64,000 bases of DNA. Source: Patescibacteria group bacterium. Its GTDB lineage: Bacteria; Patescibacteriota; JACPGU01. The DNA lies in contig JAKLDG010000001.1 in the NCBI GenBank assembly GCA_022703645.1, positions 274,814 through 338,813 on the forward strand. Reading direction: 5' to 3'. Positions 1 to 64,000 of this stretch are shown one piece after another. The translations under genes and the position numbers were made by a program. The notes under the pieces were generated by a model. It was not told where the DNA came from and did no database searches. It was given only the letters and a program-made list of their open reading frames with translations. The first letter of the stretch is position 1. Every line of letters starts with the position of its first letter.

Positions 1-1033
1 TGTCCAGTTTATTCATAAATCCAAGTGAATGTGACGAGAATATTAATTGAGCCTTTTTATTTTTATCTTCATCAATAAAATAACCAATAAGTTTATTTAA
101 AGCTTCCGGATGAAAACCAGTTTCAAGCTCGTCAATAATAACAACATTATTATTTTTCAATGCACTTAGGATATTTGCCATTACAAAGAATAATGATTTA
201 GTGCCTCTCGATTCATATCCAAAATCCAGTTTGTTATTTTCTGTTTTAGTAGAGTGAACGCCTTGTACGGTTATAGAGAATCCCTTTTCTCTGACATCTT
301 CTTTGATTTCAAAACTATTTAACCCAATATCAAAATGGCGAATAAAATTTTCTACTTCTTTTTTTAGTTCAGAATCACTTAAATAAACCTTAAGTGCATC
401 AATTTGATGCATAACATGATTTATTTCGCCTCTTTCATTAATGTTGGTTTTAAATCCTAAGAAATAATCATAAACACTGTTTATGATATCAACGCTATAA
501 GTAGATTTCTTTATAAAGGCTATAAAAGAAACATCCTCTCTTATTTTTGGAAGAGCACTTATAGAAATATTCTTAAAATAATTTTCATTTAACGAATCTA
601 TAGTGCTTAATTGGCGCGAGAATATTTTTATTTTTTTTGAACCCGCTTGGATTGCTTTTATGTATAGGGATTCTTTTGTGATAATGTCTTTTTTTATTGA
701 GAAGTCATAAAAAAACACATTATTATTATGCTCGAATTCAACATAAAAATTTGATAACTTATCATTACCAAAAAAGGTTTTGAAGGCAATGCCTGGCATA
801 AGAGGGAATTCATCATTTATATTTCTGCATACAAAAAACTTTAGAAAACTAAAGAATCTCATGACATTTGTTTTACCCGATGCATTGCCACCAATAAAAC
901 CAGCAATCTTTGTTATTTGGTCGTCAGTCTTCGACTGATAATAGTCGTAAGTTTTTTTCTTTTTCGCTAGAAAACTAATTTCTTGCTCCTTGTTGAAGGA
1001 ATAAAAATTACTAAACTTTACCTTTCTTATCAT
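1..1033 (-). CDS. AAA-family ATPase (AAA_15/AAA_21-like), 3' end beyond window
   Basis: Minus-strand translation from ATG at 1031-1033 gives MIRKVKFSNFYSF...IGGNASGKTN (Walker A GxNxSGKT), later ...VIIDELETGFHPEA (Walker B-like DE plus HP). The reading frame stays open to the window edge. Confidence 0.5.
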   Translation of the reverse strand, partial: MIRKVKFSNFYSFNKEQEISFLAKKKKTYDYYQSKTDDQITKIAGFIGGNASGKTNVMRFFSFLKFFVCRNINDEFPLMPGIAFKTFFGNDKLSNFYVEFEHNNNVFFYDFSIKKDIITKESLYIKAIQAGSKKIKIFSRQLSTIDSLNENYFKNISISALPKIREDVSFIAFIKKSTYSVDIINSVYDYFLGFKTNINERGEINHVMHQIDALKVYLSDSELKKEVENFIRHFDIGLNSFEIKEDVREKGFSITVQGVHSTKTENNKLDFGYESRGTKSLFFVMANILSALKNNNVVIIDELETGFHPEALNKLIGYFIDEDKNKKAQLIFSSHSLGFMNKLD

Positions 1034-1119
1034 ATTTTTTGAGTTATTATTATTTCTCTAGCTAAGTATATCAGTGATTAAATAATAAGTCAAGTTAATA
1101 CAAAATATTGTATTAAGTC

Positions 1120-1480
1120 CTTAGATAGTCATTCATCTCACGGCTTTGCCGTGCCCCCTCTATAATATAAAAAATCAAATTCGTTTTCCCCTATATAAAA
1201 AAGCCTATCAATATTCCTTATTATAAGAAAAATATTTATTGAATTGCGTATAATGTCTCAGTATATCTGATGTTTCGCTCGATACCAAATTAGTTGAAAA
1301 TAGAAGAGCAGAAATATGGACGAACCCCGAGCCGAGGGGTGAGTCAGATATACTGTGTTAGGCGAGGGATTGATTTACTTACATTATTGAATATATATAA
1401 AAAGTAATCAAGAGCGCAGCGCCCCCTTGAGTTTCAAAAAACAAACTTCTCCTTTATTTAAGAGCTCTTTTGGGATTTTT
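1120..1480 (+). repeat. Modular island repeat, copy A (h1 hairpin 1126-1165; three-way-junction core 1250-1362; reversed AAGAGCTCTT module 1414-1480)
   Basis: Core has stem cagtatatctg/cagatatactg, CTGATGT junction, variable hairpin, AATATGG, a GAGCGA-like box and a GTGTTA tail. It is one of 10 copies. Confidence 0.85.
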
Positions 1481-1572
1481 ATTTTAATTGTTAAACAAGG
1501 ATTAATTTTACAGTTAATGTCAAATATGATAAAATGTGGAAAGAAAAAAAGAAAGGAGCGTGACCTTAACAA

Positions 1573-1958
1573 TGGATAATATGACAGCAGTTGTCTGGGC
1601 AAACAGAACGGAGAGAAGAATCTCCCAAAAAGACCTTCAGAAGATAATAAAGGATCATCTTCGCGAACTTGCGGATATGTATAACAAGTTCACGGACGCC
1701 AGTGATTTCACAAATAATGGCATGGATGTTATAGCCAAAGAAATCAGCGAACGCTTAAAAACCCTCATCGTAACAGGTGGCAACCAGATGGTGTCGGTTT
1801 CGGCGAGCGAAGATGATGTTTCAATAGCGCTCATAGAAATGAGCAAAGAAGGATTCTTCGAGGGCGGGCCGACCGGGTTTTTGGTGGTTGATGTGAAGGG
1901 AAGCCTTACGGAGTTCAAGCTGAAGACGGGAGTCAGAACGAAAACTCGATACGAATAA
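1573..1958 (+). CDS. Hypothetical protein (cassette 1; ~50% GC)
   Basis: ORF 1536..1958. An ATG at 1573 follows the RBS-like gaaaggagcg. GC is clearly higher than the flanks. It is followed by a terminator hairpin and T-run at about 1995-2025. Confidence 0.5.
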
Positions 1959-2017
1959 GTTTTCACACGCAATTCATTACACACAATGTCGAAGCTGGCC
2001 GCTGAGGTCGGCTTTTT

Positions 2018-2215
2018 TTCTTTCCCAAAAATCCCAAAAGAGCTCTAATTAAAATATAAAAAAGTTTGTTTTTGAAATTTCGCCTAATGTTTCGGTATAT
2101 CTGATGTCTAGGCTCGCTACCCAATTAAGTTGATGTAGGAAGAGCATAGATATGGGCGCAGGTTTGCGACTTAGCGAACCGTAGCCAGATATACCGTGTT
2201 ATGTGACGTCATGAA
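2018..2215 (+). repeat. Modular island repeat, copy B (forward AAGAGCTCT module 2018-2085; core 2085-2205)
   Basis: Core stem cggtatatctg/cagatataccg, CTGATGT, hairpin, GATATGG, GTGTTA. Confidence 0.85.
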
Positions 2216-2246
2216 AAATTCTTAATTCGACGATTTTAGTCGAATT

Positions 2247-2273
2247 TTAATCAGGGCAGATTTATTTTTTTAT
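2247..2273. repeat. Left 27-bp terminal inverted repeat flanking the cassette-2 methyltransferase gene
   Basis: ttaatcagggcagatttatttttttat is the exact reverse complement of 3058-3084. Confidence 0.9.
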
Positions 2274-3034
2274 TTCTTGGTTATTATGATTAAGTCGTCC
2301 TTAAAATCTAAGTAATTATTCCTTTGATGTTTTATGATGTTGGCTAAAAACTTCTTTACTTCTGTTGCAGTTGGGAGGGTGTTAGTGTTATGTATAAACC
2401 TATAGTAGTTCTTCAAATCAAAGTTTATTTTCCCGCTCAATATATCGCCCACATACATTCGCATTTTGTAGCGCTTTGTTTTTACAGAAAAGCCCTGTTT
2501 TTTATAAAAATCCGAAATATATTCCGAATAATTAAACTTTGGATACACTTGTTTTATAGCAATGTTATAGTGGTCACTTTCTTCAGGTAAGGTTAATATC
2601 AAAAGCTTACCTTTTTTCTTCAACAAGTCAGTCAGTTTTAACAACTGCTCTTGATAACTCTTTTCATCGGATGCCCAGTAATAATTCGTGTGAGAGGTAA
2701 AAATATAATCATATTTTTCATCGGTTTTTAGTTTGGATAGGGGTGCAGTGAATAGCTTTCCTATATTATTCTCGGGCGATAAAAATGTTTTCGCGTACGA
2801 CAGAGCTTTTTTGTTCGGTTCCAATAGATCGCATGAATAATCATACTCCAATCTGTCTAATATCTGTTTTGTAGTATGACCTTCGCCACATCCAATATCT
2901 AAAATCTTTCCACCTTTTATCTCTTTAACTATACCAAATACAATACCGAACCAGTCTTCGGTTAAGGCTCTGATATATATATTCTCATATACTTCTGCGA
3001 ATTGTTTTTCTCCCCAAAAATCCCATTTTGTCAT
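2270..3034 (-). CDS. Class I SAM-dependent methyltransferase (cassette 2)
   Basis: 254 aa with motif I ILDIGCGEGHTT. It is bounded by perfect 27-bp inverted repeats. Confidence 0.65.
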   Translation of the reverse strand: MTKWDFWGEKQFAEVYENIYIRALTEDWFGIVFGIVKEIKGGKILDIGCGEGHTTKQILDRLEYDYSCDLLEPNKKALSYAKTFLSPENNIGKLFTAPLSKLKTDEKYDYIFTSHTNYYWASDEKSYQEQLLKLTDLLKKKGKLLILTLPEESDHYNIAIKQVYPKFNYSEYISDFYKKQGFSVKTKRYKMRMYVGDILSGKINFDLKNYYRFIHNTNTLPTATEVKKFLANIIKHQRNNYLDFKDDLIIITKK

Positions 3035-3057
3035 AAATATATGTATTTTATTATATC

Positions 3058-3084
3058 ATAAAAAAATAAATCTGCCCTGATTAA
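3058..3084. repeat. Right 27-bp terminal inverted repeat (partner of 2247-2273)
   Basis: ataaaaaaataaatctgccctgattaa. Confidence 0.9.
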
Positions 3085-3109
3085 TTTTGCGTGAGCTACG
3101 CAAAAAAGA

Positions 3110-3441
3110 ATTTTTTATTATGTCACATAATGTCTCCGAGTATCTGATGTCTTTGATTTCCTTCAATATTACATTAAATATAAAAGGAAAGCAAAGATAT
3201 GGGTTGAGCGACGGCAGGAGCGAACCAGATACTCGGTGTTGGGCGACCCGAACGAGCTATTCACTTTATTAAATGTAAAAAGCGAGTGAGAGTGCAACGC
3301 GGTGCAAACGTCCATTTTCTTTTTCCTTTATTTATTGCTGGCTGTAACCACTCATAGTATTAGTAATTATAAGAAAATTTTGCTTCTCCATTTTTGGGCG
3401 AGGTCAGAGGGGATTCAGGGGTGAATGACCGAAGCCCAAAA
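3110..3441 (+). repeat. Modular island repeat, copy C (core 3125-3245; tail module; GGGG-loop hairpin 3392-3441)
   Basis: Core stem ccgagtatctg/cagatactcgg, a compensatory variant of copy A. The 3' module is ttttgggcgaggtcagaggggattcaggggtgaatgaccgaagcccaaaa. Confidence 0.85.
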
Positions 3442-3533
3442 TCATAAATGTTTTCAAAAAAATGTTATTTAAGGTATAATATTTGTTGAACAATAAGTTG
3501 TACCCTAAAAAACGAAAAAAGGAGGTGGTGGTT

Positions 3534-4403
3534 GTGATAAAGTTTTCCAATGGTCATGCCTTTGAATACATGACAGCAAGTGGTGCGTTGGGTTTCGACG
3601 GAAAAGGTTGGCCATGGGAAAAACCGTGGCACTGGCTCGGACTTTTTGACCCGACACTCTTTACTTCGGTAACCAAAACATTGACGCTTCAACCAAGGGA
3701 AGGAAATCTGCGGTGGTATAATCCGCTCCGATGTTTGCGGTTCGTCAGCGGTGGGGTCGTCAATGCAGTTGGTTTGTCAAATCATGGCGTTGATTGGTGG
3801 TGCAATAAGATTGGTCCATCAGTCACTTCCAAAAAAATTCCTTTGGTCGCTTCAATTTTTGGGGAACCAGAGGAATTAGTAGAAATGGCAAGAATGCTGG
3901 ACGGTTTTGACTTGGTCGGACTGGAAATCAATGCATCATGTCCGAACACTGAAACTTGCATTCTGCAAGATACTACGAGAGTAATTGCAAGTTGCGAAGC
4001 GGTCAAAACCAATTCACGCCTACCACTGATTCTGAAAGTATCAGTTACTCACGATGTTCCACGAATCACGAAAGAGGTCGAGGGTCTCATTGACGCAATT
4101 TCGATCAATAGCGTTCCTTGGTCAATGGCTTTTCCAAATCGCAGAAGCCCTCTCGAAAATCTCGGAAACGGTGGCGTATCAGGTAAAGTTGCCCAACCGT
4201 TCACGTGGGGCTTGGTCAAAAAAATTACCGAATTAACAAGTATTCCGGTAATCGGACCGAGCGTTTGGGACTTCGACGACCTCGAAAAAGTCAGAAATTT
4301 TGGTGCGAAGGCCGTCAGTTTTGGTTCTGTCTTTCTGTATCGTCCGTGGAGTCCGACGCTGTATGTTCGGAAAGAACAAAAATTCAAACGATTAAGGGTA
4401 TAG
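3534..4403 (+). CDS. Dihydroorotate dehydrogenase-family TIM-barrel flavoprotein (PyrD-like; cassette 3)
   Basis: NAVGLSNHGVDWW and LEINASCPN, the class-1 DHOD active-site Cys motif. The likely start is GTG at 3534 after GGAGGTG; the ORF track began at an upstream TTG. GC is about 47%. A terminator sits at 4404-4440. Confidence 0.55.
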   Translation: MIKFSNGHAFEYMTASGALGFDGKGWPWEKPWHWLGLFDPTLFTSVTKTLTLQPREGNLRWYNPLRCLRFVSGGVVNAVGLSNHGVDWWCNKIGPSVTSKKIPLVASIFGEPEELVEMARMLDGFDLVGLEINASCPNTETCILQDTTRVIASCEAVKTNSRLPLILKVSVTHDVPRITKEVEGLIDAISINSVPWSMAFPNRRSPLENLGNGGVSGKVAQPFTWGLVKKITELTSIPVIGPSVWDFDDLEKVRNFGAKAVSFGSVFLYRPWSPTLYVRKEQKFKRLRV

Positions 4404-4446
4404 TGGCACCCTGTCATAAATGACGAAGCCACTTTTTATTTTCCCC

Positions 4447-4834
4447 TTAAATAGTCCTTCATCTCACAGCTTTGCTGTGCCCCCTATAAATAAAATAAAA
4501 AAGCAAAATTTTCCCTTTGTTAGAAGAAAATAAATATTCAGTCATCACAAACCTTGCCAGCAAAATATAAGAAAAGAAAATGTATGTCGCCCAATGTTTC
4601 CGAGTATCTGATGTTGCTGATTATTTCTACCTTTATTTTATTATATAAAAGAAAAATCAGCAATATGGGTTGAGGGGCGAGCCGAGCCCCGAACCAGATA
4701 CTCGGTGTTAGGCGAGGGTTCATTTCCCCTTCATTATTAGATTAAATATAAAAGGGGGAATGAAAGCGCAGCGCCCCCTTGAGTTTCAAAAAACAAACGT
4801 CACCTCTATCTAAGAGCTCTTTTGGGATTTTTTG
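4447..4834 (+). repeat. Modular island repeat, copy D (h1 hairpin 4450-4493; core 4592-4712; reversed AAGAGCTCTT module 4766-4834)
   Basis: Core stem ccgagtatctg/cagatactcgg. Its internal hairpin is ttgctgattatttct...agaaaaatcagcaa. Confidence 0.85.
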
Positions 4835-4860
4835 GCTCTGGCGAATTGACCAAAAAAAGC

Positions 4861-4889
4861 TTGACAGAGCCACAAATATGTGATACAAT
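4861..4889 (+). promoter_or_regulatory. Sigma70-like promoter for cassette 4 (TTGACA-17-TACAAT)
   Basis: ttgacagagccacaaatatgtgatacaat lies upstream of an AAGGAGG RBS. Confidence 0.6.
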
Positions 4890-4939
4890 GATTATGTAAA
4901 AAATTTAATGCCCGAGTGGCATATAAGGAGGAAAGGACA

Positions 4940-5218
4940 TTGAAAACAAAGAAAGAGTTAATCGAAGAGAAAAGCGACGGTGTGTTCGGCGCTATGACAG
5001 GTCTGGTGCAGTTTGCTTCGCTGGTAAGTGATGAGGAATTCGCACTGCTGTGCGATAACATTCCCAGCGGCGAACATCTCTGGCTGGACTTCAAGAAGTA
5101 CCGCGACTCAAAGTTTGAAGGTTTCGGTATGTTGCACTATTTTCTTGGCAAGCTGGTAAAAGTCAAGCCAGAGATAGCCACGAAACTCGGGTTCGATCCC
5201 GAAACGGTTGCTCTTTAG
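4940..5218 (+). CDS. Hypothetical small protein (cassette 4; ~50% GC)
   Basis: ORF 4916..5218. TTG at 4940 is 7 nt after aaggaggaaagg. It is followed by a terminator. Confidence 0.4.
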   Translation: MKTKKELIEEKSDGVFGAMTGLVQFASLVSDEEFALLCDNIPSGEHLWLDFKKYRDSKFEGFGMLHYFLGKLVKVKPEIATKLGFDPETVAL

Positions 5219-5299
5219 TTCACACTGTACACGTCTGCGGTACAGCAATAAAACTCCGCGCTGAAATGTTCTTCGGAACAAATCGGCCACGGAGTTTTT

Positions 5300-5672
5300 T
5301 TCTTTCCCAAAAATCCCAAAAGAGCTCTAATTAAAATATAAAAAAGTTTGTTTTTTGAAATTTCGCCTAATGTTTCGGTATATCTGATGTTTCAGCTCGA
5401 TACCAAATTAGTTGATAAAAGAAGAGCAGAAATATGGACCGAGCGAGGGCACGAGCGAGTCAGATATACTGTGTTACCCGACCCGAGCATTTCTTTCATC
5501 TTTATTATATGTAAAAGAATGCGAGAGTGCAACGGGGCAAGCCCCCCCAAGGGCGCAGCGTGTATCTTTCGCTCATTGTTATTAGATTGAACACTTAAAA
5601 GAGATTCAAAACAGAATTATTCCATTTTTGGGCGAGGTCAGAGGGGCAGGGGTGAATGACCGAAGCCCAAAA
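5300..5672 (+). repeat. Modular island repeat, copy E (forward AAGAGCTCT module 5300-5368; core 5368-5478; tail; GGGG-loop hairpin 5626-5672)
   Basis: The most complete copy. The core is near-identical to copies G and H. Confidence 0.85.
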
Positions 5673-5685
5673 CCTTAAATGAATT

Positions 5686-6333
5686 TTATTTTTTCTGTCC
5701 GAAGTTAAGTTTGCGAATTACATTGAAATGCATACTTTCGTCAGGAACAATATAAACAAGACCATCGCATAAAAATTCTCCTGCGCTTGTTTTATCTTCC
5801 AATTCTTTCAATAAATCTGCGGTTTCTTCTTTCGAAATGAATTCTGCAATCGTCATGTGCGGGTTGAACGGAAATCTTCTTGGAACAGCTTCTGAAAATA
5901 ATGAAGCGCTTTCAATTTTTTCTCGTACTGCGTTTAGTTCGGTTTGATTTTCCAAAGGGAAAGCAACTCCTGGGTATGGTGGGTAATCCTTGGGTTTGCC
6001 ATAATTAATTTCGAAAGGTTTAATTTCAGAAGCAATGTTCTGCAATTCCTGCCAATCTTCTTCGGTTAATGGTTTGGGTACGGGCACCGAAATACTAATA
6101 TGTGTATCACAACTAGCCTGCGATTTAGGATCATACTTCGAGCGAAGGGAATTGACCAATGAAAGCACCGGTTCAGGCGGCATGATTAAAATGAGTCCAT
6201 AACGATATTCTTTTTCCCAATTTTCCCAATTATCAACATTTGAAACATATTCAGTAATCGGTTTATTTTTTTCAATTTGTTCATGCGCTGGGGTTGAATC
6301 GTTTTTATTCTCTGGCCAATTTTTTTCTGTCAT
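5686..6333 (-). CDS. 2H phosphoesterase (LigT/2',5'-RNA ligase-like; cassette 5)
   Basis: Two H-x-(T/S)-x motifs (CDTHISI and NPHMTI) about 80 aa apart. The N-terminus MTEKNWPE shares the MT..WP leader with cassettes 7 and 8. Confidence 0.55.
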   Translation of the reverse strand: MTEKNWPENKNDSTPAHEQIEKNKPITEYVSNVDNWENWEKEYRYGLILIMPPEPVLSLVNSLRSKYDPKSQASCDTHISISVPVPKPLTEEDWQELQNIASEIKPFEINYGKPKDYPPYPGVAFPLENQTELNAVREKIESASLFSEAVPRRFPFNPHMTIAEFISKEETADLLKELEDKTSAGEFLCDGLVYIVPDESMHFNVIRKLNFGQKK

Positions 6334-6344
6334 ATAATTATTTT

Positions 6345-6794
6345 TATTAATAAATAGTCCTTCAACTCGTAGCTTTGCTACGCCCCTCTTAAATATAAAA
6401 ATTCTGTTTTAATTTTGTTCAGGCTCAGCACAAACATTTAGAAACAAAAAAGAAAGATACATGTCTGGGTAATGTATGCGTATATCTGATGTTTTTGACT
6501 TGCTTCAATGTTAAATTAAATATAGAAAAAAGTCAAAAATATGGACGAGCGACAGCCGGAGCGAGTCAGATATACGCTGTTCTACGACCCGAAGCCCGAT
6601 ATTCAATATTTATTATATGTAAAATCGGGGTGAGAGTGCAACGCGGGCGTCAGCCGTACATTTTCTTTTTCATTATTATTTATTGCTGGCTGTAACCACT
6701 CAGAGTATTAGTTATTAAATGAAAATTTTGCTTCTCCATTTTTTGGGCGAAGGTCAGAGGGGAATTAAAGGGGTGAATGACCTGAGCCCAAAAT
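6345..6794 (+). repeat. Modular island repeat, copy F (h1 variant hairpin 6352-6388; core 6470-6585; tail; GGGG-loop hairpin 6741-6794)
   Basis: h1 is ctcgtagctttgctacg, a compensatory variant of cacggctttgccgtg. Core stem is gcgtatatctg/cagatatacgc. Confidence 0.85.
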
Positions 6795-6876
6795 CCCTTA
6801 ATGAATTTTGGACAAAAAAATATGCCCGGATTACCGCCGGGCGCGGGATCGTTTACAGAACGGAGAGCACAAGGTT

Positions 6877-7203
6877 TCATTTGTGCTCTTGATCAAAAAA
6901 ATCTTCGAAGTCTTTCAGGGTTTTGCGAAGCTTGGATTTTTTTGGTAAGGACTTTTTGCCGTGGGTTTCAATCTCGATTCTCACCGGAACTTCAAATCCT
7001 TTGGTTTTTTCCGTGAAAAACATCGTCCCACTTGTGCCGACAACATCAGCATCCACTTCTCTCAAGAAATCTCTGTTAAATAAAATGGGATGTCTTTTGC
7101 CTTTTGCATCTCCGAGAGAAACTCTGACACTGTGGGGGAGGACTTCGATAACAAGAAAGGGATATCCCTTTTGTTCTTCTGTGCTGAGGGCAGTTTTTTT
7201 CAT
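6877..7203 (-). CDS. Hypothetical protein, 108 aa (cassette 6)
   Basis: ORF only. I could not support a family assignment. Confidence 0.35.
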   Translation of the reverse strand: MKKTALSTEEQKGYPFLVIEVLPHSVRVSLGDAKGKRHPILFNRDFLREVDADVVGTSGTMFFTEKTKGFEVPVRIEIETHGKKSLPKKSKLRKTLKDFEDFFDQEHK

Positions 7204-7317
7204 AATTCAGATTCCTCGCTTCCTTTGGTTTTTTTGATATGTTAAGGTATTTCAATAATACCACAAATGTTTGGATTTGTCAATGGCTTTTTGGCACAAC
7301 AGAGCTAAAAAACCAAA

Positions 7318-7752
7318 TTAAATAGTCCTTCATCTCACGGCTTTGCCGTGCCCCCTCTATAATCAAATAAAAAAGCAAAATTTTCCCTTTGTTAGAAAAG
7401 AATAAATATTCAGTCATCACAAACCTTGCCAGCAAAATATAAGAAAAGAAAATGTATGTCGTAGAATGTCTCAGTATATCTGATGTTTCGCTCGATACCA
7501 AATTAGTTGATAAAAGAAGAGCAGAAATATGGACCGAGCGAGGGCACGAGCGAGTCAGATATACTGTGTTACCCGACCCGAGCATTTCTTTCATCTTTAT
7601 TATATGTAAAAGAATGCGAGAGTGCAACGGGGCGAAGCGTGTATCTTTCTGACTATTGATATTAGAATTAACACTTAAAAGAGAACAAAACAGAATTATT
7701 CCATTTTTGGGCGAGGTCAGAGGGGCAGGGGTGAATGACCGAAGCCCAAAAC
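7318..7752 (+). repeat. Modular island repeat, copy G (h1 hairpin 7322-7366; core 7465-7575; tail; GGGG-loop hairpin 7704-7752)
   Basis: The X-type upstream module is near-identical to 4447-4600. The core is near-identical to copy E. Confidence 0.85.
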
Positions 7753-7753
7753 C

Positions 7754-8602
7754 TTATTTAAAATATTGTGGCACCATCCCTACTTCGGCTAATTTGTTAC
7801 ATTCTATTTCCCACGATTCTTTTTCTTTTTTTGCCATTTCTAAACCCTCCCATAAATCGCTTTTAGAATCTGTGTACAAAAAATTTCTATAAATATTCGA
7901 AAAGGTTGTATGGCGAAAAGATTTTTCTCCATAGGCAACATCTCCTTGATTATCTAAAAATATTTTTTCAATATTATCAACCATCGCGTTCAAACAATGC
8001 AAGAATTCTTGTAGAAAATAAAAAGCATTTCCCATTTTGATTCTTAACTTTTGTTGATAGTCATCAAAATATTCCGGATTAAATGGTCTTGATAGAAATT
8101 GAAAGCAATCCTCCACGCCTTTTGCATCATTTGCAATTCTATCGTAAATTTTTTTTCTAAAATTCGCATCTGATTCATTCTTGGGATCACGATTTTTATC
8201 AATTATTAAAATCGCATCATTAATAATTGGTTCAACATTTTTAACAAAGTAATTTTTAGCCTCGCGCCACTTACCTTCTAATTCTTCTCTTAGTTTTGGA
8301 AATTCCGTTACTTTTATAAATCTAATGTCTTTAGAAGGGGATATGTTAAAGGTAGGATTCTTTATTATAACATCTATTGGTGGAAGCATCCTTGTTAATT
8401 CGTCAATCTTTTCACCTATTTTCTCATCACTAAATTCATTTTTATATTTTTCTAAAAATTTTTCTATATTTTTTATGGTTTTCTCTATAAATTCACTTTT
8501 TTCTGCTCTTTTTTCGACCACATTAATATTATCAACTTTGGGTTGTTCTTCTTTTAGTGGGTTAGTGTTGTCGCCTGTCGGCCATTTTATTGGATCTGTC
8601 AT
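7754..8602 (-). CDS. Hypothetical protein (cassette 7) with the shared MTDPIKWP N-terminal leader
   Basis: ORF 7754..8635 from an upstream TTG inside the repeat module. The ATG at 8602 gives MTDPIKWPTGDNTNP, followed by a Pro/Glu/Lys-rich region. Confidence 0.45.
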   Translation of the reverse strand: MTDPIKWPTGDNTNPLKEEQPKVDNINVVEKRAEKSEFIEKTIKNIEKFLEKYKNEFSDEKIGEKIDELTRMLPPIDVIIKNPTFNISPSKDIRFIKVTEFPKLREELEGKWREAKNYFVKNVEPIINDAILIIDKNRDPKNESDANFRKKIYDRIANDAKGVEDCFQFLSRPFNPEYFDDYQQKLRIKMGNAFYFLQEFLHCLNAMVDNIEKIFLDNQGDVAYGEKSFRHTTFSNIYRNFLYTDSKSDLWEGLEMAKKEKESWEIECNKLAEVGMVPQYFK

Positions 8603-8619
8603 AAGTTTATTTTTTATTA

Positions 8620-9044
8620 ATAAATAGTCCTTCAACTCGTAGCTTTGCTACGCCCCTTTTAAATATAAGAATTCTGTTTTGATTTTATTCAGGTTCAGCA
8701 TAAACATTTAGAAGAAAAAAAGAAAGATACATGTCTGGGTAATGTTTCAGTATATCTGATGTTTCAGCTCGCCACCTTATTCACTTGATAGAGAAAGAGC
8801 AGAAATATGGACCGAGCGAGGGCACGAGCGAGTCAGATATACTGTGTTACCCGACCCGAGCCCTGATACCTTATTTATTATATGCAAAGAAGGGCGAGAG
8901 TGCAACGGGGCAAGCCCCTCAAGGGCGAAGCGTGTATCTTTCTGTTCATTGTTATTAGATTTAATACTTAGAAGAGATTCAAAACAGAATTATTCAATTT
9001 TTGGGCGAGGTCAGAGGGGCAGGGGTGAATGACTGAAGCCCAAA
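8620..9044 (+). repeat. Modular island repeat, copy H (h1 variant 8624-8662; core 8740-8852; tail; GGGG-loop hairpin 8997-9044)
   Basis: Same architecture as copy F and copy E. Confidence 0.85.
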
Positions 9045-9055
9045 ACCTTGATAAT

Positions 9056-9931
9056 TTAATCCTTCTTTTTTGTAAATAAATGCACTGCATTTGGACCAGC
9101 AACACCAAAAATACCTTCATGATGTGTTTTATAACCAGATAGATCAAGAGATTGATGAAGTATAATGCATCCTTCTGGGCTTAGTACTCTATCAATTTCT
9201 TTATTTATAGCCTTAACATATTCTGGGTCTGCATCGTGCATTACACAATCGTCTATACCTGAAGCGTAAATACTAACCGAGTCATCAGGAAGTCTTCTTA
9301 AAAAGGAAAGCATATCTTCATCAGCTACTGAGGCAGGAATCCCGTGAAAATATTCTATCTTCCCTTGTGTATAGTTGCTATTCGTATTGATCAGTTCTGA
9401 TAGTGAGTTCTTTAATTCTGATTTACTTTTGTCTAATGTCTCACTAAGTTGGGAAGAGAAAAATTTATCTACACCGACATATGATTTTGCTCCCAATATG
9501 TCAAGGATGTAGTACGCATCTCTACCGCTCATACCGGCTCCTAGGTCAATTACTATTTGGTTTTTGAGATGTTCCAGCGTAGTCGCAAAGGTTGTGTTTT
9601 GTTCGTTTACTCCTGCATTACGATTTTTAAATTTTTCAATAAGCTCTCCCTCTGTCAAATCCGGATTTGCATTTTTTAAATTAACAAAAAATTTCAAAGG
9701 ATTAATCATCCATCTGAATGCACTATCAGAAAAAGATTGTGGAAGATCGTATCCAGTTTTTTTAAATTCTTTACCAATATCAGTGTTCTGTTCTTTTTCT
9801 TTGATTCCGGGAACTAGCTCTTCAACTGGTCTTAAAATACTTTCTTCTGATTCTTTTTCTACAGTGTTTTCAACTTCAATTTTTGGCTTAGGTGGTTCTG
9901 TATTTGGGTTTGGCCATTTTGGGTCTGTCAT
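9056..9931 (-). CDS. Class I SAM-dependent methyltransferase-like protein (cassette 8) with the shared MTDPKWP leader
   Basis: VIDLGAGMSGRDAYYIL is a motif-I-like sequence. The ATG at 9931 gives MTDPKWPNPNTEPP; the ORF track started at an upstream TTG inside the repeat. Confidence 0.5.
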   Translation of the reverse strand: MTDPKWPNPNTEPPKPKIEVENTVEKESEESILRPVEELVPGIKEKEQNTDIGKEFKKTGYDLPQSFSDSAFRWMINPLKFFVNLKNANPDLTEGELIEKFKNRNAGVNEQNTTFATTLEHLKNQIVIDLGAGMSGRDAYYILDILGAKSYVGVDKFFSSQLSETLDKSKSELKNSLSELINTNSNYTQGKIEYFHGIPASVADEDMLSFLRRLPDDSVSIYASGIDDCVMHDADPEYVKAINKEIDRVLSPEGCIILHQSLDLSGYKTHHEGIFGVAGPNAVHLFTKKKD

Positions 9932-9944
9932 AGATTTATTTTTT

Positions 9945-10310
9945 ACTATTAAATAGTCCTTCAACTCGTAGCTTTGCTACGCCCCTCTTAAATATAAAGA
10001 ATTCTGTTTTGAATTTCGTTAAGCTCAGTACAAGCGTTTAGAAGTAAAAAAGAAAGATACATGTTGGGTAATGTCTCATAGTATCTGATGTTGCTGATTA
10101 TTTCTACCTTGATTATATTATACAGAAGAAAAATCAGCAATATGGGTTGAGGGGCGAGCCGAGCCCCGAACCAGATACTATGTGTTAGGCGAGGGTTCAT
10201 TTCCCCTTCATTATTAGATTAAATATAAAAAGGAAATGAAAGCGCAGCGCCCCCTTGAGTTTCAAAAAACAAACTTCACCTCTATTTAAGAGCTCTTTTG
10301 GGATTTTTTG
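9945..10310 (+). repeat. Modular island repeat, copy I (h1 variant 9948-9986; core 10070-10190; reversed AAGAGCTCTT module 10240-10310)
   Basis: Core stem catagtatctg/cagatactatg, another compensatory variant. Confidence 0.85.
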
Positions 10311-10318
10311 GCTACCTA

Positions 10319-10347
10319 TTGACATTTTTTGGGAAATATGATAAGAT
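10319..10347 (+). promoter_or_regulatory. Sigma70-like promoter for cassette 9 (TTGACA-17-TAAGAT)
   Basis: ttgacattttttgggaaatatgataagat upstream of an aaaggag RBS. Confidence 0.5.
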
Positions 10348-10397
10348 TAATTATCGGTTTTTGCGGATATATAATCCAATAGAAAGGAGTAAAATCG

Positions 10398-10790
10398 ATG
10401 ATCTTTAAGAACTTACAATTGGAAACAGGCGACTTTGTTGCGTTTCAAACAGAGGCTGTTCCGCTTCCGGAAGTTCAGGCGGCTGTCATCGGTATTGAGG
10501 ATGGCGTACTCGAAGTCATGAGTACCTTGCTCGCACCATTCCAGCACAACGGGAAATTTACAGAAGACGAGGTAGGCCAAATCATGGTCGTCTATCCATC
10601 AGCGATTGCCATTCCTCGGGAGTCTCGAGGCAAAAACTTCTCTAAACACCAAGGTGTATCCGTCATCATCAAGGGCGGAGAGGAACATCGGGGTGAAGTT
10701 GTTGCTGCGTTCGACGGTATCGTCGTGGCACGCAGAAGCGATGGTGAGCTGATCACCGGCGGAGCTTCGCATTTCAATGCTGTTGCCTAA
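10398..10790 (+). CDS. Hypothetical protein, 130 aa (cassette 9; ~50% GC)
   Basis: ATG with RBS. GC is well above the flanks. A terminator follows at about 10815-10846. Confidence 0.5.
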   Translation: MIFKNLQLETGDFVAFQTEAVPLPEVQAAVIGIEDGVLEVMSTLLAPFQHNGKFTEDEVGQIMVVYPSAIAIPRESRGKNFSKHQGVSVIIKGGEEHRGEVVAAFDGIVVARRSDGELITGGASHFNAVA

Positions 10791-10842
10791 GAATCGACAG
10801 CAAGTCCTGCTAATTGAGCGCACGACCTACGGGTACGGCGCT

Positions 10843-11135
10843 TTTTTCTTCCCTAAAAATCCCAAAAGAGCTCTAATTAAAATATAAAAAAGTTTGTTTT
10901 TTGAAATTTCGCCTAACGTTTCGGCATATCTGATGTTTGCCGTAGCGTAGCGAAGGCAAATATGGGTGGAGGCTTTTGTATAAAAGCCGTAACCAGATAT
11001 GCCGTGTTATGTGATGTGCATGTTTTACTTTAATCCTGATAGCAATCGGGATTGCTCTAAAAAAGAATTTTAATTTTGTTTTTTTGTTTTGGATTTTGGG
11101 CAGAGGGGTTAGGGGTGAATGCCCAAAATCCAAAA
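10843..11135 (+). repeat. Modular island repeat, copy J (forward AAGAGCTCT module 10843-10918; core 10915-11012; GGGG-loop hairpin 11089-11129)
   Basis: Core stem cggcatatctg/cagatatgccg. The perfect hairpin is ggattttgggc-agaggggttaggggtgaa-tgcccaaaatcc. Confidence 0.85.
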
Positions 11136-11139
11136 CTCC

Positions 11140-11547
11140 TTATTCTGCTAATAATTTAAACACTAAGCTAAATATTTTTGGTGAAAAATCTTTATAAATT
11201 AACTCTCTCGTCTCGTCCTCACCAAATGACCAAAATTTACCATTAATTTCTAAACCAGTAGGATAATGACTCTCGTGAAATAATTTATTTCTTATTTCTC
11301 TTAAAGATTCTAAAAATTTAAGTTCCGCGTCATCAATTAAATCCTTTTCTTTAGCTTCTGTAATTATTCTATGAAAATTGCCGTCAATTTTATTGACAGA
11401 AAATTTTATAATCTGTTCTGACAAAACAAATAGACAAGCAAGCGCAGAAAAGTAATTTTCTTGTTCATAAGAATTTTGTGCCTCGAAACATAATTTCCCA
11501 AAAATATGGTCTCTTTCATTTATTTTTGCAATTATATCGGTATTCAT
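11140..11547 (-). CDS. Hypothetical protein, 135 aa, co-oriented with and abutting the C5-methyltransferase gene
   Basis: ORF only. Its stop is 2 nt from the methyltransferase start. Confidence 0.4.
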   Translation of the reverse strand: MNTDIIAKINERDHIFGKLCFEAQNSYEQENYFSALACLFVLSEQIIKFSVNKIDGNFHRIITEAKEKDLIDDAELKFLESLREIRNKLFHESHYPTGLEINGKFWSFGEDETRELIYKDFSPKIFSLVFKLLAE

Positions 11548-11549
11548 GT

Positions 11550-12527
11550 TTATTTCAAATCAGCCATTATTTTTTTTGCTAAATGGTGGGCAAAATTTAC
11601 TGCGACAGCATTTCCAATCATTTTATATCCGTCGGCAATATCACGATATTTAAAAATAAAATTATCAGGGAATGTTTGAATCCTTGCACATTCACGAACA
11701 GACAAGCGACGATATAAATGTTCTTTTCCGGGAACAAAAATTCTTTTATTTTGACTGATAAATTTCATTTTCGGAGCTTGGGGATGAATTGGAGCATGGC
11801 GACCACCGGCTTGAATGGTAAAAGAAGGTTCATCCCATGAGCGAACACGATTTCGCGACATATAAATTGAAGAAAAACCGCCATTCATGTATTCGTGATT
11901 TGGAATTTTTAACACATCGCCATTTGTCTTATTTTTATCTAACGCAGGTTTTGCTAAACGCAAATCATAAATAGCGTCTTTCAATACTGGTTTATATTTT
12001 TGCGGTTCTGGAAATTCAAATTTTTTCTTTAGTTTTTTATTATATCCAACAATAATGACACGCAATCTATCTTCAGGAACATCATAATCATTTGCATTTA
12101 ATAATTTGCAGGAAATTTCATATCCAGCATTTTCAAATTCTTTTATTATATTTGAAAAAGCCTCTTTGTGTTTAGGGTGAAGAATACCCGATACATTTTC
12201 TGCAAGAAAAAATTTTGGTTGTTTTTCCTTTAATAAACGAATGTAATCATAAAATAATTTTCCTCTTTTATCATTTATTCCACGTCCAGCCCCAGCCTCG
12301 CTCCAACTTTGACAAGGTGGTCCGCCAATGATTCCGTCAACATCGGGAATTTCAGAAGCAGGGACGTCGACAATACTTCTTTTATCAAGTTTTGTTTTTG
12401 GAAAATTGTGTTCAAAAGTTTCCCAAATTGTGGGGTCATATTCATTTGCCCAGACGACATGAAAACCAGCTTTTTCAAAGCCTAAATCAAGTCCTCCTGC
12501 ACCTGTAAACAATGAAGCTATTTTCAT
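11550..12527 (-). CDS. DNA (cytosine-5)-methyltransferase
   Basis: Motif I FTGAGGLDLGF, motif IV GGPPCQSWS, ENV. Confidence 0.9.
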   Translation of the reverse strand: MKIASLFTGAGGLDLGFEKAGFHVVWANEYDPTIWETFEHNFPKTKLDKRSIVDVPASEIPDVDGIIGGPPCQSWSEAGAGRGINDKRGKLFYDYIRLLKEKQPKFFLAENVSGILHPKHKEAFSNIIKEFENAGYEISCKLLNANDYDVPEDRLRVIIVGYNKKLKKKFEFPEPQKYKPVLKDAIYDLRLAKPALDKNKTNGDVLKIPNHEYMNGGFSSIYMSRNRVRSWDEPSFTIQAGGRHAPIHPQAPKMKFISQNKRIFVPGKEHLYRRLSVRECARIQTFPDNFIFKYRDIADGYKMIGNAVAVNFAHHLAKKIMADLK

Positions 12528-12529
12528 AA

Positions 12530-13534
12530 TTATTCGTGACTAATATTTAGTGTGTTTTTAAATAATTTTTTCGGCGATTTCAAAAGATTTATATCAAATT
12601 TCAAAGACGATTCAACCCTAGAACTTGCATTATGAATACGAAAAGAAAGAGTCCAATCATTATTCATGGTTACTATTGCCGTTGTTTGGCTATCGGTTTT
12701 GAAACAAATATCAACAATTTCTGTTGGCAATGGAACTTTTGGTGTTTTGTATTTTGGAAGAATGTCGTTAAAAGGCAAATTTAATGTTCCATTCAAATTG
12801 TATGCGTGTATTTCTACACTATTTTTGCCTTTAATAACTTTGTAAAAATCTTTATTTCCAACGAGGTATGCAACTAGATTAGACGCTACTTTTTTAGAAT
12901 CTTTTTTGTATAGATTTTTCAGTTCTTTAATAAAGGCTTTTAAAATTGGAATATAGATTGATGAATGATAATCACCAAGCTCACTCCACTTTTTCTTTGC
13001 ACCGCTTTCTTTTCTAATTTTCTCTAAATTGTTAAAAATAGGTGTTACTGTTTCAAAATATTCTTTTGATGTTTTTATTCCAAGCCACTTTTCACCAAAA
13101 TCAATATTTGAAGATAGTCGGGAATGCTTTACTGCATGATGATTGTTTTTGGCCGATACTCCAATTTCCCATTTTTGCAACAAACGAATTGCTAAAACAT
13201 CTCTAACATCGCCTGATTTTCCATGTTGATCGGATAAAATTTCAAGTTGCAGAATATCATCTTTACCAACATCATTTGTGAGGCGTGGCTCTATATCCAT
13301 TAGAAAATTAACCGCAAAACTAGCGGTGAGTAAATAATCACTTTTTTCTGTTTCGCTCACATTTTCAAAACATCCTTTTGCAATTTCAAAAGAAGAATTT
13401 TTGATAACTTCAAGATTTGTTTTATCTTTCAATTTTTCTTCAAATTGAACAAGTAAAGCATATTCAAAAGATTTTCCAGTTGTCATTTGTCTTGATGCAG
13501 TAGTAGTCATATTTTTATTATTACATTTTTCCAT
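12530..13534 (-). CDS. Putative cognate Type II restriction endonuclease
   Basis: 334-aa ORF directly upstream of and co-oriented with the C5-methyltransferase gene. I recognise no motif, so the call rests on context only. Confidence 0.35.
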   Translation of the reverse strand: MEKCNNKNMTTTASRQMTTGKSFEYALLVQFEEKLKDKTNLEVIKNSSFEIAKGCFENVSETEKSDYLLTASFAVNFLMDIEPRLTNDVGKDDILQLEILSDQHGKSGDVRDVLAIRLLQKWEIGVSAKNNHHAVKHSRLSSNIDFGEKWLGIKTSKEYFETVTPIFNNLEKIRKESGAKKKWSELGDYHSSIYIPILKAFIKELKNLYKKDSKKVASNLVAYLVGNKDFYKVIKGKNSVEIHAYNLNGTLNLPFNDILPKYKTPKVPLPTEIVDICFKTDSQTTAIVTMNNDWTLSFRIHNASSRVESSLKFDINLLKSPKKLFKNTLNISHE

Positions 13535-13662
13535 TTAAAAATAAATCGTTTTCGTAGCGGAGCGGAGAAAACACCTTATACCCCTTTCTAATTAATAAAA
13601 AACAAAATTTAAATTCTTTTTTAGAGCTGGGCGATAGCCCAAAAGTAAAACATGCATTTCAC

Positions 13663-13709
13663 ATAACTCGTTTTTATCTGAATATATTTCAGATAAAAAC
13701 GAGTTACGG
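13663..13709. promoter_or_regulatory. Perfect 19-bp-arm palindrome in the divergent region between the REase and recombinase genes
   Basis: taactcgtttttatctgaa-tatat-ttcagataaaaacgagtta. It contains the ATCTGA/TCAGAT boxes also present in the repeat cores. Confidence 0.5.
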
Positions 13710-13783
13710 TAGTTTATGCGGTTATTGTGTACATTCTTCAACATCTTTGATATTATCGATTTAATATTATCATTTTTTATTAT

Positions 13784-14605
13784 ATGCAACAATACTTAGA
13801 TAGATTGTCGCAGGAATTACGATTAAGAAATTATAGTAACAGCACGGTCGAAAGTTACCTGACGTGCGTGAAATATTATTTTTATTTTGTGGAAAGAAAT
13901 GGCGCAAGAATTGAAGATGGTGATCAGGATATTCTCAAATCATTTCTTCTTGATAAACATAACAAAGGGTCCTCATCACAAACGATCAATCTTTATCTCA
14001 ATGCGATAAAGTTTTTTTATCGGGAAATCATGAAATCACCACAAAGTATCGATATTAGATTTGCCAAGAAATCAAATAAGCTGCCGGTAGTCCTCTCGCA
14101 TGATGAGATTGAAAGAATTATTGAAGTAACAAAAAATTCAAAGCATCGGCTCATTATTTCGCTGAGCTATGGCGCAGGGTTGAGAGTGAGCGAAATCATA
14201 AGTTTAAAAGTTAAAGACTTGGATTTGGATAGCTTAACGATTCACCTAAAAAATGCGAAGGGGAAAAAGGACAGAATTACGGTTTTGCCGGTAAAATTAG
14301 TTAATTCTTTGCGCAATGCGGTTGCGGGCAAGGATATTGATGATCTGGTTTTTGAAAGCGAGAGAGGCGGGGGATTGACCGATCGGACTGCACAGGTCAT
14401 TTTCAACAATGGGTTGAGGAGAGCGGGAATCAAAAAAGAAGCGACATTCCACTCGCTTCGCCATTCGTTCGCTACACATCTGCTTGAAAACGGTACAGAC
14501 ATTCGTTACATTCAAGAATTGCTTGGACATCAAAATATTCGAACGACTCAAATTTATACAAAAGTGACAAACCCGGCGGTACGCAATATAAAAAGCCCGC
14601 TGTAA
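13784..14605 (+). CDS. Tyrosine site-specific recombinase (XerC/D-like phage-integrase family)
   Basis: AGLRVSE (catalytic Arg), HSLRHSFATHLL (H-x-x-R), LGHQNIRTTQIYTKV (nucleophilic Tyr). At 273 aa it is shorter than classical IntI. Confidence 0.85.
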   Translation: MQQYLDRLSQELRLRNYSNSTVESYLTCVKYYFYFVERNGARIEDGDQDILKSFLLDKHNKGSSSQTINLYLNAIKFFYREIMKSPQSIDIRFAKKSNKLPVVLSHDEIERIIEVTKNSKHRLIISLSYGAGLRVSEIISLKVKDLDLDSLTIHLKNAKGKKDRITVLPVKLVNSLRNAVAGKDIDDLVFESERGGGLTDRTAQVIFNNGLRRAGIKKEATFHSLRHSFATHLLENGTDIRYIQELLGHQNIRTTQIYTKVTNPAVRNIKSPL

Positions 14606-14624
14606 ATTTCATTTATCTTATAAA

Positions 14625-15152
14625 ATGCAAAACGAAAATAAAAATAGAAAATCAATCCGTTTAAAAGAATATGATTATTCTGAACCAGGAGATTATTTTG
14701 TTACAATTTGCACACAGAATCGAGAATGTTTGTTTGGGGAGATTGTAGACGGTAAGATGATTTTAAATGAAATGGGATTAATAGTTAATGATTGTTGGAA
14801 TGATTTAGAAAATCATTACCCGGGAATTTATTTGGATATATTTACAATCATGCCGAACCATATTCATTTTATATTAACAATATTGTGCGATGATCATATT
14901 GTAGGGGCGGGTTTGAAACCCGCCCCTACGGGGAAGCGATATCAATTGTTCGAGATAATTCGTGGGTTCAAAACATTCTCTGCAAGAAAAATAAATAAAA
15001 TGAAAAATACATCTGGTAATCCTGTTTGGCAACGCAACTATTACGAACACATCGTTCGCAACGAACAATCTTACGATGAAATTTATTCTTACATAGAGTC
15101 TAATTCTCAAACCTGGGATCGGGATAGGAATAATCCAAAAAATATGATATAA
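14625..15152 (+). CDS. IS200/IS605-family HUH transposase-like protein (RAYT/TnpA-REP-like)
   Basis: 175 aa with an HUH motif in IMPNHIHFIL. It contains an in-frame REP-like palindrome at 14901-14929. Confidence 0.65.
   Translation: MQNENKNRKSIRLKEYDYSEPGDYFVTICTQNRECLFGEIVDGKMILNEMGLIVNDCWNDLENHYPGIYLDIFTIMPNHIHFILTILCDDHIVGAGLKPAPTGKRYQLFEIIRGFKTFSARKINKMKNTSGNPVWQRNYYEHIVRNEQSYDEIYSYIESNSQTWDRDRNNPKNMI
14901..14929. repeat. REP-like palindrome GTAGGGGCGGGTTTGAAACCCGCCCCTAC inside the transposase ORF
   Basis: Perfect 13-bp arms. The same GTAGGGGCG head occurs at three operon-end hairpins. Confidence 0.7.
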
Positions 15153-15194
15153 TAAATTCATAATTCTAAATTCTAGATTCATAATTCAAACACG

Positions 15195-16457
15195 ATGTTT
15201 TACGATGAAGCGAAAATAAAAATTAAAGCGGGAGATGGAGGCAACGGTGTTGTCTCGTTTTTCCGTACAAAAGGTATTACTCATGGAGGACCGGATGGAG
15301 GAGACGGCGGAAATGGCGGGGATATTTATCTTGAGTCAACAAATAGCGAAAATACGCTTTCTGACTATATTCATCAAAAAGAATTTGAAGCGCCGAACGG
15401 TGAGCCCGGGAGCAAGCAAAGATGTCATGGTAAAGAAGGCGATGATATAATTCTGAAGGTTCCTGTCGGAACGGTGGTTTTCAAATTATTGGACGATAAA
15501 GAAGTTTTTCTTTTTGACTTAAATAAAGCGGGCGTCAAAGTTCTATTAGCCAAAGGCGGTAAAGGGGGATTCGGAAACGCGCATTTTACTTCTTCGACTC
15601 GCCAATCGCCAAAATTCGCCGAGCTTGGCAGCCCGGGAGAGGAATTTGCGATCAGGCTTGAATTGCAATTAATCGCAGATGTGGGACTAGTAGGATTTCC
15701 CAATTGCGGGAAATCAACATTACTTGCTCGTGTTACTTCAGCCAGACCAAAGATTGCGAATTATCCATTTACTACTATTGTTCCAAATCTTGGCGTGGTT
15801 GTGCGCGGTAAATCATCACTCGTATTAGCTGATATTCCAGGTTTGATCGAAGGTGCCAGCCAGGGTAAAGGATTGGGACACGAATTTCTACGCCATATAA
15901 AAAGAACGCGCTTGATCGTTCACATCATAGATGGATTGGAAGATGATTGGGCGGCCAGATACAAAGAGATAAAGAAGGAGCTTGGACAATTCGATAAAAC
16001 GATTTTGGATAAAAAAGAGCTCGTTGCGATAAATAAAATCGATGCGATTAGCAAAGAAGAAATTAAGGAGAAATTAAAGAAAATCAAGAAATTAAAATTA
16101 AAAAAGATTTATCTTATTTCAGCGGTGAGCGGCGAGGGAGTCAAAGAATTATTTGATGATGTATTTGAAATTGCTTCAAAAACTCCTGTTCCAAAATATG
16201 AAGTCGATCAGGAAAAAGTATTCACCTTTGAGGATATCGATCCGAACTTCTTTGAGGTAAGAAAAGTTAAATCCGGTTTCCGCGTATATTGTAAAAAACT
16301 GGATTATATCGCTACCCGAACCAATTTTGACAACGATGAAGCGGTTGAAAGACTTCGAGATGTTATGAAGAAACTTGGAATTGCAAAAGCCATGGAGAAG
16401 CAAGGAATAAATCTAGGCGATGTAGTGTGGATAGGGGAAAAGAAAATTGAATGGTAA
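15195..16457 (+). CDS. obg: GTPase Obg
   Basis: N-terminal Obg fold MFYDEAKIKIKAGDGGNGVVSFFR and a G domain GFPNCGKSTLL. Confidence 0.9.
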   Translation: MFYDEAKIKIKAGDGGNGVVSFFRTKGITHGGPDGGDGGNGGDIYLESTNSENTLSDYIHQKEFEAPNGEPGSKQRCHGKEGDDIILKVPVGTVVFKLLDDKEVFLFDLNKAGVKVLLAKGGKGGFGNAHFTSSTRQSPKFAELGSPGEEFAIRLELQLIADVGLVGFPNCGKSTLLARVTSARPKIANYPFTTIVPNLGVVVRGKSSLVLADIPGLIEGASQGKGLGHEFLRHIKRTRLIVHIIDGLEDDWAARYKEIKKELGQFDKTILDKKELVAINKIDAISKEEIKEKLKKIKKLKLKKIYLISAVSGEGVKELFDDVFEIASKTPVPKYEVDQEKVFTFEDIDPNFFEVRKVKSGFRVYCKKLDYIATRTNFDNDEAVERLRDVMKKLGIAKAMEKQGINLGDVVWIGEKKIEW

Positions 16458-16482
16458 AAAAGCCATATTATTTATATTATAC

Positions 16483-16511
16483 TTGACATAATATTTATTG
16501 TGTGATAAAAT
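16483..16511 (+). promoter_or_regulatory. Sigma70-like promoter (TTGACA-17-TAAAAT) upstream of the rSAM operon leader
   Basis: ttgacataatatttattgtgtgataaaat. Confidence 0.55.
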
Positions 16512-16645
16512 GTGCGAAAGTGAATAAAGTCACTGTATCAACAATAAAAAATATGTCAGAAAACCTAATTCTGCAAAACCAGTTTTTCTGCCAAGAGGAA
16601 AAATTTTCTCTCATGATTTTATCACTTAAAAATAAGGTAAGTTAG

Positions 16646-16679
16646 CATCGGCGTCTACAAGCGCCGATTTTTTTTAATT
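16646..16679 (+). terminator. Intrinsic terminator-like hairpin in the rSAM operon leader (possible attenuator)
   Basis: gcatcggcg-tctacaa-gcgccgat followed by a T-run, 55 nt upstream of the rSAM start. Confidence 0.5.
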
Positions 16680-16735
16680 TTAATTTAAAAGTGAATACCA
16701 GTTGTAACTTAAAAATTTAATAAAGGAGGAATAAA

Positions 16736-18094
16736 ATGAATTCAATAGGCGCTATCAGTGTACCTTCGAAGATTGAGGGAATTTATCAGGATGACGTAAA
16801 TGGTTTTTTATTGGTTTGCAACCCTCTTGATATGAACGGTATCCATGTTCTTGATAATCGAACAACAAAAATTTTTAACCTTTGTTGCGGATTGAAGTCA
16901 ATTGCTGAAATATCGTTTCAATGTGAAGAAGATATCAATTATACAAGCGCTGTGGTAAATGCGCTGTATGAAAAGGGAATTATTAGGATAGGTGATACAT
17001 CTATCGCATCATTTTCAAAAAAACATTTAAAAAAACAACTCGATTCTTGGTTTCATATAACGAACAATTGTAATTTAGCATGTAAATATTGTTACATTAA
17101 TAGGACTAATGAATCGATGAGTTTTGAGACCGCAAAAAAGGCGATTGATAGTTTGATCGCTAGCGCTGTATTATATGGAAAAACTTCGATTCGAGTAAAA
17201 TTTGCAGGAGGTGAGCCGCTTCTTGAGTTCCCCTTGATCAAAAGGATTGTTTCTTACGCGCGTTGGGCAGGAGATACGAAGGGTGTTGATTTCATCTTTA
17301 ATATTATTACAAATGGTACTCTTATATCGAAAGATATCTCAGAATATATTAAATCTGAGGAAATGTCAGTTTCTGTTTCGTTGGATGGCATTGGGGAATA
17401 CCATAACTGTCAAAGAGGCGGTTTTTCAAGAGTTGAAAGGGGCATAACAGTGTTGCAAGATAATGAGGTTATTCCAAGTATTTTGGTGACAGTTTCGGAG
17501 TTAAGTCTAATGGGGTTACCTGCGCTGACAGAATACCTCTTGGATAGAGGACTACCCTTCCGATTTAGTTTATTTAGGGAGCTGGAGGTTCGAAATGATA
17601 GCCCCATCAAAAGCGATGACAATTTTAACCATAGAGTCATAACAACGCTTCATCAATGTTACGACATTATCGAAACCATGCTTCCTAAAAAAGAACTACC
17701 GCAATTTCATAAACTTTGTGATATCGATATTACAAGAAAAAGGATGCGGAACTGCGGGATTGGTAGTAATGGAGTAGTTGTTGGGCATAATGGGCAAATA
17801 GCTATTTGCCAAGCTCTGTTGGATCATCCAGTTGGAACGGTCTTTAGCGGTGACCCTTTAACACTCGTAAGAAACCAGAGCGAATATAAAATAGGCTCAT
17901 ATTCGGTTGATAAAAACACGGAATGCAATTCTTGCATATGGAGGTATGTCTGTACGGGTGGTTGTCCGCTACTCACTACATTAAAAAATGGTAGCTTTAG
18001 TGCAAGATCACCTTTTTGTGAAGTGTTTAAAGAAATGATTCCAAGGCTGTTACGTATTCACGGGCTTCAGATAATTAACAAAAATTCCAAATGA
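16736..18094 (+). CDS. Radical SAM/SPASM-domain peptide-modifying enzyme
   Basis: CNLACKYCY (CxxxCxxC), a C-terminal Cys-rich SPASM-like region (CNSCIWRYVCTGGCP...CEVF), an ~90-aa N-terminal extension that may be an RRE, and a strong RBS aaaggagg. Confidence 0.8.
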   Translation: MNSIGAISVPSKIEGIYQDDVNGFLLVCNPLDMNGIHVLDNRTTKIFNLCCGLKSIAEISFQCEEDINYTSAVVNALYEKGIIRIGDTSIASFSKKHLKKQLDSWFHITNNCNLACKYCYINRTNESMSFETAKKAIDSLIASAVLYGKTSIRVKFAGGEPLLEFPLIKRIVSYARWAGDTKGVDFIFNIITNGTLISKDISEYIKSEEMSVSVSLDGIGEYHNCQRGGFSRVERGITVLQDNEVIPSILVTVSELSLMGLPALTEYLLDRGLPFRFSLFRELEVRNDSPIKSDDNFNHRVITTLHQCYDIIETMLPKKELPQFHKLCDIDITRKRMRNCGIGSNGVVVGHNGQIAICQALLDHPVGTVFSGDPLTLVRNQSEYKIGSYSVDKNTECNSCIWRYVCTGGCPLLTTLKNGSFSARSPFCEVFKEMIPRLLRIHGLQIINKNSK

Positions 18095-18110
18095 AAGGAG
18101 GTGAATCGTT

Positions 18111-18230
18111 ATGGCAGCAGAACTCGGGATTTTTTCAAGTAGCTCAAATGCAGGGATGACCACTCAGTGTCTCGATGAGTGTACATCCCCCGTAGATTGC
18201 GATTGCGACTGCACTGACGCCGACGACTAA
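18111..18230 (+). CDS. Candidate RiPP precursor peptide (39 aa; not in the ORF track)
   Basis: MAAELGIFSSSSNAGMTTQCLDECTSPVDCDCDCTDADD. RBS ggaggtg 9 nt upstream. It starts 17 nt after the rSAM stop. A terminator follows at 18265-18296. Confidence 0.5.
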   Translation: MAAELGIFSSSSNAGMTTQCLDECTSPVDCDCDCTDADD

Positions 18231-18264
18231 GAAAAACCGGGCGAATATTTCAGAAATTCAAATA

Positions 18265-18296
18265 AAAACCCTATTTGTTCGCAAATAGGGTTTTTT
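18265..18296 (+). terminator. Intrinsic terminator after the precursor peptide
   Basis: aaaaccctatttgttcgcaaatagggtttttt. Confidence 0.7.
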
Positions 18297-18332
18297 ATTG
18301 TATAATAGACAGTAACAATAAATAATAAATTT

Positions 18333-19046
18333 ATGAAACCAAAAATATCTTTTAAATATTCGTTAGAAAAAGACGCAGAAAACTGGATTTATAAAATTAT
18401 TGGTACTGAAAAAGGGTTTATATCAGTAGAAGATACTCATTCGTACTATACGGAAAATATTCTTGAAGGATTAAAAAAAGCCAAAGATAAAAAAGAAGCT
18501 TTGGCGTTTATGATTCAAAAAATTAAATCACCAAAAAATTCTGAAATAAAATTTTTAGCAATTCATGAAAATATTAAAACATTAGAAAAAATTTGGAAGA
18601 CAATTCAAGGCGACTATTTTGATATTTTGAGTAAAATACTAAAAGCACCACTTTATCGCGGTGGTTTTATATCTTATTTATCAACTTTTACATTATGTCG
18701 TTCCAATGTCGAAGAAGGTTATTTCTATATTAGTACTTGGGGCAATATCTCTAGTCAAATTAATATAATTTTTCATGAAATGCATCATATGCAATTTCTA
18801 TCAGTCTATCGCAAGACTCTTGAGGAATCAGGTTTGTCTGAAAATCAGATTCAAAACCTTAAAGAAGCTTTAACATTTCAGCTCAATGAAAAAGATTTTC
18901 AAGCAATAACTCTTTTACCCGATCGTGGTTACCCGCAACATAAAGATTTTCGAAAAAAATTAAAAAAGATTTGGGATAAAGAAGGTGATTTTAAATTATT
19001 CTTGCCTAAGGCCATAGAACTAACAAAGAAAATAATTAAGAAATAA
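18333..19046 (+). CDS. Hypothetical protein with a HEXXH motif (possible zinc peptidase)
   Basis: 237 aa. The only motif seen is IFHEMHHMQF. Confidence 0.4.
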   Translation: MKPKISFKYSLEKDAENWIYKIIGTEKGFISVEDTHSYYTENILEGLKKAKDKKEALAFMIQKIKSPKNSEIKFLAIHENIKTLEKIWKTIQGDYFDILSKILKAPLYRGGFISYLSTFTLCRSNVEEGYFYISTWGNISSQINIIFHEMHHMQFLSVYRKTLEESGLSENQIQNLKEALTFQLNEKDFQAITLLPDRGYPQHKDFRKKLKKIWDKEGDFKLFLPKAIELTKKIIKK

Positions 19047-19049
19047 ACA

Positions 19050-19085
19050 AGATTTATAAAGAACCACTAGTTACACTAGTGGTTC
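19050..19085. terminator. Bidirectional terminator between convergent genes
   Basis: aaagaaccactagttacactagtggttctttt. Confidence 0.7.
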
Positions 19086-19092
19086 TTTTATA

Positions 19093-19797
19093 TTATATTG
19101 ATTCTTTCTCTTTCATTTTCAACTTTCTCTTTATCCCAACCCCGATTTCTTTTCCAACTTCTTTATACATTTTCCCTCTATGTTTAAGTCCTTTTTCAAT
19201 TCCCATTTTTTGCTCTTTCATGAGGTGCCCTACTCCGGGAAGGAAAACCTTCATTGATTTCGCGCCTTTTTTCTTAAAATGATTTTTCAGAGCGATTTCA
19301 ACTCCAAACCGGCTATTTTTTATATTGGCGTCTTCGATTAGATACTTCCAGAAAGCCTGTTGTCCGGAGAGATTTGAACCCGTAACTTGAATGAAAGTCA
19401 TCCACCATCTTTTTTTATGCGCGATTATTCCGATACACACATCCGATTGTTTTTCGATTATTGGCATAAGAAGTTTCTCGATGTGGGGTTTTTCGATTCC
19501 AACCAGATCCGCATCTAACATTACAATAATATCTCCAGTTGCATGCTGTAAACCATGCCAGACAGCCCCTCCTTTTCCGACATTGTGTTCCAAGTCAACA
19601 AAAATAATACCTTTCTCATTCCGAAGGATTTCGTAAGTTCCATCTATTGAGCCATCATTAACCACAATTATCTCGTGAAAAATATCACTTTCCTTGGCCG
19701 AATTGATCACTTGTTTGATGGTTAACTCTTCATTGTATGCAGGAATTATGCAGGAAATTCTTTCCATTTGATTTTCATTATATATTAAAAGACTCAA
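19093..19797 (-). CDS. Family 2 glycosyltransferase (dolichyl/polyprenyl-phosphate sugar transferase-like)
   Basis: CIIPAYNEE...VVNDGSIDGT...MLDADL (DxD). Confidence 0.75.
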   Translation of the reverse strand: MSLLIYNENQMERISCIIPAYNEELTIKQVINSAKESDIFHEIIVVNDGSIDGTYEILRNEKGIIFVDLEHNVGKGGAVWHGLQHATGDIIVMLDADLVGIEKPHIEKLLMPIIEKQSDVCIGIIAHKKRWWMTFIQVTGSNLSGQQAFWKYLIEDANIKNSRFGVEIALKNHFKKKGAKSMKVFLPGVGHLMKEQKMGIEKGLKHRGKMYKEVGKEIGVGIKRKLKMKEKESI

Positions 19798-19919
19798 AAT
19801 ACAATGGAAAATTTTCTTGCAAAAAAATGATTGTTATGCTAATATATTTTGGCCAAAGCAGTTCCTTAATAGCTTGTTTGATTTTAATCACAAAAATATA
19901 ATGAAAAGGAGAAAAGCGG

Positions 19920-20153
19920 ATGAATCAAAACGTTGGTGCGGAAAAATTTCATCCGGTATCTGGCAAGTACGCGACATGGATCGACCCGAATGGAAAAATG
20001 ATTCACTGCGTGATACTATGCCCTGATGATTTCGATGAAGATGGGGATCCCGCGTTCAAAATCAAAGACATCGACAATGAATACGCGCCATACATCAAAG
20101 TAAAAGCCAAAGAGCTTAGTCCTAGCGCCAGGCCAAAACTATTTTCAACTTAA
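19920..20153 (+). CDS. Hypothetical small protein, 77 aa
   Basis: RBS aaaggag. Promoter-like TTGCAA-17-TAATAT at about 19817. Terminator at 20196-20232. Confidence 0.4.
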   Translation: MNQNVGAEKFHPVSGKYATWIDPNGKMIHCVILCPDDFDEDGDPAFKIKDIDNEYAPYIKVKAKELSPSARPKLFST

Positions 20154-20228
20154 CGTTTCAGAACCGTTTCAATTTAAATTGGATGGAATAATTAAAAGAA
20201 CCCGCTCTTATGAGCGGGTTTAAATTTT

Positions 20229-20687
20229 TTATTGATGCGTTTTTATATACTCTCTCCAATTTTTTCTGATCCATCTTTTCTGAAACTTCAGAATATCTCC
20301 AAATCCGCGGTCTTTCAGCTCTTGATCAATGATGCCACCAGCATGGGGATTGCGGAAACTTTTTGGTCGCATGGAATTAAATCCATGAACAAAATGGCAA
20401 AATTCATGAGCCAGAATTCCTTCCACGACTGTTTCTGGAATATCTTCACGCGCGAAATAACCGTTGATTGTAATAATACTAACCACTTCATCGGCGTTTA
20501 AAAACTTCATTTTGCGCCGGTCTAGCTGCATACGTTTATTCGCTTTTTCGCGAATAGCAATAGAGCCCAGACGGGTACGATTCGCTCGTCCGAACTTTAC
20601 CTCGATCTCATTACCATCGATAATATCCGAAAAATATGTCTGATGGATGAAAATTAATTTTTCAGTTAACCATGTGTTGTCTCTCAC
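20229..20687 (-). CDS. SprT-like zinc metallopeptidase domain protein
   Basis: HEFCHFVHG is a HEXXH motif in a ~150-aa protein. Confidence 0.5.
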   Translation of the reverse strand: MRDNTWLTEKLIFIHQTYFSDIIDGNEIEVKFGRANRTRLGSIAIREKANKRMQLDRRKMKFLNADEVVSIITINGYFAREDIPETVVEGILAHEFCHFVHGFNSMRPKSFRNPHAGGIIDQELKDRGFGDILKFQKRWIRKNWREYIKTHQ

Positions 20688-20868
20688 GATGTTGGTCGGT
20701 TAATTAATATTTAATTGGGTATTGGGGATTAAAAAATCGATTGGGCATTGATCATTGGATATTGGTCATTATAAACTATTTTCATCTAAAATAAATAATA
20801 AATTTTGATGATTATTTTAGATGAGAGCATTTATTGCAGATCGAAATGCTCCTGTGGAAAAAAGGTTA

Positions 20869-20896
20869 TTGACACCCTTTTTATATATGCTATATT
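20869..20896 (+). promoter_or_regulatory. Promoter upstream of rpoB (TTGACA-16-TATATT)
   Basis: ttgacaccctttttatatatgctatatt. Confidence 0.5.
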
Positions 20897-20967
20897 AGTT
20901 GTGTGAACAATTTGTTCGAACTAATCCAAAATTAAGGTAATAACCACTTACCCCATTTGTTTTTTTC

Positions 20968-23900
20968 ATGATGGTGGAAGATTTTTTTATGAGCTCTAAA
21001 ACTGTTTTAAAAAGAAAATATTTCCAACCAATTAATGAGGCTATAACGCCTCCTAATTTGATTGAAGTGCAAACTGATTCTTATGATTGGTTTTTGCGCG
21101 AGGGGCTCAAAGAAATCTTTGCGGAATTAAACCCAGTCGAAGACTTCATCGGTAAAAACTTAGAGCTAAACTTTCTCGACTATAATGTAGAGGCTCCAAA
21201 ATATTCCGAAGAAGCTGTACGACAGAGAAACCTTACTTATCGCGCTCCTGTGCGATGCAAGGTTCAATTGGTAAATAAAAATACCGGCGAGATAAAAGAA
21301 CAAAATATTTTCCTTGGTGATTTTCCTTTAATGACATCTCAGGGTACTTTTATTATTAATGGTGTTGAAAGAGTTGTTGTTTCTCAGCTTGTAAGAGCTC
21401 CCGGTGTATTATTCACTTCCGACAATACTGCCGGATTTGATTATTTTGGCGCAAAGATTATTCCAGAAAGAGGCGCCTGGCTTGAATTTGAGACCAGCGC
21501 CAAGAACGTTATATATGTAAAGATCGATCGCAAAAGAAAAATTCCTTTTACAACGCTCCTGCGATCATTTGGCTTTGGCAAGAATGAAGAAATTTATTCG
21601 CTATTTGCTGATGTCAATACAGACCCAGATAGAAATTATGTCAAAGCATCACTGGAAAAGGATCCAGCAAACTCAGTTGATACGGGTATTCTTGAAGTAT
21701 ATAAAAGGATTAGACCAGGAGATTTAGCAACAGTAGAGAATGCGAAAACTTTAATTGATAATACATTTTTTAATTTCCGCAGATATGACATGAGTAAGAT
21801 TGGGAGATACAAAATTAATAAGAGGTTGAAACTTGAAACACCAAACGATATAGAGCATCGAGTACTACAGAGAGAAGACGTAATCGCGATTTTAAAAGAA
21901 ATAATGAGGCTCAATAATGATCCAAATGCTGTAGCGGATGATATTGATAACTTGAAAAACAGACGCGTTCGGGCGGTGGGCGAATTAGTTGCCAAAAAAG
22001 TACGCGTAGGGTTCTTAAGAGTAGAAAGAAACATTAAGGATAGAATGAGTGTGGTTGATATTAATAGCGCGACTCCTGCGCAGTTGATTAACGTACGGCC
22101 TATTACAGCTTCATTACAGGAATTTTTTGCCAGCTCACAATTATCTCAATTCATGGATCAAGTAAATCCACTAAGCGAGCTGGAACATAAGAGAAAATTA
22201 ACCGCTACCGGTCCTGGAGGGTTAACGCGTGAAAGAGCAGGATTTGAAGTTCGTGATGTACATGTGTCTCACTATGGCAGACTTTGCCCTATTGAGTCTC
22301 CAGAGGGACCAAGTATTGGTTTGATTTCCTATTTTTCAACATTTGCGCGAGTAAATGAATATAATTTTATTGAAACGCCTTACATTTGGATACAAAGAAA
22401 GGCAAAAAACGACGGTAAAGAAACTATTGGCCACTATATTCGTACTGATATAACGGATGAAAAAGGAAAGATAGTTGCCAAAGACGGTGAAAAGATTACC
22501 AAAGAATTGGCTGAAAAATTAAAGAAATTACCACAAGATAAAATCAGAATTAAGCCTCGCGTAACCGGTGAAGTCGTTTATCTTGACGCTGGTGAAGAAG
22601 AGACAACAGTTATCGCGCAGGCAAACGCAAAAGTTGATGAACGAGGATATTTTACAGAAAAAAGAATTGCTGCCCGAAATCGCGGCGAACCGGACGTAGT
22701 ATCGGAAGAAAAAATTGACTATATGGACGTTTCTCCACGCCAAGTTGTTTCTGTTGCTACAGCCCTAATTCCATTTATCGAGCACGACGAGTTAAAAAGA
22801 GCGTTGATGGGATCAAACATGTTACGTCAAGCCGTACCTCTCGTGAAGCCGGACTCGCCAATCGTGGGAACTGGTATGGAAGGAGTAGTTGCGGCAAATT
22901 CGGGCGAAATGTTGGTTGCTGAAGGTGAAGGAAAAGTTTCTTCAGCAAATAGCAATGAAGTGATTGTTAATTATAAAGATGGAACAAATAAATCATACCA
23001 CCTAAAGAAGTTTATCCGCTCTACAACCGGGACTTGCATTAACCAGAGAATCAATGTTGATGTCGGTGATAAGGTTGAAAAAGGAACGATATTATCTGAT
23101 AGTTATGCTACTGAAAACGGCGAAATCGCATTGGGCAAAAACGTTTTGATTGCATTTATGCCATGGGGTGGTTATAACTTTGAGGATGCTATCATTATTA
23201 GTGAAAAATTAATTCACAGAGACGGATTCTCTTCAATTCACATTGAGCATCATGAAGTAGAAGTCCGTGACACAAAACTTGGACCGGAAATAATCACTCG
23301 CGATATTCCAAATGTTGGTGACGAAGCTTTGAAAAATCTTGACGGAGAAGGAATCATCCGAATCGGAGCTGAGATAAAAGCCGGTGATATTCTTGTTGGT
23401 AAAATTACTCCAAAAGGTGAAACAGAATTAACTCCAGAAGAAAGACTGCTTCGTGCGATATTCGGCGAGAAAGCCAGAGATGTTAAAGACGTATCGCTGA
23501 AGCTTCCTCACGGTGAATACGGAAAGGTAGTTGGTATCAAAGAATTTAGTCGCGACTATGGCGATGAATTGCCAACGGGAGTTATAAAAAGAATCCAAGT
23601 TGCGGTAGCGCAATTCCGCAAGATTTCAGTTGGAGATAAAATGGCAGGACGTCACGGTAACAAAGGTATTGTAAGTAAAATTATGCCAGTTGAAGATATG
23701 CCGATGTTGGCTGACGGTACGCCGATTGATATAGTTTTAAATCCTTTAGGCATTATCTCGCGTATGAATGTGGGCCAGCTTCTTGAAACTCACCTGGGCT
23801 ATGCAGCAAGTATTTTAGGATATAAAGTTGCTTCACCAGTTTTCTCGGGAGTTACGGTAGAACAAATCGGACAGGAATTAATCAAGGCAGGTAAAGCAGA

Positions 23901-24603
23901 AGATGGCAAAGAGCAATTATTTGACGGGCGAACAGGAGAGCCATTCCAACAAAGAACCACAGTCGGTATCATGTATATGATGAAATTACATCACTTAGTT
24001 GATGATAAAATTCACGCCCGATCTATTGGTCCGTACTCATTGGTAACGCAGCAACCTTTGGGAGGTAGAGCGCAATTCGGCGGCCAGAGATTTGGAGAAA
24101 TGGAAGTGTGGGCGCTCGAGGGTTATGGCGCGGCGCATACATTACAGGAAATGTTAACTATTAAATCCGACGATGTTTGGGGCAGACGTAAAGCATATGA
24201 ATCAATTATCAAAAATGAAGAGATAAGAAAGCCTTCAATTCCCGAATCATTTAATGTATTAGTAAAAGAATTAGAAGCTTTAGGATTATCAGTTGATCTG
24301 ATTCGCAAGAGTGAGGGTGGAGGATTGGAAATCGTTGACGCGGAGTTGGCTTCTGATATGGAAATGAGAAAAATTCAAGAAGAAAATGCCTTTGTCGATG
24401 AAGAAACTCTTGTAGAGGAGTTAAAAGATATCACTGGCGCTGCTTTGCATGAAGAATTGGAAGGAGGGTTGGATATCGGCGAGGGAGAAGATTTCCCGAC
24501 CGAAGAGGAGATTCTTGAAGAAGGAGTAGAAGGTGAAGACGAAGTCCCGCTCGACGAAGCAGGATTGAATGAATTTGAAGATGAGATGGGGATAGCGGAA
24601 TAA
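20968..24603 (+). CDS. rpoB: DNA-directed RNA polymerase subunit beta
   Basis: 1211 aa with conserved beta regions throughout and an acidic C-terminal tail. The start could instead be the ATG at 20989. Confidence 0.95.
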
Positions 24604-24649
24604 TTGAGGAAAATTTCATAAACATTTAGAAAAAATAAAATATATTGTT

Positions 24650-27600
24650 ATGAATGAGAATTTAAATGAGAAGATGATAGACTTTGACGCGATAAAGATT
24701 TCTTTGGCAAGTCCTGAAGATATATTGTCGTGGTCTCATGGCGAGGTAACCAAGCCTGAAACCATCAACTATCGGACGCAAAAACCAGAGAAAGATGGTC
24801 TTTTTTGCGAAAGAATTTTCGGTCCTACAAAAGACTGGGAATGTTATTGCGGTAAATATAAGAAAATCAGATACAAAGGCATTATTTGCGACAAGTGTGG
24901 AGTCCAAGTAACTCGATCTTTGGTTCGTCGCGAGAGAATGGGCCATATCAAATTAGCAGCTCCAGTTACTCACATTTGGTACTTACGTTCTGTCCCGTCT
25001 AGAATCGGTCTTTATCTTGGGTTGTCTGTCAGGGATCTAGAAAAAGTGGTTTATTTTGCCGGTTTTATCGTTAGTTCAGTAAATGAAAAAGCTCGAACAA
25101 AAATTTTGGAGAATATTAAAGACGAATACGAAACATTTAAAAAAGAAATTGATAAAGAATTTGATAAAAAGAAAAAAGGCTTAGAAAAAGAGGTTTCTGA
25201 ATATATTAAAGCAAATCCAGGGACGGACAAAAAAACTGCTGAAGGAAAAGTACAAAACGAATTTAAACAATGGCAGAAAGAGATGGAAGAAAAGAAATCA
25301 GAAATGGCTACGGCATTCGACGAAGCAAAGATTGATATTAATTCCATCAAGAAATATAGCGTTATTTCTGAAGGAAAATACATGGATCTATCTCGCAAAT
25401 ACGGGGATTTCTTTGAAGCTGGGATAGGCGCGGAAGCAATATTGAAATTAATCAAAGAAATAAACCTTAATGACCTTGCAAAAGAACTCGAAGAAGAACG
25501 CGACAAATCAGTAGGTCAAAGAAGAAAGAAGGTTTTGAAAAGATTAAGATTTATCAAGGGTTTCCAAAAAGCCGAAATTGATCCATCATGGATGGTTTTG
25601 ACTCATATAGCTGTAATGCCGCCAGATCTGCGTCCAATGGTTCAGCTTGATGGAGGACGTTTTGCGACATCTGATATTAATGATCTATATCGTAGAGTAA
25701 TTAATAGAAATAATAGACTGAAGAAATTACAAGAGTTGCGCGCTCCGGAAATCATTCAAAGAAATGAAAAACGAATGCTTCAGGAAGCAGTTGATGCTTT
25801 GATTGGCAATGATAGCCAGCGCGGCAAGACGAATCTTGCTGCCGGTAAGAAGAAATACAAATCATTATCTGAATCTCTAAAGGGTAAACAAGGACGCTTC
25901 CGTCAAAATCTTCTCGGAAAACGTGTTGACTACTCAGGTCGATCCGTAATCGTAGTGGGTCCCAATTTGAAACTTGACGAATGCGGTGTTCCAAAGAGTA
26001 TCGCTTTAGAGTTATTTAAACCATTTATAATTTCAGAATTAATCGCAAAAGGATTTACACATAGCGCCAAAAATGCTGCGAAAATGATTGATGGCAGTTC
26101 TCCCGAAGTATGGGATATTTTGGAAGATGTTACCAAAAAATACTATGTTCTTCTAAACCGTGCTCCAACACTGCACAGACTTGGTATCCAAGCTTTCAAA
26201 GTGGTTTTGATCGAAGGTAAAGCAATCCAGATTCATCCATTGGTATGTTCGCCATTTAACGCTGATTTTGACGGTGATCAGATGGCTATTCACTTACCAT
26301 TATCACGTCAGGCGCAAGAAGAAGCGCGCGATATTATGGTTTCTTCAAAAAACCTACTAAAACCTTCTGATGGTTCTCCATCAGTGACACCTTCGCTCGA
26401 TATTGTACTGGGTTGTTATTACATTACAACATTTGAAAATGGCGTAAAAGGCGAAGGTAAATATTTTTCAGACAGCTCGGAAGCGATGTTAGCATTTTAT
26501 CGAGATAATATTCACATCAGAGCAAAAGTAAAACTAAAGATTAACTCCGAAGTTATTGAAACAACGATCGGTAGAATTATTTTTAATGAAATAGTTCCGG
26601 AAGAGCTTGGATTTCTCAATCAAGATATGGACAAGAAAAACTTGGAAAAAGTAATCTCCCGTTCTTTTAAAGAATTAGGAATCGAAAAAACAGCTGTTTT
26701 TGTAGATGATATAAAACGTATTGGTATGCAATATGTTACAATGTCAGGCCTTACATTATCAATTTCTGATATGAAAATTCCGGAAGCTAAGTCCATGTTA
26801 ATTGAAGAAGCAGAAAAGAAAGTCGACGAGATTGACGGTCAGTATAAAAGAGGTTTGATCACTGCGAATGAAAAATACCTGAAGAATATTGAGATTTGGA
26901 CTTCAACCAAAGAAGCTATTGAAGTAGAAATGTTGAAAGGATTTGATGAGAAAAATCCTTTGAGTTTGATGTTTACATCAAAGGCCAGAGGAAGTCGTGA
27001 CCAAGTTTCGCAGGTGGTTGCAATGAGAGGTCTGCTTCAGGATACTGGTGGTAACATCATTGAATTACCAGTGAAATCAAACTTTAAAGAAGGTTTGACG
27101 GTTTTAGAATACTTTATTTCTTCCCATGGCGCACGTAAGGGACTTACTGATACGGCTTTGAGAACATCCGATTCAGGTTATTTAACGCGACGTATGGTGG
27201 ATGTTGCGCAAGAAGTTATAGTATCTGAGCCTGATTGTGGTACTGATGAAGGAATGGAATTCTCCAGAACAGAGCTCACAGCAAATAAAGAATCAATCCA
27301 AAGACGTCTTGATGGTAGAATATTGCTTGATGATATCAAAGACAAGAAAGGCAAAGTCCTAATTAATCGCGGCGAAGAATTGACTCCTACTAAAATTGAA
27401 ATGATTTTTGCTTCTGATGTTACAAATATAAAGGTTAGGTCACCTCTAAATTGTAAGAGCGCATGGGGAATCTGTCAGGCTTGTTACGGAAGAGATCTCG
27501 CGCGCGGAAGATTGGTAAAATTAGGTGAAGCGGCAGGTATTATCGCTGCTCAATCTATTGGTGAACCGGGAACGCAGTTGACAATGAGAACCTTCCACGC

Positions 27601-28507
27601 CGGTGGTATTGCGAAGAAAGATATTACATCGGGTCTTCCTCGTGTGGAAGAGCTTCTTGAAGCGCGAACTCCAAAAGGCAAGGCTATTATTGCTGAGATC
27701 GCGGGTAAGGTTCAGATCATTGAGGATGAAAAACTAGGTGTAATGGTTCGCATTATTTCTAATCAACCAAAGAAAGATTTTATAAAAATGAAGCCAAATT
27801 TTAAGGTTTTAGTCAAAGATGGCGACAAAGTAGATGAAGGACAAGTAATAATTGAGGTTGGCAAGCAAAAGAATCTGAAAGCTCATGGCAAGGGAATGAT
27901 TCAGGTTGATAAAGAGAATAATCAAGTAGTTTTAGTTTATAATAAGAAAGAAGAAAAAGTTTATCAGATTGATCCAGATATGGAATTAATGATTGAAGAT
28001 GGGGCTGAAATTACGCTTGGTGAGCAAATTACAGAGGGTCATATTGACTTGCATCAATTGTTATCGCTACGAGATTCATTGGCAGTGAAAAAATACATTG
28101 TCCGAGAAATTCAGGCTATTTACGACTCCCAAGGTCAGTCAATTAATGATAAGCACATTGAAATTATTATCCGCCAAATGTTCTCAAAGGTAAGAGTTAT
28201 TGACTCTGTCGACAGTGAATTTATTGAAGGAGAAATAATTAGTAAAACCCAAGCGCAGCAGTATAATATAAATGCAAAAGCTAATAAGAAAAAGCCGATT
28301 GTATGGGAGGAATTATTGCTTGGTATTACAAAATCTTCGCTCAATACCGATTCTTTCTTATCAGCAGCCAGCTTCCAAGAGACAACTTCAGTTTTGATTG
28401 ATGCTGCTACGACAGGAAAGGTTGACTATCTGAGAGGATTAAAAGAAAATACCATTCTTGGTAAATTAATACCAGCCGGAACAGGGTTTCGGGGGATGAT
28501 ACAGTAA
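24650..28507 (+). CDS. rpoC: DNA-directed RNA polymerase subunit beta'
   Basis: 1285 aa with NADFDGD, Zn-binding Cys, and trigger loop. Confidence 0.95.
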   Translation: MNENLNEKMIDFDAIKISLASPEDILSWSHGEVTKPETINYRTQKPEKDGLFCERIFGPTKDWECYCGKYKKIRYKGIICDKCGVQVTRSLVRRERMGHIKLAAPVTHIWYLRSVPSRIGLYLGLSVRDLEKVVYFAGFIVSSVNEKARTKILENIKDEYETFKKEIDKEFDKKKKGLEKEVSEYIKANPGTDKKTAEGKVQNEFKQWQKEMEEKKSEMATAFDEAKIDINSIKKYSVISEGKYMDLSRKYGDFFEAGIGAEAILKLIKEINLNDLAKELEEERDKSVGQRRKKVLKRLRFIKGFQKAEIDPSWMVLTHIAVMPPDLRPMVQLDGGRFATSDINDLYRRVINRNNRLKKLQELRAPEIIQRNEKRMLQEAVDALIGNDSQRGKTNLAAGKKKYKSLSESLKGKQGRFRQNLLGKRVDYSGRSVIVVGPNLKLDECGVPKSIALELFKPFIISELIAKGFTHSAKNAAKMIDGSSPEVWDILEDVTKKYYVLLNRAPTLHRLGIQAFKVVLIEGKAIQIHPLVCSPFNADFDGDQMAIHLPLSRQAQEEARDIMVSSKNLLKPSDGSPSVTPSLDIVLGCYYITTFENGVKGEGKYFSDSSEAMLAFYRDNIHIRAKVKLKINSEVIETTIGRIIFNEIVPEELGFLNQDMDKKNLEKVISRSFKELGIEKTAVFVDDIKRIGMQYVTMSGLTLSISDMKIPEAKSMLIEEAEKKVDEIDGQYKRGLITANEKYLKNIEIWTSTKEAIEVEMLKGFDEKNPLSLMFTSKARGSRDQVSQVVAMRGLLQDTGGNIIELPVKSNFKEGLTVLEYFISSHGARKGLTDTALRTSDSGYLTRRMVDVAQEVIVSEPDCGTDEGMEFSRTELTANKESIQRRLDGRILLDDIKDKKGKVLINRGEELTPTKIEMIFASDVTNIKVRSPLNCKSAWGICQACYGRDLARGRLVKLGEAAGIIAAQSIGEPGTQLTMRTFHAGGIAKKDITSGLPRVEELLEARTPKGKAIIAEIAGKVQIIEDEKLGVMVRIISNQPKKDFIKMKPNFKVLVKDGDKVDEGQVIIEVGKQKNLKAHGKGMIQVDKENNQVVLVYNKKEEKVYQIDPDMELMIEDGAEITLGEQITEGHIDLHQLLSLRDSLAVKKYIVREIQAIYDSQGQSINDKHIEIIIRQMFSKVRVIDSVDSEFIEGEIISKTQAQQYNINAKANKKKPIVWEELLLGITKSSLNTDSFLSAASFQETTSVLIDAATTGKVDYLRGLKENTILGKLIPAGTGFRGMIQ

Positions 28508-28509
28508 GG

Positions 28510-28625
28510 GGGAATTTTCAATTTTACAATTCTCAATTTTCAATCAATGAAACAATGTATTAATGTTTGAAAATTGAATCATTGAAAATTCAATGAAAAT
28601 TGTGAATTGATAATTGGAAATTATG
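28510..28625. repeat. AT-rich imperfect palindromic element (CAATTTTCAATTG-word family), copy 1
   Basis: aattttacaattctcaattttcaatcaatg and its near-complement flank a short centre. Confidence 0.7.
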
Positions 28626-28697
28626 TTTTTTGGGTTGTAAAAGTTATTTTTTTGTGATAAACTGTCTTAGTAATATAAAATTTTAAGTTAAAACGCC

Positions 28698-29111
28698 GTG
28701 CCTACCATTAATCAATTAATACGAAAAGGAAGAAGAACACAACCAAACAAGAGTAAGGTACCTGCCTTGCTCAAGGATTTTAATTCCATAAAGAACAAAC
28801 TTATTGATAACCCAAAAGGTTCACCGCTGAAACGTGGAGTTTGTACGAAAGTTACGACAATGACCCCAAAGAAACCTAACTCAGCTTTGCGAAAAATCGC
28901 CAGAGTCAGATTATCAAATGGAATGGAAGTAACTGCTTATATTCCGGGAATCGGACATAATCTTCAGGAACACTCAGTAGTTGTCATCCGAGGTGGTAGA
29001 GTAAAAGATTTACCGGGTGTCCGATATCATATAGTACGCGGAATGTTGGATGCCGGAGGAGTAGATAAGAGGAAACAAGGCAGAAGTAGATACGGCGCAA
29101 AAAAGAGTTAA
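28698..29111 (+). CDS. rpsL: 30S ribosomal protein S12
   Basis: [10 protein letters not shown]...[13 protein letters not shown] start. Confidence 0.95.
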
Positions 29112-29153
29112 AAGTTTAAAGTGAAAAGTTAAAAATAATAATTCTAAGAATAT

Positions 29154-29630
29154 ATGCCTAGAGGTAACCGCAAGGTACATCGTCATGATCCAAAACCAGA
29201 TCCAAAATTCGGTTCTGCGATTATTGGTAAATTCATAAACAATCTTATGTGGGCTGGAAAGAAATCCACAGCCACATCATTAGTCTATGATGCTTTTGAT
29301 ATAATAGAGAAAAAAACCGGTAAAAAAGGTTTGGATATTTTCAATAAAGCTATCGCAAATGTTTCGCCAACTCTAAAGGTTCGCTCCAGAAGAATCGGTG
29401 GCGCAAACTACCAGATTCCGATGGAAGTGAAAAAAGATCAGAAAATAGTATTTGCTACGAAATGGATAATTGAGGCTGTCAGAGCGAAAAAAGGCAGATC
29501 TACACCTGAAGAATTGGCAGAAGAGCTGATGTTAGCAGCTGAAAATCAAGGTGCTGCAATGAAGAAAAAAGAAGATACGCATAGAATGGCAGAGGCAAAC
29601 AGAGCATACGCTCACTACGCGAAATTTTAA
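29154..29630 (+). CDS. rpsG: 30S ribosomal protein S7
   Basis: MPRGNRKV... Confidence 0.95.
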   Translation: MPRGNRKVHRHDPKPDPKFGSAIIGKFINNLMWAGKKSTATSLVYDAFDIIEKKTGKKGLDIFNKAIANVSPTLKVRSRRIGGANYQIPMEVKKDQKIVFATKWIIEAVRAKKGRSTPEELAEELMLAAENQGAAMKKKEDTHRMAEANRAYAHYAKF

Positions 29631-29640
29631 TATGATATCC

Positions 29641-29668
29641 GTAGGGGCGAAGTGTCTTCGCCCAAAAA
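29641..29668 (+). terminator. REP-like GTAGGGGCG hairpin terminator after rpsG
   Basis: gtaggggcgaagtgtcttcgccc. Confidence 0.5.
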
Positions 29669-29876
29669 TGAATTTGTTTAAAGGTTAGCTCCGAGTAATG
29701 TCGGAGCCCTTTTAATATTCCCCTAAAATTTCCATTGAAAATTAAAAAATAAAGAATATAATGGGAAATGATCCAAAGTGAGAAAGTTTGGACACGTTCA
29801 TTAAAAACGTATCTTGCTTACTCAAAGGGCAGATTTTATATTTGATCTTTCAAAAACATCGAAAGGAGAGCCATTT

Positions 29877-30584
29877 ATGTCTAAAAAAGATGGAGAGGTT
29901 TTTAGTGTTATTGAATATTACATAAAAAATCATAATCCAGATTATTCCTGCGACCAGTCGCTAAAAAATTGGATTAAATGCAAAGAGAAGATTACTCAAA
30001 AAATTACTATTCCTGACCACACGATTATTCATGACCGGAATCACAAAGAGATCTGTCGCCCTTACCGATTTTCCCTCACACCTCTCGAAAGGTCGGGGGA
30101 GAATTTCCGTTATTATTGTCGGGTACTTACGATTTGGATAAAGGAAAAAATCGAAAATACTGGCGCCAAACCGAATATATTGATCGCTATGGGAGGAGCA
30201 AATATTTTTGCAAAGCAACTGCTTCTTTACCTAGGTCAATATGGCATTTTTTTGGAGTTCGGTAGTATTAAGATGAATCGGGTAGTTTCAGGTGGAGAAA
30301 TGACCATGGAATACGATTCCAACCATTACATACCGGATTTCGATCCCGGGAAGTTCAACGCCTTTATTATCGAAGATTTTCTTAATACGGGTTTATCGGT
30401 GGATACTGCGATTAAAAGAGTTCGCTGCGATAGAACCAAAGTTCTGGGTGTTATTGCCTTTACGAATTCTTACCGGAAGTGTTGGCCTTTCGATGTTCCT
30501 ATCAACATTTCTTTTCTCGAACTGCCTTTCGAGAAATTTCCAGCAGGTACCTGTCCCGAACATTGTCAGAAAATAAGTGGGTAG
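29877..30584 (+). CDS. Phosphoribosyltransferase-domain protein inserted between rpsG and fusA
   Basis: PRTase-like motif AFIIEDFLNTGLSVDTAI. ATG at 29877 after gaaaggagag. Its own terminator is at 30613-30645. Confidence 0.45.
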   Translation: MSKKDGEVFSVIEYYIKNHNPDYSCDQSLKNWIKCKEKITQKITIPDHTIIHDRNHKEICRPYRFSLTPLERSGENFRYYCRVLTIWIKEKIENTGAKPNILIAMGGANIFAKQLLLYLGQYGIFLEFGSIKMNRVVSGGEMTMEYDSNHYIPDFDPGKFNAFIIEDFLNTGLSVDTAIKRVRCDRTKVLGVIAFTNSYRKCWPFDVPINISFLELPFEKFPAGTCPEHCQKISG

Positions 30585-30721
30585 GTTGCAGACGATCAAG
30601 AATCAAAAAATTTCATCCGGGGCATTGCGCCCCGGGTTTTTTATTTTATAAAGTCCTTGCAGTTGTCGGCAGGATTATATATAATTATTTAGCAACACGA
30701 AAAAGTGTGTTATTTTTCTTT

Positions 30722-30852
30722 TTGTTTAATAGAATTTTCAATTTACAATTTCCAGTTTTCAATAAATTTTCAATTTTTCAATGTTTCAAAATTGTGAATT
30801 GATTCATTGGTTCATTGATTGAAAATTGAGAATTGAAAATTGTAAATTATTT
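30722..30852. repeat. AT-rich palindromic element (CAATTTTCAATTG family), copy 2
   Basis: The right arm cattgattgaaaattgagaattgaaaattgtaaatt is the reverse complement of the copy-1 left arm. Confidence 0.7.
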
Positions 30853-30887
30853 TTTTGATTAATAATAATTAAGAGTAAAAAACAAAT

Positions 30888-32984
30888 ATGACAGACGAAA
30901 TTAAGTATCCCTTAGACAAAGTTCGTAACTTTGGAACAATCGCGCATATTGACGCGGGCAAAACTACTGTAACGGAAGGCATTCTTTATATTACCGGAAA
31001 AAAACACAAAATCGGAGCTGTGCACGAAGGCGAAGCGACGATGGACTGGATGGAGCAAGAAAGAGAACGCGGTATCACGATCACTTCTGCTGCTACCACG
31101 GCTTTTTGGAAAGATTGTCGGCTCAATATTATCGACACTCCCGGACACGTGGACTTTACGGTAGAAGTAGAAAGATCACTTCGCGTTCTTGATGGAGCTG
31201 TGGTTATATTTGATGGGAAAATGGGAGTAGAACCGCAATCAGAAACTGTTTGGAGGCAAGCAGATAAATACAATGTTCCAAGAATTTGTTTCATTAATAA
31301 AATCAATCAAACTGGCGGAGATTTTTACCGATCACTCGAAAGTATTAATAAAAGACTTCGCAAAAATGCTTTACCAATTCAGCTGCCTATCGGTTTCGAA
31401 AAAGACATCAATGGAATTGTGGACTTGGTAAAAATGAAAGCGTATACATATAAAGAATATACCGATAAAGCATTAGTTGAAGGCGAAATTCCTGCTGATA
31501 TGATGGAAAAAGCAAAAGAATACCGCAGTAAATTAGTTGAAAAAGCGGTTGAATATGATGAAGCTTTAATGGAAAAATATCTTGGCGGAACAGAGCCAAC
31601 AGAAGAAGAATTGGTTTCTGCGATCCGAAAAGCAACTATTTCCGGAGGATTTTCACCGGTAATGGGAGGAGATGGACGCGGGGTAATTGTAGAACCATTG
31701 CTTGATGCTGTTGTAGCATATCTGCCTTCACCTTTGGATAAACCGCCAGTAACTGGTACTAATCCAAAAACAGGCGAGGAAATAGAAAGGCATGCAGACG
31801 AAAAAGAACCATTTGCGGCTTTGGCATTCAAAATTGCTACCGATCCATTTGTGGGAAAACTTTGTTTCTTCCGTGTTTACTCTGGAAAATTAGCTGCCGG
31901 TTCTTATGTATATAATTCTACCAAGGGGGAGAGAGAAAGAATTGGAAGAATTGTACGAATGCACGCCGCCCAACGTGAAGATGTTGCTGAAGTTACTGCG
32001 GGTGAAATCGCAGCTGCGGTGGGGCTCAAATCAACATTTACGGGCGATACACTTTGCGATGAAGCTAATCCAATAATTTTGGAAAATATCACATTTCCAA
32101 CACCGGTTATTTCAGTTGCCATTGAGCCAAAGACCAAAGCAGACCAGGAAAAATTGGGATTAGCTCTTGCAAAATTAGGTGAAGAAGATCCAACTTTCAA
32201 AATTCATACAGATGAAGATACGGGTGAGACAATTATCTCAGGCATGGGAGAATTACACCTTGAAATTCTAGTAGATCGTATGAAAAGAGAATTCAAAGTG
32301 GAAGCCAATGTTGGCAAACCACAAGTAGCTTATAAAGAAGCAATCCGCAAAGCTGTTGAGTGCGAAGGTAAATTTATTCGTCAATCAGGTGGTCGCGGAC
32401 AATATGGTCACGTATTACTAAAACTTGAACCTCTTGAAAGAGGAAAGGGTTTTGAATTCGTTAATGCAATCGTTGGTGGAACGGTTCCAAGAGAATATAT
32501 CGCTCCAAGTGAAAAGGGTATCAAGGAAGCTATGGATCGCGGTGTTATCGCCGGCTATCCGGTTATTGATGTAAAAGCGACTTTATACGACGGTTCGTTC
32601 CACGAAGTTGACTCTTCTGAGATGGCGTTCAAAATCGCAGCTTCTATGGCGTTCCAAGATGGTGTGAAAAAAGCTGATCCCGTAATACTTGAGCCGATCA
32701 TGAAAGTAGAAGTATTAGTGCCGGAAGACTTCTTGGGAGATGTAATGGGGGACTTGAACGCGAAACGCGGTCAAATCCTTGAGTCCGGTGACAAAGGCGA
32801 AATTAAATTTGTCGATGCATATGTACCACTATCAGAAATGTTTGGTTATACGACAAATCTTCGTTCAATGAGTCAAGGACGAGCCAGCGCGGTAATGGAA
32901 TTTGATCACTATGGCGAAGTACCTCGCAATGTTGCGGAAACGATTATTGGCATCAGGGCAAAGGCAAAGGCGGAAGGGAGATAA
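30888..32984 (+). CDS. fusA: Elongation factor G
   Basis: [17 protein letters not shown], 698 aa. Confidence 0.95.
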
Positions 32985-32990
32985 ATAATT

Positions 32991-33020
32991 GTAGGGGCGA
33001 GCCGTTGGCTCGCCCCTTTT
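32991..33020 (+). terminator. REP-like GTAGGGGCGAGCC hairpin terminator after fusA
   Basis: gtaggggcgagccgttggctcgcccctttt. A second terminator is at 33033-33058. Confidence 0.6.
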
Positions 33021-33273
33021 AAATAAAAATAATAAAACCGCTGTTGTCAGCGGTTTTAGAATAACGTCAGTCTAAAAAATTATACAATCCTAAATCCTTT
33101 AGCACCTTTTAATCTCAGTGTTGCTGGGTCGATTTTGAACTTAATTGCGTCTTAATAATTATAAATATGTATAGCTAAATTATACCAAAATGGCTTAAAT
33201 AAGTCAATAAATTTATTAATCACTTAACTTTGAGTTCGTGTTATAATATTCTTAATACAAATAAAAAATAAAA

Positions 33274-34068
33274 ATGTCAAAAGTAAGCCGCATAAAAGCA
33301 ACAAAAAATCTTAAAAAAGATATTAAATCGGCAGTTGATGAGATTGGGGGATTTTCAAAATTTATAAAAAAGGGCGACGCGGTTCTGATTAAACCAAATT
33401 TTAATACTGCCGATCCGCCGCCGGCTTCGACAGATGTTGATTTTCTAAGACATGTTGTGGAACTAGTTTATGATGCTGGAGCAAAGGCGGTTATAGTTGG
33501 GGATTCATCAACTATGATGTTAAATACTCGCAAAGTAATGGAAGAGAAAAAAGTTTTTGATCTCGATAAAAACATGAAATATCCGCCTCGAATAATTGTT
33601 TTTGAAGAGCGGAAATGGAATGTCAAAAAAATCAAGAACGGAAAATATCTGAAAACCATTTCGGTTCCGGAGTCACTCGAAAAAGTTGATAAGTTGATAC
33701 TGCTGCCTTGCTGCAAAACGCATATGTATGCGGGCTATACCGGGGCTTTGAAAATTTCAGTTGGATTTATGAAGCCAGTAGAAAGAGTTAGGCTCCATAT
33801 GGGGCATCTGCAGGAGAAAGTTGCGGAATTGAATACCGTGATTCATCCGGATCTGATTATAATGGATGCCAGGAAATGTTTTATCACCAAAGGTCCTGCA
33901 AAAGGTGAGGTGAGAGAACCGGGTTTGATATTCGCTTCAACCAGCCGAGTAGATATTGACATAGAAGGAATCAAAACTATTCAAAAATATGAGGGCAATT
34001 CATTAGCAGGAATAAAACCGGAAGAATTAACTCAGATTAAATTGGCAAAGAAAATCGGTATAAAATAA
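33274..34068 (+). CDS. DUF362-family protein
   Basis: KGDAVLIKPNFN. Confidence 0.45.
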   Translation: MSKVSRIKATKNLKKDIKSAVDEIGGFSKFIKKGDAVLIKPNFNTADPPPASTDVDFLRHVVELVYDAGAKAVIVGDSSTMMLNTRKVMEEKKVFDLDKNMKYPPRIIVFEERKWNVKKIKNGKYLKTISVPESLEKVDKLILLPCCKTHMYAGYTGALKISVGFMKPVERVRLHMGHLQEKVAELNTVIHPDLIIMDARKCFITKGPAKGEVREPGLIFASTSRVDIDIEGIKTIQKYEGNSLAGIKPEELTQIKLAKKIGIK

Positions 34069-34146
34069 ATCTTGAAAATAAAAACCCCGCATAAACTGCG
34101 GGGGTTTAGTTTTTAGATTTATAGATCATTTTATGGTAAATAGTTA

Positions 34147-34593
34147 TCAGGGTAATATCGCTTTTACTAATGCATCAGCGAGCGATATTGTAGACTCCTT
34201 GTCCTTACCCCTTGATTTCAGAACAAGATAGTAGAGGGGGTATCTTACAGTTTTTCTTTTAACCATAATTGTTGTGACCACTACTCCTTTTTTGTTTCTC
34301 TCCATAATAATAAAAATATGATCGTTATTTTTGACTTTGTGGGCTTTACGGAGTGTTTCGCAAATCAGCCAGCCCTCCTTGATTCTTACTTCTGGTAAAC
34401 GTCTTTCTGCATGGCAGAAAGAAAATGATGTAAAATTTCCTGCTTGCGAAAAGTCATCTACTATTGGCACCGAGGATTTTTCCTTATTCTGAATGCAGCC
34501 AGGCAGCAATGCAAGTGAGATGATGATACAAGATGATATTAAAGTAATAGTGATAATGGTTTTCCAGTTCGGAGCGTTTTTCATACCTTTCAC
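34147..34593 (-). CDS. Hypothetical lipoprotein/membrane-anchored protein
   Basis: N-terminal hydrophobic segment ending LLPGC. Confidence 0.35.
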   Translation of the reverse strand: MKGMKNAPNWKTIITITLISSCIIISLALLPGCIQNKEKSSVPIVDDFSQAGNFTSFSFCHAERRLPEVRIKEGWLICETLRKAHKVKNNDHIFIIMERNKKGVVVTTIMVKRKTVRYPLYYLVLKSRGKDKESTISLADALVKAILP

Positions 34594-34630
34594 CTTCGTT
34601 TCTTTCTAGTAGTATCATTCTTGTGTGGAT

Positions 34631-34906
34631 TTAACGACCTTCATTCTTGCGTTCTTCGAGATAAGACTTGGCTTTTTCAAGCATTTTTCCGCATTTTTCA
34701 AAGTCGTATTTCTCGCGGCATGTTTGAACAACAACTTTCATGGTTCTTTCGCTTTTTATAAGCCGATTATAAATTATATCGGAATCATGCTTGTAGACTT
34801 TCACATTATCTCTCAGTATTACGATTGTGTGTCTCTGCGAATTTAGCACAAAACCTGTTGTTATGCAAAAAACGCAAATAATTGCATAGTACCATTTCGT
34901 GTTCAT
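34631..34906 (-). CDS. Hypothetical small membrane protein
   Basis: ORF with an N-terminal hydrophobic helix. Confidence 0.3.
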   Translation of the reverse strand: MNTKWYYAIICVFCITTGFVLNSQRHTIVILRDNVKVYKHDSDIIYNRLIKSERTMKVVVQTCREKYDFEKCGKMLEKAKSYLEERKNEGR

Positions 34907-35029
34907 TTCTTTCCTCCTTCAATAAATTGCACGATATGTTAATGTGCTATATTAATAATAATATAAATTAACGATAGCGTCAATATTAATAATAAAAATG
35001 ATAGATATTAAACAAATAAAAAAGGAACG

Positions 35030-35278
35030 CTATGCGTTCCTTTTATTCTGCTTTATTTGTAATTCTGGAATAAGTGAAACCGGTGCATTAGTGCCGCAAT
35101 GAGGGCATCCATCTTCATTTGGTAAAAATGTAAGTCCGCACTTATTGCATTGATGCGAATCCTGTGTGATAGCTTCAGTTGCAATCATATCCAAGTGTTG
35201 TTCGATCGAAATCATGTGGCCTTTGGCAAGGGCAACCATTATCATCAATAAAACTTGATGAACCGCTGTGAACCTCAC
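35030..35278 (-). CDS. Zinc-ribbon small protein (possibly the frameshifted continuation of 35175..35393)
   Basis: CNKCG...CPHCG. Confidence 0.25.
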   Translation of the reverse strand: MRFTAVHQVLLMIMVALAKGHMISIEQHLDMIATEAITQDSHQCNKCGLTFLPNEDGCPHCGTNAPVSLIPELQIKQNKRNA

Positions 35279-35393
35279 TTACTCTCCCCGTGCTTTTCCA
35301 GCCCGGAGCTCCCATAATAACAACTACTCGCTGTCCTATCTCCAAAATTTTTCCGTTCTTATCTTTCGGAACAAAATGTCTGAATTCTACCAT
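35175..35393 (-). CDS. Hypothetical small protein with a strong RBS
   Basis: ccgaaaggagtg then ATG MVEFRHFV. It overlaps ORF 35030..35278 in another frame. Confidence 0.35.
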   Translation of the reverse strand: MVEFRHFVPKDKNGKILEIGQRVVVIMGAPGWKSTGRVSEVHSGSSSFIDDNGCPCQRPHDFDRTTLGYDCN

Positions 35394-35415
35394 GTTGAGG
35401 ATCACTCCTTTCGGA

Positions 35416-36015
35416 TTATTTTAGCAGGAATAAAACTGTATATACGGCCAATCCTAAAATGATTATACTATATATATAGTCAAAATAAAACTTTTGTAAA
35501 CCATTAGCAAGTTTAATTATTATGACAAAGGGATATAAAAATATGGCAAATGGGTTGAAACGTTGGAAAAGATGACGATTGGCTTCCATCAGTAGCACAT
35601 GCGCATCGCCATTTGAAGGGAAGCAACCCAAACTAATAGAAAAACCAAACCAAAGAGCGATAGGTATAAGGATTGCATTGTAAATAGAAAGAGGGAGAAA
35701 ACCAAAGTAAATTTTTTGAATAAACATTAACACAAATGTAAACAATCCAAAAGACAGAAGTGTTCCAAATATAAAAGGTCCGACGGAAATAAAAAATGCT
35801 TGAATAAAATTTCTTGGTTGGGCATGCTCGACATAACCGGCGGGATTTTTGAGCTGAAAATATTTTACTTTAAAAACTTTAACATTTGATAACACGCAAA
35901 AAAGCTCATGAGAAAATTCATGAATGATTATGCCGGGTGCGGAGAAGATGATGTTGGCGATAAATGCGCCGCGTTGTTTCATGGGAATATTATACACCAA
36001 ATTTTCAATTTTCAA
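35416..36015 (-). CDS. Membrane protein with a HEXXH motif (putative zincin-like peptidase)
   Basis: IIHEFSHELF plus several TM helices. Confidence 0.4.
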   Translation of the reverse strand: MKIENLVYNIPMKQRGAFIANIIFSAPGIIIHEFSHELFCVLSNVKVFKVKYFQLKNPAGYVEHAQPRNFIQAFFISVGPFIFGTLLSFGLFTFVLMFIQKIYFGFLPLSIYNAILIPIALWFGFSISLGCFPSNGDAHVLLMEANRHLFQRFNPFAIFLYPFVIIIKLANGLQKFYFDYIYSIIILGLAVYTVLFLLK

Positions 36016-36118
36016 TTCTCAATTTCCATTGAATTTTCAATGATTCAATTTTGAAAATTTAATAATTGTGTCATTGATTGAAAATTGTAAATTGCAAAAT
36101 TGAAAATTTCTAAAAAAA
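36000..36118. repeat. AT-rich palindromic element (CAATTTTCAATTG family), copy 3
   Basis: ttttcaattctcaatttccattgaattttcaatgattcaattttgaaaa. Confidence 0.7.
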
Positions 36119-36268
36119 CCTCTTGCATCATTTCTAAATCTATTATAGAATGTATATCAGCTGTGTAAAAAACAGTCGTTACTTTTTTGTAGCGAGTTTA
36201 TATATTATAAATATAGTAAAATAAAACAATAATTTTTGCCCACAACTTTTGGGCAGGGAGGAAACAAA

Positions 36269-37471
36269 ATGGCAGCAGAAAAATTTGAAAGAACCAAACC
36301 GCATTTAAATGTGGGAACAATCGGTCACGTTGATCACGGTAAAACAACATTAACCGCAGCTATTACAAAATGTTTAGCTGGTTCAGGACAAAAAGTAGAA
36401 GTAAAAGGCTACGATGCTATTGATAATGCACCGGAAGAAAAAGCTCGTGGTATTACTATTAATACTGCTCACGTAGAATATGAAACAGCTGACAGGCACT
36501 ATGCTCACGTTGACTGTCCAGGACATGCTGACTATATCAAGAACATGATTACTGGCGCGGCTCAAATGGACGGCGCAGTTCTAGTAGTTGCAGCATCTGA
36601 TGGACCGATGCCACAGACCAGAGAGCATATCGTACTTGCCCGAAACGTTGGCGTACCATATATAGTAGTATTCTTGAACAAGACTGACCAAGTATCTGAT
36701 CCAGAATTAGTTGACTTGGTAGAGGAAGAAGTAAGAGATCTTTTAACAAAATATGAATTCCCTGGTAAAGACACGCCAATTATCAGAGGTTCAGCTTTGA
36801 AGGCATTGGAATGCGGTTGTGGTAAGAGCGATTGTCCAGCTTGTGGACCAATCCTTGAGCTAACTGCAGCGCTTGACACATATATTCCAGAGCCAACTCG
36901 CGATATTGACAAACCATTTCTGATGGCAGTAGAAGATGTTTTCTCCATCAAAGGCAGAGGAACGGTGGCTACCGGTAGAATTGATCGCGGTATTGTAAAG
37001 GTAAATGAAGAAGTTGAAATAGTTGGTATCAAACCAACCAAGAAAACCGTTGTTACTGGAGTGGAAATGTTCCGAAAAATGCTAGATCAAGGTCAGGCTG
37101 GTGATAATGTAGGAGTACTCTTAAGAGGTATTGAAAAAGAAGATATTGAAAGAGGACAAGTTCTATGCAAACCAGGTTCAATTACCCCACATACAGAATT
37201 CGAAGGACAAGTGTATATTCTAACCAAAGAAGAAGGTGGAAGACATACTCCATTCTTCAAAGGATACAAGCCACAATTCTATATCCGAACCACAGATGTG
37301 ACCGGTGATGTTGAAATCCCAGAAGGTACAGAGATGGTAATGCCAGGGGACACAGTAACTTTGAAGACAAAATTGATTGTACCAGTAGCTATGGAAGAAG
37401 GAATGAGATTCGCTATCCGTGAGGGTGGCAGAACTGTAGGAGCTGGAACCGTAACAAAAATTATCAAATAA
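36269..37471 (+). CDS. tuf: Elongation factor Tu
   Basis: [13 protein letters not shown] at 36269 after ggagg. Confidence 0.95.
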
Positions 37472-37473
37472 AG

Positions 37474-37845
37474 ATGCCAACAAAAGCAAAAGCAGAAGTT
37501 AAAAAATCAACAACAGTTGCTAAGCCGGTAAAGAAAGAGGAAAAGCAAAGAATCAGACTAAAACTAAAATCTTATGATCATAAGGTTTTGGATCAGTCCG
37601 CTGCTCAAATCCTAGAAACCGTGAAAAGAACAGGAGCAAAGCTTGCAGGTCCTATTCCCTTACCAACTGAAAGAAGTCTATTTTCTGTTTTGAAATCTAC
37701 TTTTGTACACAAAAATGCACAAGAGCAGTTTGCTTTAAGAATTCACAAGAGATTAATTGATATATTTGAACCATCGCAGAAGACAATCGACTCTTTAATG
37801 AGTTTAAATCTTCCGGCCGGAGTTGATATCGAGATTAAAATGTAA
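37474..37845 (+). CDS. rpsJ: 30S ribosomal protein S10 with a Lys-rich N-terminal extension
   Basis: [18 protein letters not shown]. Confidence 0.9.
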
Positions 37846-37990
37846 TGTAAGGGCTTATTGCATAAGCCCAATAAAGATTAAAATATAGTTAATTTATTTA
37901 AGCCCGTCAATACGATTGGCGGAAACAAATAAATTCATAGGTAACCGGCAAAACTGGTTGAAATGGATTTATGCCGGTTATTTTATTTAA

Positions 37991-38605
37991 ATGATAACAA
38001 TGTCAAAATTTATACTTGGGAAAAAAATTGGAATGACTTCTATAATCAACGAGGACGGCAATCTCGTTCCTGTTACTGTTATAGAGGCTGGTCCATGTGT
38101 AGTTACTCAAGTAAAGGGAGTTGAAAAAGACGGTTATAAAGCATTGCAGATTGGTATTGGTACGGAAAAAAAGCCAAATAAACCATTAACTGGTCATACA
38201 AAGAAATCTGGGGTAGCTTCCAAAACATTAAAAGAGTTCAGAATCGGTGATGATATTGAAATGAAGGAAGGCGATATAGTTGATGTTTCAATCTTTGAAA
38301 AGGGAGAAAAGGTAAAAATCGCCGGAAATATTAAAGCAAAAGGATTCCAAGGCGGAATAAAAAGATGGGGGTTCAAGAGTCATCCAGCCGGTCATGGTCA
38401 TCCGCAGCAGCGCAGAGTTGGTTCAATTGGTTCAGGATACCCACAACATGTATTCAAAGGTAAAAAAATGCCAGGCAGATGTGGCCCAGATCGCAAGACT
38501 ATTCTTGGGCTTACGATTGTCGATGTAGATGTAAAAAACAATCTTTTATTAGTTAAGGGTTCAGTCCCAGGAGTAAAAGGAAGACTGTTGGAGATAAGGG
38601 GATAA
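37991..38605 (+). CDS. rplC: 50S ribosomal protein L3
   Basis: GKKIGMTSI... Confidence 0.9.
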   Translation: MITMSKFILGKKIGMTSIINEDGNLVPVTVIEAGPCVVTQVKGVEKDGYKALQIGIGTEKKPNKPLTGHTKKSGVASKTLKEFRIGDDIEMKEGDIVDVSIFEKGEKVKIAGNIKAKGFQGGIKRWGFKSHPAGHGHPQQRRVGSIGSGYPQHVFKGKKMPGRCGPDRKTILGLTIVDVDVKNNLLLVKGSVPGVKGRLLEIRG

Positions 38606-38722
38606 TAATTTTACAATTTTCAGTTTTCAATTTTCATTGTAGGTATCGCTTCGCGATGGATTTAATTGAGAATTATAACATTGTAAAATTGATTGGAAAT
38701 TGAAAATTGATAATTGAAAATT
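38606..38722. repeat. AT-rich palindromic element (CAATTTTCAATTG family), copy 4, between rplC and rplD
   Basis: ttttacaattttcagttttcaattttcattg ... tggaaattgaaaattgataattgaaaatt. Confidence 0.7.
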
Positions 38723-38723
38723 T

Positions 38724-39428
38724 ATGAATAATATAAATGTAGTAACAACCAGCGGAGAGTCAAAAGACTCGATTAGCTTAAAAAAAGTCAAGAAGGTATC
38801 TTCTGCTATGATTTCAGCTACGGTTTTGGCGAACCTTTCAAATAAAAGAACAGCTATTGCTCATACCAAGACAAAGGGCGAAGTAAGAGGCGGCGGCAAG
38901 AAACCTTATCGCCAAAAAGGTACAGGACGTGCTCGAGCTGGTTCAAATAGATCACCTTTATGGATTGGTGGAGGAACAACATTTGGTCCTAGGAGCAACC
39001 GTAATTTTTATAAAAGAGTTAATAAAAAGCAAAAGACAGCAGTATTATTACATTTAATTAATCAAAAAGCTGAAAGTGGAAATCTTAAAATAGTAGATGA
39101 AATCAAACTTGTACAGCCAAAAACCAAAGAAATGATAAGATTTTTATCTGCTTTGGGAATTAACGATAGTGCGCTTTTGGTTATTGATGATGCTTTTTCA
39201 AATTCTCCCGAAAGCACATTTGTTTATGTTGCCGGAAGAAATATTAGCTTTTTGCATATTACTTCCCTACAAAAAGCAAGTTCATTTATGATAATGAAGC
39301 ATAAATGGCTTATTATGACAAAAAAAGCAGTAGAAGACCTGAATAATAAAGTGATAGAGAAAGTTGAAATTGAAGTAAAAAAGCCAGTAAAGAAAACGGC
39401 AAAAAAAGAAGAAGTAAAAGCAGAATAA
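38724..39428 (+). CDS. rplD: 50S ribosomal protein L4
   Basis: [20 protein letters not shown]. Confidence 0.9.
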
Positions 39429-39442
39429 TTTAATATAGACGT

Positions 39443-39784
39443 ATGAAATTTGATAAGTTAATTATACATCCATTGGTTACAGAGAAATCGGCTATTGCGG
39501 AAAGCAAGGGCAAGTATTTTTTTAAAGTTGAGAAAAACTCAAACAAGATTGAGGTCAAAAAAGCGGTTGAAAAGATATTTGGAGTTAAGGTAGCGGATGT
39601 AAATATTATAAATACAAGATCAAAGACCAAAAGAAGAGGTAGAATATTCGGGACAGTCGGCGGTTTCAAAAAAGCGTTAGTAACCTTGAAAAAAGGTCAA
39701 TCAATCAAATTACGCGAAGAGAAGAAGGAAGAGAAGAAGGCGAAGACGAAAGTTAAAGAGGAAAAAGCAGAAACAAAAGAGTAA
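39443..39784 (+). CDS. rplW: 50S ribosomal protein L23
   Basis: LIIHPLVTEKS. Confidence 0.9.
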   Translation: MKFDKLIIHPLVTEKSAIAESKGKYFFKVEKNSNKIEVKKAVEKIFGVKVADVNIINTRSKTKRRGRIFGTVGGFKKALVTLKKGQSIKLREEKKEEKKAKTKVKEEKAETKE

Positions 39785-39900
39785 ATATCCAATATTCAAT
39801 AACCAATACTCAATCAATACCCAATATGAAGAAATACCCAATTGAATTGCGAATTGAAAATTGATTGGAAATTGAGAATTGGTCATTGGGTATTATAACG
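39785..39900. repeat. AT-rich palindromic element (CAAT-word family variant), copy 5, between rplW and rplB
   Basis: Left arm ccaatattcaataaccaatactcaatcaatacccaat; right arm caattgaattgcgaattgaaaattgattggaaattgagaattggtcattggg. Confidence 0.6.
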
Positions 39901-39953
39901 GTTTAAATAACAAAAGATAATAGTTCAGTTAGAATAATTTAAGTCAAAACGAT

Positions 39954-40793
39954 ATGGCAGTTAAACACCAAAAACCTACAACCCCCGGACGAAGGCAAAT
40001 GATAATTGCTGATTTTTCGCATTTGACAAAGAAAAAACCAGAAAAAGCGCTATTATCAAAGAGAAAACAAAACGCCGGACGCGGTCATGGTGGTCAGATT
40101 ACGGTAAGACATCGCGGCGGCGGAGCAAAAAGAAAGCTCAGAACAATAGACTGGAAGCAAGATAAGATGAATGTTTCGGGACGCGTTGCTGCGCTTGAGT
40201 ATGATCCAGGCAGAACCGCATATATAATGTTGGTTAATTATAAAGATGGCGATAAGAGATACTTGCTTGCGCCAGAAGGAATCAAAGTAGGTGATGAGGT
40301 TGTTTCTTCGCCAAAAGCTCCAATAAAAACTGGAAATAGAGCAAAATTGGGTCATATACCAACTGGAATTCCGATTTTTAACATAGAATTAAGTATTGGT
40401 AAAGGCGGACAGATCATTCGAAGCGCTGGCGGTAAGGCATTAATAATGGCAAAAGAAGGCGATTGGGTTACTGTAAAACTGCCATCATCAGAAATACGAA
40501 AAATCCACAAAAACTGTTTTGCAACAATTGGTTCAGTCAGCAATACAGAACATAACCTGATATCTATTGGTAAGGCGGGAAGAAATAGATGGAAAGGTAT
40601 CCGACCAACAGTAAGAGGATCTGTAATGAACCCGGTTGATCACCCACACGGTGGTGGTGAAGGTAAAGCACCAGTAGGTATCAAAAAGGGTCCAAAGACT
40701 CCATGGGGCAAGAAAGCATTGGGAGTTAAGACTCGACGCAAGAAGAAATATAGTAATCAGTTTATAGTAAATAGAAGAAGTAAGAATAAATAA
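39954..40793 (+). CDS. rplB: 50S ribosomal protein L2
   Basis: HPHGGGEGK. Confidence 0.95.
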
Positions 40794-40801
40794 TAAATCA
40801 T

Positions 40802-41125
40802 ATGAGCAGAAGTAGTAAGAAAGGGCCATTCGTTGACCCGAGGGTGTTAAAAAAACTTGATGGAATGAGTATCGGAGACAAAAAAGTCATCAAAACATGG
40901 CTTCGACACTGCGTTATTTCTCCAGAAATGGTTGGTTTTAATTTTGCAGTGCATAATGGCAAGGATTTTATCCCAGTTTACGCTACTGAAAATATGGTAG
41001 GGCACAGGCTTGGAGAATTTGCTCCAACGAGAAAATTCCGTGCGCATAGCGGTAAGATGGCAAAAGATCAGGCAAAAGCTGCGGTGGCAAGTACATCAGT
41101 AGCAGCTAGCAAGGATAAGAAATAA
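40802..41125 (+). CDS. rpsS: 30S ribosomal protein S19
   Basis: [11 protein letters not shown]. Confidence 0.95.
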
Positions 41126-41135
41126 TTAAGAAAAA

Positions 41136-41627
41136 ATGGAAAATAAACAAGCAATTGCAAAATCTAGATATTTGAGAATAGGTCAGCGAAAAATGCTGGG
41201 TACTTGTAGTTTGGTTCGTGGTAAGGATGTTGCTGTTGCTAAAGCTATATTAATCCGGACACAAAAAAAAGCCGCAAAATTCATTTCAAAAACACTAGAT
41301 AGCGCGATTGCAAATGCAAAAAACAAGAATATGGATGCAAAATATCTTTTTATCAAAAGCATTCGAGCAGATATGGGGCCGTCAACTATGAGGCATATTC
41401 CTTGGTCACGTGGCACAGCATTACCTATAAAGAAAAGAACAGTACATTTAAGTATAATATTAGAAGAAAAGGCGCATGAAAAGAAGAAAGAAGCAAAGCC
41501 AGTAAGCACAGAAAAGGTTGTTGAGAATAAAGAAGTTAAAACAGAGGAAAAGACAGTAAAGCCGGTTAAAAAGGAAAAAGCGATAAAGACTGGCAAAGTA
41601 AAGACAAAAGTTAAAACTGCTAAATAA
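41136..41627 (+). CDS. rplV: 50S ribosomal protein L22 with a Lys-rich C-terminal extension
   Basis: L22 core plus a KKEAKPV... tail. Confidence 0.9.
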   Translation: MENKQAIAKSRYLRIGQRKMLGTCSLVRGKDVAVAKAILIRTQKKAAKFISKTLDSAIANAKNKNMDAKYLFIKSIRADMGPSTMRHIPWSRGTALPIKKRTVHLSIILEEKAHEKKKEAKPVSTEKVVENKEVKTEEKTVKPVKKEKAIKTGKVKTKVKTAK

Positions 41628-41651
41628 TAATTATCAAGTAAAAAAACACCT

Positions 41652-42284
41652 GTGGGACAAAAAGTACACCCAAAAATAATTAGAATAGGTATTTCAAGAG
41701 ACTGGTCTAGCAAATGGTTTGCTGAAAAAGACTATGCGAAGTTTTTATTGGAAGATCACAAAATCAGAAAGATGATCGCCGATAAATACAAAGCAGCAGG
41801 AGTTGCAGAAGTTGAAATCAGCCGTTCAGCAAATGACGCAAAGGTTACTATTCATACGAGTAAACCTGGTGTCTTGATTGGCAGAGGCGGCGCTGGTATT
41901 GAAGATTTGAGAAAGGCAATTGAAAAACTTACTAAAAGGAAAACGGGTGTAGTAATTCAAGAAGTAGATTTTCCGGAAGATCATGCAGTATTGGTTGCAA
42001 GAAACATTGCGGATCAAATTGAGAAAAGAATCCCATATAGACGCGCAGTAAAGAATGTTTTGGAGAACACGTATAAGACAGGTATTAGAGGTATTAGAGT
42101 CAGAGTAAGTGGGAGATTGAATGGTGCTGATATTGCCCGAAGCGAACCTTTCTCAATGGGAAAAATTCCTTTATCATCACTACGAGAAAATATCGATTAC
42201 GCGCATGTTGGAGCAAACACCACATATGGAGTAATTGGAATAAAAGTTTGGATATACAGAAGAAAAGAAGCTATTAAACAATAA
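41652..42284 (+). CDS. rpsC: 30S ribosomal protein S3
   Basis: GQKVHP... KH-domain. GTG start. Confidence 0.95.
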   Translation: MGQKVHPKIIRIGISRDWSSKWFAEKDYAKFLLEDHKIRKMIADKYKAAGVAEVEISRSANDAKVTIHTSKPGVLIGRGGAGIEDLRKAIEKLTKRKTGVVIQEVDFPEDHAVLVARNIADQIEKRIPYRRAVKNVLENTYKTGIRGIRVRVSGRLNGADIARSEPFSMGKIPLSSLRENIDYAHVGANTTYGVIGIKVWIYRRKEAIKQ

Positions 42285-42293
42285 ATACGACGT

Positions 42294-42698
42294 ATGTTAA
42301 TGCCGAAGAAAGTAAAATACAGAAGACAGTTCAGCCCAAAGATTAGAGCAGTTACGACTCGTGGAGCTACTCTTTCATTTGGCAAATACGGTTTAAAATC
42401 ACAAGAAGAAGGTTATATTACGGCACGACAAATCGAGGCGGGTAGACGCGCAATAACGAGATTTATCGCCCGTGGCGGGAAACTATGGATTCGAATATTC
42501 CCAGATAGACCAAAAACCAAGCATGCGGCAGAAGCGCCAATGGGTTCAGGAAAGGGTTCGCTAGATCATTTCGTAGCAAATGTAGAAGCAGGTAGAATAC
42601 TATTTGAGCTTGATGGAATACCGCTCGATACAGCAAAAGAAGCATTAAGACTAGCAGCTCAAAAAATGTCTGTAAAGACTAAGTTTATTCACAAATAA
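42294..42698 (+). CDS. rplP: 50S ribosomal protein L16
   Basis: MLMPKKVKYRR. Confidence 0.95.
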   Translation: MLMPKKVKYRRQFSPKIRAVTTRGATLSFGKYGLKSQEEGYITARQIEAGRRAITRFIARGGKLWIRIFPDRPKTKHAAEAPMGSGKGSLDHFVANVEAGRILFELDGIPLDTAKEALRLAAQKMSVKTKFIHK

Positions 42699-42735
42699 GC
42701 AATTAAGCAAAAAATCAAGAAAACAATAAATCAAT

Positions 42736-42957
42736 ATGAAGACAGAAGTAATTAAAGAAATTAGAGAAAAATCATTAGAACAATTATATAAAGATATCAA
42801 TTCTTTTGAAAAAGAACTGAGAGAAATTAGATTTAAAACAGTAAATCGTGAAGTAAAGGATTTTAACCAAAAAATGAAATTGAAAAAGAAAATGGCGCGC
42901 TACTGGACGGTAATTCATGAGAAAGAATACGCAAAGATAGTGGAATCAATTAAATAA
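42736..42957 (+). CDS. rpmC: 50S ribosomal protein L29
   Basis: Position and size; EIREKSLEQL. Confidence 0.85.
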   Translation: MKTEVIKEIREKSLEQLYKDINSFEKELREIRFKTVNREVKDFNQKMKLKKKMARYWTVIHEKEYAKIVESIK

Positions 42958-43049
42958 TAATTTCTCAATTAATCCCCAATTTCTCAATTTCAAAACCATT
43001 TAGAAATTAAGAAATTAGATATAATATTTAGGAATAATAATTTAAACGC

Positions 43050-43376
43050 ATGAAAGTTAGCAAACAGGGAATTATAATCAAAAAGTTAGATAACCGCACA
43101 GCCGTTGTGGAGACCTTTTTGATGAAGACGCACCCGATTTATAAGAAAAGTTTCAAGGTTATTAAAAAATATCTTGCGGATGATAAAGAGAATAAATTTA
43201 AAGTAGGTGATATTGTGATAATTAAAGAATGTCGGCCAATCAGCAAAACAAAGAGGTTTGAAGTAGTGGAAAATGTTGGTTCGGTTGGATCGGTTGAAGA
43301 AGACAAGATAGTTGGTGAAGAAGTATTAGGCGCAGAAGAACCGGTAGAAGAGGAAAAAGAACAAGAAAACAATTAA
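43050..43376 (+). CDS. rpsQ: 30S ribosomal protein S17 with an acidic C-terminal tail
   Basis: Order in the operon, and [16 protein letters not shown]. Confidence 0.9.
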
Positions 43377-43396
43377 ACAATAAATCAAGAAATCAA

Positions 43397-43765
43397 ATGA
43401 TACAAAATCAGACACGTTTAAAAGTAGCAGATAACACAGGTGCAAAAGAATTGTACTGTATTAAGGTGTTAGGCGGTTCCGGAGCTCGTTATGCGCGTGT
43501 TGGGGACATTACTACTTGTTCAGTTAAAGATGCAAGACCAGGCGGGGTTGTTAAGAAAAAAGAGGTTGTAAAAGCGGTTATTGTCAGACAAAAGAAAGAT
43601 ATTAAAAGAAAAGACGGAACAACAATAAGATTTGATGAAAATGCTGCAGTAATCGTTGATAAAGATGGGAATCCTCGTGGAACGCGTATTTTTGGCCCGG
43701 TTGCGAGAGAATTAAGAGATAAAGGTTTTATGAAAATAGTTTCATTAGCACCAGAAGTATTATAA
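43397..43765 (+). CDS. rplN: 50S ribosomal protein L14
   Basis: [18 protein letters not shown]. Confidence 0.95.
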
Positions 43766-43792
43766 TCAATTTATCAAGAAAGTAAAAAAACA

Positions 43793-44113
43793 ATGAAATT
43801 GAAAAAAGGCGACAATGTAAAAGTATTAGCAGGAAAAGACCGCGGAAAGACGGGTAAGATTGAAGCTGTCTTCCCAGATAAAGGTAAGGCGGTTGTTGCT
43901 GGTATTAATACGGCAATAAAACACCAAAAGCCAAAAAGAGGCGTGAAACAGGTTGGTAGAATTAATATTACACTTCCGATAGATTTATCAAATCTCGCTT
44001 TGGTTTGCGATAAATGCGCAAAACCGGCAAGAGTAGGTTTTAAACTTTTGGGAGATGGTAAAAAAGTTAGAATATGCAGAAGATGTAGTGAAGTATTAGG
44101 TCAAACATCATAA
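43793..44113 (+). CDS. rplX: 50S ribosomal protein L24
   Basis: KKGDNVKVLAGKDRGKTGKI (KOW motif). Confidence 0.9.
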   Translation: MKLKKGDNVKVLAGKDRGKTGKIEAVFPDKGKAVVAGINTAIKHQKPKRGVKQVGRINITLPIDLSNLALVCDKCAKPARVGFKLLGDGKKVRICRRCSEVLGQTS

Positions 44114-44214
44114 AATATCTAAATTATAATATCTAATATCTAAATAAATCTAAAATCAAAAATCCAGATTAGAAATTAGAGCTTAGGATTTAGAAATTTA
44201 AGGAAATAAATAAT

Positions 44215-44784
44215 ATGAAAAGCAAAGACAATTCACCAAGACTAAAAAAACTTTACAACGAAACCATAATTCCGGCTATGATGGCTGATTTTGGTATAAA
44301 AAATAGGATGGCGGTTCCCGCTATAAAAAAAATATCAGTTAACGTTGGCGTTGGTAAAATCGTGGTAGCTGATAGTAAGGCAATAGAACAGGTTGTAAAT
44401 AATATCAGTAAGATTACTGGTCAGCGCCCGGTTGTTACAAAGGCGAAGAAAGCCATTGCTGGCTTCAAGCTTCGAGAGGCAATGCCAGTAGGGGTTTCAG
44501 TAACACTTCGTGGCCCAAGAATGTATGAATTTCTAGACAGGTTGGTAAATATTGCTTTGCCAAGAATCCGTGATTTCCGAGGGTTAAAAACAACCAGTTT
44601 CGATCAACAGGGAAACTACTCAATTGGAATCAAAGAATATATGGTTTTCCCTGAGATTGTACAAGAAAGTAATGAAATAACTCATGGATTACAGGTAAAT
44701 ATATCACTGAGCAAGAAGAACAAAGAAATGGGCACAGCATTATTAAAGAAATTCGGCTTCCCATTCAAAGAAGATAAAAAATAA
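44215..44784 (+). CDS. rplE: 50S ribosomal protein L5
   Basis: RLKKLYNETIIPAM. Confidence 0.95.
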   Translation: MKSKDNSPRLKKLYNETIIPAMMADFGIKNRMAVPAIKKISVNVGVGKIVVADSKAIEQVVNNISKITGQRPVVTKAKKAIAGFKLREAMPVGVSVTLRGPRMYEFLDRLVNIALPRIRDFRGLKTTSFDQQGNYSIGIKEYMVFPEIVQESNEITHGLQVNISLSKKNKEMGTALLKKFGFPFKEDKK

Positions 44785-44793
44785 TAAACATTT

Positions 44794-44988
44794 ATGGCTA
44801 AAACATCGCAGATTGTAAGTACAAACAGACTAAAAAAGAAAGCGAAATATAAGACTCGCGTATATAACCGATGTGGAATTTGCGGTAGAAATGGCGGTTA
44901 CATGCGGAAGTTTGGTATTTGTAGAATTTGTTTTAGGCAAATGGCCCATAAAGGCTTAATACCGGGAGTAAAGAAAGACAGCTGGTAA
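44794..44988 (+). CDS. rpsN: 30S ribosomal protein S14 type Z (zinc-binding)
   Basis: 64 aa with CGICGR...CRICFR. Confidence 0.9.
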
Positions 44989-45024
44989 AAATAAATTAAA
45001 AAAACAATAAATCAATTAATCAAA

Positions 45025-45110
45025 GAAAAAATCTACACCAAGATATATAGTCGGATTTTTTCTTAAGAGGAGAAATTTCACGAAAGCTGGAGAGAATAAA
45101 ATTTACTAAT
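45025..45110 (+). promoter_or_regulatory. Conserved leader element upstream of rpsH (paralogous to 52155-52270 upstream of rpsM)
   Basis: aaaaaatctacaccaagatatatagtcggattttttcttaagaggagaaat... is about 85% identical to the rpsM leader. Confidence 0.5.
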
Positions 45111-45144
45111 TTTGTTCTCGAAAGTGAAAGTGAAATTTAGACGA

Positions 45145-45534
45145 ATGGATCCAATAGCAAATATGCTAACACAAATTAGAAACTCATTACTAGTAGGACA
45201 AAAATCCTGCCTAGTTCGCTATTCAAAAATTAAAGAAGAGATATTGAAAGCGATAAAGAGTGCTGGATATATTAAAGACTATAAGATTGAAGAAAAAAAT
45301 GACAGAAAAAATATTCGTGTTATATTAGCATATGATCATGATAACAATTCAATAATTACCAGTATTAAAAGAATTAGTAAATCAGGTAGAAGGGTTTATT
45401 GCACAAAAGATAAATTACCATATGTTTTGAGAGGTATGGGAATATTAGTGGTATCTACAAGTAAAGGAATAATGACGGATAAATCCGCAAGAAAAGAAAA
45501 TATCGGCGGTGAGATAATTTGTGAAATATACTAG
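45145..45534 (+). CDS. rpsH: 30S ribosomal protein S8
   Basis: MDPIANMLTQIRN. ATG at 45145; the ORF track started at an upstream TTG. Confidence 0.9.
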   Translation: MDPIANMLTQIRNSLLVGQKSCLVRYSKIKEEILKAIKSAGYIKDYKIEEKNDRKNIRVILAYDHDNNSIITSIKRISKSGRRVYCTKDKLPYVLRGMGILVVSTSKGIMTDKSARKENIGGEIICEIY

Positions 45535-45574
45535 ACAATTAAACAAGAAATCAATAAAACAATAAAGCAAAACT

Positions 45575-46117
45575 ATGGCGAGAATAGGTAAGAAAGCGAT
45601 ACAATTAGCAAGTGGAATAACTGCCGAAATCAATGGCGGAATTGTTAAAATAAAAGGACCAAAGGGTGAACTAACTCAAGATTTTGGTCCGATTCCAAAT
45701 ATTATATTAAATGGCAGTGAAATAACCGCAGAGAAAAAAGATAATTCGCAAGAGCAGGATGTTTTTCAAGGGACTGTCCGGGCGATTATTGCCAACATGG
45801 TTGAGGGCGTTACAAATGGATACAAGAAAACTCTTGAATTAAACGGTGTTGGTTACCGCGTAGCAAAAAAAGGAAACGATGTGGAATTTCATATTGGTTT
45901 CTCTCATCCTGTGTTATTCAAGGTTCCAGAGGGAGTTACTGTAGATATTGAGAAAAATCTTATACACGTTTCCGGGATCAATAAGCAATTAGTAGGTGAA
46001 GCAGCTGCAAATATCCGAAAACTCAAAGTTCCAGAACCATATAAAGGTAAAGGAATTAAATATATCGATGAGCATATAAGAAGAAAAGCAGGTAAAGCCG
46101 GAAAAGCAGCCAAATAG
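45575..46117 (+). CDS. rplF: 50S ribosomal protein L6
   Basis: MARIGKKAIQL. Confidence 0.95.
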   Translation: MARIGKKAIQLASGITAEINGGIVKIKGPKGELTQDFGPIPNIILNGSEITAEKKDNSQEQDVFQGTVRAIIANMVEGVTNGYKKTLELNGVGYRVAKKGNDVEFHIGFSHPVLFKVPEGVTVDIEKNLIHVSGINKQLVGEAAANIRKLKVPEPYKGKGIKYIDEHIRRKAGKAGKAAK

Positions 46118-46153
46118 TCAATTAAACAAGAAAACAATAAACCAAGAAAACAA

Positions 46154-46513
46154 ATGAAGAAAATATCAACACAAGATCAAAGAAACATTCTTAGAAAAAA
46201 TCGCGTAAAAGCCAAGATTCAACGCGGCGGAATTACTCGACCACGTTTTTGTGTTTCAAAAACCAATAAGCATATATTTTTACAGATTATTGATGATATA
46301 AAAGGTGTAACACTGGTAAGCGCATCGGATAAAGATGTGAAGGGAAAAGATAAGAAAAAAATCGATATAGCTTCAGAATTAGGAAAGATTATTGCGGCTA
46401 AAGCTATTGAGAAAAAAATTAAAAAAGTAGTTTTTGATAGAAATAAGTATAATTATCATGGTATAGTTAAATTGATTGCAGATGGAGCAAGAGAAGGAGG
46501 GCTAGAATTTTAA
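46154..46513 (+). CDS. rplR: 50S ribosomal protein L18
   Basis: Operon position, and RPRFCVSKTNKHIF. Confidence 0.9.
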   Translation: MKKISTQDQRNILRKNRVKAKIQRGGITRPRFCVSKTNKHIFLQIIDDIKGVTLVSASDKDVKGKDKKKIDIASELGKIIAAKAIEKKIKKVVFDRNKYNYHGIVKLIADGAREGGLEF

Positions 46514-46538
46514 GTAACAAAGGGGGCATGGAGGCAAT

Positions 46539-47051
46539 ATGGCAGAGGAAACTGTTAAAAAAGATAAAGGACAAGTAGGAAAATTCAAGAAGTATGTTTG
46601 GGTGGTAGTACTGATTTTGGCTGCTGTCATAATAGGATTGCTTTTTTATAAACAAAGAACAAAGATTGAGACAACAAAAGAAGTTCAGATCGAAAAAGAT
46701 TTTACGGATAACTGGCAGACTTTCAAAAGTGAGAAATACGGGATATCATTCAAATATCCAAAAAAAGAAAGTGGCTGGAGCATTACTGACTTGACTGATA
46801 CGCCATATGAAAGACCGCAGAGTAGTTTTTTAATATTACACAAAAAAGATGATGGTACGGATACTGCAGTTAGCGTTGGAATATCAGAATCAAGAAATAT
46901 TGCCATCCAAGATAAAAACTATGCCATTCAAATATCAATCCCATTTGATAAGAAAAACTATATAATTTTTTCTTCAACAACGGAGTTAACGAATGAAGAG
47001 AAAAAAGTTTTTTATAACATTCCAGTAACATTGCAAATAGGAAATAAATAG
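46539..47051 (+). CDS. Hypothetical single-pass membrane protein inserted between rplR and rpsE
   Basis: RBS aagggggcatggagg; TM helix YVWVVVLILAAVIIGLLFY; 170 aa. Confidence 0.45.
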   Translation: MAEETVKKDKGQVGKFKKYVWVVVLILAAVIIGLLFYKQRTKIETTKEVQIEKDFTDNWQTFKSEKYGISFKYPKKESGWSITDLTDTPYERPQSSFLILHKKDDGTDTAVSVGISESRNIAIQDKNYAIQISIPFDKKNYIIFSSTTELTNEEKKVFYNIPVTLQIGNK

Positions 47052-47102
47052 TTATAAAGTAGAAAGTTACAAAGTTTATAAAGTAAGATTAAAATAAGAA
47101 AA

Positions 47103-47873
47103 ATGTCAGAAAACAAACCAACGAAAGACATCAAGGATGAAAAAATAGAGGCGGAGAAAGAAGCTGAAATAGAGGCTGATATCTCCGAGGCTATTGTTAG
47201 CACTCCAATAGAGATTGTCCCTCCGCGAACAGACGCAGTGCCAACAGGCGGAGGTAGGGGCGGTCGTTTTAGTGGCGGAGCCGGCGGAGGTAAAGGCGGC
47301 GGCAGAAGACCGGGTGGACGAGGACCGCGCAGAGAAGAGAATAAAGACGGCTTCGAAGAAAAAGTAATAACAATTGACCGAGTTACACGTGTAGTAAAAG
47401 GTGGACGCAGAATGAGATTCCGCGCATTGGTTGTAGTAGGGGACAAAAAAGGCAAGGTTGGATATGGTCTTGGAAAAGGTAATGAAGTACAAATGGCTGT
47501 TGCCAAAGCTGTTTCTAGCGCCAAAAAAGACCTGATTACAGTAGAACTTGGCGATGGTACGATACCGCATGATATTATTGGCAAATCAAGAACTGCAAGA
47601 GTATTATTAAAATCAGCCAAAAAAGACCGCGGAATTATTGCTGGTGGAGCAGTGAGATCTGTATTAGAATTGGCTGGATATAGCGACATTGTAGCAAAAT
47701 CCTACGGATCAAATAATAAGATTAACAGTGTTATTGCAACTATCGACGGATTGAAACATCTTTTAAAGCGCAGAACATTTAAAGGGGAAGTAAAGAAGGC
47801 TATCGAAAAAAAGGATGAAAAGCCAGCAGAGAAAACGGCAGTAAAACCAGTCGAAAAGAAAGAGAAAAAATAA
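47103..47873 (+). CDS. rpsE: 30S ribosomal protein S5 with Gly/Arg-rich N-terminal and Lys-rich C-terminal extensions
   Basis: S5 core RVTRVVKGGRRMRF. Confidence 0.9.
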   Translation: MSENKPTKDIKDEKIEAEKEAEIEADISEAIVSTPIEIVPPRTDAVPTGGGRGGRFSGGAGGGKGGGRRPGGRGPRREENKDGFEEKVITIDRVTRVVKGGRRMRFRALVVVGDKKGKVGYGLGKGNEVQMAVAKAVSSAKKDLITVELGDGTIPHDIIGKSRTARVLLKSAKKDRGIIAGGAVRSVLELAGYSDIVAKSYGSNNKINSVIATIDGLKHLLKRRTFKGEVKKAIEKKDEKPAEKTAVKPVEKKEKK

Positions 47874-47885
47874 TTTATATATAAA

Positions 47886-48350
47886 ATGAATACATTATCA
47901 TCACTAAAATCTATTAAAAGTGGAACCTCCAAAAGAAGAGTTGGTAGAGGAGGGGGAAGTGGCAAAGGAAAGACTTCTGGACGAGGACACAAAGGTTACA
48001 AAGCAAGAACCGGCTCAAACTCACGTCTTCGTTACGAAGGTGGTCAGATGCCGATTATTTCACGTATACCAAAACTAAAAGGTTTTAAGGTTGTTAACAC
48101 AAAAAATCTTAAAGTTATTAATGTTGGTGAGATTGCGGAGTATGCGGTTAGCGGAGAAATAACCAAAAAAATCTTGGTAAAAAATGGCATTTTAAGAAAA
48201 GGATTTAATCTTAAAATCTTAGGAGACGGAGAATTAAATGAAAAATTAAATATTGAGGCAGATGCTTTTACGAAAAGCGCCATTGAAAAGATAGAGAAGG
48301 CAGGGGGCAAGGCAATAATAGCTGTTGTTAAGAAAAAAAGAAGAGAGTAA
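47886..48350 (+). CDS. rplO: 50S ribosomal protein L15
   Basis: GSGKGKTSGRGHKG. It follows rpsE after 12 nt, with no rpmD. Confidence 0.9.
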   Translation: MNTLSSLKSIKSGTSKRRVGRGGGSGKGKTSGRGHKGYKARTGSNSRLRYEGGQMPIISRIPKLKGFKVVNTKNLKVINVGEIAEYAVSGEITKKILVKNGILRKGFNLKILGDGELNEKLNIEADAFTKSAIEKIEKAGGKAIIAVVKKKRRE

Positions 48351-48512
48351 AAAATAGTTCTTTAATTTCTAAATTATAAATTATAAGTTCTAATTAGATA
48401 TTATTTTTTTAGACATTTTATTAGAAATTGCAATTTAGTAATTAGAAATTTAAATATTTTTGAAATTGTGATATTATACAGTTAATAAAAATTATTTAGG
48501 GAATAACTCATT

Positions 48513-49814
48513 ATGTGGAACAAAATAGTACAGGCTTTTAAAATTAAGGATCTCAGAAATAGAATTTTATTTACTATTTTACTTTTATTAATGATTCGTA
48601 TTTTATCTCATATACCAATTCCAGGAATTGATGTTGATAAATTACAATTATTTTTTACTAGAAGCAAAGGGCTTGGATTGCTAGATATTTTTTCCGGTGG
48701 CGCGATGAAAAACTTTTCAATTGCCATGATGGGTGTTGGTCCATACATCAATGCGTCTATTATTATGCAGTTGCTGACCCATGTCGTACCTTCTCTTGAG
48801 GCATTACAGAAAGAAGGAGAAGATGGAAGAAAGAAAATCAATCAGTGGACTAGATGGATATCTGTACCATTAGCATTTCTGCAATCTTATGGAATGATAA
48901 TGTTATTACGAAGCCAAGGTCAGGGGTTAGTTGGCGATCTTGGAATCGGTCAATTCCTCTCAGTCATTTTAATTACAGCAACCGGAACAGTACTTCTAAT
49001 GTGGCTAGGAGAACTGATCACAGAAAAGGGGATTGGAAATGGTATTTCGCTTATCATCGCGCTTGGTATTATTGCGGGTATGCCTTCAATCGTTCAAAGC
49101 TTGTGGGTTGCAAATCAGGGGACTGGTGTTAGCGGAATTATTTCAATCGCAGGTCTAATTATATTATCAATTATCGTAATAGTTTCAATTATCTATACAA
49201 ATGAAGGAAATCGTCTGATTCCCGTTTCTTACGCCAGAAGAGTGCAAGGAAATCGGCTTTATGGCGGCGGCGATACGCAATTACCTCTGAAATTAAATAC
49301 TGCCGGAGTGATTCCAATCATTTTTGCGTTGTCTTTTATGATTTTCCCAAATATGATTTCACAGTTTTTATCCAACGCCCGTACTCCTTGGCTTGCGCAT
49401 GCGGCAAAATGGGTAGGTTCAACTTTTAGTATTAGCCCACCGACTATCTGGTATACATTGCTTTACTTCGTTTTGGTGGTCGCTTTTACTTTTTTCTACA
49501 CATCAGTTATTTTTAATCCAAAAGAAATTTCCGAGAATATTCAAAAACAAGGCGGGTTTGTACCAGGGATTCGACCTGGAAATGAAACTTCAAAATATCT
49601 TGGTTTTATAATTTTACGCTTAACATTTTCAGGAGCTTTATTTCTTGGTATCATCGCTGTTTTACCAAATATTGTTGATTTAATTAAATCTGGTCACCAA
49701 TCGGTTGATACGCTGATCGGTGGTACTTCAATTCTAATTATCGTCAGTGTAATTCTTGAAACTTATCGTCAGCTTCAAGCACAGATGATTATGCGAAGCT
49801 ACGAAGATTATTAG
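48513..49814 (+). CDS. secY: Protein translocase subunit SecY
   Basis: 433 aa, multi-TM, operon position. Confidence 0.95.
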   Translation: MWNKIVQAFKIKDLRNRILFTILLLLMIRILSHIPIPGIDVDKLQLFFTRSKGLGLLDIFSGGAMKNFSIAMMGVGPYINASIIMQLLTHVVPSLEALQKEGEDGRKKINQWTRWISVPLAFLQSYGMIMLLRSQGQGLVGDLGIGQFLSVILITATGTVLLMWLGELITEKGIGNGISLIIALGIIAGMPSIVQSLWVANQGTGVSGIISIAGLIILSIIVIVSIIYTNEGNRLIPVSYARRVQGNRLYGGGDTQLPLKLNTAGVIPIIFALSFMIFPNMISQFLSNARTPWLAHAAKWVGSTFSISPPTIWYTLLYFVLVVAFTFFYTSVIFNPKEISENIQKQGGFVPGIRPGNETSKYLGFIILRLTFSGALFLGIIAVLPNIVDLIKSGHQSVDTLIGGTSILIIVSVILETYRQLQAQMIMRSYEDY

Positions 49815-49854
49815 GATAGCTTGTAGCTCTATTAACTTTTTAGGTAGATATTTT

Positions 49855-49880
49855 TAGGGGCGAGCCGTTGGATCGCCCCT
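49855..49880 (+). terminator. REP-like TAGGGGCGAGCC hairpin terminator after secY
   Basis: taggggcgagccgttggatcgcccct. Confidence 0.55.
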
Positions 49881-50004
49881 TTGAATTATCTAAATAAAAA
49901 AGCGATTCTTTCGAGCCATTTATTGTTTTTTTGTTTAATTATTTATATTGATGTGGTAAGATAGATAAGACAATACAAATTAAACTGAAAGAAAGGATTG
50001 TAAA

Positions 50005-50649
50005 ATGCGCAATATAATATTATTTGGTTCACCTGGCGCAGGCAAAAGCACATTAGTTGAGTTATTAACCGAGAAGAATTTGCCATATTCCTTGATAAGT
50101 GTTGGAATGATTTTACGTGACATTAGTAAGGAAGATTCAGAACTTGGCAATAAAGTACGCGAAACAATGGCAAAAGGAGATCTTCTCGATGATTTTTTTA
50201 TTACAGAGTTAGTAAAAAAAGCTTTGCGTGAAGTCGATAAAAGCAAATCAATTATTCTTGATGGATACCCCAGAAGCCTTGGGCAAGTCAATATAGTAGA
50301 TGGGATATTTAAAGAAAATCAAATTGATTTTCCTGTATTAGTTTACGTAAAAATATCGAAGCAAGAAGCAATCGATAGACTCTCTACTCGCAGAGTCTGT
50401 TCGCTCTGCAAAGAAAATTTTCAAGTTTATGAATTGGAAAATGCTGAAAAATGTCCAAAGTGTGGTGGAAAATTAATTCAAAGAGAAGATGATAAGCCTG
50501 AAGCTATTGAAAAACGATTTGAATTGTTTGATATGCAATTCAAAATAATTGAAGAATATTTTAAATCACGCAATCGATTCTTTGAAATCGACGGAACAAT
50601 ACCAAAACCGGAGAGAGTAGAGGAATTAATAAAAATAATTCAAGGTTAA
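50005..50649 (+). CDS. adk: Adenylate kinase
   Basis: GSPGAGKST; Zn-lid CSLCK...CPKCGG. Confidence 0.95.
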   Translation: MRNIILFGSPGAGKSTLVELLTEKNLPYSLISVGMILRDISKEDSELGNKVRETMAKGDLLDDFFITELVKKALREVDKSKSIILDGYPRSLGQVNIVDGIFKENQIDFPVLVYVKISKQEAIDRLSTRRVCSLCKENFQVYELENAEKCPKCGGKLIQREDDKPEAIEKRFELFDMQFKIIEEYFKSRNRFFEIDGTIPKPERVEELIKIIQG

Positions 50650-50711
50650 GGGTTTAGGGTACAAGGTATAGTTAAGTCCATATTCTACTACACCATATAC
50701 CCTAATTCGCT

Positions 50712-51470
50712 ATGATTACTATCAAATCACCCGAAGAAATTACTAAACTTAAACGCGGTGGTTCCATCCTCGCCTCTATTTTGCGTGAGCTGAAGGTCTT
50801 CGTTCTGGAGAATTATCAAAATAGTGATCTAACAACAGCAGATGTAAATGCGAAATCCGATGAATTGATGGCGAAATACGGTGTTTTGCCGGCTTTTCCA
50901 ACAGCTGGTTTTCCAACGGGGCTATGTATCTCAGTTAATGACGAAGTAGTCCATGGAGTGCCAGGCAGTAGAATTCTTAAAGAAGGCGATATAGTTAGTC
51001 TCGATTTAGGTGTGATTTGTGAAAAATTATTTACTGATGCATCGATTAGCTTTATTCTTGGAAAAGGTTCGAAAATCGATACAGATTTAGTTGAAGCGAC
51101 ATATAAATCCCTTATGAAAGGAATTGAGCAGGTTCGTTCCGGGGCAACTATCGGAGATATTGGTTATGCTATTGAAAGGCATGCTTTTGATAATGGATTT
51201 GGGATTGTGCGCGAATATTGCGGGCATGGGGTAGGTTATAGCGTTCATGAACCGCCATCGATCCCGAATTATGGCAAAAAGAATAGCGGAGACATTCTTA
51301 AATCCGGAATGATTCTGGCTATTGAGCCAATGTTGGTAATTGGTGAAGAGGGAGTATTTGTAGATAAAAATAATAAATGGACCGTGAAAACCAAAGATGG
51401 GGGTAACTCCGCGCATTGGGAACACACTGTGGTTGTTACCGATAAAGGTTCAATGATTTTGACGGGTTAG
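50712..51470 (+). CDS. map: Methionine aminopeptidase type I
   Basis: pita-bread fold motifs; HGVGYSVHE. Confidence 0.95.
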
Positions 51471-51573
51471 TAATATTTTCCTATTGCTTAACAGCAGTAT
51501 ATCTGTTAAAATTAATAAAAGCGGCACGAATTACGCGAATGACACGCGAATGTCGCGAATAATAAGAAACATA

Positions 51574-51837
51574 ATGGGATCCGACGAAAAAAAAGATGTT
51601 ATAAAAGCGGATGGGGAGGTTATTGAGACTTTGCCAAATGCTTTATTCAAAGTGAAATTAGAGAACGGACATGAGATCCTGGGTCATCTGTCCGGTAAAA
51701 TGCGCATGAATTTTATCAAGATTTTACCTGGGGATAGAGTTACACTTGAGATGACACCATACGATTTAACAAAAGGAAGAATCACGTATCGCCTCAAGGC
51801 TGGACAGGTTCGGCCAGGTGAAGAACCGACTGAATAA
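51574..51837 (+). CDS. infA: Translation initiation factor IF-1 with a short C-terminal extension
   Basis: [34 protein letters not shown] at 51574. Confidence 0.9.
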
Positions 51838-51993
51838 TTGTTCAGAAAAAAAGTACTTGGTTTTTTAGAGATTTTAATATAAAATATAGATATTAAAAAA
51901 GCGTTTCCTTTGTTTAGGAAGGAAGACGGTTTTATTTTTAGTCTGGGAAATGGACAATTAATCAAAAAAGCAAGAAAACAACAAATCAAAATT

Positions 51994-52107
51994 ATGAAGG
52001 TTAGGGCCAGTGTGAAGAAAATTTGTATGAAATGTAAAATAGTCCGCCGAAGAGGCAGGATTAGAGTTATATGTGAGAATCCAAAGCATAAGCAGAGACA
52101 AAAGTAA
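51994..52107 (+). CDS. rpmJ: 50S ribosomal protein L36
   Basis: [27 protein letters not shown], 37 aa. Confidence 0.85.
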
Positions 52108-52154
52108 GTAGTAAGTTGTAAGTAAATAAGTAGTAAGTAAGAAATTAAAATAGA

Positions 52155-52270
52155 AGAATAAATCTACACAACAATATATAGTCGGATTTATTCTTAAAAG
52201 GAGAAACTTGCGAAGTGCTTGTAGAGAGATCTTCACCGGAAGAGCTCGCGGAAAGCACCGAGAAAGTTTG
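52155..52270 (+). promoter_or_regulatory. Conserved leader element upstream of rpsM (paralogous to 45025-45110)
   Basis: aataaatctacacaacaatatatagtcggatttattcttaaaaggagaaac... Confidence 0.5.
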
Positions 52271-52275
52271 GACGC

Positions 52276-52659
52276 ATGGTACGAATCGCTGGTGTAAATT
52301 TACCGGATAACAAAAGAATTGAGATTGCTCTCACCTATATTTATGGTGTTGGCAAAAGCGCTTCAACCAAGCTTTTAAATGAATTAAAGATCGACCTAAA
52401 TAAAAGAACAAAAGACTTAACTGATAAAGAAGCGGATACGATCCGAGATAAGGTTGAAAAAGGAATGTTAATAGAAGGTGACCTTCGCAGATCTTTATCT
52501 CAAGATATCAAAAGATTAAAAGAAATTAACTCATATCGAGGCTTGAGACACAAGCTCAGCCTTCCTGTAAGAGGACAGCGAACCAAAACTAATGCTCGAA
52601 CCAAGAGAGGCAAGAGAGTTACAATGGGTAGCGGTAGAGCAAAAGCAGAGAAGAAATAA
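52276..52659 (+). CDS. rpsM: 30S ribosomal protein S13
   Basis: MVRIAGVNLPDNKRIEIALTYIYGVG. Confidence 0.9.
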   Translation: MVRIAGVNLPDNKRIEIALTYIYGVGKSASTKLLNELKIDLNKRTKDLTDKEADTIRDKVEKGMLIEGDLRRSLSQDIKRLKEINSYRGLRHKLSLPVRGQRTKTNARTKRGKRVTMGSGRAKAEKK

Positions 52660-52679
52660 TAACCAAATAAGTTAGAAAA

Positions 52680-53186
52680 ATGGTAAAAGAAGATAAAAAA
52701 GTGAAAAAAGAAGAAAAAATCGAAAAAGTGGAAGAAGTGGTTGAGAAACCTACGTCTGACGCTGTTGTTGATGAAAAAGCAGAAGAAAAGGTTGAAGAAG
52801 GCGCAAAAAAGACCAAGAGGAAGAAAAAGGGCGCGAAAAGCGTCGCTGTTGGTAATGCTTATGTAAAAGCTACTTTTAATAATACTATAGTTACAATTAC
52901 CGACCTACAGGGCAATGTTTTGGCTAGCGGTTCTGCTGGTTCAATGGGTTATTCAGGTTCAAAGAAAAGCACCCCATATGTAGCTGGTTTAATCTCAAAT
53001 GCTGTCGCTACGAAAGTTAAGGGCTTTGGCATGGGAGATATAAATGTATATGTAAATGGTATTGGTTCGGGACGTGAATCAGCTGTCAGAGCTCTTCAAT
53101 CTTCTGGGCTAAATATCACAACCATAAAAGATATTACACCGCTTCCACATAATGGCTGCAAGAGGCCAAGACCACGTAGGGTATAA
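52680..53186 (+). CDS. rpsK: 30S ribosomal protein S11 with a Lys/Glu-rich N-terminal extension
   Basis: S11 core NNTIVTITDLQGNVL. Confidence 0.9.
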   Translation: MVKEDKKVKKEEKIEKVEEVVEKPTSDAVVDEKAEEKVEEGAKKTKRKKKGAKSVAVGNAYVKATFNNTIVTITDLQGNVLASGSAGSMGYSGSKKSTPYVAGLISNAVATKVKGFGMGDINVYVNGIGSGRESAVRALQSSGLNITTIKDITPLPHNGCKRPRPRRV

Positions 53187-53227
53187 GTTATAAGCAAGTA
53201 AGTAATAAGTAAGAAATTAAATAGTAT

Positions 53228-53851
53228 ATGGCGCGAATTACATCACCAATTTGTAGAAAATGTAGAAGAGAAGGAGTAAAGCTTTTCCTAAAGGGAGAGC
53301 GTTGTTTTAGTGCCAAATGCGCTTTTGTACGTAGAAGTTATGCTCCCGGTATGCACGGAGCAAATAGTAGAAGCAGAAATTCACAATATGCCAGCCAATT
53401 AAGGGAAAAACAGAAGGCAAAGATAGTTTATGGCATTTTAGAGAAACAATTCCGCAGATATTATGAGCAGATGAAAAGAAAAGGCGGAACGGAGTCCATG
53501 TTATCACTAATAGAAAAAAGAATCGATAATGTGATTTTCCGAATGGGCTTTGCAGTTTCCCGAAGAGCTGCAAGACAAATGGTTTTACACGGAAAATTTA
53601 CAGTTAATGGTAGAAAATTATCTATTCCATCAGCACAATTAAAACTTGGCGATAAAGTCGCTGTAAAGGGAGCTGAAAAGAATAAGGATTTAAGTAAAAA
53701 TGTAAAAGATAACTTGAAACGCACCACTCCGGTTTCTTGGATAAAAGTAGATGTTGAAGCTTTAACTGGGGAAATTACTTCATTACCAAAGAAAGAGGAT
53801 ATCGGTGAGGATATTAATGAAAAATTGATTATCGAGTACTATTCACGATAA
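53228..53851 (+). CDS. rpsD: 30S ribosomal protein S4
   Basis: MARITSPICRKCRREG. Confidence 0.95.
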   Translation: MARITSPICRKCRREGVKLFLKGERCFSAKCAFVRRSYAPGMHGANSRSRNSQYASQLREKQKAKIVYGILEKQFRRYYEQMKRKGGTESMLSLIEKRIDNVIFRMGFAVSRRAARQMVLHGKFTVNGRKLSIPSAQLKLGDKVAVKGAEKNKDLSKNVKDNLKRTTPVSWIKVDVEALTGEITSLPKKEDIGEDINEKLIIEYYSR

Positions 53852-53930
53852 TAATTAAACAAAAAAGCAAAAAAACAACAAATCAAATTAATTTATAAAT
53901 AAGTATATTTAAAGGGGGAGGGAACAAAAT

Positions 53931-54860
53931 ATGCAAATTGACGAAATAATCTTACCTGAAATAAAAACAATCAAAGAAGAGAAAAACCTTGGAATTTTTA
54001 GTATTGAACCGCTTTGGCCTGGATATGGAATGACAGTCGGCAATTCATTACGCCGCGTCATGCTTTCATCTTTGATTGGTGCGTCTGTTTCTTCTGTTAA
54101 AATCGAAGGTGTTGCGCATGAGTTTTCTACAATTTCTGGAGTGAAAGAAGATGTTTTATCGATAATTTTGAATCTGAAGATGCTTCGGGTAAAAATTCAC
54201 CAAGGTGATAAGCACAAATTAACTTTGAATGTAAAAGGCAGCAAAACCGTTACAGCTGCTGACATCAAGGGCGATGCTGATGTTGAGATTATCAACAAAG
54301 ATCTTTACCTATTCACAACAAATTCTGATAAAGCAAATATCGAAATGGAAATTGAGGTTGAAGTTGGACGCGGTTATGTACCTGCAGAAGAAAAAAAAGA
54401 GAAAAGAGCTATTGGCGAGATTACTGTTGATTCACTATTCGCGCCAATTGAAAAAGTGTCTTATATAGTTGAAAATACTCGCGTTGGACAAGCAACAAAT
54501 TTTGATAAAATCACGTTGCAGATTGTTACAGACGGGACAATTAGTCCAAAACAAGCTATGACTGATGCTGCGAATATATTGGTTGAACAGTTTAGCCTGC
54601 TGGCTGGAAATCGTGAACCAACCAAGATTAAAGAAAAGAAGATCACTGGCATCAAAAAAGATGATAAGAATGAGGACTTGAGCGTCGAAGAAGTAGATTT
54701 CTCTACTCGAACTATCAATGCGTTGCTGAAGAATAATATCAAGACTATCGGTCAATTATCAAAACTAAACAGAGAAGAAATCGGCAGTCTAAGAGGTATG
54801 GGAAGTAAAGCTCAAGAAGAAATTGAAGAGAAGATGAAAGAATTGGGATACTTAGAATAA
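53931..54860 (+). CDS. rpoA: DNA-directed RNA polymerase subunit alpha
   Basis: 309 aa, NTD plus CTD, SD present. Confidence 0.95.
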   Translation: MQIDEIILPEIKTIKEEKNLGIFSIEPLWPGYGMTVGNSLRRVMLSSLIGASVSSVKIEGVAHEFSTISGVKEDVLSIILNLKMLRVKIHQGDKHKLTLNVKGSKTVTAADIKGDADVEIINKDLYLFTTNSDKANIEMEIEVEVGRGYVPAEEKKEKRAIGEITVDSLFAPIEKVSYIVENTRVGQATNFDKITLQIVTDGTISPKQAMTDAANILVEQFSLLAGNREPTKIKEKKITGIKKDDKNEDLSVEEVDFSTRTINALLKNNIKTIGQLSKLNREEIGSLRGMGSKAQEEIEEKMKELGYLE

Positions 54861-54892
54861 GAAAACAATAAAACAAGAAATCAAAAAAACAA

Positions 54893-55243
54893 ATGAAACA
54901 CCTCAATAAAGGACGAACATTAGGTAGAAAACAGGGACCAAAGAAAGCTTTGATGAAAAACTTGGCTAAATCTTTGTTTTTGCATGAAAAGATAGAGACG
55001 ACCCTTGCAAAGGCAAAAGAAATTCGTCCATTTGCAGAAAAATTGATTTCTAGAAGCAGAAATAATGATCTACATTCATACAGAATATTGATGAGAACAT
55101 TAGCTGATAACTTGGTAGTTGATAAATTAGTTAAAGAAATCGGTCCAAAATACAAAACCAGAAATGGCGGGTATACTAGAATAGTAAAGACTGGTCCAAG
55201 GCCGGGTGATAACGCGCAAATGGCGATAATTGAGTTGGTATAA
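54893..55243 (+). CDS. rplQ: 50S ribosomal protein L17
   Basis: MKHLNKGRTLGRK. Confidence 0.9.
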   Translation: MKHLNKGRTLGRKQGPKKALMKNLAKSLFLHEKIETTLAKAKEIRPFAEKLISRSRNNDLHSYRILMRTLADNLVVDKLVKEIGPKYKTRNGGYTRIVKTGPRPGDNAQMAIIELV

Positions 55244-55253
55244 ACTTTTAAAT

Positions 55254-55658
55254 ATGAAAAAGATAGAACAAAAAACCTATGTTATTGATGCAACAGATAA
55301 GATTCTTGGTAGATTAGCTACCAAGATAGCTGATCTTTTGCGTGGTAAAGGAAAAGTATATTTCGTACCAAATGCGGATGTAGGTGATAAGGTTGTCGTG
55401 ATAAATTGCGAAAAGATCAAAGTTACAGGCGGCAAGGAAGAAAAGAAGATTTATTATCATCACACCGGATTCCCAGGTGGAATAAGGGATATATCATACA
55501 AAGCTTTAATGGAAAAAGACCCTACGCAGATTATTAAAAAAGCTGTTTTATCAATGTTACCAAAGAATAAATTACAGAATGGATTTATAAAAAAGCTGAC
55601 GATTATAGTAGGAAATGATTATACTGTTAAAGATGGTGATATAAAGTTAGACGTTTAG
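55254..55658 (+). CDS. rplM: 50S ribosomal protein L13
   Basis: ATG at 55254, MKKIEQKTYVIDA; the ORF track started at an upstream TTG. Confidence 0.9.
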   Translation: MKKIEQKTYVIDATDKILGRLATKIADLLRGKGKVYFVPNADVGDKVVVINCEKIKVTGGKEEKKIYYHHTGFPGGIRDISYKALMEKDPTQIIKKAVLSMLPKNKLQNGFIKKLTIIVGNDYTVKDGDIKLDV

Positions 55659-55722
55659 AAATATTATAAAAATATTTTAAAATATTTCGAAATATTTTCT
55701 TAATATTTTAATCAACAAAACT

Positions 55723-56163
55723 ATGCCAAAAAAAGAAACTTCAACAAAAGAGATTAAAGAGACGAAGAAAGATGAGAAATATTTCTATGGTTTAGGACGC
55801 AGAAAAACTGCCATTGCGAAAGTTCGCCTTTATAGTGGAAATGGTAAAATTACCATAAACGATAAGGACGAAAAAGGATATTTTGGCGGGCTCGAATCTC
55901 TAATTACAAAAATTCAATCTCCGCTGAGCCTGACTGGTCAATTGGGAAAATTTGATATTAAAGCGGTTGTTAACGGCGGTGGAGTTAGCTCTCAAGCCGA
56001 TGCGATATTACTTGGTGTAGCACGTGCTATTATGGCAAAAGATGAAACTCTCAAATCAACTCTTCGAAAAGGAGGATTTCTGACCCGTGATCCAAGAGTT
56101 AAAGAAAGAAAGAAGCCGGGATTACTACGTGCTCGTAAAGCTCCACAGTTCTCTAAGCGTTAA
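55723..56163 (+). CDS. rpsI: 30S ribosomal protein S9
   Basis: GLGRRKTAIAKV...RKAPQFSKR. Confidence 0.95.
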   Translation: MPKKETSTKEIKETKKDEKYFYGLGRRKTAIAKVRLYSGNGKITINDKDEKGYFGGLESLITKIQSPLSLTGQLGKFDIKAVVNGGGVSSQADAILLGVARAIMAKDETLKSTLRKGGFLTRDPRVKERKKPGLLRARKAPQFSKR

Positions 56164-56166
56164 TTT

Positions 56167-56505
56167 ATGTCTTCTACTAGGATAGAACAGGTAAATGAAC
56201 TCATCCAGCAGGAATTAGGAAAAATAATTCTCGAAAATATTGAATTTGAACCCGGAGTTTTAGTTACTATAACTCATGTTTCCACTTCCGATACACTGGA
56301 AAACGCTACAGTTTGGATAAGTATTTTTCCGGAAGGCAAGACAGGGAGCTCTCTAGAAACTTTAAACAAAGAGATAGGCCATCTCCAAAAGTTTTTAAAT
56401 CGAAAATTATTCTTGAAATTTGTCCCAAAGATCGCTTTTAAAGTTGATACTTCGGAAGTTTATGCGAGTGAAATAGAGGAAGTATTTAAGAAAATAGAAG
56501 AGTAG
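56167..56505 (+). CDS. rbfA: Ribosome-binding factor A
   Basis: 112 aa, RIEQVNELIQQELGKII...ITHV. Confidence 0.65.
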   Translation: MSSTRIEQVNELIQQELGKIILENIEFEPGVLVTITHVSTSDTLENATVWISIFPEGKTGSSLETLNKEIGHLQKFLNRKLFLKFVPKIAFKVDTSEVYASEIEEVFKKIEE

Positions 56506-56527
56506 AACACTATTTAAAATAAGATAC

Positions 56528-56556
56528 TTGACACAATTTAAAATTTATGTTATATT
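56528..56556 (+). promoter_or_regulatory. Near-consensus promoter (TTGACA-17-TATATT) driving the GC-rich non-coding unit
   Basis: ttgacacaatttaaaatttatgttatatt. Confidence 0.65.
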
Positions 56557-56563
56557 GTTTTTA

Positions 56564-57553
56564 TTCCCCTGCGTGTGATTTTACCGCAGGGTAGAAAGGA
56601 GCCCTTTTAAAACTGAATAGAAGTATGCCTCACTACTTTGTAGGAGGTACATTATAAATTTAGGAGGAATTGCCTATGCGCACGTTCTGCACAATGGGGC
56701 CCCCGATCGGGGCGAAAGTCAAACACACTATATTGATGACGACTCACATCGGCACCGCCGGCGCGATCGCGGCCACGTAACCGGACGAAACGGGTCCAAT
56801 AAATCTATTTAAAGGTGCACGCGGACGGGCTATTATACGGCTTGCGCGAGGAGATTCCAAAGGCGTAAATAAAAGTATTGCTTCTCGCTAACACCGTTCT
56901 CGCTACGGGCGCCAAATGGCTTACCCGTACCGAACGCACGCGCAAACAGCGGCGGCTTCTTTGACGCACGCGGCACACAGTGCGAAGCCCATGCGGCACT
57001 GTAAAATTACCGGTTCCCGAGTGGACCGGAAGTAGTTGAGCTGCGGGAGAGAGCAAGATTCGGCGCCGCCGTCCTGGCTAATAGTCAGGGTAGCGAGCGA
57101 CGCCGGCGGGCTCTCTCCCGGGATCCGCTGCTGTGAATTCGGCGAGGTGAAAAATGAGGTTAATTCTTTATCAGTCCGAAAATACCAAAGCAGCCGAAAA
57201 GGCTGTCACCGCAAGATAGACCGACGGTGTGAGCGCGGTCGCATCCTTCTAATTTAAACTCGGCAAACAAAGAGGCAGACCCGCCCGATAGGGCACGATG
57301 GGTCATAACCTCGATCAAGCGCCGAGAAAAAAGGAAAAACTGACCCTTATCCGGGTCATGTGCATTCGCCGGTTAAAAGTCCACGTCCCATAAGAGGGAT
57401 ATGGCTATGCCACGAAAGTTGTGGTCTCGGCGAGATAACGCACAAACCAAAAAAGCGCGGTCGTCACCGCGGTATACAAACAGACCGTAGATGGCTTACG
57501 TTAACGCTATCAAATCCAAATCAAGCAGGCCGAGAGGCCTGCTGTTTTATTTT
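56564..57553 (+). ncRNA. Candidate large (~1 kb) GC-rich structured non-coding RNA of unknown class
   Basis: By eye the segment is much more GC-rich (above 50%) than the rest of the window. No ORF exceeds 83 aa in any frame. It has a promoter at its 5' end and two tandem intrinsic terminators at its 3' end. Many local and long-range complementary segments are visible, for example cgggagagag at about 57044 pairing with ctctctcccg at about 57110. Confidence 0.55.
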
Positions 57554-57580
57554 CAACCGTTTTCAAAAACGGTTTTTTTA
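57523..57580 (+). terminator. Tandem intrinsic terminators ending the GC-rich unit
   Basis: aagcaggccgagaggcctgctgtttt then caaccgttttcaaaaacggttttttt. Confidence 0.75.
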
Positions 57581-57782
57581 TTGCTTAAAAATAGATTTGA
57601 GGGTAAAATGAATACAGAATTTCTAATATCTAAATTCTAAATACTAAACAAGCGCAAATCTCAAAATTCAAAAAATAAATTTGAATTTTAGTATTATTTA
57701 GAAATTAGAGTTTGGAATTTAGGATTTTATGTTTTGGTGCAGTTAAAGTTTGGTAGAAAAATATTAATAAATTAGCGGCAAA

Positions 57783-58178
57783 ATGCGATTAAACAACTTC
57801 CTTTGGATATTTGAAATACTAACCTGTGTATTTTGGGTTGTTTTTCTATCCATTTTATTTTTTATCAATCCCTATAATGCCAAAGCGGAGATTTTTATAC
57901 TATTTTTTATTAGTCTTTTAATTGCGCTTGCCGGTACTTGGACGATTACCGAGTTTCGATTAGTTACGAAATATCGTGGAATGGATGCATTAAACCGAAA
58001 GCTTTCAAATTCATTCCGTCATGGCTTTATGACTTCACTTGTTATTTCGGGGTTACTATTTATGCAAGGATTGAGGGTTTTGAAAGTTTGGGACGCTGTG
58101 ATGTTTGTTTTGGCAATAGCGCTTTTTGAGGCATACTTTTTGACGAGAGGCAATTTTATGTCAGGTGAAAATAAATAA
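57783..58178 (+). CDS. Hypothetical integral membrane protein
   Basis: Four predicted TM segments. Confidence 0.4.
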   Translation: MRLNNFLWIFEILTCVFWVVFLSILFFINPYNAKAEIFILFFISLLIALAGTWTITEFRLVTKYRGMDALNRKLSNSFRHGFMTSLVISGLLFMQGLRVLKVWDAVMFVLAIALFEAYFLTRGNFMSGENK

Positions 58179-58183
58179 CCGCA

Positions 58184-59236
58184 ATGGATTTAGAAGAAAT
58201 CAAACAACAATTTATAGATGCACTTTCGAAAGTTGGGTCTGAAAAGGATTTGGCCGAACTTGAAGTTGAATTTCTTGGGCGCAAAGGTAAATTAACAACC
58301 GTTTTAAAGGGCTTATCTGATTTAACGATTGTTGAAAAAAAGAGAATAGGTGGAGCTGCGAATGAATTGAAAGAATTTATCGCAGAAGAATTTAGAATAA
58401 AAAATTTAGAATTTAGAATGAAGAAATGGGAGTTGATAGGCGAACAGGAAAAACAAGATATTAATAGTATTATTCCAGATTCTAGATTCCAGATTCCACC
58501 TTCGACCCTCGGCCACATTCATCCTATTTCAAATTTCCTATTCAAAATTAACCGTGTTTTTGAAGAAATGGAATATGAAGTAGTCGATGGTTACGAGATA
58601 GAGACTGATTACTATAATTTTACTGCTCTTGGAACACATCTAGACCATCCCGCACGTGACGAACAGGACACATTTTATATAAAAGATCTCGAACATCCTG
58701 ATAAAAAAGACTTGCTTTTACGAACTCAAACTTCCGCAATGCAGGTTCGATACATGAAAAAACATCCGCTTCCAATAAAAATTATTATACCTGGAAAAAC
58801 CTACCGCAGAGATAATGATGCAACACATTCTCCGATGTTTCACCAATTTGAAGGTTTGGTAGTAGGGGAAGGTATCACTTTGGGAGATTTGAAAAGTACA
58901 CTAATGATTGCGATGAAAAAGCTTCTTGGCGAAAATACAAAGATTCGTTTTCGAAGTAGTTACTTTCCTTTTGTTGAGCCGGGGCTAGAGGTAGATGTTA
59001 CTTGTGCGATTTGTAAAGGTTCAGGATGCAATGTCTGTAAAAACACTGGTTGGCTGGAATTGCTTGGAGCTGGAATGGTTCATCCTGATGTTTTGAAGGC
59101 TGGCGGAATAGACAGCGAAAAATATTCCGGGTTTGCATTTGGAACAGGAGTAGAGAGAATGGTTATGGTAAAACACGCAATCCCTTCGTTAAAATTACTT
59201 TATGAAAACGATATCAGATTTCTGGAACAGTTTTAA
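58184..59236 (+). CDS. pheS: Phenylalanine--tRNA ligase alpha subunit
   Basis: class II motifs; FPFVEPG...GAGMVHP. Confidence 0.9.
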   Translation: MDLEEIKQQFIDALSKVGSEKDLAELEVEFLGRKGKLTTVLKGLSDLTIVEKKRIGGAANELKEFIAEEFRIKNLEFRMKKWELIGEQEKQDINSIIPDSRFQIPPSTLGHIHPISNFLFKINRVFEEMEYEVVDGYEIETDYYNFTALGTHLDHPARDEQDTFYIKDLEHPDKKDLLLRTQTSAMQVRYMKKHPLPIKIIIPGKTYRRDNDATHSPMFHQFEGLVVGEGITLGDLKSTLMIAMKKLLGENTKIRFRSSYFPFVEPGLEVDVTCAICKGSGCNVCKNTGWLELLGAGMVHPDVLKAGGIDSEKYSGFAFGTGVERMVMVKHAIPSLKLLYENDIRFLEQF

Positions 59237-59239
59237 AAA

Positions 59240-59800
59240 ATGAAGAAATATATTAAAAAGAAAAAAAAGCAGATAAGGAGGGTCTTCTGGCGGGCATTTC
59301 TGGTTACGTGGTTTTTTGCTTTCATCTTTGTTACCGCAACGATTTACACATATTTTCTGCGCCAAATTGAGATGTCAAAAGCGCCATTTGAAGGTAAAAA
59401 CACTCTGGGTGAATGTTTGATACTGCCAGAAAATAGCATGAGAAGTATTTGTTTAATAAGACTGACTGACAACGAGCTTTTCAAAAATGGTTCGCAAGTT
59501 TGTGAGACTGTATGGCAATGGAGAGGAGGAGGCAGCCATGATATGTTGAACAATTGTTATACGAGAGCCGCAAGATATCTTAAAAATCCCGAGCTTTGCA
59601 AAAATCTTAAAAAATATGGATTTAATACAAACCCAATGTATAATCCCGATGGTTATGATAGTAAATGCTTGAGCGAAAGCTTCAGCGTCTTAACCAATGC
59701 TGAATTTGAAAACCTAAAACTGGATGGTATATGTAATAACCTGCGCTGGCGCTATGATAATGAGAAAAACGCATGTTTAGCAAAATTTAGAAGTATTTAA
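59240..59800 (+). CDS. Hypothetical Cys-rich membrane-anchored/secreted protein between pheS and pheT
   Basis: N-terminal TM helix and 10 Cys. Confidence 0.4.
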   Translation: MKKYIKKKKKQIRRVFWRAFLVTWFFAFIFVTATIYTYFLRQIEMSKAPFEGKNTLGECLILPENSMRSICLIRLTDNELFKNGSQVCETVWQWRGGGSHDMLNNCYTRAARYLKNPELCKNLKKYGFNTNPMYNPDGYDSKCLSESFSVLTNAEFENLKLDGICNNLRWRYDNEKNACLAKFRSI

Positions 59801-59807
59801 TTATAGA

Positions 59808-62210
59808 ATGAAATTTTCATACAACTGGTTGAAACAATTAGTAGACTTTAATAAGACTCCGCAAGAATTGGCGGATGATTTAAGTTGCAAATCAATAGAA
59901 ATTGAAAATATTGAGAAATTTGGCGGGGATTTCTTGGACACTATTGTGGTTGGGCAGATTTTAGAGATTAATAAGCATCCAAACGCGGATAAACTGCAGA
60001 TAACCAAAACAGATATAGGGTCGCAAACATTGCAAATTGTCTGTGGCGCCCCAAATATTGCCGTTGGACAAAAGGTTCCGGTTGCTCTAATCGGTACAAA
60101 GCTTCCTATGGGTGAGATCAAACAGGCTAAAATTCGCGATATTGAATCATTTGGAATGCTTTGCGCTCAAGATGAATTAGGAATCGGAAACGATCATACA
60201 GGCATAATGATCCTGGATCCTGATTTACCTCTCGGTAAAAAATTATCAGAAATCTATGGTGATTGGGTTTTGGATGGGAATATTCTTTCAAATAGAGGGG
60301 ATTTACAAAACCATATGCAATTAGCAAGAGAAATCGGGGCGATATATGGAAAGGAAATTAAAGAAATTCAAAATATTGAAAATTGGAAATTGGAAATTGA
60401 GAATTCGGGTCCTGTGGATGTTCAGATTAATAATCTAGAGGCCTGCCCTTTGTATACAGCCCAGGCCATTAAAGGGATTAAGATAGGCCCGTCCCCAACA
60501 TGGATGCAGCAAAAACTTCTGGCTTGCGGGATGAAACCGATCAATAATGTCGTCGATATCACGAATTATGTGATGTTAGAATATGGCAATCCTCTGCATG
60601 CTTTTGATGCGAAGAAAATTCCAACCATAGAAACACAAGGCAATTATCCTAAAAAACATCAAATAGTTGTTCGCCTTAGCAAAAAGGGTGAAGTGATCCG
60701 AACGCTGGATGGGCAGGATCATGAGCTGCCGGAAGAGCTTTTGGTAATTGCAGACCATGAAAAACCGATTGCGGTAGCGGGCGTAATGGGCGGGGAAAAT
60801 TCTGAAATTGACGAAACCACATCAATCGTGATTTTAGAATCAGCTAATTTTAATCAGAAATACATTCGTAAATCTCAAAGAGAGCTTGGACTTGCTACGG
60901 AAGCTTCCAGCAGATTCGCGAAAGACCTTTCGCCATATCTCGCTTTCCAATGTCTGCAGCGTGCTGCAGAGCTTCTTGTTGAATTAGCCAGTGGGGAATT
61001 GATTGGCGGACCGGTTAAGGCAGGAGCATTCTCTTTTGAAAAAAGAATCGTTAAATTTGACTATGAAAAAATTAGAAACTATCTTTCAATGGATATTTCT
61101 AAAGAAGAATCTATAAAAATACTAAAAAATCTTGGATTTGAAATTGATGGAAATGATATTTCAGTGCCGCTTTGGAGAAAAGATGTAGGTATCTGGCAGG
61201 ATATTGCAGAAGAGGTCGGCAGAATTTATGGGCTCGATCGTTCAAAAGAGCACGAATTATCAATTCAAATAGAACCAAAAACTGAAAAAGCTTTATATTT
61301 TGAACAATCCGCCAAGAAATATCTTGCTTCTCTTGGCTTAACCGAGATTTATACATTGTCTATTCTATCTTCAGAAACCGCGGAAAAATCGAAGATTCTG
61401 GGACACTATTTTGAGATTTCAAACCCCATGAACGAATATGATTATATTATGAGATCATCTCTCGTTCCGGGGCTATTGGCTGTTGCATCTAATAACGCAA
61501 AGAAATTTGAACGGTTTAGTTTTTTTGAATTATCAAAAATCTATTTGCCATCCGATAAAGAAGAGGCGCCATCTAGAGAGAATAGAATGCTTTCACTCTT
61601 AGTTTACGGAGAAAAGAATGAAGATGGGATATTGATACTTAAAAACTATATCGATCATTTTGCTGGTGCTTATGGATTAAATTTTCAATACGAAAACGAT
61701 GCAAAACCAAAGGAGTTTATGCATCCCGGAAGATGCGCCAAGGTAATATATAAAGAGGAAGTGATTGGAAACATATTTGAAGTTCATCCAATTGTGTCTG
61801 AAAACCTTGATCTGAAGAATAGATGTTGCGTAGCCGAGATCAATTTTGAAGCTTTTGTTGACGATGCGCTTGACGTTGAAAACAGATTTGCCGAAGAACC
61901 ATCGGAGGTGATTTATAAAGAATTCTCCCGTTTTGAGGTTAGCAAGCGTGATATTGCCGTGGTAGTTGATGTGGGTACGAATACTATTGATATAATCAAA
62001 GAAATAAAGAACACAGACGAAAAAGTTGTCGGTGCAGAATTATTCGATGAATATGTTTCGGACAAATTTGGCGCTGGAAAAAAATCCGTAGCTTATCATC
62101 TCACTTTTCAAGCATCAGATAGAACGCTGAATGATACAGAGGCGAATGAGCTATTTGATAAAGTCTTAAAAATATTAAGTAACAAATTTAATGCAGAATT
62201 AAGGAGGTAA
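59808..62210 (+). CDS. pheT: Phenylalanine--tRNA ligase beta subunit
   Basis: 800 aa with an N-terminal tRNA-binding domain, B3/4 and B5. Confidence 0.9.
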   Translation: MKFSYNWLKQLVDFNKTPQELADDLSCKSIEIENIEKFGGDFLDTIVVGQILEINKHPNADKLQITKTDIGSQTLQIVCGAPNIAVGQKVPVALIGTKLPMGEIKQAKIRDIESFGMLCAQDELGIGNDHTGIMILDPDLPLGKKLSEIYGDWVLDGNILSNRGDLQNHMQLAREIGAIYGKEIKEIQNIENWKLEIENSGPVDVQINNLEACPLYTAQAIKGIKIGPSPTWMQQKLLACGMKPINNVVDITNYVMLEYGNPLHAFDAKKIPTIETQGNYPKKHQIVVRLSKKGEVIRTLDGQDHELPEELLVIADHEKPIAVAGVMGGENSEIDETTSIVILESANFNQKYIRKSQRELGLATEASSRFAKDLSPYLAFQCLQRAAELLVELASGELIGGPVKAGAFSFEKRIVKFDYEKIRNYLSMDISKEESIKILKNLGFEIDGNDISVPLWRKDVGIWQDIAEEVGRIYGLDRSKEHELSIQIEPKTEKALYFEQSAKKYLASLGLTEIYTLSILSSETAEKSKILGHYFEISNPMNEYDYIMRSSLVPGLLAVASNNAKKFERFSFFELSKIYLPSDKEEAPSRENRMLSLLVYGEKNEDGILILKNYIDHFAGAYGLNFQYENDAKPKEFMHPGRCAKVIYKEEVIGNIFEVHPIVSENLDLKNRCCVAEINFEAFVDDALDVENRFAEEPSEVIYKEFSRFEVSKRDIAVVVDVGTNTIDIIKEIKNTDEKVVGAELFDEYVSDKFGAGKKSVAYHLTFQASDRTLNDTEANELFDKVLKILSNKFNAELRR

Positions 62211-62214
62211 ATAT

Positions 62215-62613
62215 ATGGCGGAAATATTACCATTTAAAAAGGCTGAACATAAAAATGATGGTTATGACAATGGCTTTTTATTTATCTTATCAGCTATTAA
62301 TAAAGCAATAGAAGATGAAAGTATTACTGACTTAAGCAATATAAAAGATATTATTAATCAAAGCAATGATACTAAGGAGCTTTTAGCAGTAGAAAACGCG
62401 CTTAACAGCAAACTCAACAATCTAAGGTTAAAAATGGCTGAATTAGATAGATCTGGAAGAAAATATAGGGATATTCATGCAAAGTTTGATAAAATAACTG
62501 CAATTTTAGTAATATTAAGTAAGAAAATAAGTGAAACTCCTTTTATTGAGAGGGCCGGGAATGTTATTAGTCTTGAAGAAAGAAGAAAAATGAAATCTGA
62601 CAAAGGTATTTAA
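62215..62613 (+). CDS. Hypothetical coiled-coil protein
   Basis: ORF only. Confidence 0.35.
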   Translation: MAEILPFKKAEHKNDGYDNGFLFILSAINKAIEDESITDLSNIKDIINQSNDTKELLAVENALNSKLNNLRLKMAELDRSGRKYRDIHAKFDKITAILVILSKKISETPFIERAGNVISLEERRKMKSDKGI

Positions 62614-62634
62614 AATCATTAATCATATAACATT

Positions 62635-63963
62635 ATGGAAAGAATTTTATCATCAAAAATTTCTGAAAGCACAGGTAAAACGGCAAAAATGTGTGGCTGG
62701 GTTCATGCCCGCAGAGATCATGGCAAATTGATTTTTATTGATCTACGTGATAAAGATGGACTTACTCAAGTCGTTTTTGTTCCAAGTGAAAAAGAGGCAT
62801 ATGCGGTTGGCGGGAGTCTGCACCCGGAATATGTAGTTGAAATTGAAGGCGAAGTCAACGCACGGCCTGATAATATGATAAACGACAAGATTATATCCGG
62901 AAAGGTTGAACTATTGGCAAAAAAGATATCTATCATTGGTACAGCGAAAGAGATACCTTTTGAGCTTGGAACAAACCTACAGATTGATACATATCTGGAC
63001 AATCTTCCATTTACTTTACGCGATGAAAAAGCCCAAGCTATTTTTCGTGTTCAATCAGTCGTGATAAAAGCATTCCGAGACTTCCTGAACTCTCAAGGTT
63101 TTACTGAATTTCAAGCGCCAAAATTAATCGGTGATGATGCGGAAGGCGGAGCAAACTCATTTAATGTCGAATATTTCGGACACACAGTTCATCTGGCTCA
63201 AAGCCCACAGCTTTACAAACAAATTATGGTTGGGGTTTTTGAAAGAGTATTTGCGACCGGCAATGTGTATCGAGCAGAGAAACACAGTACTTCGCGTCAT
63301 ATTAATGAATACACGAGTATGGATTTCGAGATGGGATTTATCGAAACCCATGAAGATGTAATGAAAATGGAAAATGATTTTTTGGCATACACTATTGATA
63401 TTCTGAAAAAAGAATGTGCGAAAGAATTTGAATTATTGGGCGCAGATATACCGATTGTTCCAACTGAAATTCCAAAAATGAAATTAAGAGAAGCCCAAGC
63501 TATTATTAAAGAAAAATATGGAGAAGATTGCTTAAGGGCGCCCGATCTTGATCCTCAACATGAAAGGTGGCTATGCGAATATTCACGCGAAACATTTGGC
63601 AGTGATTTTATTTTCATTACTCATTTTCCGATAACAAAACGGCCTTTTTATACGATGGAAGATTCCGCTGATCCCGGTTATGCAAAGGGTTTCGACTTGC
63701 TATTTAGAGGAGTTGAAATCACTACTGGGGCACAAAGAATTCACGATTATGATACTTTGGTAAGATCATTAGAGGGCAGGGGAATGCCAGTAGATAATTT
63801 CAGTTTCTATCTAGAAGCTTTCAAATATGGAATGCCTCCACATGGTGGTCTTGGGTTTGGGCTTGAAAGGTTTACGGCAAAATTACTGAATTTAGATAAT
63901 ATTAAAATGGCTACTCTTTTCCCTCGGGACCTAAACAGAATAGACGTTTTGCTATCAAAATAA
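62635..63963 (+). CDS. aspS: Class IIb aminoacyl-tRNA synthetase, archaeal/eukaryotic-type aspartate--tRNA ligase (possibly asparagine--tRNA ligase)
   Basis: 442 aa, which is short for bacterial-type AspRS. Anticodon-binding OB fold, then class II motifs FRVQSVVIKAFRDFL, GGANSF, GFGLERF. Confidence 0.75.
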   Translation: MERILSSKISESTGKTAKMCGWVHARRDHGKLIFIDLRDKDGLTQVVFVPSEKEAYAVGGSLHPEYVVEIEGEVNARPDNMINDKIISGKVELLAKKISIIGTAKEIPFELGTNLQIDTYLDNLPFTLRDEKAQAIFRVQSVVIKAFRDFLNSQGFTEFQAPKLIGDDAEGGANSFNVEYFGHTVHLAQSPQLYKQIMVGVFERVFATGNVYRAEKHSTSRHINEYTSMDFEMGFIETHEDVMKMENDFLAYTIDILKKECAKEFELLGADIPIVPTEIPKMKLREAQAIIKEKYGEDCLRAPDLDPQHERWLCEYSRETFGSDFIFITHFPITKRPFYTMEDSADPGYAKGFDLLFRGVEITTGAQRIHDYDTLVRSLEGRGMPVDNFSFYLEAFKYGMPPHGGLGFGLERFTAKLLNLDNIKMATLFPRDLNRIDVLLSK

Positions 63964-64000
63964 AACAGACCCCAAAAAAGATTGACAGCTAAGCGAAAAA

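Follow-up and report, generated by a model that had tools for sequence, protein, structure and literature searches.

Long arrays of gene cassettes in one orientation, beside a chromosomal tyrosine recombinase gene and an attI site, are known from sedentary chromosomal integrons such as the Vibrio cholerae superintegron with its VCR-type attC sites. Integron integrases are defined by an extra domain of about 40 amino acids, through which VchIntIA makes contact with flipped-out attC bases. In CTX phage, an Xer-family recombinase acts at dif1 on a single-stranded DNA hairpin; one strand is exchanged and replication completes the reaction. The pdif modules of Acinetobacter are small accessory-gene modules on plasmids, bounded by 28-bp duplex recombinase sites in alternating orientation and probably moved by Xer-type recombinases. 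As described by Ghaly et al. (2022, PMC9668308), archaeal integrons form arrays in MAGs of uncultured, often ultra-small, groundwater-type lineages; their integrases retain the IntI-specific additional domain, and standard attC models detect their sites.

The window analysed here, a stretch of 64 kb, very probably harbours a chromosomal integron-type cassette array in the genome of an ultra-small member of the Patescibacteria (CPR). Most likely, it belongs to an integron-type system that is widespread in Patescibacteria, where it recurs in many uncultured relatives, with a non-canonical integrase and a new class of attC. As in sedentary integrons, the sites (89-135 nt) are in the length range of attC, possess AAC…GTT feet, R and L boxes, an unpaired spacer and a variable tip, and are highly similar within one array. 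The start of a cassette pairs with its own site, following the logic of a circular cassette, and the folding strand corresponds to the would-be bottom strand. The cassettes, of about 0.4-3.5 kb, mainly carry hypothetical and defence genes, some with their own promoters. In contrast to sedentary integrons, the L box spans 10-12 bp, longer than theirs, and its sequence (TATCTGA) is conserved. On the cleaved arm, the unpaired bases separate the R box from the L box; the tip forms a conserved junction of two hairpins in which ATATGG is fixed, and the repeat reaches 200-450 bp through leader and trailer modules that are also conserved. Moreover, a Pc promoter was not detected, and the host belongs to the Patescibacteria. 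The setting in uncultured lineages resembles that of the archaeal integrons, whereas the additional domain of their integrases is absent here; the accessible part of the supplementary text of PMC9668308 does not contain the core motif. Tandem accumulation at a site, for which a hairpin mechanism is proposed here, is shared with Xer-exploiting CTX-type elements. However, these are phages or large elements and not gene cassettes of 1 kb, they use a host site, the terminus dif, on which XerC and XerD act, and they do not form long arrays of dozens of units sharing a structured site. Unlike those of pdif modules, the sites are folded, of about 110 nt, in one orientation, chromosomal and next to the recombinase gene.

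Within the window, unrelated genes are set apart by ten copies of a structured core of about 110 nt, all on the plus strand, between 1244 and 11016 (Table 1). A covariance model recovered these ten cores from the whole 64 kb, with scores of 80-101 bits and E-values from 3e-23 to 4.5e-18, and no further core at E<=1. The window holds exactly 10 copies of the 11-mer RTATCTGATGT, each of them in the array and on the plus strand; with one mismatch there were 13 matches, compared to 1.95 expected by chance, and none of 100 shuffles reached 13. Intergenic gaps measure 311-550 bp, and the GC content of the ORFs ranges from 27.5 to 50.6% in a window of 36.7%. The first-pass annotation had described ten same-orientation repeats, four plus-strand and six minus-strand ORFs and a wide range of GC content, all of which were recovered. 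Its assignment of an AAA ATPase (Pfam AAA_21/AAA_15), a PyrD-like protein and a LigT-like protein held up as well, as did that of the downstream genes: a HaeIII-type enzyme with a C5 methylase, a tyrosine recombinase and, directly 3' of the latter, a weakly matching RAYT-like Y1 gene (52.7 bits, cutoff 80). Of its two SAM methyltransferases only the first was supported. The proposed extent of the array was too narrow at its ends. Five further cores, present in L121, which represents this contig in other assemblies, extend the array at least 8.4 kb beyond the left edge of the window, so that the AAA ATPase gene itself lies within a cassette, and the restriction-modification module is the cassette nearest to the recombinase, bounded by core 10 and the attI-like site.

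Table 1. Cassette genes, cores and recombinase region in window coordinates.
Feature	Position	Strand	Remarks
AbiLi-like AAA ATPase gene, 5' part	1-1033	-	Pfam AAA_21 2.6e-25; cassette starts left of window
Core c1	1244-1367	+	CM 89.5 bits; fold; flank pairing; inferred cassette boundary between AA and T at 1253/1254
128-aa ORF	1572-1958	+	No family match; GC 45%; reversed relative to family norm; own promoter-like site 1507-1535
Core c2	2078-2208	+	CM 86.7 bits
SAM-dependent methyltransferase ORF	2270-3034	-	Methyltransf_25 2.4e-8
Core c3	3121-3248	+	CM 94.9 bits; DNA fold z = -5.6
Dihydroorotate-dehydrogenase-like flavoprotein ORF	3483-4403	+	DHO_dh 3.9e-18; reversed; GC 46%
Core c4	4585-4717	+	CM 88.3 bits
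100-aa ORF	4916-5218	+	Reversed; GC 47.5%; promoter-like TTGACA-17-TACAAT at 4861-4889
Core c5	5361-5483	+	CM 98.2 bits; repeat family D1; mosaic: left arm c2-like, remainder identical to c7
2H (LigT-like) phosphoesterase ORF	5686-6333	-	2_5_RNA_ligase2 2.3e-17
Core c6	6463-6589	+	CM 83.1 bits
Two overlapping ORFs, 108 aa and 66 aa	6680-7203	-	No family match
Core c7	7457-7578	+	CM 96.3 bits
ORF, 282 aa from ATG at 8602	7754-8635	-	No family match
Core c8	8733-8856	+	CM 92.2 bits
ORF, 291 aa from ATG at 9931	9056-9964	-	No family match (Pfam, E<=0.01)
Core c9	10062-10194	+	CM 80.4 bits
130-aa ORF	10398-10790	+	Reversed; GC 50.6%; promoter-like site 10319-10347
Core c10	10907-11016	+	CM 100.7 bits; most widespread sequence type elsewhere, near-identical copies in many MAGs
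attI-adjacent cassette: 135-aa ORF, C5 cytosine methylase, HaeIII-type restriction enzyme	11140-13534	-	DNA_methylase 8.6e-98; RE_HaeIII 4.8e-97
attI-like site	13655-13712	+	Cassette end ATTTC-ACAT-AA joined to C-TCGTTTTTATCTGA…
Tyrosine recombinase, 273 aa	13784-14605	+	IntI-related, without IntI-specific extra domain

Core orientation is uniform within every array: not one of the 115 loci, which together hold 222 cores, is mixed. The median core spacing is 1028 bp. In 71 inter-core segments of non-redundant loci, the longest ORF is oriented opposite to the core plus strand in 63 and in the same direction in 7. Seen from the recombinase side, most segments thus follow the ordinary integron order of intI, attI, ORF and attC. 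Four of the 7 reversed ORFs fall in this window, where they make up 4 of the 10 genes of the array and count against an integron-type reading.

The attI-like site upstream of the recombinase gene is a perfect palindrome with 19-bp arms in the window, and homologous recombinase genes are preceded by a conserved junction, ATTTC-NNNN-AAC-TCGTTT.TAT.CGAA. Integron integrases provide both the best family match and the best PDB match of the recombinase, whose catalytic R, K, H-x-x-R, H and Y all align. The score against TIGR02249 (223.5 bits) is below the cutoff of 265 and the match is split into two stretches; in the alignment with the top PDB match, VchIntIA (2a3v), residues 182-202 of the query face 183-246 of the chain. 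The lack of the IntI-specific domain counts against an integron-type system and, judged by its sequence, the protein falls outside the definition of an integron integrase.

To follow this association in relatives, 80 metagenome loci were chosen by recombinase similarity alone (60-75% identity), blind to cores. All 63 cores found were located upstream of the recombinase gene and shared its strand; there were none downstream. Of the 46 loci that extend for 700 nt or more upstream of the gene, 35 contained at least one core. Look-ups of the exact recombinase protein yielded upstream cores in three of four testable cases. In two pairs of loci with near-identical platforms (L135 and L136, 98.8% identical; L139 and L146, 92%), the upstream cassettes are unrelated within each pair, the sequences diverging exactly between NNNN and AAC-TCGTTTTTAT. 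Neither strain-level gain or loss of internal cassettes nor an excised circle was observed, which counts against an integron-type reading; other assemblies of the source genome were identical and broken at the repeats. A few core-bearing loci are labelled as DPANN archaea (L032, L095, L112). Such MAG labels may result from mis-binning, as a contig labelled 'Gammaproteobacteria' (L073) belongs to the Patescibacteria according to its Ddl gene.

The recombinase might instead be the cell's sole Xer-type dimer resolvase with a site adjoining its gene, as in XerA, XerS or XerH; the attI-like site would then be dif, and the cassettes small Xer-hijacking elements piling up there in the manner of CTX/TLC-type IMEX or pdif modules. 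The recombinase scores 214.8 bits against the archaeal XerA equivalog (cutoff 220), nearly as high as against the IntI model, and its very large family of 270-273 aa proteins often bears names such as XerD or 'tyrosine recombinase/integron integrase'. Although the gene-adjacent site is a perfect palindrome in the window and in L130, most relatives do not possess dif-like inverted 11-bp arms but AAC-TCGTTTTTATACGAA and, after it, a further copy of TTATACGAA in direct orientation. The gene does occupy a conserved chromosomal context amid housekeeping genes; however, the locus lies 6 kb from dnaA in L125 and 8 kb from dnaB in L130, and the GC skew is positive all along the right side of the window, without the reversal expected at a terminus. 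In addition, the cassette sites are folded, with binding arms 70-100 nt apart, rather than duplex sites of 28-31 bp, and all point in one direction whereas pdif sites alternate. We regard this explanation as unlikely. It is not exclusive, as the recombinase could serve both roles with the cassette mechanics unchanged.

The cores share AAC…GTT feet, a covarying stem of 10-12 bp, an asymmetric loop and a Y-shaped tip. In an alignment of 150 cores from many genomes, which was fitted to the model, 96.7% of the paired cells were complementary, compared to 75.7% after shuffling and 26-52% when partners were slid, and 18 of 20 pairs displayed compensatory changes. The feet are near-invariant (AAC 147/148/134 and GTT 146/147/148 of 150). 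Non-Watson-Crick cells comprise 79 G.T and 24 A.C, plus one more near-invariant G.T pair, and the plus strand folds equally well or better than the minus strand in all four cores tested; these results identify the plus strand as the one that folds. Within the window, 5-7 of 8 positions agree when the right flank of a core is compared with the reverse-complemented left flank of the next core. Across genomes the mean match is 4.57 of 6, compared to 3.16 after shuffling (maximum 3.87 in 1000 shuffles), whereas the two flanks of one core match at chance level (3.1 of 6). Such pairing of variable bases between neighbouring cores is the circular-cassette signature of integrons. Seven of ten homologies between loci start within 12 nt of the left edge of a core and continue through it into the next gene, and one stops 10 nt inside the next core; the core belongs with the DNA to its right. 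The first-pass annotation had argued against an integron because the repeats looked nothing like attC and gene orientation appeared independent of repeat orientation. Both arguments fail, since the repeats exhibit R boxes, L-box stem, spacer, variable tip and the cassette flank rule, and gene orientation is tied to core orientation family-wide, being mostly opposite to it. Its statement that it did not recognise the repeat family stands: no Rfam family matches the core at gathering score or at E<=1, the recombinase does not fit the existing definition of integron integrases, and neither a paper on such cassette arrays in CPR bacteria nor a report of integrons in Patescibacteria was found in the accessible literature.

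The same annotation had offered three explanations, of which a recombinase-serviced cassette system is retained. Structured small-RNA genes or cis-regulatory RNAs on the plus strand, interspersed with acquired genes, would fit the covariation and the excess of G.T over A.C equally well. However, apart from the missing Rfam match, an RNA function leaves unexplained why pairing connects the flanks of neighbouring cores and not those of one core, why all 63 cores precede a single recombinase gene and share its strand, and why cassettes switch exactly at the AAC foot on near-identical platforms; cassette genes are also mostly on the opposite strand, and this reading is highly improbable. That MITE- or REP-like repeats were spread by the RAYT-like Y1 or another transposase and are dense by chance in a variable island is scarcely credible, for despite the RAYT-like neighbour and a Y1_Tnp gene inside the L125 array, no core lies outside the array within 64 kb, orientation is uniform in 115 of 115 loci, a cassette-end pairing rule takes the place of terminal inverted repeats or target duplications, a RAYT homologue is absent from 119 genome loci selected for carrying cores, and the cores are three-way junctions of 90-135 nt rather than REP hairpins of 20-40 nt.

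In an integron-type system, a cassette unit in window coordinates would start at the C or T of the AAC/AAT foot, hold that core and one to three genes, and end with ATTTC-NNNN-AA immediately before the next core; on the minus strand, viewed from the recombinase, intI and attI would be followed by repeated units of gene and attC. The substrate is presumably single-stranded. In this state, the plus strand of the core would fold so that a 4-by-1 unpaired spacer separates the R box (NNNNAAC/GTTNNNN) from an L box of 10-12 bp, which includes TATCTGA/TCAGATA, and two hairpins at the tip create a three-way junction. The adjacent 273-aa recombinase, the probable enzyme, may bind the R and L boxes, cleave between AA and C, and swap the cleaved strand with attI (AAC followed by TCGTTTTTAT.CGAA) or another folded core. 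Replication would then resolve the product, allowing circular cassettes to enter at attI or to leave the array. Two observations count against this scheme: mosaic cores with mismatched arms, which simple one-strand exchange between AA and C does not predict, and conserved cassette-end modules of about 100-200 nt outside the core, for which it does not account.

With regard to the cassette genes, the complete AAA ATPase gene (L121:8281-9462), flanked by cores at L121:6656 and c1, matches PADLOC AbiLi at 7.5e-66. Cassettes often carry promoter-like sites and a Pc-like promoter sought at the attI-like site was not found, both counting against an integron-type reading; cassette-borne promoters would drive most of the gene expression. 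The restriction-modification part of the HaeIII cassette shares 92.9% identity with a cassette of another MAG (L102), which, together with the spread in GC content of the ORFs, supports mobility of the cassettes.

The array at the left of the window resembled a sedentary chromosomal integron in both its layout and the logic of its junctions. Its recurring element is marked by the 11-mer RTATCTGATGT, which was found in exactly ten copies in the window, all within the array and all on the + strand; when one mismatch was allowed, 13 matches were obtained versus 1.95 expected. A covariance model trained on copies from the window and from databases recovered the ten cores, c1 to c10, at 80-101 bits; at E<=1 it gave no other match anywhere in the 64 kb. 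The first-pass annotation had described ten structured copies, all on the + strand and each located between unrelated genes, and the 11-mer count and the covariance model confirmed this arrangement. What had been taken as a 200-450 bp repeat proved to be a composite, consisting of a core of about 110 nt and of leader and trailer modules that are common to subsets of cassettes. At gathering score, no Rfam family was identified in the 64 kb, and the cores gave no match even at E<=1. The sole match at this level was 23S-methyl (E 0.05), a sub-threshold hit of chance level on the attI hairpin.

Single-strand folding of the core yielded a three-way junction, and compensatory changes occurred at 10 of the 20 predicted pairs among the ten window copies. 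Among 150 copies from many genomes, in an alignment that was itself fitted to the model, 96.7% of the cells were paired compared to 75.7% in shuffled and 26-52% in slid partners, and double changes were present at 18 of the 20 pairs. Non-Watson-Crick cells were more often G.T than A.C (79 vs 24), and one pair was nearly always G.T, strongly indicating that the + strand is the folding strand, which we take to be equivalent to the 'bottom' strand of a classical attC. The L stem comprised ten pairs with compensatory changes in all of them, and the R and L boxes were separated by an asymmetric loop of conserved 4-by-1 form (G-T-T-T opposite T on the folding strand), which may take the part of the extrahelical bases that set strand choice in attC sites; divergent L boxes also occurred, e.g., GCGGATAAAAG in L141, a locus from another assembly. 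The core feet AAC and GTT, 78-135 nt apart, were near-invariant, the left foot reading AAT, not AAC, in all but one of the ten copies in the window. The cores therefore show the architecture of attC sites, i.e., an imperfect palindrome of the form R''-L''…L'-R' with AAC…GTT and a length of 57-141 nt. The usual attC is conserved in structure rather than in sequence, whereas cores of the window type were far more sequence-conserved between genomes and, besides their structure, nearly identical in sequence among distant lineages of the candidate phyla radiation (CPR).

Features of the array and the recombinase locus, with positions in the window
Feature	Position	Strand	Description
Core, 5' start		+	variable NNNN, AAC foot, then G-TYT
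Core, left arm and tip			10-12-nt arm ending TATCTGA; TG; hairpin P2; ATATGG; hairpin P3
Core, 3' half			complementary arm starting (T/C)CAGATA; T; GTT; variable NNNN
Shared cassette ends	1461-1481/2024-2046; 4813-4835/5306-5328; 10289-10311/10852-10874		~50-nt inverted repeats around gene
Leader module	1121-1192, 4447-4518, 6350-6421, 7318-7389, 8620-8691, 9949-10020		start-codon side of minus-strand genes
Nested hairpin module	3387-3450, 5621-5681, 6737-6802, 7700-7760, 8994-9054, 11110-11144		also in L102, a locus from another MAG
Tyrosine recombinase gene	13784-14605	+	273 aa; SAM-like N-terminal domain and catalytic domain

The junctions between cassettes followed a common rule. The variable bases that follow the GTT of one core complemented those that precede the AAC of the next, as for GTTATGTGAC (2199) with GTCACATAAT (3121) and for GTTCTACGAC (6575) with GTCGTAGAAT (7447). 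In other genomes, the flanks of consecutive cores matched at 4.57 of 6 positions compared to 3.16 after shuffling (maximum 3.87 in 1000 shuffles), and the two flanks of one and the same core matched at 3.1 of 6, which is chance level. Such pairing between neighbors is the hallmark of integron cassettes and would follow from the serial insertion of circular cassettes that carry one complete site each. The attI-like site at 13655-13712 represented an eleventh site, pairing with the bases to the right of core 10 and indicating that the HaeIII R-M module is also a cassette. The position of the junction was further narrowed down by comparing the platforms on the recombinase side between loci. The platforms of L135 and L136 were 98.8% and those of L139 and L146 92% identical, the upstream cassettes were unrelated within each pair, and the divergence fell exactly at NNNN|AAC. 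Correspondingly, 7 of 10 homologies between loci began at most 12 nt from the left edge of a core and continued through the core into the next gene, and one stopped 10 nt inside the next core. Together, these boundaries define the unit as [C-G…core…GTT-NNNN…gene(s)…NNNN-AA]. A crossover at the right-hand GTT, with the + strand as top strand, was dropped, as the boundary was placed at the left-hand AAC by the junction at attI, by the comparison of platforms and by the homologies between loci. The AA|C boundary is presumably the classical cleavage position and, seen from the recombinase side, the order would be intI, attI, gene, attC.

Some cores were mosaic. In c5 (5361-5483), the left arm is that of c2 and the remainder matched c7 perfectly over 144 nt; cores with non-matching left and right stem arms also occurred in L002, L035, L037, L047, L068, L093, and L110. 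This suggests recombination between cores away from the AAC foot, and their origin would be explained either by homologous recombination of near-identical cores or by another strand exchange, 7-8 nt away from AA|C. Other assemblies of the same genome contained five additional cores in the 8.4 kb to the left of the window, so that the array spans at least 21 kb and has 16 or more sites. A 26-nt inverted repeat (1028-1053/15124-15149) considered as island boundary was taken as chance, the array continuing to the left of 1028. Four loci of the same genome (L120-L122 and L132) were 99.98-100% identical to the window and ended at the perfect 144-nt repeat, and therefore yielded no polymorphism data; the ends of L121 and L122 lie inside the array at about 5520-5544 of the window. 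Many metagenome contigs started 70-300 nt upstream of the recombinase gene (L138, L143, L144, L159, L182, L187, L200). Arrays are probably systematically truncated in MAGs and, as the repeats break assemblies right at the array, under-represented there.

The attI-like site occurred upstream of the recombinase genes in the form ATTTC-NNNN-AAC-TCGTTT(T/C)TAT(A/G)CGAA…TTGCATATTATACGAAC…TATAAT. The strict pattern was present in 34 of 49 loci examined, and most of the others were visibly similar. Here, the end of a cassette meets a platform that carries two TTATACGAA repeats and, for the recombinase gene, a promoter-like site; the repeats are direct, not inverted, in the consensus, and the window and L130, the locus of a relative, instead have a palindrome with 19-bp arms. 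As in integron platforms, attI lies beside intI, the array is on the 5' side, the genes are mostly divergent, and the cassettes are variable. In contrast to integrons, in which promoterless cassettes depend on a common Pc promoter, consensus matches revealed no Pc-like promoter at attI pointing into the array. A single-cassette version was observed in L126 (9310-9460, 9800-10003), where the far site consisted only of AAC-ATCAGG-GTT with no hairpin and its right flank ATAC still paired with the cassette end GTAT at attI; this reduced site may be a remnant of the site originally used for insertion.

When one genome per species was scanned with a pattern, 119 stretches were obtained, about 75 of which had the full core including flanking motifs outside the pattern. 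In 100 of these loci, the covariance model identified a total of 158 copies, often as same-orientation arrays, e.g., in L080 (complete Peribacteria genome CP060226), L011, L022, L031, L054, and L094. Nearly all core-bearing loci belonged to MAGs labeled Patescibacteria, to which the window was also assigned by RpoB, and none of the genomes of cultured isolates picked up by the loose pattern had a true core. Several core loci carry the labels Gammaproteobacteria, Pseudomonadales, Alteromonas or DPANN archaea (L073, L011, L013, L035, L056, L032, L095, L112). The Ddl gene of L073, from a 'Gammaproteobacteria' MAG, was 85% identical to a Patescibacteria protein, and at least that label is therefore wrong. 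Among viral contigs, 24 pattern matches included only one true core, and there was no sign of phage carriage.

Recombinase homologs of equal length (37-60% identity) were encoded in 14 of the core-carrying loci with constant geometry, the cores pointing at the gene and the gene being transcribed away from the array. For a core-blind test, 80 metagenome loci were fetched by recombinase similarity alone (60-75% identity). These loci contained 63 cores, all 63 upstream of the recombinase gene and on its strand, and none was found downstream in a comparable amount of DNA. Of the 46 loci in which the upstream sequence reached 700 nt or more, 35 had a core by our own count. Exact-protein look-ups of five further homologs located cores upstream in three of four testable places, and at the looked-up places the recombinase genes lay among housekeeping genes.

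The catalytic motifs GLRVSE, KGKKDR, HSLRHSFATHLL and LGHQNIRTTQIYT of the recombinase aligned with those of the Vibrio integron integrase VchIntIA (PDB 2a3v), which was also its best solved relative. The catalytic residues (R-K-H-R-H/W-Y) were present and invariant across 33 homologs, and as in integrons the enzyme is encoded beside the array. The best NCBIfam model was 'integron integrase' (TIGR02249), which scored 223.5 bits against a cutoff of 265; PRK15417 reached 156 against 435. Both models matched as two stretches, and in the alignment to 2a3v residues 182-202 of the query (21 aa) stood opposite residues 183-246 of the chain (64 aa), so that the IntI-specific extra domain (about 35-40 aa, near patch III) is missing. 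The recombinase thus has neither this domain nor a score above the curated IntI models and, as it falls outside the protein definition of the family, the array was not filed as a canonical integron. Homologs at 37-100% identity were all about 262-273 aa long and form part of a very large family, with members of a uniform 270-273 aa, named XerD or 'tyrosine recombinase/integron integrase' in the source databases. The predicted structure had a mean pLDDT of 66.9, with about 55 in the catalytic domain, and was confident for the N-terminal domain alone.

The main, though clearly less likely, alternative is an Xer/dif locus exploited by small elements, which would be partly compatible with an integron-type reading. 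XerA_Arch scored close behind TIGR02249 and missed its cutoff narrowly (214.8 vs 220); the other Xer models also remained below their equivalog cutoffs (XerC, 184 vs 335; XerD, 180 vs 330; XerS, 63 vs 267), and with no model above cutoff, identity with a single-recombinase enzyme (XerA, XerS, XerH) was not supported. A dif site comprises 28-31 bp with two inverted arms around a 6-8-bp center and is located at the replication terminus. In its consensus, the attI-like site differs in form from dif, and in two relatives the recombinase gene lies near replication genes, 6 kb from dnaA (L125:16741-18105) and 8 kb from dnaB (L130:309-1700); both points speak against the Xer/dif reading. By tendency, the recombinase locus may be nearer to the origin than to the terminus; the GC skew of the window was positive along its whole right side. 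REP/BIME elements are short hairpins dispersed genome-wide in both orientations and flank a RAYT gene, and a reading of the cores as MITE or REP elements was ruled out by their distribution and orientation, as they are confined to the array in a single orientation. A RAYT-like Y1 (HUH) transposase gene is located 20 nt past the recombinase gene (14625-15152, + strand; REP_Tyr_transpos, 52.7 bits, cutoff 80). None of the 119 genome loci selected by the core pattern had a RAYT homolog close to the recombinase, and the array of L125 contained a Y1_Tnp gene. The RAYT-like gene of the window probably inserted independently.

Two features define integrons, an integrase with a dedicated extra domain and attC sites that one covariance model detects; here, the full layout and junction logic occur with a domain-less recombinase and a distinct, highly conserved site type, a combination repeated in dozens of genomes from uncultured Patescibacteria. 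We lean toward the view that the window is one instance of a large, unrecognized integron class native to Patescibacteria/CPR, in which the integrase would perform the attC-type reaction on folded DNA without the IntI-specific domain and the Y-shaped sites of about 110 nt may escape current attC models. No account of such arrays was found in the literature on integrons or attC in Patescibacteria, CPR or the candidate phyla radiation. Archaeal integrons, described in 2022, have kept the IntI extra domain that the window recombinase lacks, and the core motif was not found in the accessible part of the supplement of that study (PMC9668308). In a 2026 survey, 97.4% of the contigs with 'integron-type' recombinases were without a complete integron according to IntegronFinder, and novel attC sites were raised as one explanation (PMC13323075). 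The core model is a concrete search candidate for such sites and, if our reading holds, the class would explain part of these metagenome recombinases without detectable attC. In that case, the class would either be a separate path from Xer to integrons or stand near the ancestor of the integron integrases; it bears on the rise of these enzymes from Xer-like ones and on the need of the extra domain for recombining folded DNA. For the ultra-small, host-dependent CPR bacteria, the system would provide a gene-capture platform, with cassettes including AbiL-like and HaeIII-type R-M systems.

In 71 segments between cores (median core spacing 1028 bp), the longest ORF was oriented opposite to the core + orientation in 63 and in the same orientation in 7, and was absent in one. 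The ORF layout, Pfam assignments and composition of the island agreed with the first-pass annotation, except that a second SAM methyltransferase could not be confirmed. Recognizable functions comprised an AbiLi-like ATPase, a methyltransferase, a 2H phosphoesterase, a DHODH-like protein and a HaeIII-type R-M system, the cassette of the last being 92.9% identical to a cassette of another MAG; the remainder was mostly hypothetical. The AbiLi-like ATPase (1-1033, minus strand; L121:7794-9462; PADLOC 7.5e-66) and its partner gene of 160 aa likely constitute an AbiL-type abortive-infection pair carried as a cassette. The ORF at 1536-1958 gave no match when looked up from its GTG start; the called start is the ATG at 1572. 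One cassette (6680-7203, minus strand) contained ORFs of 108 and 66 aa with a 4-nt overlap, a toxin-antitoxin-like layout, and neither had a match in Pfam or PADLOC.

The four reversed genes of the window are the GC-rich ones (45-51%), each with a strong promoter-like site. Strong promoter-like sites inside cassettes were located at 1507, 4861, 7283, and 10319 (consensus matches only). The three cassettes with shared ends were GC-rich and reversed and had both ends in common, AGAGCTCTTTTGGGATTTTT … CCCAAAAATCCCAAAAGAGCTCT, mutually inverted; this end motif was found only in assemblies of the genome of the window. Cassette genesis or inversion are possible origins of such identical flanks on unrelated ORFs. 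The nested hairpin module, with the conserved sequence TTTTGGGC…GGTCA…TGACC…GCCCAAAA, was located just beyond a minus-strand stop codon at five of six sites, the copy at 3387-3450 lying upstream of a plus-strand gene, and did not fit a canonical terminator on either strand. The leader module comprised a small hairpin that covaries (CACGGCAAAGCCGTG or CGTAGCAAAGCTACG) and, after it, GAAGGACTATTTA, and four of the six copies directly preceded a called minus-strand ORF. Three of the genes after leader modules, with starts at 6333, 8602, and 9931, begin with MT(D/E)x(1-3)(K/N)WP.

Follow-up and report, generated by a model that had tools for sequence, protein, structure and literature searches.

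The 64,000-nt stretch of genomic DNA from a Patescibacteria group bacterium analyzed here (the window) opens with an array of gene cassettes, which runs up to a distinct site (the simple site) beside a tyrosine recombinase gene (Table 1). At least 11 cassettes are present, and the array extends past the left edge of the window. Each cassette consists of a core repeat (95 to 120 nt), one to three genes, and a terminal arm; the genes lie on both strands with their own promoter-like and terminator-like sites, and the cores all point in the same direction. The original prediction had described ten direct copies of the core, and these were recovered where it had placed them, the composite motif TATCTGATGT..ATATGG..CAGATA-N5-TGTT occurring 10 times in the window versus 0 times in 100 shuffles. 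A covariance model found no further copies outside the array, in the other 53 kb of the window. As also predicted, the ATGT and ATATGG boxes and the TATCTG/CAGATA arms were invariant in all ten copies; the proposed consensus for the flanks is not universal, copy 6 having TAATGTATG and GCTGTTC. The gene-cassette context and the terminal site had gone unnoticed. Core 10 is of the commonest type in the family (115 bits against the covariance model), cores 5 and 7 share an identical stretch (100%) of 144 nt that starts at hairpin 1 and runs to the right, and core 9 differs from core 4 by CG to AT on both arms, a compensatory change. Core 5 was also considered as proof of a crossover within a core and was rejected as such, because a single A-to-G change relative to core 8 explains it equally well. 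Cassette cargo includes restriction-modification genes, Abi-like ATPase genes, methyltransferases, and a chromate-resistance pair, with only the restriction-modification pair being common to the cassette proteins of the window and other loci. No tRNA or tmRNA was found.

Table 1. Features of the array and its surroundings, given as positions within the 64,000-nt window; cores are measured from AAY to GTT, and a slash in AA/C marks the junction
Feature	Position	Strand	Description
Cassette array	1..13666		At least 11 cassettes; extends past the left window edge
Core 1	1252..1359	+	AAT-GTCT-CAGTATATCTG-ATGT-hairpin 1-ATATGG-hairpin 2-CAGATATACTG-T-GTT
Core 2	2086..2200	+	Arms CGGTATATCTG and CAGATATACCG
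Core 3	3129..3240	+	Arms CCGAGTATCTG and CAGATACTCGG
Core 4	4593..4709	+	Arms CCGAGTATCTG and CAGATACTCGG
Core 5	5369..5475	+	Arms CGGTATATCTG and CAGATATACTG; sole copy of the ten with a closing-stem G:T
Core 6	6471..6581	+	Arms GCGTATATCTG and CAGATATACGC
Core 7	7465..7570	+	Arms CAGTATATCTG and CAGATATACTG
Core 8	8741..8848	+	Arms CAGTATATCTG and CAGATATACTG
Core 9	10070..10186	+	Arms CATAGTATCTG and CAGATACTATG
Core 10	10915..11008	+	TAAC, short hairpin 1; hairpin 2 = GGCTTTT..AAAAGCC
Recombinase-proximal (first) cassette	11009..13666		Hypothetical 135-aa gene, HaeIII-type methylase, and endonuclease
Simple site (attI/dif-like)	13656..13721	+	Left arm, AA/C junction, TCGTTTT, right arm TATCTGA
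Tyrosine recombinase	13784..14605	+	273 aa, IntI-like, without the IntI-specific insertion; transcribed away from the array

When folded as single-stranded DNA, most copies form a three-way junction, with z-scores of -2.5 to -7.5. The prediction of such a fold, with stems kept by compensatory change, was upheld by an alignment to which more than 100 other MAG contigs contributed 149 distinct copies. In this alignment, which a covariance model fitted to the structure and for which the collection pattern forced the conserved boxes, 97.3% of pairing cells were paired compared with 80.5% after shuffling, and the covariation score was 0.413 compared with 0.120 after shuffling and 0.03 to 0.06 for slid partners. 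Double changes were observed in 20 of its 29 pairs. Stems P1, P2, and P3 all covary strongly, both predicted internal hairpins exist, and their distal stems have no conserved sequence and yet covary strongly; moreover, TATCTG/CAGATA is replaced jointly by TATGCG/CGCATA in divergent copies. Some details of the predicted stem needed revision, since its variable stretch is 5 bp rather than 4 bp, the whole stem is 11 bp, and boxes that had been taken as unpaired form base pairs near the junction, namely, ATGT with ATAT (including an invariant G.T) and GGN with NCC (preceding CAGATA). The variable bases, described as exact complements in the ten copies, are so in nine, the exception being the G:T of copy 5 (CGGTATATCTG / CAGATATACTG). 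Across the family, 85 of 121 distinct copies showed full complementarity at the five variable arm pairs, versus 24.6 expected by shuffling (maximum, 37), and about 30% of the copies carry at least one arm mismatch, some of them being hybrids of common arm alleles. The perfection of the covariation had been overstated, with part of the signal coming from co-inherited arm "alleles" rather than from many independent events.

The fold is also biased toward one strand. Read on the plus strand, 122 G:T pairs were counted versus 45 A:C pairs, in addition to the invariant G.T, and the plus-strand fold is more stable than the minus-strand fold. Among 148 model-aligned copies, at least 146 have the AAY triplet paired with GTT (third position C in 130 and T in 17), and 141 of 143 cores have an asymmetric loop (4 nt/1 nt) that separates this AAC/GTT box from the stem. 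No bulge interrupts the 11-bp stem, extrahelical L-box bases are absent, and of the integron consensus RYYYAAC and GTTRRRY at the two ends of attC, the RYYY/RRRY part is not kept, GTTACCC, GTTCTAC, and GTTATGT all being seen. A conserved junction sequence such as that of the cores is uncommon for attC sites.

The simple site appears to be built of two inverted arms (TTC-N4-AA and TTATRCGAA) with a spacer of about 7 bp and lies about 80 nt upstream of the recombinase gene in the window and about 80 to 130 nt upstream across 22 loci. Its left arm in the window, ATTTCACATAA, is the end of the last cassette, with the AA/C junction at 13666/13667; a second arm copy, TTTATGCGG, occupies 13713 to 13721, and in the lineage of the window the site extends to a perfect 17-bp hairpin (13665 to 13705). 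By inspection, left arm, spacer, and right arm read ATTTCACATAA, CTCGTTT, and TTATCTGAA in the window and TTCGTATAA, CTCGTTA, and a sequence like TTATACGAA in loci L111, L119, L126, and L128. The spacer sequences of the cores differ from that of the simple site. The junction of the first cassette falls exactly after TAA, at this conserved site adjoining the recombinase gene.

The first cassette starts with GTTATGTGATGTGCATGTTTTAC and ends with GTAAAACATGCATTTCACATAA before the C of the junction, forming a 23-nt imperfect terminal inverted repeat. In all ten window cassettes, the bases after the GTT of one core (X) are complementary to the bases before the AAY of the next (X'). This X:X' match was perfect (6/6) in 13 of 34 cassettes, including the ten of the window, versus 1.5 expected by shuffling, and many cassettes have terminal inverted repeats matching at 17 to 20 of 20 positions with a cassette-specific sequence; the two flanks of one and the same core were complementary in only 3 of 141 cases. 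In addition, similarity between cores went along with similarity between their right flanks (hairpin 2, r = 0.44; hairpin 1, r = 0.25), and for the left flanks r was about 0. Because the core tracks its right flank and never its left, the breakpoint was placed at AA/C. One 135-nt cassette end recurs in two settings (93% identical), with core 1 joined to it after TAAY in the window and the simple site in locus L030, and the restriction-modification cassette ends with TCACATAA before the C, directly on the simple site. An unflipped integron model, in which the core is owned by the left-hand cassette and crossover occurs between the G and TT of the right-hand GTT, was rejected because the array end X'-TAA/C joins the simple site without a core and because core similarity tracks the right flank only. 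In the restriction-modification cassette of locus L069, the terminal arm is swapped and the core truncated; this swap, the arm mismatches, and the allele hybrids indicate that homologous recombination between similar repeats also shapes the arrays, and such recombination between highly similar repeats could mimic some of the "mobility." No circular cassette was found, nor were there convincing circle-like cores with complementary flanks of their own, and a search for population variants of the window's terminal site gave 0 matches in a metagenome collection apparently without the source contig.

The recombinase found its best PDB match, both by sequence and by fold, in VchIntIA (2a3v; E values of 2e-47 and 7e-16, respectively). 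Its best NCBIfam model was the integron integrase TIGR02249 (223.5 bits, under the trusted cutoff of 265), and the Xer models likewise stayed under their cutoffs (XerA, 214.8 versus 220; XerC, 184 versus 335; XerD, 180 versus 330). Integron integrases have a specific additional domain of about 35 to 45 aa around patch III, which carries the helix that reads extrahelical bases. Alignment of the window protein to 2a3v fell into two blocks (residues 3 to 181 with 4 to 182 and residues 203 to 273 with 247 to 317), between which the 64 IntI4 residues 183 to 246 are replaced by 21 residues, so that the IntI-specific domain of about 43 aa is absent; the AF2 model has only short strands at residues 181 to 199. 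The alignment to VchIntIA also shows conservation of the box II region (HSLRHSFATH..GH..IYT). Among the best 120 of 7,988 matches, the homologues are about 270 aa long with 63 to 67% identity, and their source names are XerD or "tyrosine recombinase/integron integrase." Within the Xer-related recombinases, Smyshlyaev et al. 2021 (PMC8138268) define a "Cand" subgroup that comes from candidate phyla.

Matches to the core motif were obtained from at least 118 genome contigs, mostly CPR MAGs, and the covariance model yielded 195 matches, with same-strand arrays of three to six copies spaced 0.6 to 2 kb apart. Full-length homologues of the recombinase (40 to 60% identity) were present in about 22 of the 118 8-kb loci, about 20 of which have the gene on the strand of the cores and downstream of them. 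All seven loci retrieved through recombinase homologues (L119, L120, L122, L126, L127, L128, and L129) contain the simple site; zero (L119 and L126), one (L120 and L128), or three (L127) cores lie upstream of the recombinase gene, while the sequences of L122 and L129 start too near that gene for such a count. The module thus also occurs without cassettes, with rplS and a pseudouridine synthase gene upstream in L126 and with no core within 10 kb in L119. In one complete Peribacteria genome, cores are located at two or more distant places (near 312 to 336 kb and near 1,136 kb), indicating that some copies do not adjoin the recombinase. Only one match was found in 2.9 million viral contigs, so that the element was taken as chromosomal, and a phage origin was rejected on this ground.

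Taken together, these results indicate that the core is probably a recombination site, equivalent to attC, of a gene-cassette platform that resembles integrons and is widespread in CPR/Patescibacteria, and that the ten-copy element is most likely folded, attC-like DNA and very probably not RNA. The original prediction had offered RNA or single-stranded DNA as in attC; a folded nucleic acid was correct, and the evidence favors the DNA option, since the cores have a fixed orientation with respect to the recombinase gene and not to the genes, the AAY/GTT boxes coincide exactly with the cassette boundaries, an attI/dif-like junction adjoins the recombinase, and no Rfam family matched even at an E value of ≤5. 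The architecture, covariation, strand bias, breakpoint position, and recombinase association were observed directly, and from them we infer, by analogy with known systems, a cleavage chemistry, a single-strand exchange, and roles for the loop and the junction. In the orientation of the window, a cassette is laid out as C-GTTT-core-T-GTT-X, gene(s), and X'-AA, and its plus strand would fold when the cassette is circular or single stranded. X'-AAC would pair with GTT-X to form an outer "R" arm of 16 to 20 bp with a constant T.T/T.G mismatch; inside it would follow the constant asymmetric loop (GTTT opposite T) and then the 11-bp stem, composed of four to five variable pairs and TATCTG/CAGATA and ending in the tightly conserved three-way junction. 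The folded site may thereby mimic the double-stranded simple site beside the recombinase gene, the covarying bases lying mostly in the spacer-equivalent, where pairing would matter and sequence would not. The adjacent short IntI/Xer-like recombinase would cleave at AA/C and carry out a one-strand exchange, the partner being either the simple site or a second core; the product would be resolved by replication, as happens in integrons and CTX phage. In marking the reactive strand, the asymmetric loop together with the three-way junction may stand in for the extrahelical L-box bases, which fits a recombinase without the domain that reads extrahelical bases.

Other explanations have to be weighed against this reading. 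The recombinase may be the single housekeeping Xer of CPR bacteria and the simple site its dif, the cassettes being minimal IMEX-type hijackers that, like CTX phage, enter through a folded, dif-mimicking hairpin and pile up at dif; this we consider possible, though less likely than not, and it would refine the attC-equivalent reading rather than replace it. A site beside the recombinase gene has a precedent in XerS/difSL, in which the site adjoins the gene of its own recombinase. The recombinase family is, moreover, very large and strongly conserved and lacks the IntI insertion, the module is also found next to core genes with no cassettes present (L126 and L119), the simple site appears to comprise two inverted arms of 9 to 11 bp with a spacer of about 7 bp, and the "Cand" subgroup mentioned above is Xer related. 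However, the protein scores higher for the integron-integrase model and structure than for any Xer, and two weak observations would be unexpected at a terminus, namely, the location of the L119 module about 6 kb from dnaA and the positive GC skew to the right of the array in the window (the left side being outside the view). It is unlikely that the core is a classical duplex site, or an inverted pair of sites, that never folds and whose palindromy merely reflects two inverted binding arms. The right half of the core does read TCAGATA-N7-TTA-X, i.e., two inverted arm-like sequences at a spacing near that of the simple site, which itself resembles an ordinary duplex site; yet hairpins 1 and 2 covary without conserved distal-stem sequence, the cassette-specific end complementarity of 17 to 20 nt exceeds any binding consensus, G:T pairs exceed A:C pairs and an invariant G.T is present, and the difference between core and simple-site spacers would block a two-strand exchange.

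A structured RNA transcribed from the plus strand (a ribozyme, processing signal, or small RNA) would also fit the strong covariation, the G:U-compatible strand bias, and the conserved junction core, and CUGAUG resembles part of the hammerhead core. We nevertheless regard it as very unlikely, since the cores point one way while the flanking genes run both ways with promoter-like and terminator-like sites of their own, about 20 of 22 loci have the cores in one fixed orientation to the recombinase gene, and the AAY/GTT boxes exactly mark both the cassette boundaries and the terminal junction. Rfam gave no match at the gathering score for the 64 kb or at an E value of ≤5 for positions 1 to 11200. 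The hammerhead, defined by CUGANGA and GAAA cores with three stems, was rejected as a candidate, as GAAA and stem III are absent and GAAA is not conserved. Least probable of all, and hardly to be expected, is that the cores are REP-like elements or transposon ends moved by a neighboring RAYT (Y1/HUH) protein, a link that had been suggested for testing. A RAYT-like gene follows the recombinase gene at 14625 to 15152, a Y1_Tnp gene lies 3 kb from the recombinase gene in L119, and HUH enzymes work on folded single strands; against this, no RAYT homologue was found in any of the 118 core-bearing loci (0/118), the cores are 3 to 5 times the length of REP/RAYT palindromes (20 to 40 nt), and they flank genes in ordered arrays ending at a site tied to a tyrosine recombinase.

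With an attC-equivalent site as the preferred reading, the closest parallel is the integron, especially sedentary chromosomal arrays with long attC sites of the Vibrio VCR type. Shared features include directly repeated imperfect palindromes between single-gene cassettes, AAC/GTT boxes at both ends, a cassette start that complements the inner end of its own site, crossover at one edge (G/TT being AA/C on the other strand), a distinct attI-like site beside a recombinase gene transcribed away from the array, a strand-biased fold, and defense genes among the cassettes, and VchIntIA is the closest solved relative of the recombinase. Unlike in integrons, the CPR recombinase has no IntI-specific domain and scores under the TIGR02249 cutoff, the cores have a constant 4x1 spacer loop instead of extrahelical L-box bases, the tip is a sequence-conserved three-way junction in place of an unconstrained "variable terminal structure," the R arm reaches 16 to 20 bp, and the cassettes have promoter-like sites of their own, a conserved noncoding "chassis," and both gene orientations; the hosts here are CPR/Patescibacteria. 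In the IMEX of CTX phage, a folded single-stranded attP(+) hairpin is integrated at dif by XerCD. There, too, a folded strand imitates the duplex target of a recombinase that is of the Xer type and has no extra domain, a one-strand exchange is the proposed mechanism, and elements build up in tandem at a chromosomal site; the CPR elements, in contrast, are gene cassettes of about 1 kb without replication or transfer genes, in rows of up to at least 10, with a three-way junction rather than a forked hairpin, and their chromosomal site is only a putative dif. The pdif modules of Acinetobacter plasmids are bounded by plain 28-bp duplex sites in alternating orientation. They resemble the CPR cassettes as small gene modules between Xer-type sites shuffled between replicons, whereas the CPR sites are about 110 nt, folded, and all in one orientation. 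Finally, XerS/difSL, XerH/difH, and the single-recombinase Xer system of Legionellales, which was revealed by a mobile element at dif (PMC9765430), share with the CPR module a recombinase of about 270 aa, an inverted-arm site about 100 bp upstream, conservation beside housekeeping genes, and integration of mobile DNA at the site. Hairpin-bearing cassette arrays are not reported in these systems, and the CPR recombinase is nearer to IntI than to XerS and XerH in sequence and fold.

More broadly, and tentatively, the system may be viewed as an "Xer-integron," widespread in CPR bacteria, in which cassettes are captured at the Xer-type site of the chromosome by a recombinase standing between Xer and IntI and lacking the IntI insertion, by means of folded three-way-junction sites, with possible exchange with DPANN archaea; it could be a surviving relative of the integron ancestor or an independent invention along the same lines. 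No description of this recombinase/core system was found in Rfam or in the full-text literature searched, including the supplements of the archaeal-integron paper. The core repeats could explain breaks of CPR assemblies at these positions, and near-identical cores under unrelated phylum labels call for caution on such MAG bins. The recombinase, which is compact and comes with both a defined duplex site and a folded partner site, may also be of use as a DNA-integration tool. In the current view, integron integrases arose from Xer-like recombinases through the gain of a single inserted domain; if our interpretation is true, folded-site cassette arrays whose recombinase does not have this domain would open the origin of integrons to direct testing, and the CPR bacteria, ultrasmall symbionts with reduced genomes, would possess a dedicated gene-capture device.

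The core, each of the ten ~110-nt repeats running from AAY to GTT, is very probably a site of DNA recombination rather than an RNA, since all cores face one way while the cassette genes (one between neighboring repeats; four are encoded by the + and six by the − strand), with promoter-like sites of their own, face both ways. Terminator-like sites also accompany these genes, whose products include a methyltransferase, DHODH-like and LigT-like proteins, an AAA/AbiEii-like ATPase and several hypotheticals. An RNA identity was considered and set aside, as no Rfam family matched even at E ≤5 and the orientation and cassette-end evidence favored DNA. In all 10 cassettes of the window (each a core, its gene or genes and a terminal arm), the bases after GTT of one core complement those before AAY of the next, for instance TTATGTGAC..GTCACATAA, TTGGGCGAC..GTCGCCCAA and TTCTACGAC..GTCGTAGAA. 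Across all loci, this complementarity was perfect (6/6) in 13 of 34 cassettes, with 1.5 expected, and the two flanks of one and the same core were complementary in just 3 of 141. Short cassettes in other loci carry terminal inverted repeats matching at 17 to 20 of 20 positions, in a sequence particular to each cassette and always differing at the same two bases (GATGT at the start versus GAAAT at the end). Ends that are matched yet variable are understandable only if they pair with each other, which would require the cassette to be excised as a circle or to be single-stranded.

In pairwise comparison, core similarity rose with right-flank similarity (r = 0.44 in hairpin 2, 0.25 in hairpin 1 and 0.17 in the 3′ arm) and was unrelated to left-flank similarity (r about 0). 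The cores thus have a single breakpoint, at their left edge. Hairpin 2 identity reached 88% in pairs with a common right flank versus a 55% baseline, and no enrichment of core similarity was seen among pairs with a common left flank. The restriction-modification cassette begins with GTTATGTGATGTGCATGTTTTAC after core 10 and ends in GTAAAACATGCATTTCACATAA followed by C, with the junction at 13,666/13,667, directly abutting a non-core site, so that the array ends at the same point as the core breakpoint. Moreover, a 135-nt cassette end shared by the window and locus L030 (93% identity) continues past TAAY into core 1 in the window and into the recombinase-proximal site in L030. At the proposed cleavage box, AAT (TAAT, CAAT or GAAT) was observed in 9 of 10 window cores, AAC there being limited to core 10 and the terminal site, and family-wide AAC occurs in 122 of 143.

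Coordinates of the array, its surroundings and related loci from other genomes
Locus	Feature	Coordinates	Strand	Remark
Window	Ten direct repeats, 95-120 nt each	1-11,100	+	
Window	Promoter-like site TTGACA-17-TGnTACAAT	4,861-4,889		
Window	Other promoter-like sites of cassette genes	10,319-10,347; 7,283-7,255		
Window	~130-nt chassis module	3395-3450, 5625-5680, 6745-6800, 7705-7760, 9000-9050, 11085-11140		Right of each core
Window	~135-nt chassis module	1121-1192, 4447-4518, 6350-6421, 7318-7389, 8620-8691, 9949-10020		Before next core
Window	~70-nt inverted repeats	1389-1480/2002-2084; 4741-4832/5284-5367; 10217-10308/10830-10914		Flank + strand gene cassettes
Window	Core 10 and its module	10906-11144		
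Window	HaeIII-type restriction-modification + 135-aa gene cassette	11140-13667		Adjacent to recombinase
Window	HaeIII-type restriction-modification pair	11,550-13,534	−	Right of array
Window	GTAGCGGAGCGGA hairpin	13549-13571		
Window	Second simple-site arm copy	13710-13760		
Window	273-aa tyrosine recombinase	13,784-14,605	+	Right of array; at least 10 cores upstream
Window	RAYT-like Y1/HUH gene	14625-15152		Directly after recombinase
Window	obg, rpoB/C, ribosomal protein operon			Right of array
L069	Restriction-modification cassette	3666-5763		
L119	Y1_Tnp gene	6192-6794		0 cores upstream of recombinase, none within 10 kb
L126	rplS + pseudouridine synthase			Upstream; 0 cores upstream
L120	Methyltransferase cassette			1 core upstream
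L128	ChrB/MFS cassette	7958-9772		1 core upstream
L127	Recombinase			3 cores upstream

The window is bacterial chromosome, as shown by obg, rpoB/C and the ribosomal protein operon alongside the array. The composite motif TATCTGATGT-N(20-50)-ATATGG-N(15-45)-CAGATA-N5-TGTT matched 10 times in the window versus 0 in 100 shuffles, and a covariance-model search found no additional cores in the other 53 kb. Conserved noncoding "chassis" modules accompany unrelated genes here and turn up in numerous other MAGs: the ~130-nt module ends in a hairpin (TTTTGGGC..GCCCAAAA) resembling a bidirectional terminator, the ~135-nt module has a TATAAT-like box and a 5′-leader hairpin, and core 10 with its module is 75 to 97% identical in about 50 loci. 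The ~70-nt inverted repeats read GAGTTTCAAAAAACAAAC..AAGAGCTCTTTTGGGATTTTT and complement, far longer than recombination arms need. In addition, a hairpin, TTTTC-GTAGCGGAGCGGA-GAAAA, located in the chassis nearest the promoter in − strand cassettes and also ahead of the recombinase gene in L092, L078, L061 and L011, resembles the short hairpin 1 of cores (TTGCC-GTAGCGTAGCGGA-GGCAA); the conserved loop suggests that both may share a binding factor.

The copy coordinates and invariant boxes of the original prediction proved correct across the ten copies. Its exact complementarity of the stem arms holds in nine, copy 5 having a G:T pair in CGGTATATCTG/CAGATATACTG, and the variable stretch, given as four bases, comprises five pairs. 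ATGT and ATAT(GG), listed there as boxes between the arms, are not single-stranded but paired: in RNAalifold analysis of 35 copies from other genomes, ATGT:ATAT (A-T, T-A, G.T, T-A) forms the base of hairpin 1 and GGN:NCC that of hairpin 2, so that the core is an almost perfectly paired three-way junction. The GAGCGA..GAGCGA box represents hairpin 2 in its form with tandem G.A pairs. Most + strand copies form the three-way junction as single-stranded DNA (z-scores −2.5 to −7.5), with −15.5 kcal/mol on the + versus −13.9 kcal/mol on the − strand for copy 1, and −23.5 versus −19.3 kcal/mol for copy 10. In the + strand reading, G:T exceeds A:C (122 versus 45), which together with the invariant G.T within ATGT/ATAT makes this the likely folded strand; read outwards from the recombinase, it equals the integron "bottom" strand.

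Covariance model R1 gave 195 matches at E ≤0.01 (the window and 99 loci), and same-strand arrays of 3 to 6 copies spaced 0.6 to 2 kb apart occur in many loci (e.g., L053, L021, L015, L064, L075, L039, L017 and L029). Among 149 distinct copies, in an alignment fitted to the structure by the covariance model, standard pairs filled 97.3% of cells versus 80.5% after shuffling and 28 to 49% with partners slid by 1 to 3 columns, the covariation score was 0.413 versus 0.120 and 0.03 to 0.06, respectively, and double changes were found in 20 of 29 pairs. The TATCTG/CAGATA stem, "invariant" in the ten copies, becomes TATGCG/CGCATA in ~27 family copies. As a check independent of that alignment, the five variable arm pairs were perfect in 85 of 121 pattern-anchored copies (24.6 expected; maximum of 37 in 1,000 shuffles). 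Hybrids between common arm alleles (GCGTA/TGCCG, CGGCA/TACTG) are among the other 30%. Selection for pairing is thus real yet not absolute, and a few arm types inherited together account for part of the covariation signal.

Upstream of the recombinase gene of the window and of every full-length homologue in the core-bearing loci lies a conserved simple site, aTTTC-N4-AA|C-TCGTTnn-TATRCGAAtt, which was present in all seven loci of a second sampling, seeded with recombinase homologues from long contigs (in L122 and L129, the contig starts too near the gene for a core count). Tyrosine-recombinase core sites usually consist of inverted arms around a short spacer and are cut where arm and spacer meet. 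Here, the arms are inverted (left TTC-N4-AA; right TTATRCGAA, reverse complement TTCGYATAA) around a spacer of roughly 7 bp, and the cassette junction coincides precisely with the boundary between arm and spacer. A second TATTATRCGAA copy, ~30 nt beyond, overlaps a TTAATGTATAAT promoter at its −35 position, a placement that suggests possible autoregulation by the recombinase. This second arm copy (TTGyATATTATACGAAC) was observed 60 to 110 nt upstream of the recombinase start in L119, L126, L127 and L128. In the folded core, the 3′ half of the hairpin (ATCAGATAT-GCCGTG-TT-N4-GA) corresponds to an arm like the simple-site right arm, 6 or 7 spacer bases and an R arm, and the 5′ half is three bases longer. 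Given this arm/spacer register, the covarying bases fall mainly in the spacer-equivalent, where pairing would be needed and the sequence would not be read by protein, accounting for their free variation and compensation. The three extra bases produce an unvarying internal loop, with 4 nt (GTTT in 102/143 cores) facing 1 nt (T), in 141 of 143 cores, and the 11-bp stem is bulge-free; this asymmetric loop and the conserved junction may take over strand marking.

The 273-aa recombinase has an N-terminal SAM-like domain and a catalytic domain, keeping the box II region HSLRHSFATH..GH..IYT in alignment to VchIntIA. Its best NCBIfam match was the integron-integrase model TIGR02249 (223.5 bits, below the cutoff of 265), followed by XerA (214.8 bits versus a cutoff of 220) and XerC/D (about 180). 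The Vibrio cholerae integron integrase 2a3v was the best PDB match by both sequence (E = 2e-47) and fold (Foldseek E = 7e-16; AF2 model, pLDDT 84.9), ahead of archaeal XerA, and the alignment is interrupted at the IntI-specific domain, with 21 residues in place of 64 of IntI4. Homologues have a uniform length of about 270 aa. Of the 118 8-kb loci listed, about 22 contain a full-length homologue (40 to 60% identity), lying downstream of the cores on the same strand in about 20 of the 22, as in the window. No RAYT homologue was found in the 118 core-bearing loci; in L119, a Y1_Tnp gene is located 3 kb away from the recombinase, and proximity of RAYT/Y1_Tnp genes to the recombinase may be coincidence or a loose association. 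The large size and conservation of the recombinase family, the occurrence of the module without cassettes beside core genes, and the Xer-related "Cand" subgroup defined by Smyshlyaev et al. 2021 (PMC8138268) would also suit the cell's own Xer/dif system in place of a dedicated attI platform; we consider this reading plausible but less probable than not, the higher scores to IntI, the dnaA gene 6 kb from the module in L119 and the positive GC skew right of the array being weak points against it.

At least 118 matching stretches were found in a scan of 185,579 species genomes, and nearly all of those listed were in Patescibacteria/CPR MAGs, including Gracili-, Peri-, Sacchari-, Magasanik-, Uhr-, Kuenen-, Woese-, Roizman- and Dojkabacteria; only one of 2.9 million viral contigs matched the core. 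In one complete Peribacteria genome, cores lie near 312 to 336 kb and near 1,136 kb, hence some away from the recombinase. A few listed matches were in MAGs labeled DPANN, Altiarchaeales, Methanoregula, Gammaproteobacteria and Bacteroidota, reflecting either recent cross-phylum or cross-domain cassette transfer or misbinned CPR contigs. Near-copies of the commonest CPR core type were seen in L022 and L076 (Altiarchaeales), L065 (Pacearchaeota), L114 (Woesearchaeota), L101 (Methanoregula), L040 (Alteromonas), L060 (Melioribacteraceae) and L077 (Cloacimonas), and two of these loci also have a recombinase, of 55% identity and arranged in the standard way in L065, and of 40% identity and arranged differently in L022. 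Homologous recombination clearly reshuffles these very similar repeats: the restriction-modification cassette of the window recurs in another Patescibacteria MAG (L069; 93% nucleotide and 98% protein identity) with a truncated core on one side, a normal core on the other and a different terminal arm.

No description of the element was found in the literature searched, and it is rather unlikely that one exists beyond it. The array, one-edge crossover, folded strand-specific site and primary site beside the integrase are integron-like, and CTX-type IMEX elements likewise use a folded single strand that mimics a Xer site. The element is not classed as an integron, because it lacks three defining features tested, namely, the IntI additional domain (required of integrases in the archaeal-integron paper), a TIGR02249 score above the cutoff and extrahelical L-box bases; unlike in integrons, a recombinase without the domain reading these bases and sites without them form a consistent pair. 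By analogy, the element would nevertheless work like an integron, and the sole cassette beside the recombinase in L128, which encodes an MFS transporter together with a protein that has a ChrB C-terminal domain, possibly a chromate-resistance pair, exemplifies adaptive cargo.

Follow-up and report, generated by a model that had tools for sequence, protein, structure and literature searches.

Are two perfect 27-bp inverted repeats around a lone methyltransferase gene the ends of a recently mobile unit, or do they belong to something larger? The question is raised by a stretch of 64 kb (hereafter, the window) from the 867-kb genome of a member of the Patescibacteria, very small bacteria that have not been cultured, in which an original prediction had recognized an 838-bp segment, bounded by these repeats and devoid of a transposase. 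It had been proposed to be a recent non-autonomous mobile unit or, alternatively, a cassette inserted at a palindromic target. A repeat search of the window bears out the repeats: the arms at 2247-2273 and 3058-3084 are exactly where they had been placed, are 100% complementary (27 of 27 positions) and have 784 nt between them. The gene content also stands, as the methyltransferase gene (2270-3034) is the sole credible ORF between the arms and no transposase is present. The protein aligns over its full length with more than 100 homologues, and PADLOC returned for this cargo a generic methyltransferase-domain match only (mad2, 55 bits). Its closest homologues (70-78% identity) are encoded by ordinary genes of the chromosome, around which repeats do not exceed chance. 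Further copies of the 27-mer were sought, and, allowing up to three mismatches, just two sites, the arms themselves, were present in the 64-kb window, to which the copy counts for the source organism refer (0 expected, 100 shuffles). Contigs of five other samples contain the locus at 100% identity, with both arms in each. Searches of the whole window against Rfam at gathering thresholds yielded no match, nor was there any at E<=1 for positions 1100-3500, and no tRNAs were found in the window.

The complementarity extends beyond the arms on both sides (Table 1). At the left, a 23-bp perfect palindrome had been reported to abut the arm at 2225-2247; the hairpin is real, but it is located one base further left, at 2224-2246, and is an 8-bp stem with a 7-nt loop instead of a perfect palindrome. 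A second hairpin, B, abuts the right arm and had escaped attention, as had an outer imperfect inverted repeat (2199-2223 with 3106-3130, 88%, by repeat search). Together, the complementary ends of the methyltransferase cassette run inward over ~75 nt, through the R box, an A/T tract, a terminator-like hairpin and the 27-mer. Alignment of the two ends (2199-2273 with 3058-3130) scored 65, against a shuffle maximum of 28, and the reconstituted circular junction folds as one rod of -79 kcal/mol (DNA parameters). Both hairpins score as outward terminators with a common AAGAATTTTT tail; five terminator-like sites were found versus 0.9 expected. The promoter-like motif next to the right arm was not listed by a simple promoter scan that requires a -35 element, and the arm with this motif recurs as the same 35 nt in a related locus, L033.

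Table 1. Features of the methyltransferase cassette and of the recombinase end of the array (window coordinates; a slash after G marks the crossover point).
Feature	Position	Strand	Remarks
attC-like site, 3' side of methyltransferase gene	2080..2207	+	left box TCGCCTAAT 2080-2088; spacer 2089-2093; L stem GGTATATCTG 2094-2103 with CAGATATACC 2186-2195; spacer GTG; right box G/TTATGTGAC 2198-2207
R-box remainder TTATGTGAC	2199..2207		left cassette end; exact reverse complement of 3122-3130
Left outer inverted repeat GTCATGAAAAATTCTT	2208..2223		on minus strand, T-rich tail of hairpin A; co-varies with right outer repeat across cassettes
Hairpin A AATTCGAC-gatttta-GTCGAATT	2224..2246	-	terminator-like on minus strand, downstream of methyltransferase gene
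Left 27-nt arm	2247..2273		holds methyltransferase stop codon (2270-2272); stops in all three frames when read on gene strand
Methyltransferase (cargo), 254 aa	2270..3034	-	intact class I SAM-dependent enzyme; Methyltransf_25/31/12/23/11 above Pfam cut-offs
Extended -10 promoter-like motif TGATATAAT	3050..3058	-	directly after right arm, 15 nt before ATG; read in the sequence, function putative
Right 27-nt arm	3058..3084		repeat search and shuffle count
Hairpin B TTTTGCGT-gagct-ACGCAAAA	3085..3105	+	terminator-like, facing out of cassette
Right outer inverted repeat AAGAATTTTTTATTAT	3106..3121		repeat search
attC-like site, 5' side of methyltransferase gene	3122..3247	+	left box GTCACATAAT 3122-3131; L stem CGAGTATCTG 3137-3146 with CAGATACTCG 3226-3235; right box G/TTGGGCGAC 3238-3247
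Array terminal site CACATAAC	13660..13709		palindrome TCGTTTTTATCTGAA-tatat-TTCAGATAAAAACGA; GTTACGG; about 78 bp upstream of recombinase start codon
Tyrosine recombinase, 273 aa	13784..14605	+	resembles both IntI and XerA; lacks IntI-specific insert

The framed gene is one member of an array. As had been noticed before, it is located between two copies of a structured repeat, at about 2080-2207 and 3122-3247. These copies belong to at least 15 attC-like sites in one orientation, with an R box, a spacer, an 11-bp covarying L stem and a variable loop. In a 15-copy alignment, the 11-bp L stem has compensatory changes in five pairs and no broken pairs, and a second stem, of 7 bp, also covaries. 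The L stems have neither mismatches nor extrahelical bases; their lone asymmetry is the spacer length, 5 nt versus 3 nt. When compared with the integron consensus cores GTTRRRY and RYYYAAC, the right box begins with GTT in all 15 sites, and the left box ends in AAT in 14 sites and in AAC in one; the AAC ending is also found in the relatives L015, L017 and L023. In 15 of 15 cassettes, the bases after G/TT are the reverse complement of the box at the far end, and these bases differ between cassettes. This complementarity, which covers six different box sequences, is the integron crossover signature. The rule is symmetric and does not fix the polarity of the array. Spacer lengths favor the plus polarity, while minus is favored by the direction of the cargo genes, by where the recombinase lies and by the terminal site, and we lean towards minus, in which each gene is followed by its own site. 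The extent of 838 bp does not hold: the unit is the whole integron-like cassette of ~1.04 kb between the crossover points of its two attC-like sites, at 2199-3238, or at 2088-3130 in the opposite polarity.

End-to-end complementarity is widespread in the array. It was strictly above the cassette's own shuffle maximum in 11 of the 15 cassettes, the last of these being marginal (30 versus 28), and tied with or below it in the other four, including 3239-4594 (33 versus 33), 5474-6472 (26 versus 31) and 7569-8742 (27 versus 28). A restriction-modification cassette has the same repeat-hairpin-repeat layout. Wobble-pair strand bias was considered as a guide to the folding strand and rejected: within the frame family, every transition leaves a G·T pair on the plus strand, but these changes represent only ~4-5 independent events, and across the array no bias was seen (31 against 42).

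What the arms are is best seen in other genomes. Metagenome and genome scans, the former of which returned relatives without the source contig, retrieved the same frame in about 13 loci of other Patescibacteria MAGs (L015/18/20/46, L017, L019/22/32, L023, L027, L029, L033, L039, L043). All genuine matches comprise hairpin A or B and the R-box frame and are located directly beside an attC-like L box, and the genome scan gave one locus per genome with a match in this context. Matches without the frame, on two contigs (L035 and L038) of one cyanobacterial MAG, were read as chance or shared-gene matches and set aside. The frame encloses eight unrelated sets of cargo, with identical polarity in every locus examined, and in 12 of 12 readable instances the cargo stop codon is located inside the 3' (left) arm, at arm positions 16-26. 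Some of the cargo ORFs belong to families that are also represented in DPANN archaea.

In the arms, the module TTAATCAGGGCAGATTTATT(TTTTTAT) is kept across the family, and a core of 20 nt is almost invariant among the loci compared. Hairpin A always abuts the arm and was never seen without it in the loci examined, and its stem has undergone compensatory changes, from GAC/GTC to GCC/GGC, in other genomes. The stem of hairpin B varies in sequence between genomes with its pairing kept (GCGT/ACGC, GCTC/GAGC, GTGC/GCAC). Furthermore, within a single cassette, changes in one arm are matched in the other at positions 5 and 6 of the R box and at position 16 of the outer repeat. This covariation concerns the outer part alone, in three columns and four cassettes. 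The frame is conserved in both sequence and pairing around unrelated cargo in many genomes. Since the same arms enclose eight unrelated sets of cargo, their perfection reflects conservation and not recency. The original prediction was to fall if the 27-mer were a common intergenic motif, such as a bidirectional terminator, that flanks many unrelated genes unpaired. This applies by half, as the 27-mer does flank many unrelated genes, but in pairs.

Accordingly, we read the 27-bp arms, with a probability of roughly 60%, as the innermost part of a longer terminal inverted repeat, of ~75 bp, by which the cargo gene is framed in one family of integron-like cassettes of the Patescibacteria. The pair is not a recent mobile unit with terminal inverted repeats but a reusable frame module, and the 27-mer probably forms the base of an attC-type stem of great length. 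The earlier proposal was correct in that the arms end a transposase-less single-gene unit in the context of a mobile cassette; it erred in recency and extent. Insertion at a palindromic target survives as a possible way in which cargo first entered the frame.

On the gene strand, the cassette is composed of the TTATGTGAC R-box remainder, an A/T tract, hairpin B, the first arm, the -10-like motif and the methyltransferase ORF, followed by the second arm with the stop codon, hairpin A, an A/T tract, the complementary R box, and the L stem with its variable loop. In single-stranded DNA, i.e., during replication or in an excised circle, both cassette ends may zip together: a base stem of 27 bp would lead into a four-way junction, from which hairpins A and B protrude, and then into a 16-bp stem and a fully paired R box beside the L stem. 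The result would be a very long attC-type site that, once in the array, is split by the crossover point into parts of 75 nt and ~180 nt. In the duplex state, the hairpins and T tracts may serve as outward terminators that insulate the cassette, with the downstream arm offering stop codons in three frames and the upstream arm adjoining the promoter of the cargo. Movement of the whole cassette at the R box would yield a circle junction CCAGATACTCGGTG/TTATGTGACGTC or, in the other polarity, CGCCTAA joined to T-GTCTCCGAG, and would leave an empty site CCAGATATACCGTG/TTGGGCGACCC. Neither circle nor empty-site sequences were seen, and the cassette is in place in each of the five strain contigs. One strain contig, L014, follows the reference up to window position 5544 and then runs into the module at -7197 and -2599, possibly as an assembly path, the shared repeat of ~150 nt exceeding the assembler k-mer.

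The near-invariance of the 20-nt core of the arms may be due to a signal for expression or protein binding and not to pairing. Taken further, the arms and hairpins would be expression parts only, i.e., a promoter or operator, a stop-codon trap and a terminator, mirrored as two-way insulators and devoid of any role in recombination. Several features discussed above agree with such parts: the two outward terminator-like hairpins, the TGATATAAT motif after the right arm in both the window and L033, the three-frame stops of the left arm with the cargo stop always inside it, and a core that is kept in sequence and not in pairing alone. However, promoter-side and terminator-side elements need not have 20-27 identical inverted bases in common. 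Moreover, the complementarity is continuous with the R box, which co-varies between both ends, and other frame types in the array differ in sequence but keep the inverted layout. Expression parts without a recombination role are, thus, a rather unlikely explanation.

With its integron-type crossover signature, the array ends by an IntI/Xer-like tyrosine recombinase, which is likely the enzyme that acts on the cassette. The gene is transcribed away from the array. The best NCBIfam match of the protein is the integron integrase family TIGR02249, with 223 bits versus a cut-off of 265 and in two stretches, and its best PDB match is VchIntIA (2a3v, 165 bits), followed by XerA with 141 bits. Integron integrases are described as having an additional, IntI-specific domain near patch III (Messier and Roy 2001, cited in PMC9668308). 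Comparison with TIGR02249 and VchIntIA indicates that this domain is absent from the 273-aa recombinase, as VchIntIA residues 183-246 align with just 21 of its residues. Also missing are the two tryptophans that stack on extrahelical bases in 2a3v: the equivalent of W157 is a leucine, and W219 is located in the missing segment. Given a recombinase without the IntI-specific domain and L stems without extrahelical bases, attC chemistry on single strands should not be taken for granted. Members of the recombinase family occur throughout the Patescibacteria, with >7,800 matches at about 65% identity, and the enzyme may be a housekeeping Xer acting on duplex sites.

The terminal site is a candidate attI- or dif-like site. 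Its 15-5-15 palindrome (13668-13702) is the sole core-site-like palindrome among the cassette boundaries and the terminal site, and it has TATCTGA in common with the L boxes. Similar junctions between array and recombinase are found in L015 and L047-L050. L050 has an analogous 15-5-15 palindrome upstream of a 71%-identical recombinase, the AAC/TCGTT junction is conserved in L047-L049, and L015 has a 53%-identical recombinase beside the same cassette type. A 452-aa ORF at 16736-18094 was considered as DnaA and rejected; it encodes a radical SAM protein.

These properties may be taken to mean that the adjacent enzyme is the housekeeping Xer and that the cassettes are dif-module- or IMEX-like units at duplex sites, their inverted ends being inversely oriented binding sites. 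The size and conservation of the family, the lack of an I2 insert, the nearly equal XerA score, and the resemblance of the terminal palindrome to a classical core site all point in this direction. The pdif modules of Acinetobacter plasmids are a precedent: they are transposase-less, are bounded by inverted recombination sites, are thought to be moved by Xer and are common to several replicons (PMC6449649). However, their sites are 28-bp XerC-spacer-XerD duplexes, whereas the boundaries here are 9-10-bp boxes continuous with long stems, with no 11-6-11 duplex site. What is conserved here is a set of stems in which changes compensate each other, and this speaks for strands that fold. Likewise, the CTX-phage type of IMEX resembles the present system in a site formed by two paired inverted segments of one strand, in an Xer-like enzyme and in tandem accumulation at one chromosomal site. 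In that case, folded single-stranded DNA mimics dif for XerCD. In contrast, those elements are phage genomes at the terminus dif, while single-gene cassettes without phage genes are found here. Furthermore, the locus in L048 is 6 kb from dnaA, and in the window the cumulative GC skew reaches its minimum at the locus; neither position fits the terminus, where dif would be expected. A purely Xer-type system is, therefore, considered improbable; as it concerns the enzyme, the interpretation of the 27-mer as part of a cassette frame is unaffected by it.

Among known systems, the sedentary chromosomal integrons, with the V. cholerae repeats and VchIntIA as example, come close to the array. Both have mostly single-gene units with ~110-130-nt imperfect palindromes composed of an R box, a spacer, an L box and a variable loop, and in both a cassette begins with the inverse of the core of its own site. 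Also alike are a recombinase, closest to VchIntIA, at one end and transcribed outward with a special site adjoining, tight ORFs with the stop codon within the recombination-site region, and similarity of the sites within one host. There are differences as well. The recombinase here lacks the IntI-specific insert including the I2 helix, the L stems are fully paired, and the left box mostly ends in AAT instead of AAC. In addition, the complementarity on either side of the ORF runs ~65 nt past the R box, with two embedded hairpins, whereas a canonical cassette has only 6 nt of its own site at the 5' end. A literature search of incomplete coverage, on integrons or attC in Patescibacteria, CPR and Parcubacteria, gave no published accounts of such arrays, which is weak evidence of novelty.

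An 838-bp non-autonomous transposon, i.e., a MITE-like element with a passenger gene, recently inserted between two hairpins and perhaps at TTAA, is the reading that the arms alone would suggest. Such elements likewise are short segments with perfect terminal inverted repeats and without a transposase, and TTAA is present at both outer ends of the arms, consistent with a possible target duplication. A RAYT-like gene is located 11.5 kb from the segment. Y1 and RAYT enzymes have hairpins as their substrates, however, and not terminal inverted repeats. TTAA is the only candidate for a target duplication, but it is palindromic and itself within the repeat, which it merely lengthens, and the bases outside it (GAATT and TTTTG) are not direct repeats. 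Also the distribution argues against a transposon: unlike MITEs, the arms have no dispersed copies in the window and no unambiguous target duplication or cognate autonomous element. A single pair is found in 64 kb, genuine matches amount to one locus per genome, always within the hairpin/R-box frame by an attC-like L box, and the 20-mer has no copy in viral contigs. Thus, nothing indicates independent movement of the segment from arm to arm, and, with eight unrelated sets of cargo between the same arms, a transposon of this kind is very unlikely. Still less credible is a switch in which the recombinase inverts the 784-bp segment and thereby turns the methyltransferase on or off, as a perfect inverted repeat around a whole gene with a tyrosine recombinase in the neighborhood might suggest, since one orientation is present in all six population contigs, the polarity of the cargo relative to hairpins A and B is equal in every related cassette, and the promoter-like motif is inside the segment, so that a flip would not uncouple it from the gene.

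If the arms are part of a cassette frame, as preferred here, a wider reading may be ventured, i.e., that the Patescibacteria possess an integron-like platform for gene capture. In this platform, an IntI/Xer-like recombinase without I2, which may be the cell's Xer, would act on cassettes in which ORFs are slotted into reusable ~75-bp frames that offer terminators, three-frame stops and a long attC-type stem. This proposal is tentative and, as a whole, carries appreciably more doubt than the role of the arms. Nevertheless, the presence of one frame around eight sets of cargo, whilst the nearest relatives of the methyltransferase are unframed, points to ORFs that were slotted into a pre-existing palindromic frame.

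How integron cassettes originate, with an ORF becoming linked to a recombination site specific to the host, has long been an open question. In the present family, the ORF is flanked at either end, at a distance of a few bases, by conserved sequences specific to the host group, which even provide its stop codon. If the platform reading is true, these cassettes would constitute a visible record of cassette making and, possibly, an intermediate between Xer/dif and IntI/attC. The combination of attC-like sites without extrahelical bases and a recombinase without the base-reading domain bears on the evolution of integron integrases from Xer (PMC4792948; PMC7790495). Such arrays also break assemblies, as the contigs L004, L013, L050, L051 and L052 end inside them, and they are probably missed by standard integron finders that need a canonical IntI.

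The inverted repeat around the methyltransferase gene was predicted to be perfect, and its two 27-nt arms are complementary at 27 of 27 positions. They are also the sole matches to the 27-mer in the window at up to three mismatches, where none was expected. As predicted, the arms enclose one credible gene, the product of which is full length when compared with more than 100 homologues. The palindrome reported to abut the left arm is present, but as a hairpin (A) that is not perfect. A second hairpin (B), which abuts the right arm, and an outer, imperfect inverted repeat, which flanks both hairpins, had been overlooked. Thus, the symmetry spans 75 nt per end, not 27; alignment of the two ends (2199-2273 with 3058-3130) gives a score of 65, with a shuffle maximum of 28.

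The unit was also said to lie between two structured repeats. Such a repeat is indeed found on either side, and there are 15 copies, all in a single orientation, spread between a point 7.3 kb to the left of the window (sequence from locus L011) and position 11015. Each copy opens with a left box (RYYYAAT) and closes with a right box (GTTxxxx); between them lie, in order, 5 nt of spacer, one stem half of 10-11 bp, a variable middle, the second stem half and 3 nt of spacer. Among the 15 copies, the stem shows compensatory double changes at five pairs and zero broken pairs, and another stem of 7 bp covaries too. In all 15 units, the bases after the left-end G|TT, which vary among neighbouring units (TTATAC, TTAGGC, TTATGT, TTGGGC, TTACCC, TTCTAC), are the reverse complement of the right-end box of the same unit. 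Such complementarity of the boxes is what defined the crossover point in integron cassettes. The attC-like array carries the integron crossover signature and has an IntI/Xer-like enzyme as its neighbour; the methyltransferase unit belongs to it as a single cassette. In this cassette, the box complementarity (TTATGTGAC / GTCACATAA) continues inward unbroken into a 16-nt A/T tract; the two non-homologous hairpins then intervene, and it picks up again in the 27-mer. The R box, A/T tract, hairpin and arm at each end are together called the frame here. Other cassettes of the array share this plan but not the sequences, and the ends of 11 of the 15 exceed their own shuffle maximum.

The array comprises at least 15 attC-like sites and ~16 cassettes, and extends 7.7 kb leftward of the window. 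Three types of frame recur, i.e., TTAGGCGA.., TT(G/A)(G/C)(G/C)CGAC.. with modules A and B, and TTATGTGA... Plus-strand genes are found in the TTAGGCGA-type cassettes, whose direction is thus opposite to that of the methyltransferase-type cassettes; these plus-strand genes have their own near-consensus promoter and a clear terminator. The recombinase-proximal cassette encodes a HaeIII-like restriction endonuclease, a C5 cytosine methylase and a 135-aa ORF, and the inverted repeat that frames it (~75 nt) contains a hairpin, in the same repeat-hairpin-repeat layout. A contig from another sample (L014) tracks window positions 5385-5544 over its first 160 nt and then enters a module that begins other cassettes (-7197 / -2599), which reflects either another cassette order there or an assembly path through a 150-nt repeat.

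Positions of the features discussed, in window coordinates unless a contig is named
Feature	Position	Strand	Description
Cassette array	1-13709; L011 13035-20765		
Outer inverted repeat	2199-2223; 3106-3130		88%
Hairpin A	2224-2246		8-bp stem, 7-nt loop
Arms	2247-2273; 3058-3084		
Hairpin B	3085-3105		
Methyltransferase gene	2270-3034	minus	class I, SAM-dependent, 254 aa
Promoter, TTAGGCGA-type cassette	4862-4890		TTGACA-17-TACAAT
Terminator, TTAGGCGA-type cassette	5250-5300		
Restriction-modification cassette	11007-13666	minus	three genes
Terminal array site	13660-13709		CACATAAC, perfect 15-5-15 palindrome, GTTACGG
RAYT/IS200-like Y1 protein gene	14625-15152		52.7 bits (cut-off 80)
AT-rich inverted-pair elements	28513-28622, 30732-30848, 35999-36107, 38607-38722, 39783-39894, 60375-60405		AATTTTCAATTTT.. 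facing ..AATTGAAAATT
A-rich periodic motifs	42693-54908		~8-nt period, AAACAATAAATCAA..

When metagenome and genome collections were scanned with the arm core, the frame was found to recur in ~13 loci, in MAGs labelled Peregrinibacteria, Peribacteria, Microgenomates and Patescibacteria, and in two more whose labels, Gammaproteobacteria and Woesearchaeota, may result from binning errors. The contig labelled Woesearchaeota archaeon (L039, CAYXYT010000024.1) has the frame at 6511-6582, again with L box, R box, hairpin A and arm; either its label is a binning error or the cassette family crosses domains. Other matches to the arm core were without the frame and were read as chance. In all real matches, an attC-like L box, an R box, the A/T tract and hairpin A directly precede the arm. 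The framed cargo consists of eight unrelated sets (76 to 463 aa), of which two comprise a pair of genes, and is always read in one direction, from hairpin B towards hairpin A. Conserved and polar, the frame is a module common to unrelated cargo and continuous with the recombination box.

Since this polarity is fixed, an invertible switch fails as an explanation. A MITE-like element fails as well: its copy number (one arm pair in the window) and context argue against it, and the perfection of the arms, originally taken as a sign of recent mobility, no longer argues for it, because the arms are conserved (24/24 in L023, and the full 27-mer on one side in several loci). The view that arms and hairpins are expression parts only explains the structure in part. 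It accounts for the hairpins and for the stop codons: the cargo stop codon lies inside the 3' (left) arm, at positions 16-26, in all 12 loci with a readable arm, the arm has stops in all three frames on the gene strand, and lysines from its A-run end many cargo proteins. However, it leaves unexplained the inverted identity of the arms and their continuity and co-variation with the R box; in a small sample, the two cassette ends co-vary at R-box positions 5 and 6 and at outer-repeat position 16. Both hairpins are kept through compensatory changes, and a TGATATAAT motif follows the upstream arm in the window and in locus L033.

The terminal site of the array lies 78 bp upstream of a tyrosine recombinase gene, which reads away from the array. 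The top family match of the 273-aa product is the integron integrase, at 223 bits where the cut-off is 265; archaeal XerA scores almost as high. Among solved structures, the product is closest to the Vibrio integron integrase 2a3v (165 bits vs. 141 for XerA), in the alignment with which ~43 residues of the integrase-specific region are skipped. A full-length recombinase with 53% identity is found in L015 beside the same cassette type. In four further loci (L047-L050), small minus-strand genes occur in runs upstream of homologous recombinase genes, and conserved sequence switches to variable sequence upstream of the recombinase at AAC|TCGTT or at a palindrome; an attC-like site in L048 follows the same box rule. 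The junction in L047-L049 (..AAC|TCGTT(T/A)(C/T)TATACGAA) lies ~110-140 nt before the start codon of the recombinase and is followed by two direct repeats, TATACGAAyTkAATGTATAAT, which recall the direct-repeat integrase-binding sites of attI1.

A serious alternative is that the enzyme acts by an Xer-type duplex mechanism. In line with this possibility, close relatives of the recombinase number more than 7,800 across these phyla, the I2 insert is missing from the protein, and a core-site-like palindrome is present upstream of its gene. If right, this mechanism would leave the identity of the 27-mer unchanged. According to the integron-like reading preferred here, the cassette ends would pair in single-stranded DNA as the base of a very long attC-type stem, which would offer the recombinase a fully paired R box. 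Joined as in an excised circle and folded as DNA, the ends form one long rod (-79 kcal/mol) with, from base to tip, a 27-bp base stem, a four-way junction with both hairpins, a 16-bp stem, the R box, the spacer and the L stem; no excision product was seen. Since both hairpins score as outward-facing terminators (common tail AAGAATTTTT), the frame would also insulate the cassette, and the downstream arm may ensure translational termination. The strict conservation of the arms may be owed partly to pairing and partly to a bound protein or an expression signal.

The RAYT/IS200-like gene lies between the recombinase gene and obg. In L050, the recombinase is directly followed by obg, which indicates an insertion or loss. 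The cumulative GC skew (9001-14000) is low and roughly flat over the array (0.01-0.25), with a local low of 0.04 at ~13-14 kb, to the right of which it climbs steadily and almost all genes are on the plus strand. The homologous recombinase of L048 is located 6 kb from dnaA. The platform of array and recombinase may lie near the replication origin.

The source organism is a Patescibacteria MAG of ~867 kb. Its AT-rich intergenic inverted pairs, one of them directly after rpoC, are candidates for REP-like partners of the RAYT-like protein or for terminators, and the A-rich motifs are repeated upstream of several genes. The nearest homologues of the methyltransferase (70-78% identity) have core genes of CPR bacteria or DPANN archaea as neighbours, and no inverted repeat above chance flanks them. 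Those at L006 3805-4569, L007 3662-4426 and in L009 (70-71%) neighbour archaeal core genes (SBDS, exosome subunits, Rpb6) or bacterial RelA; thus, the family is common to both groups. The cassette methyltransferase may be a cross-domain acquisition.

The system resembles a chromosomal integron in its working, but differs from integrons in two defining characters, the IntI-specific domain and the extrahelical bases, both of which it lacks. Also, described cassettes are not known to have a long terminal inverted repeat flanking the ORF on both sides, as found here, and the literature searched did not describe arrays of this kind in these phyla. By itself, the 27-mer is a minor point; it is of value in that it reveals a reusable cassette frame, which bears on the question of cassette origin.
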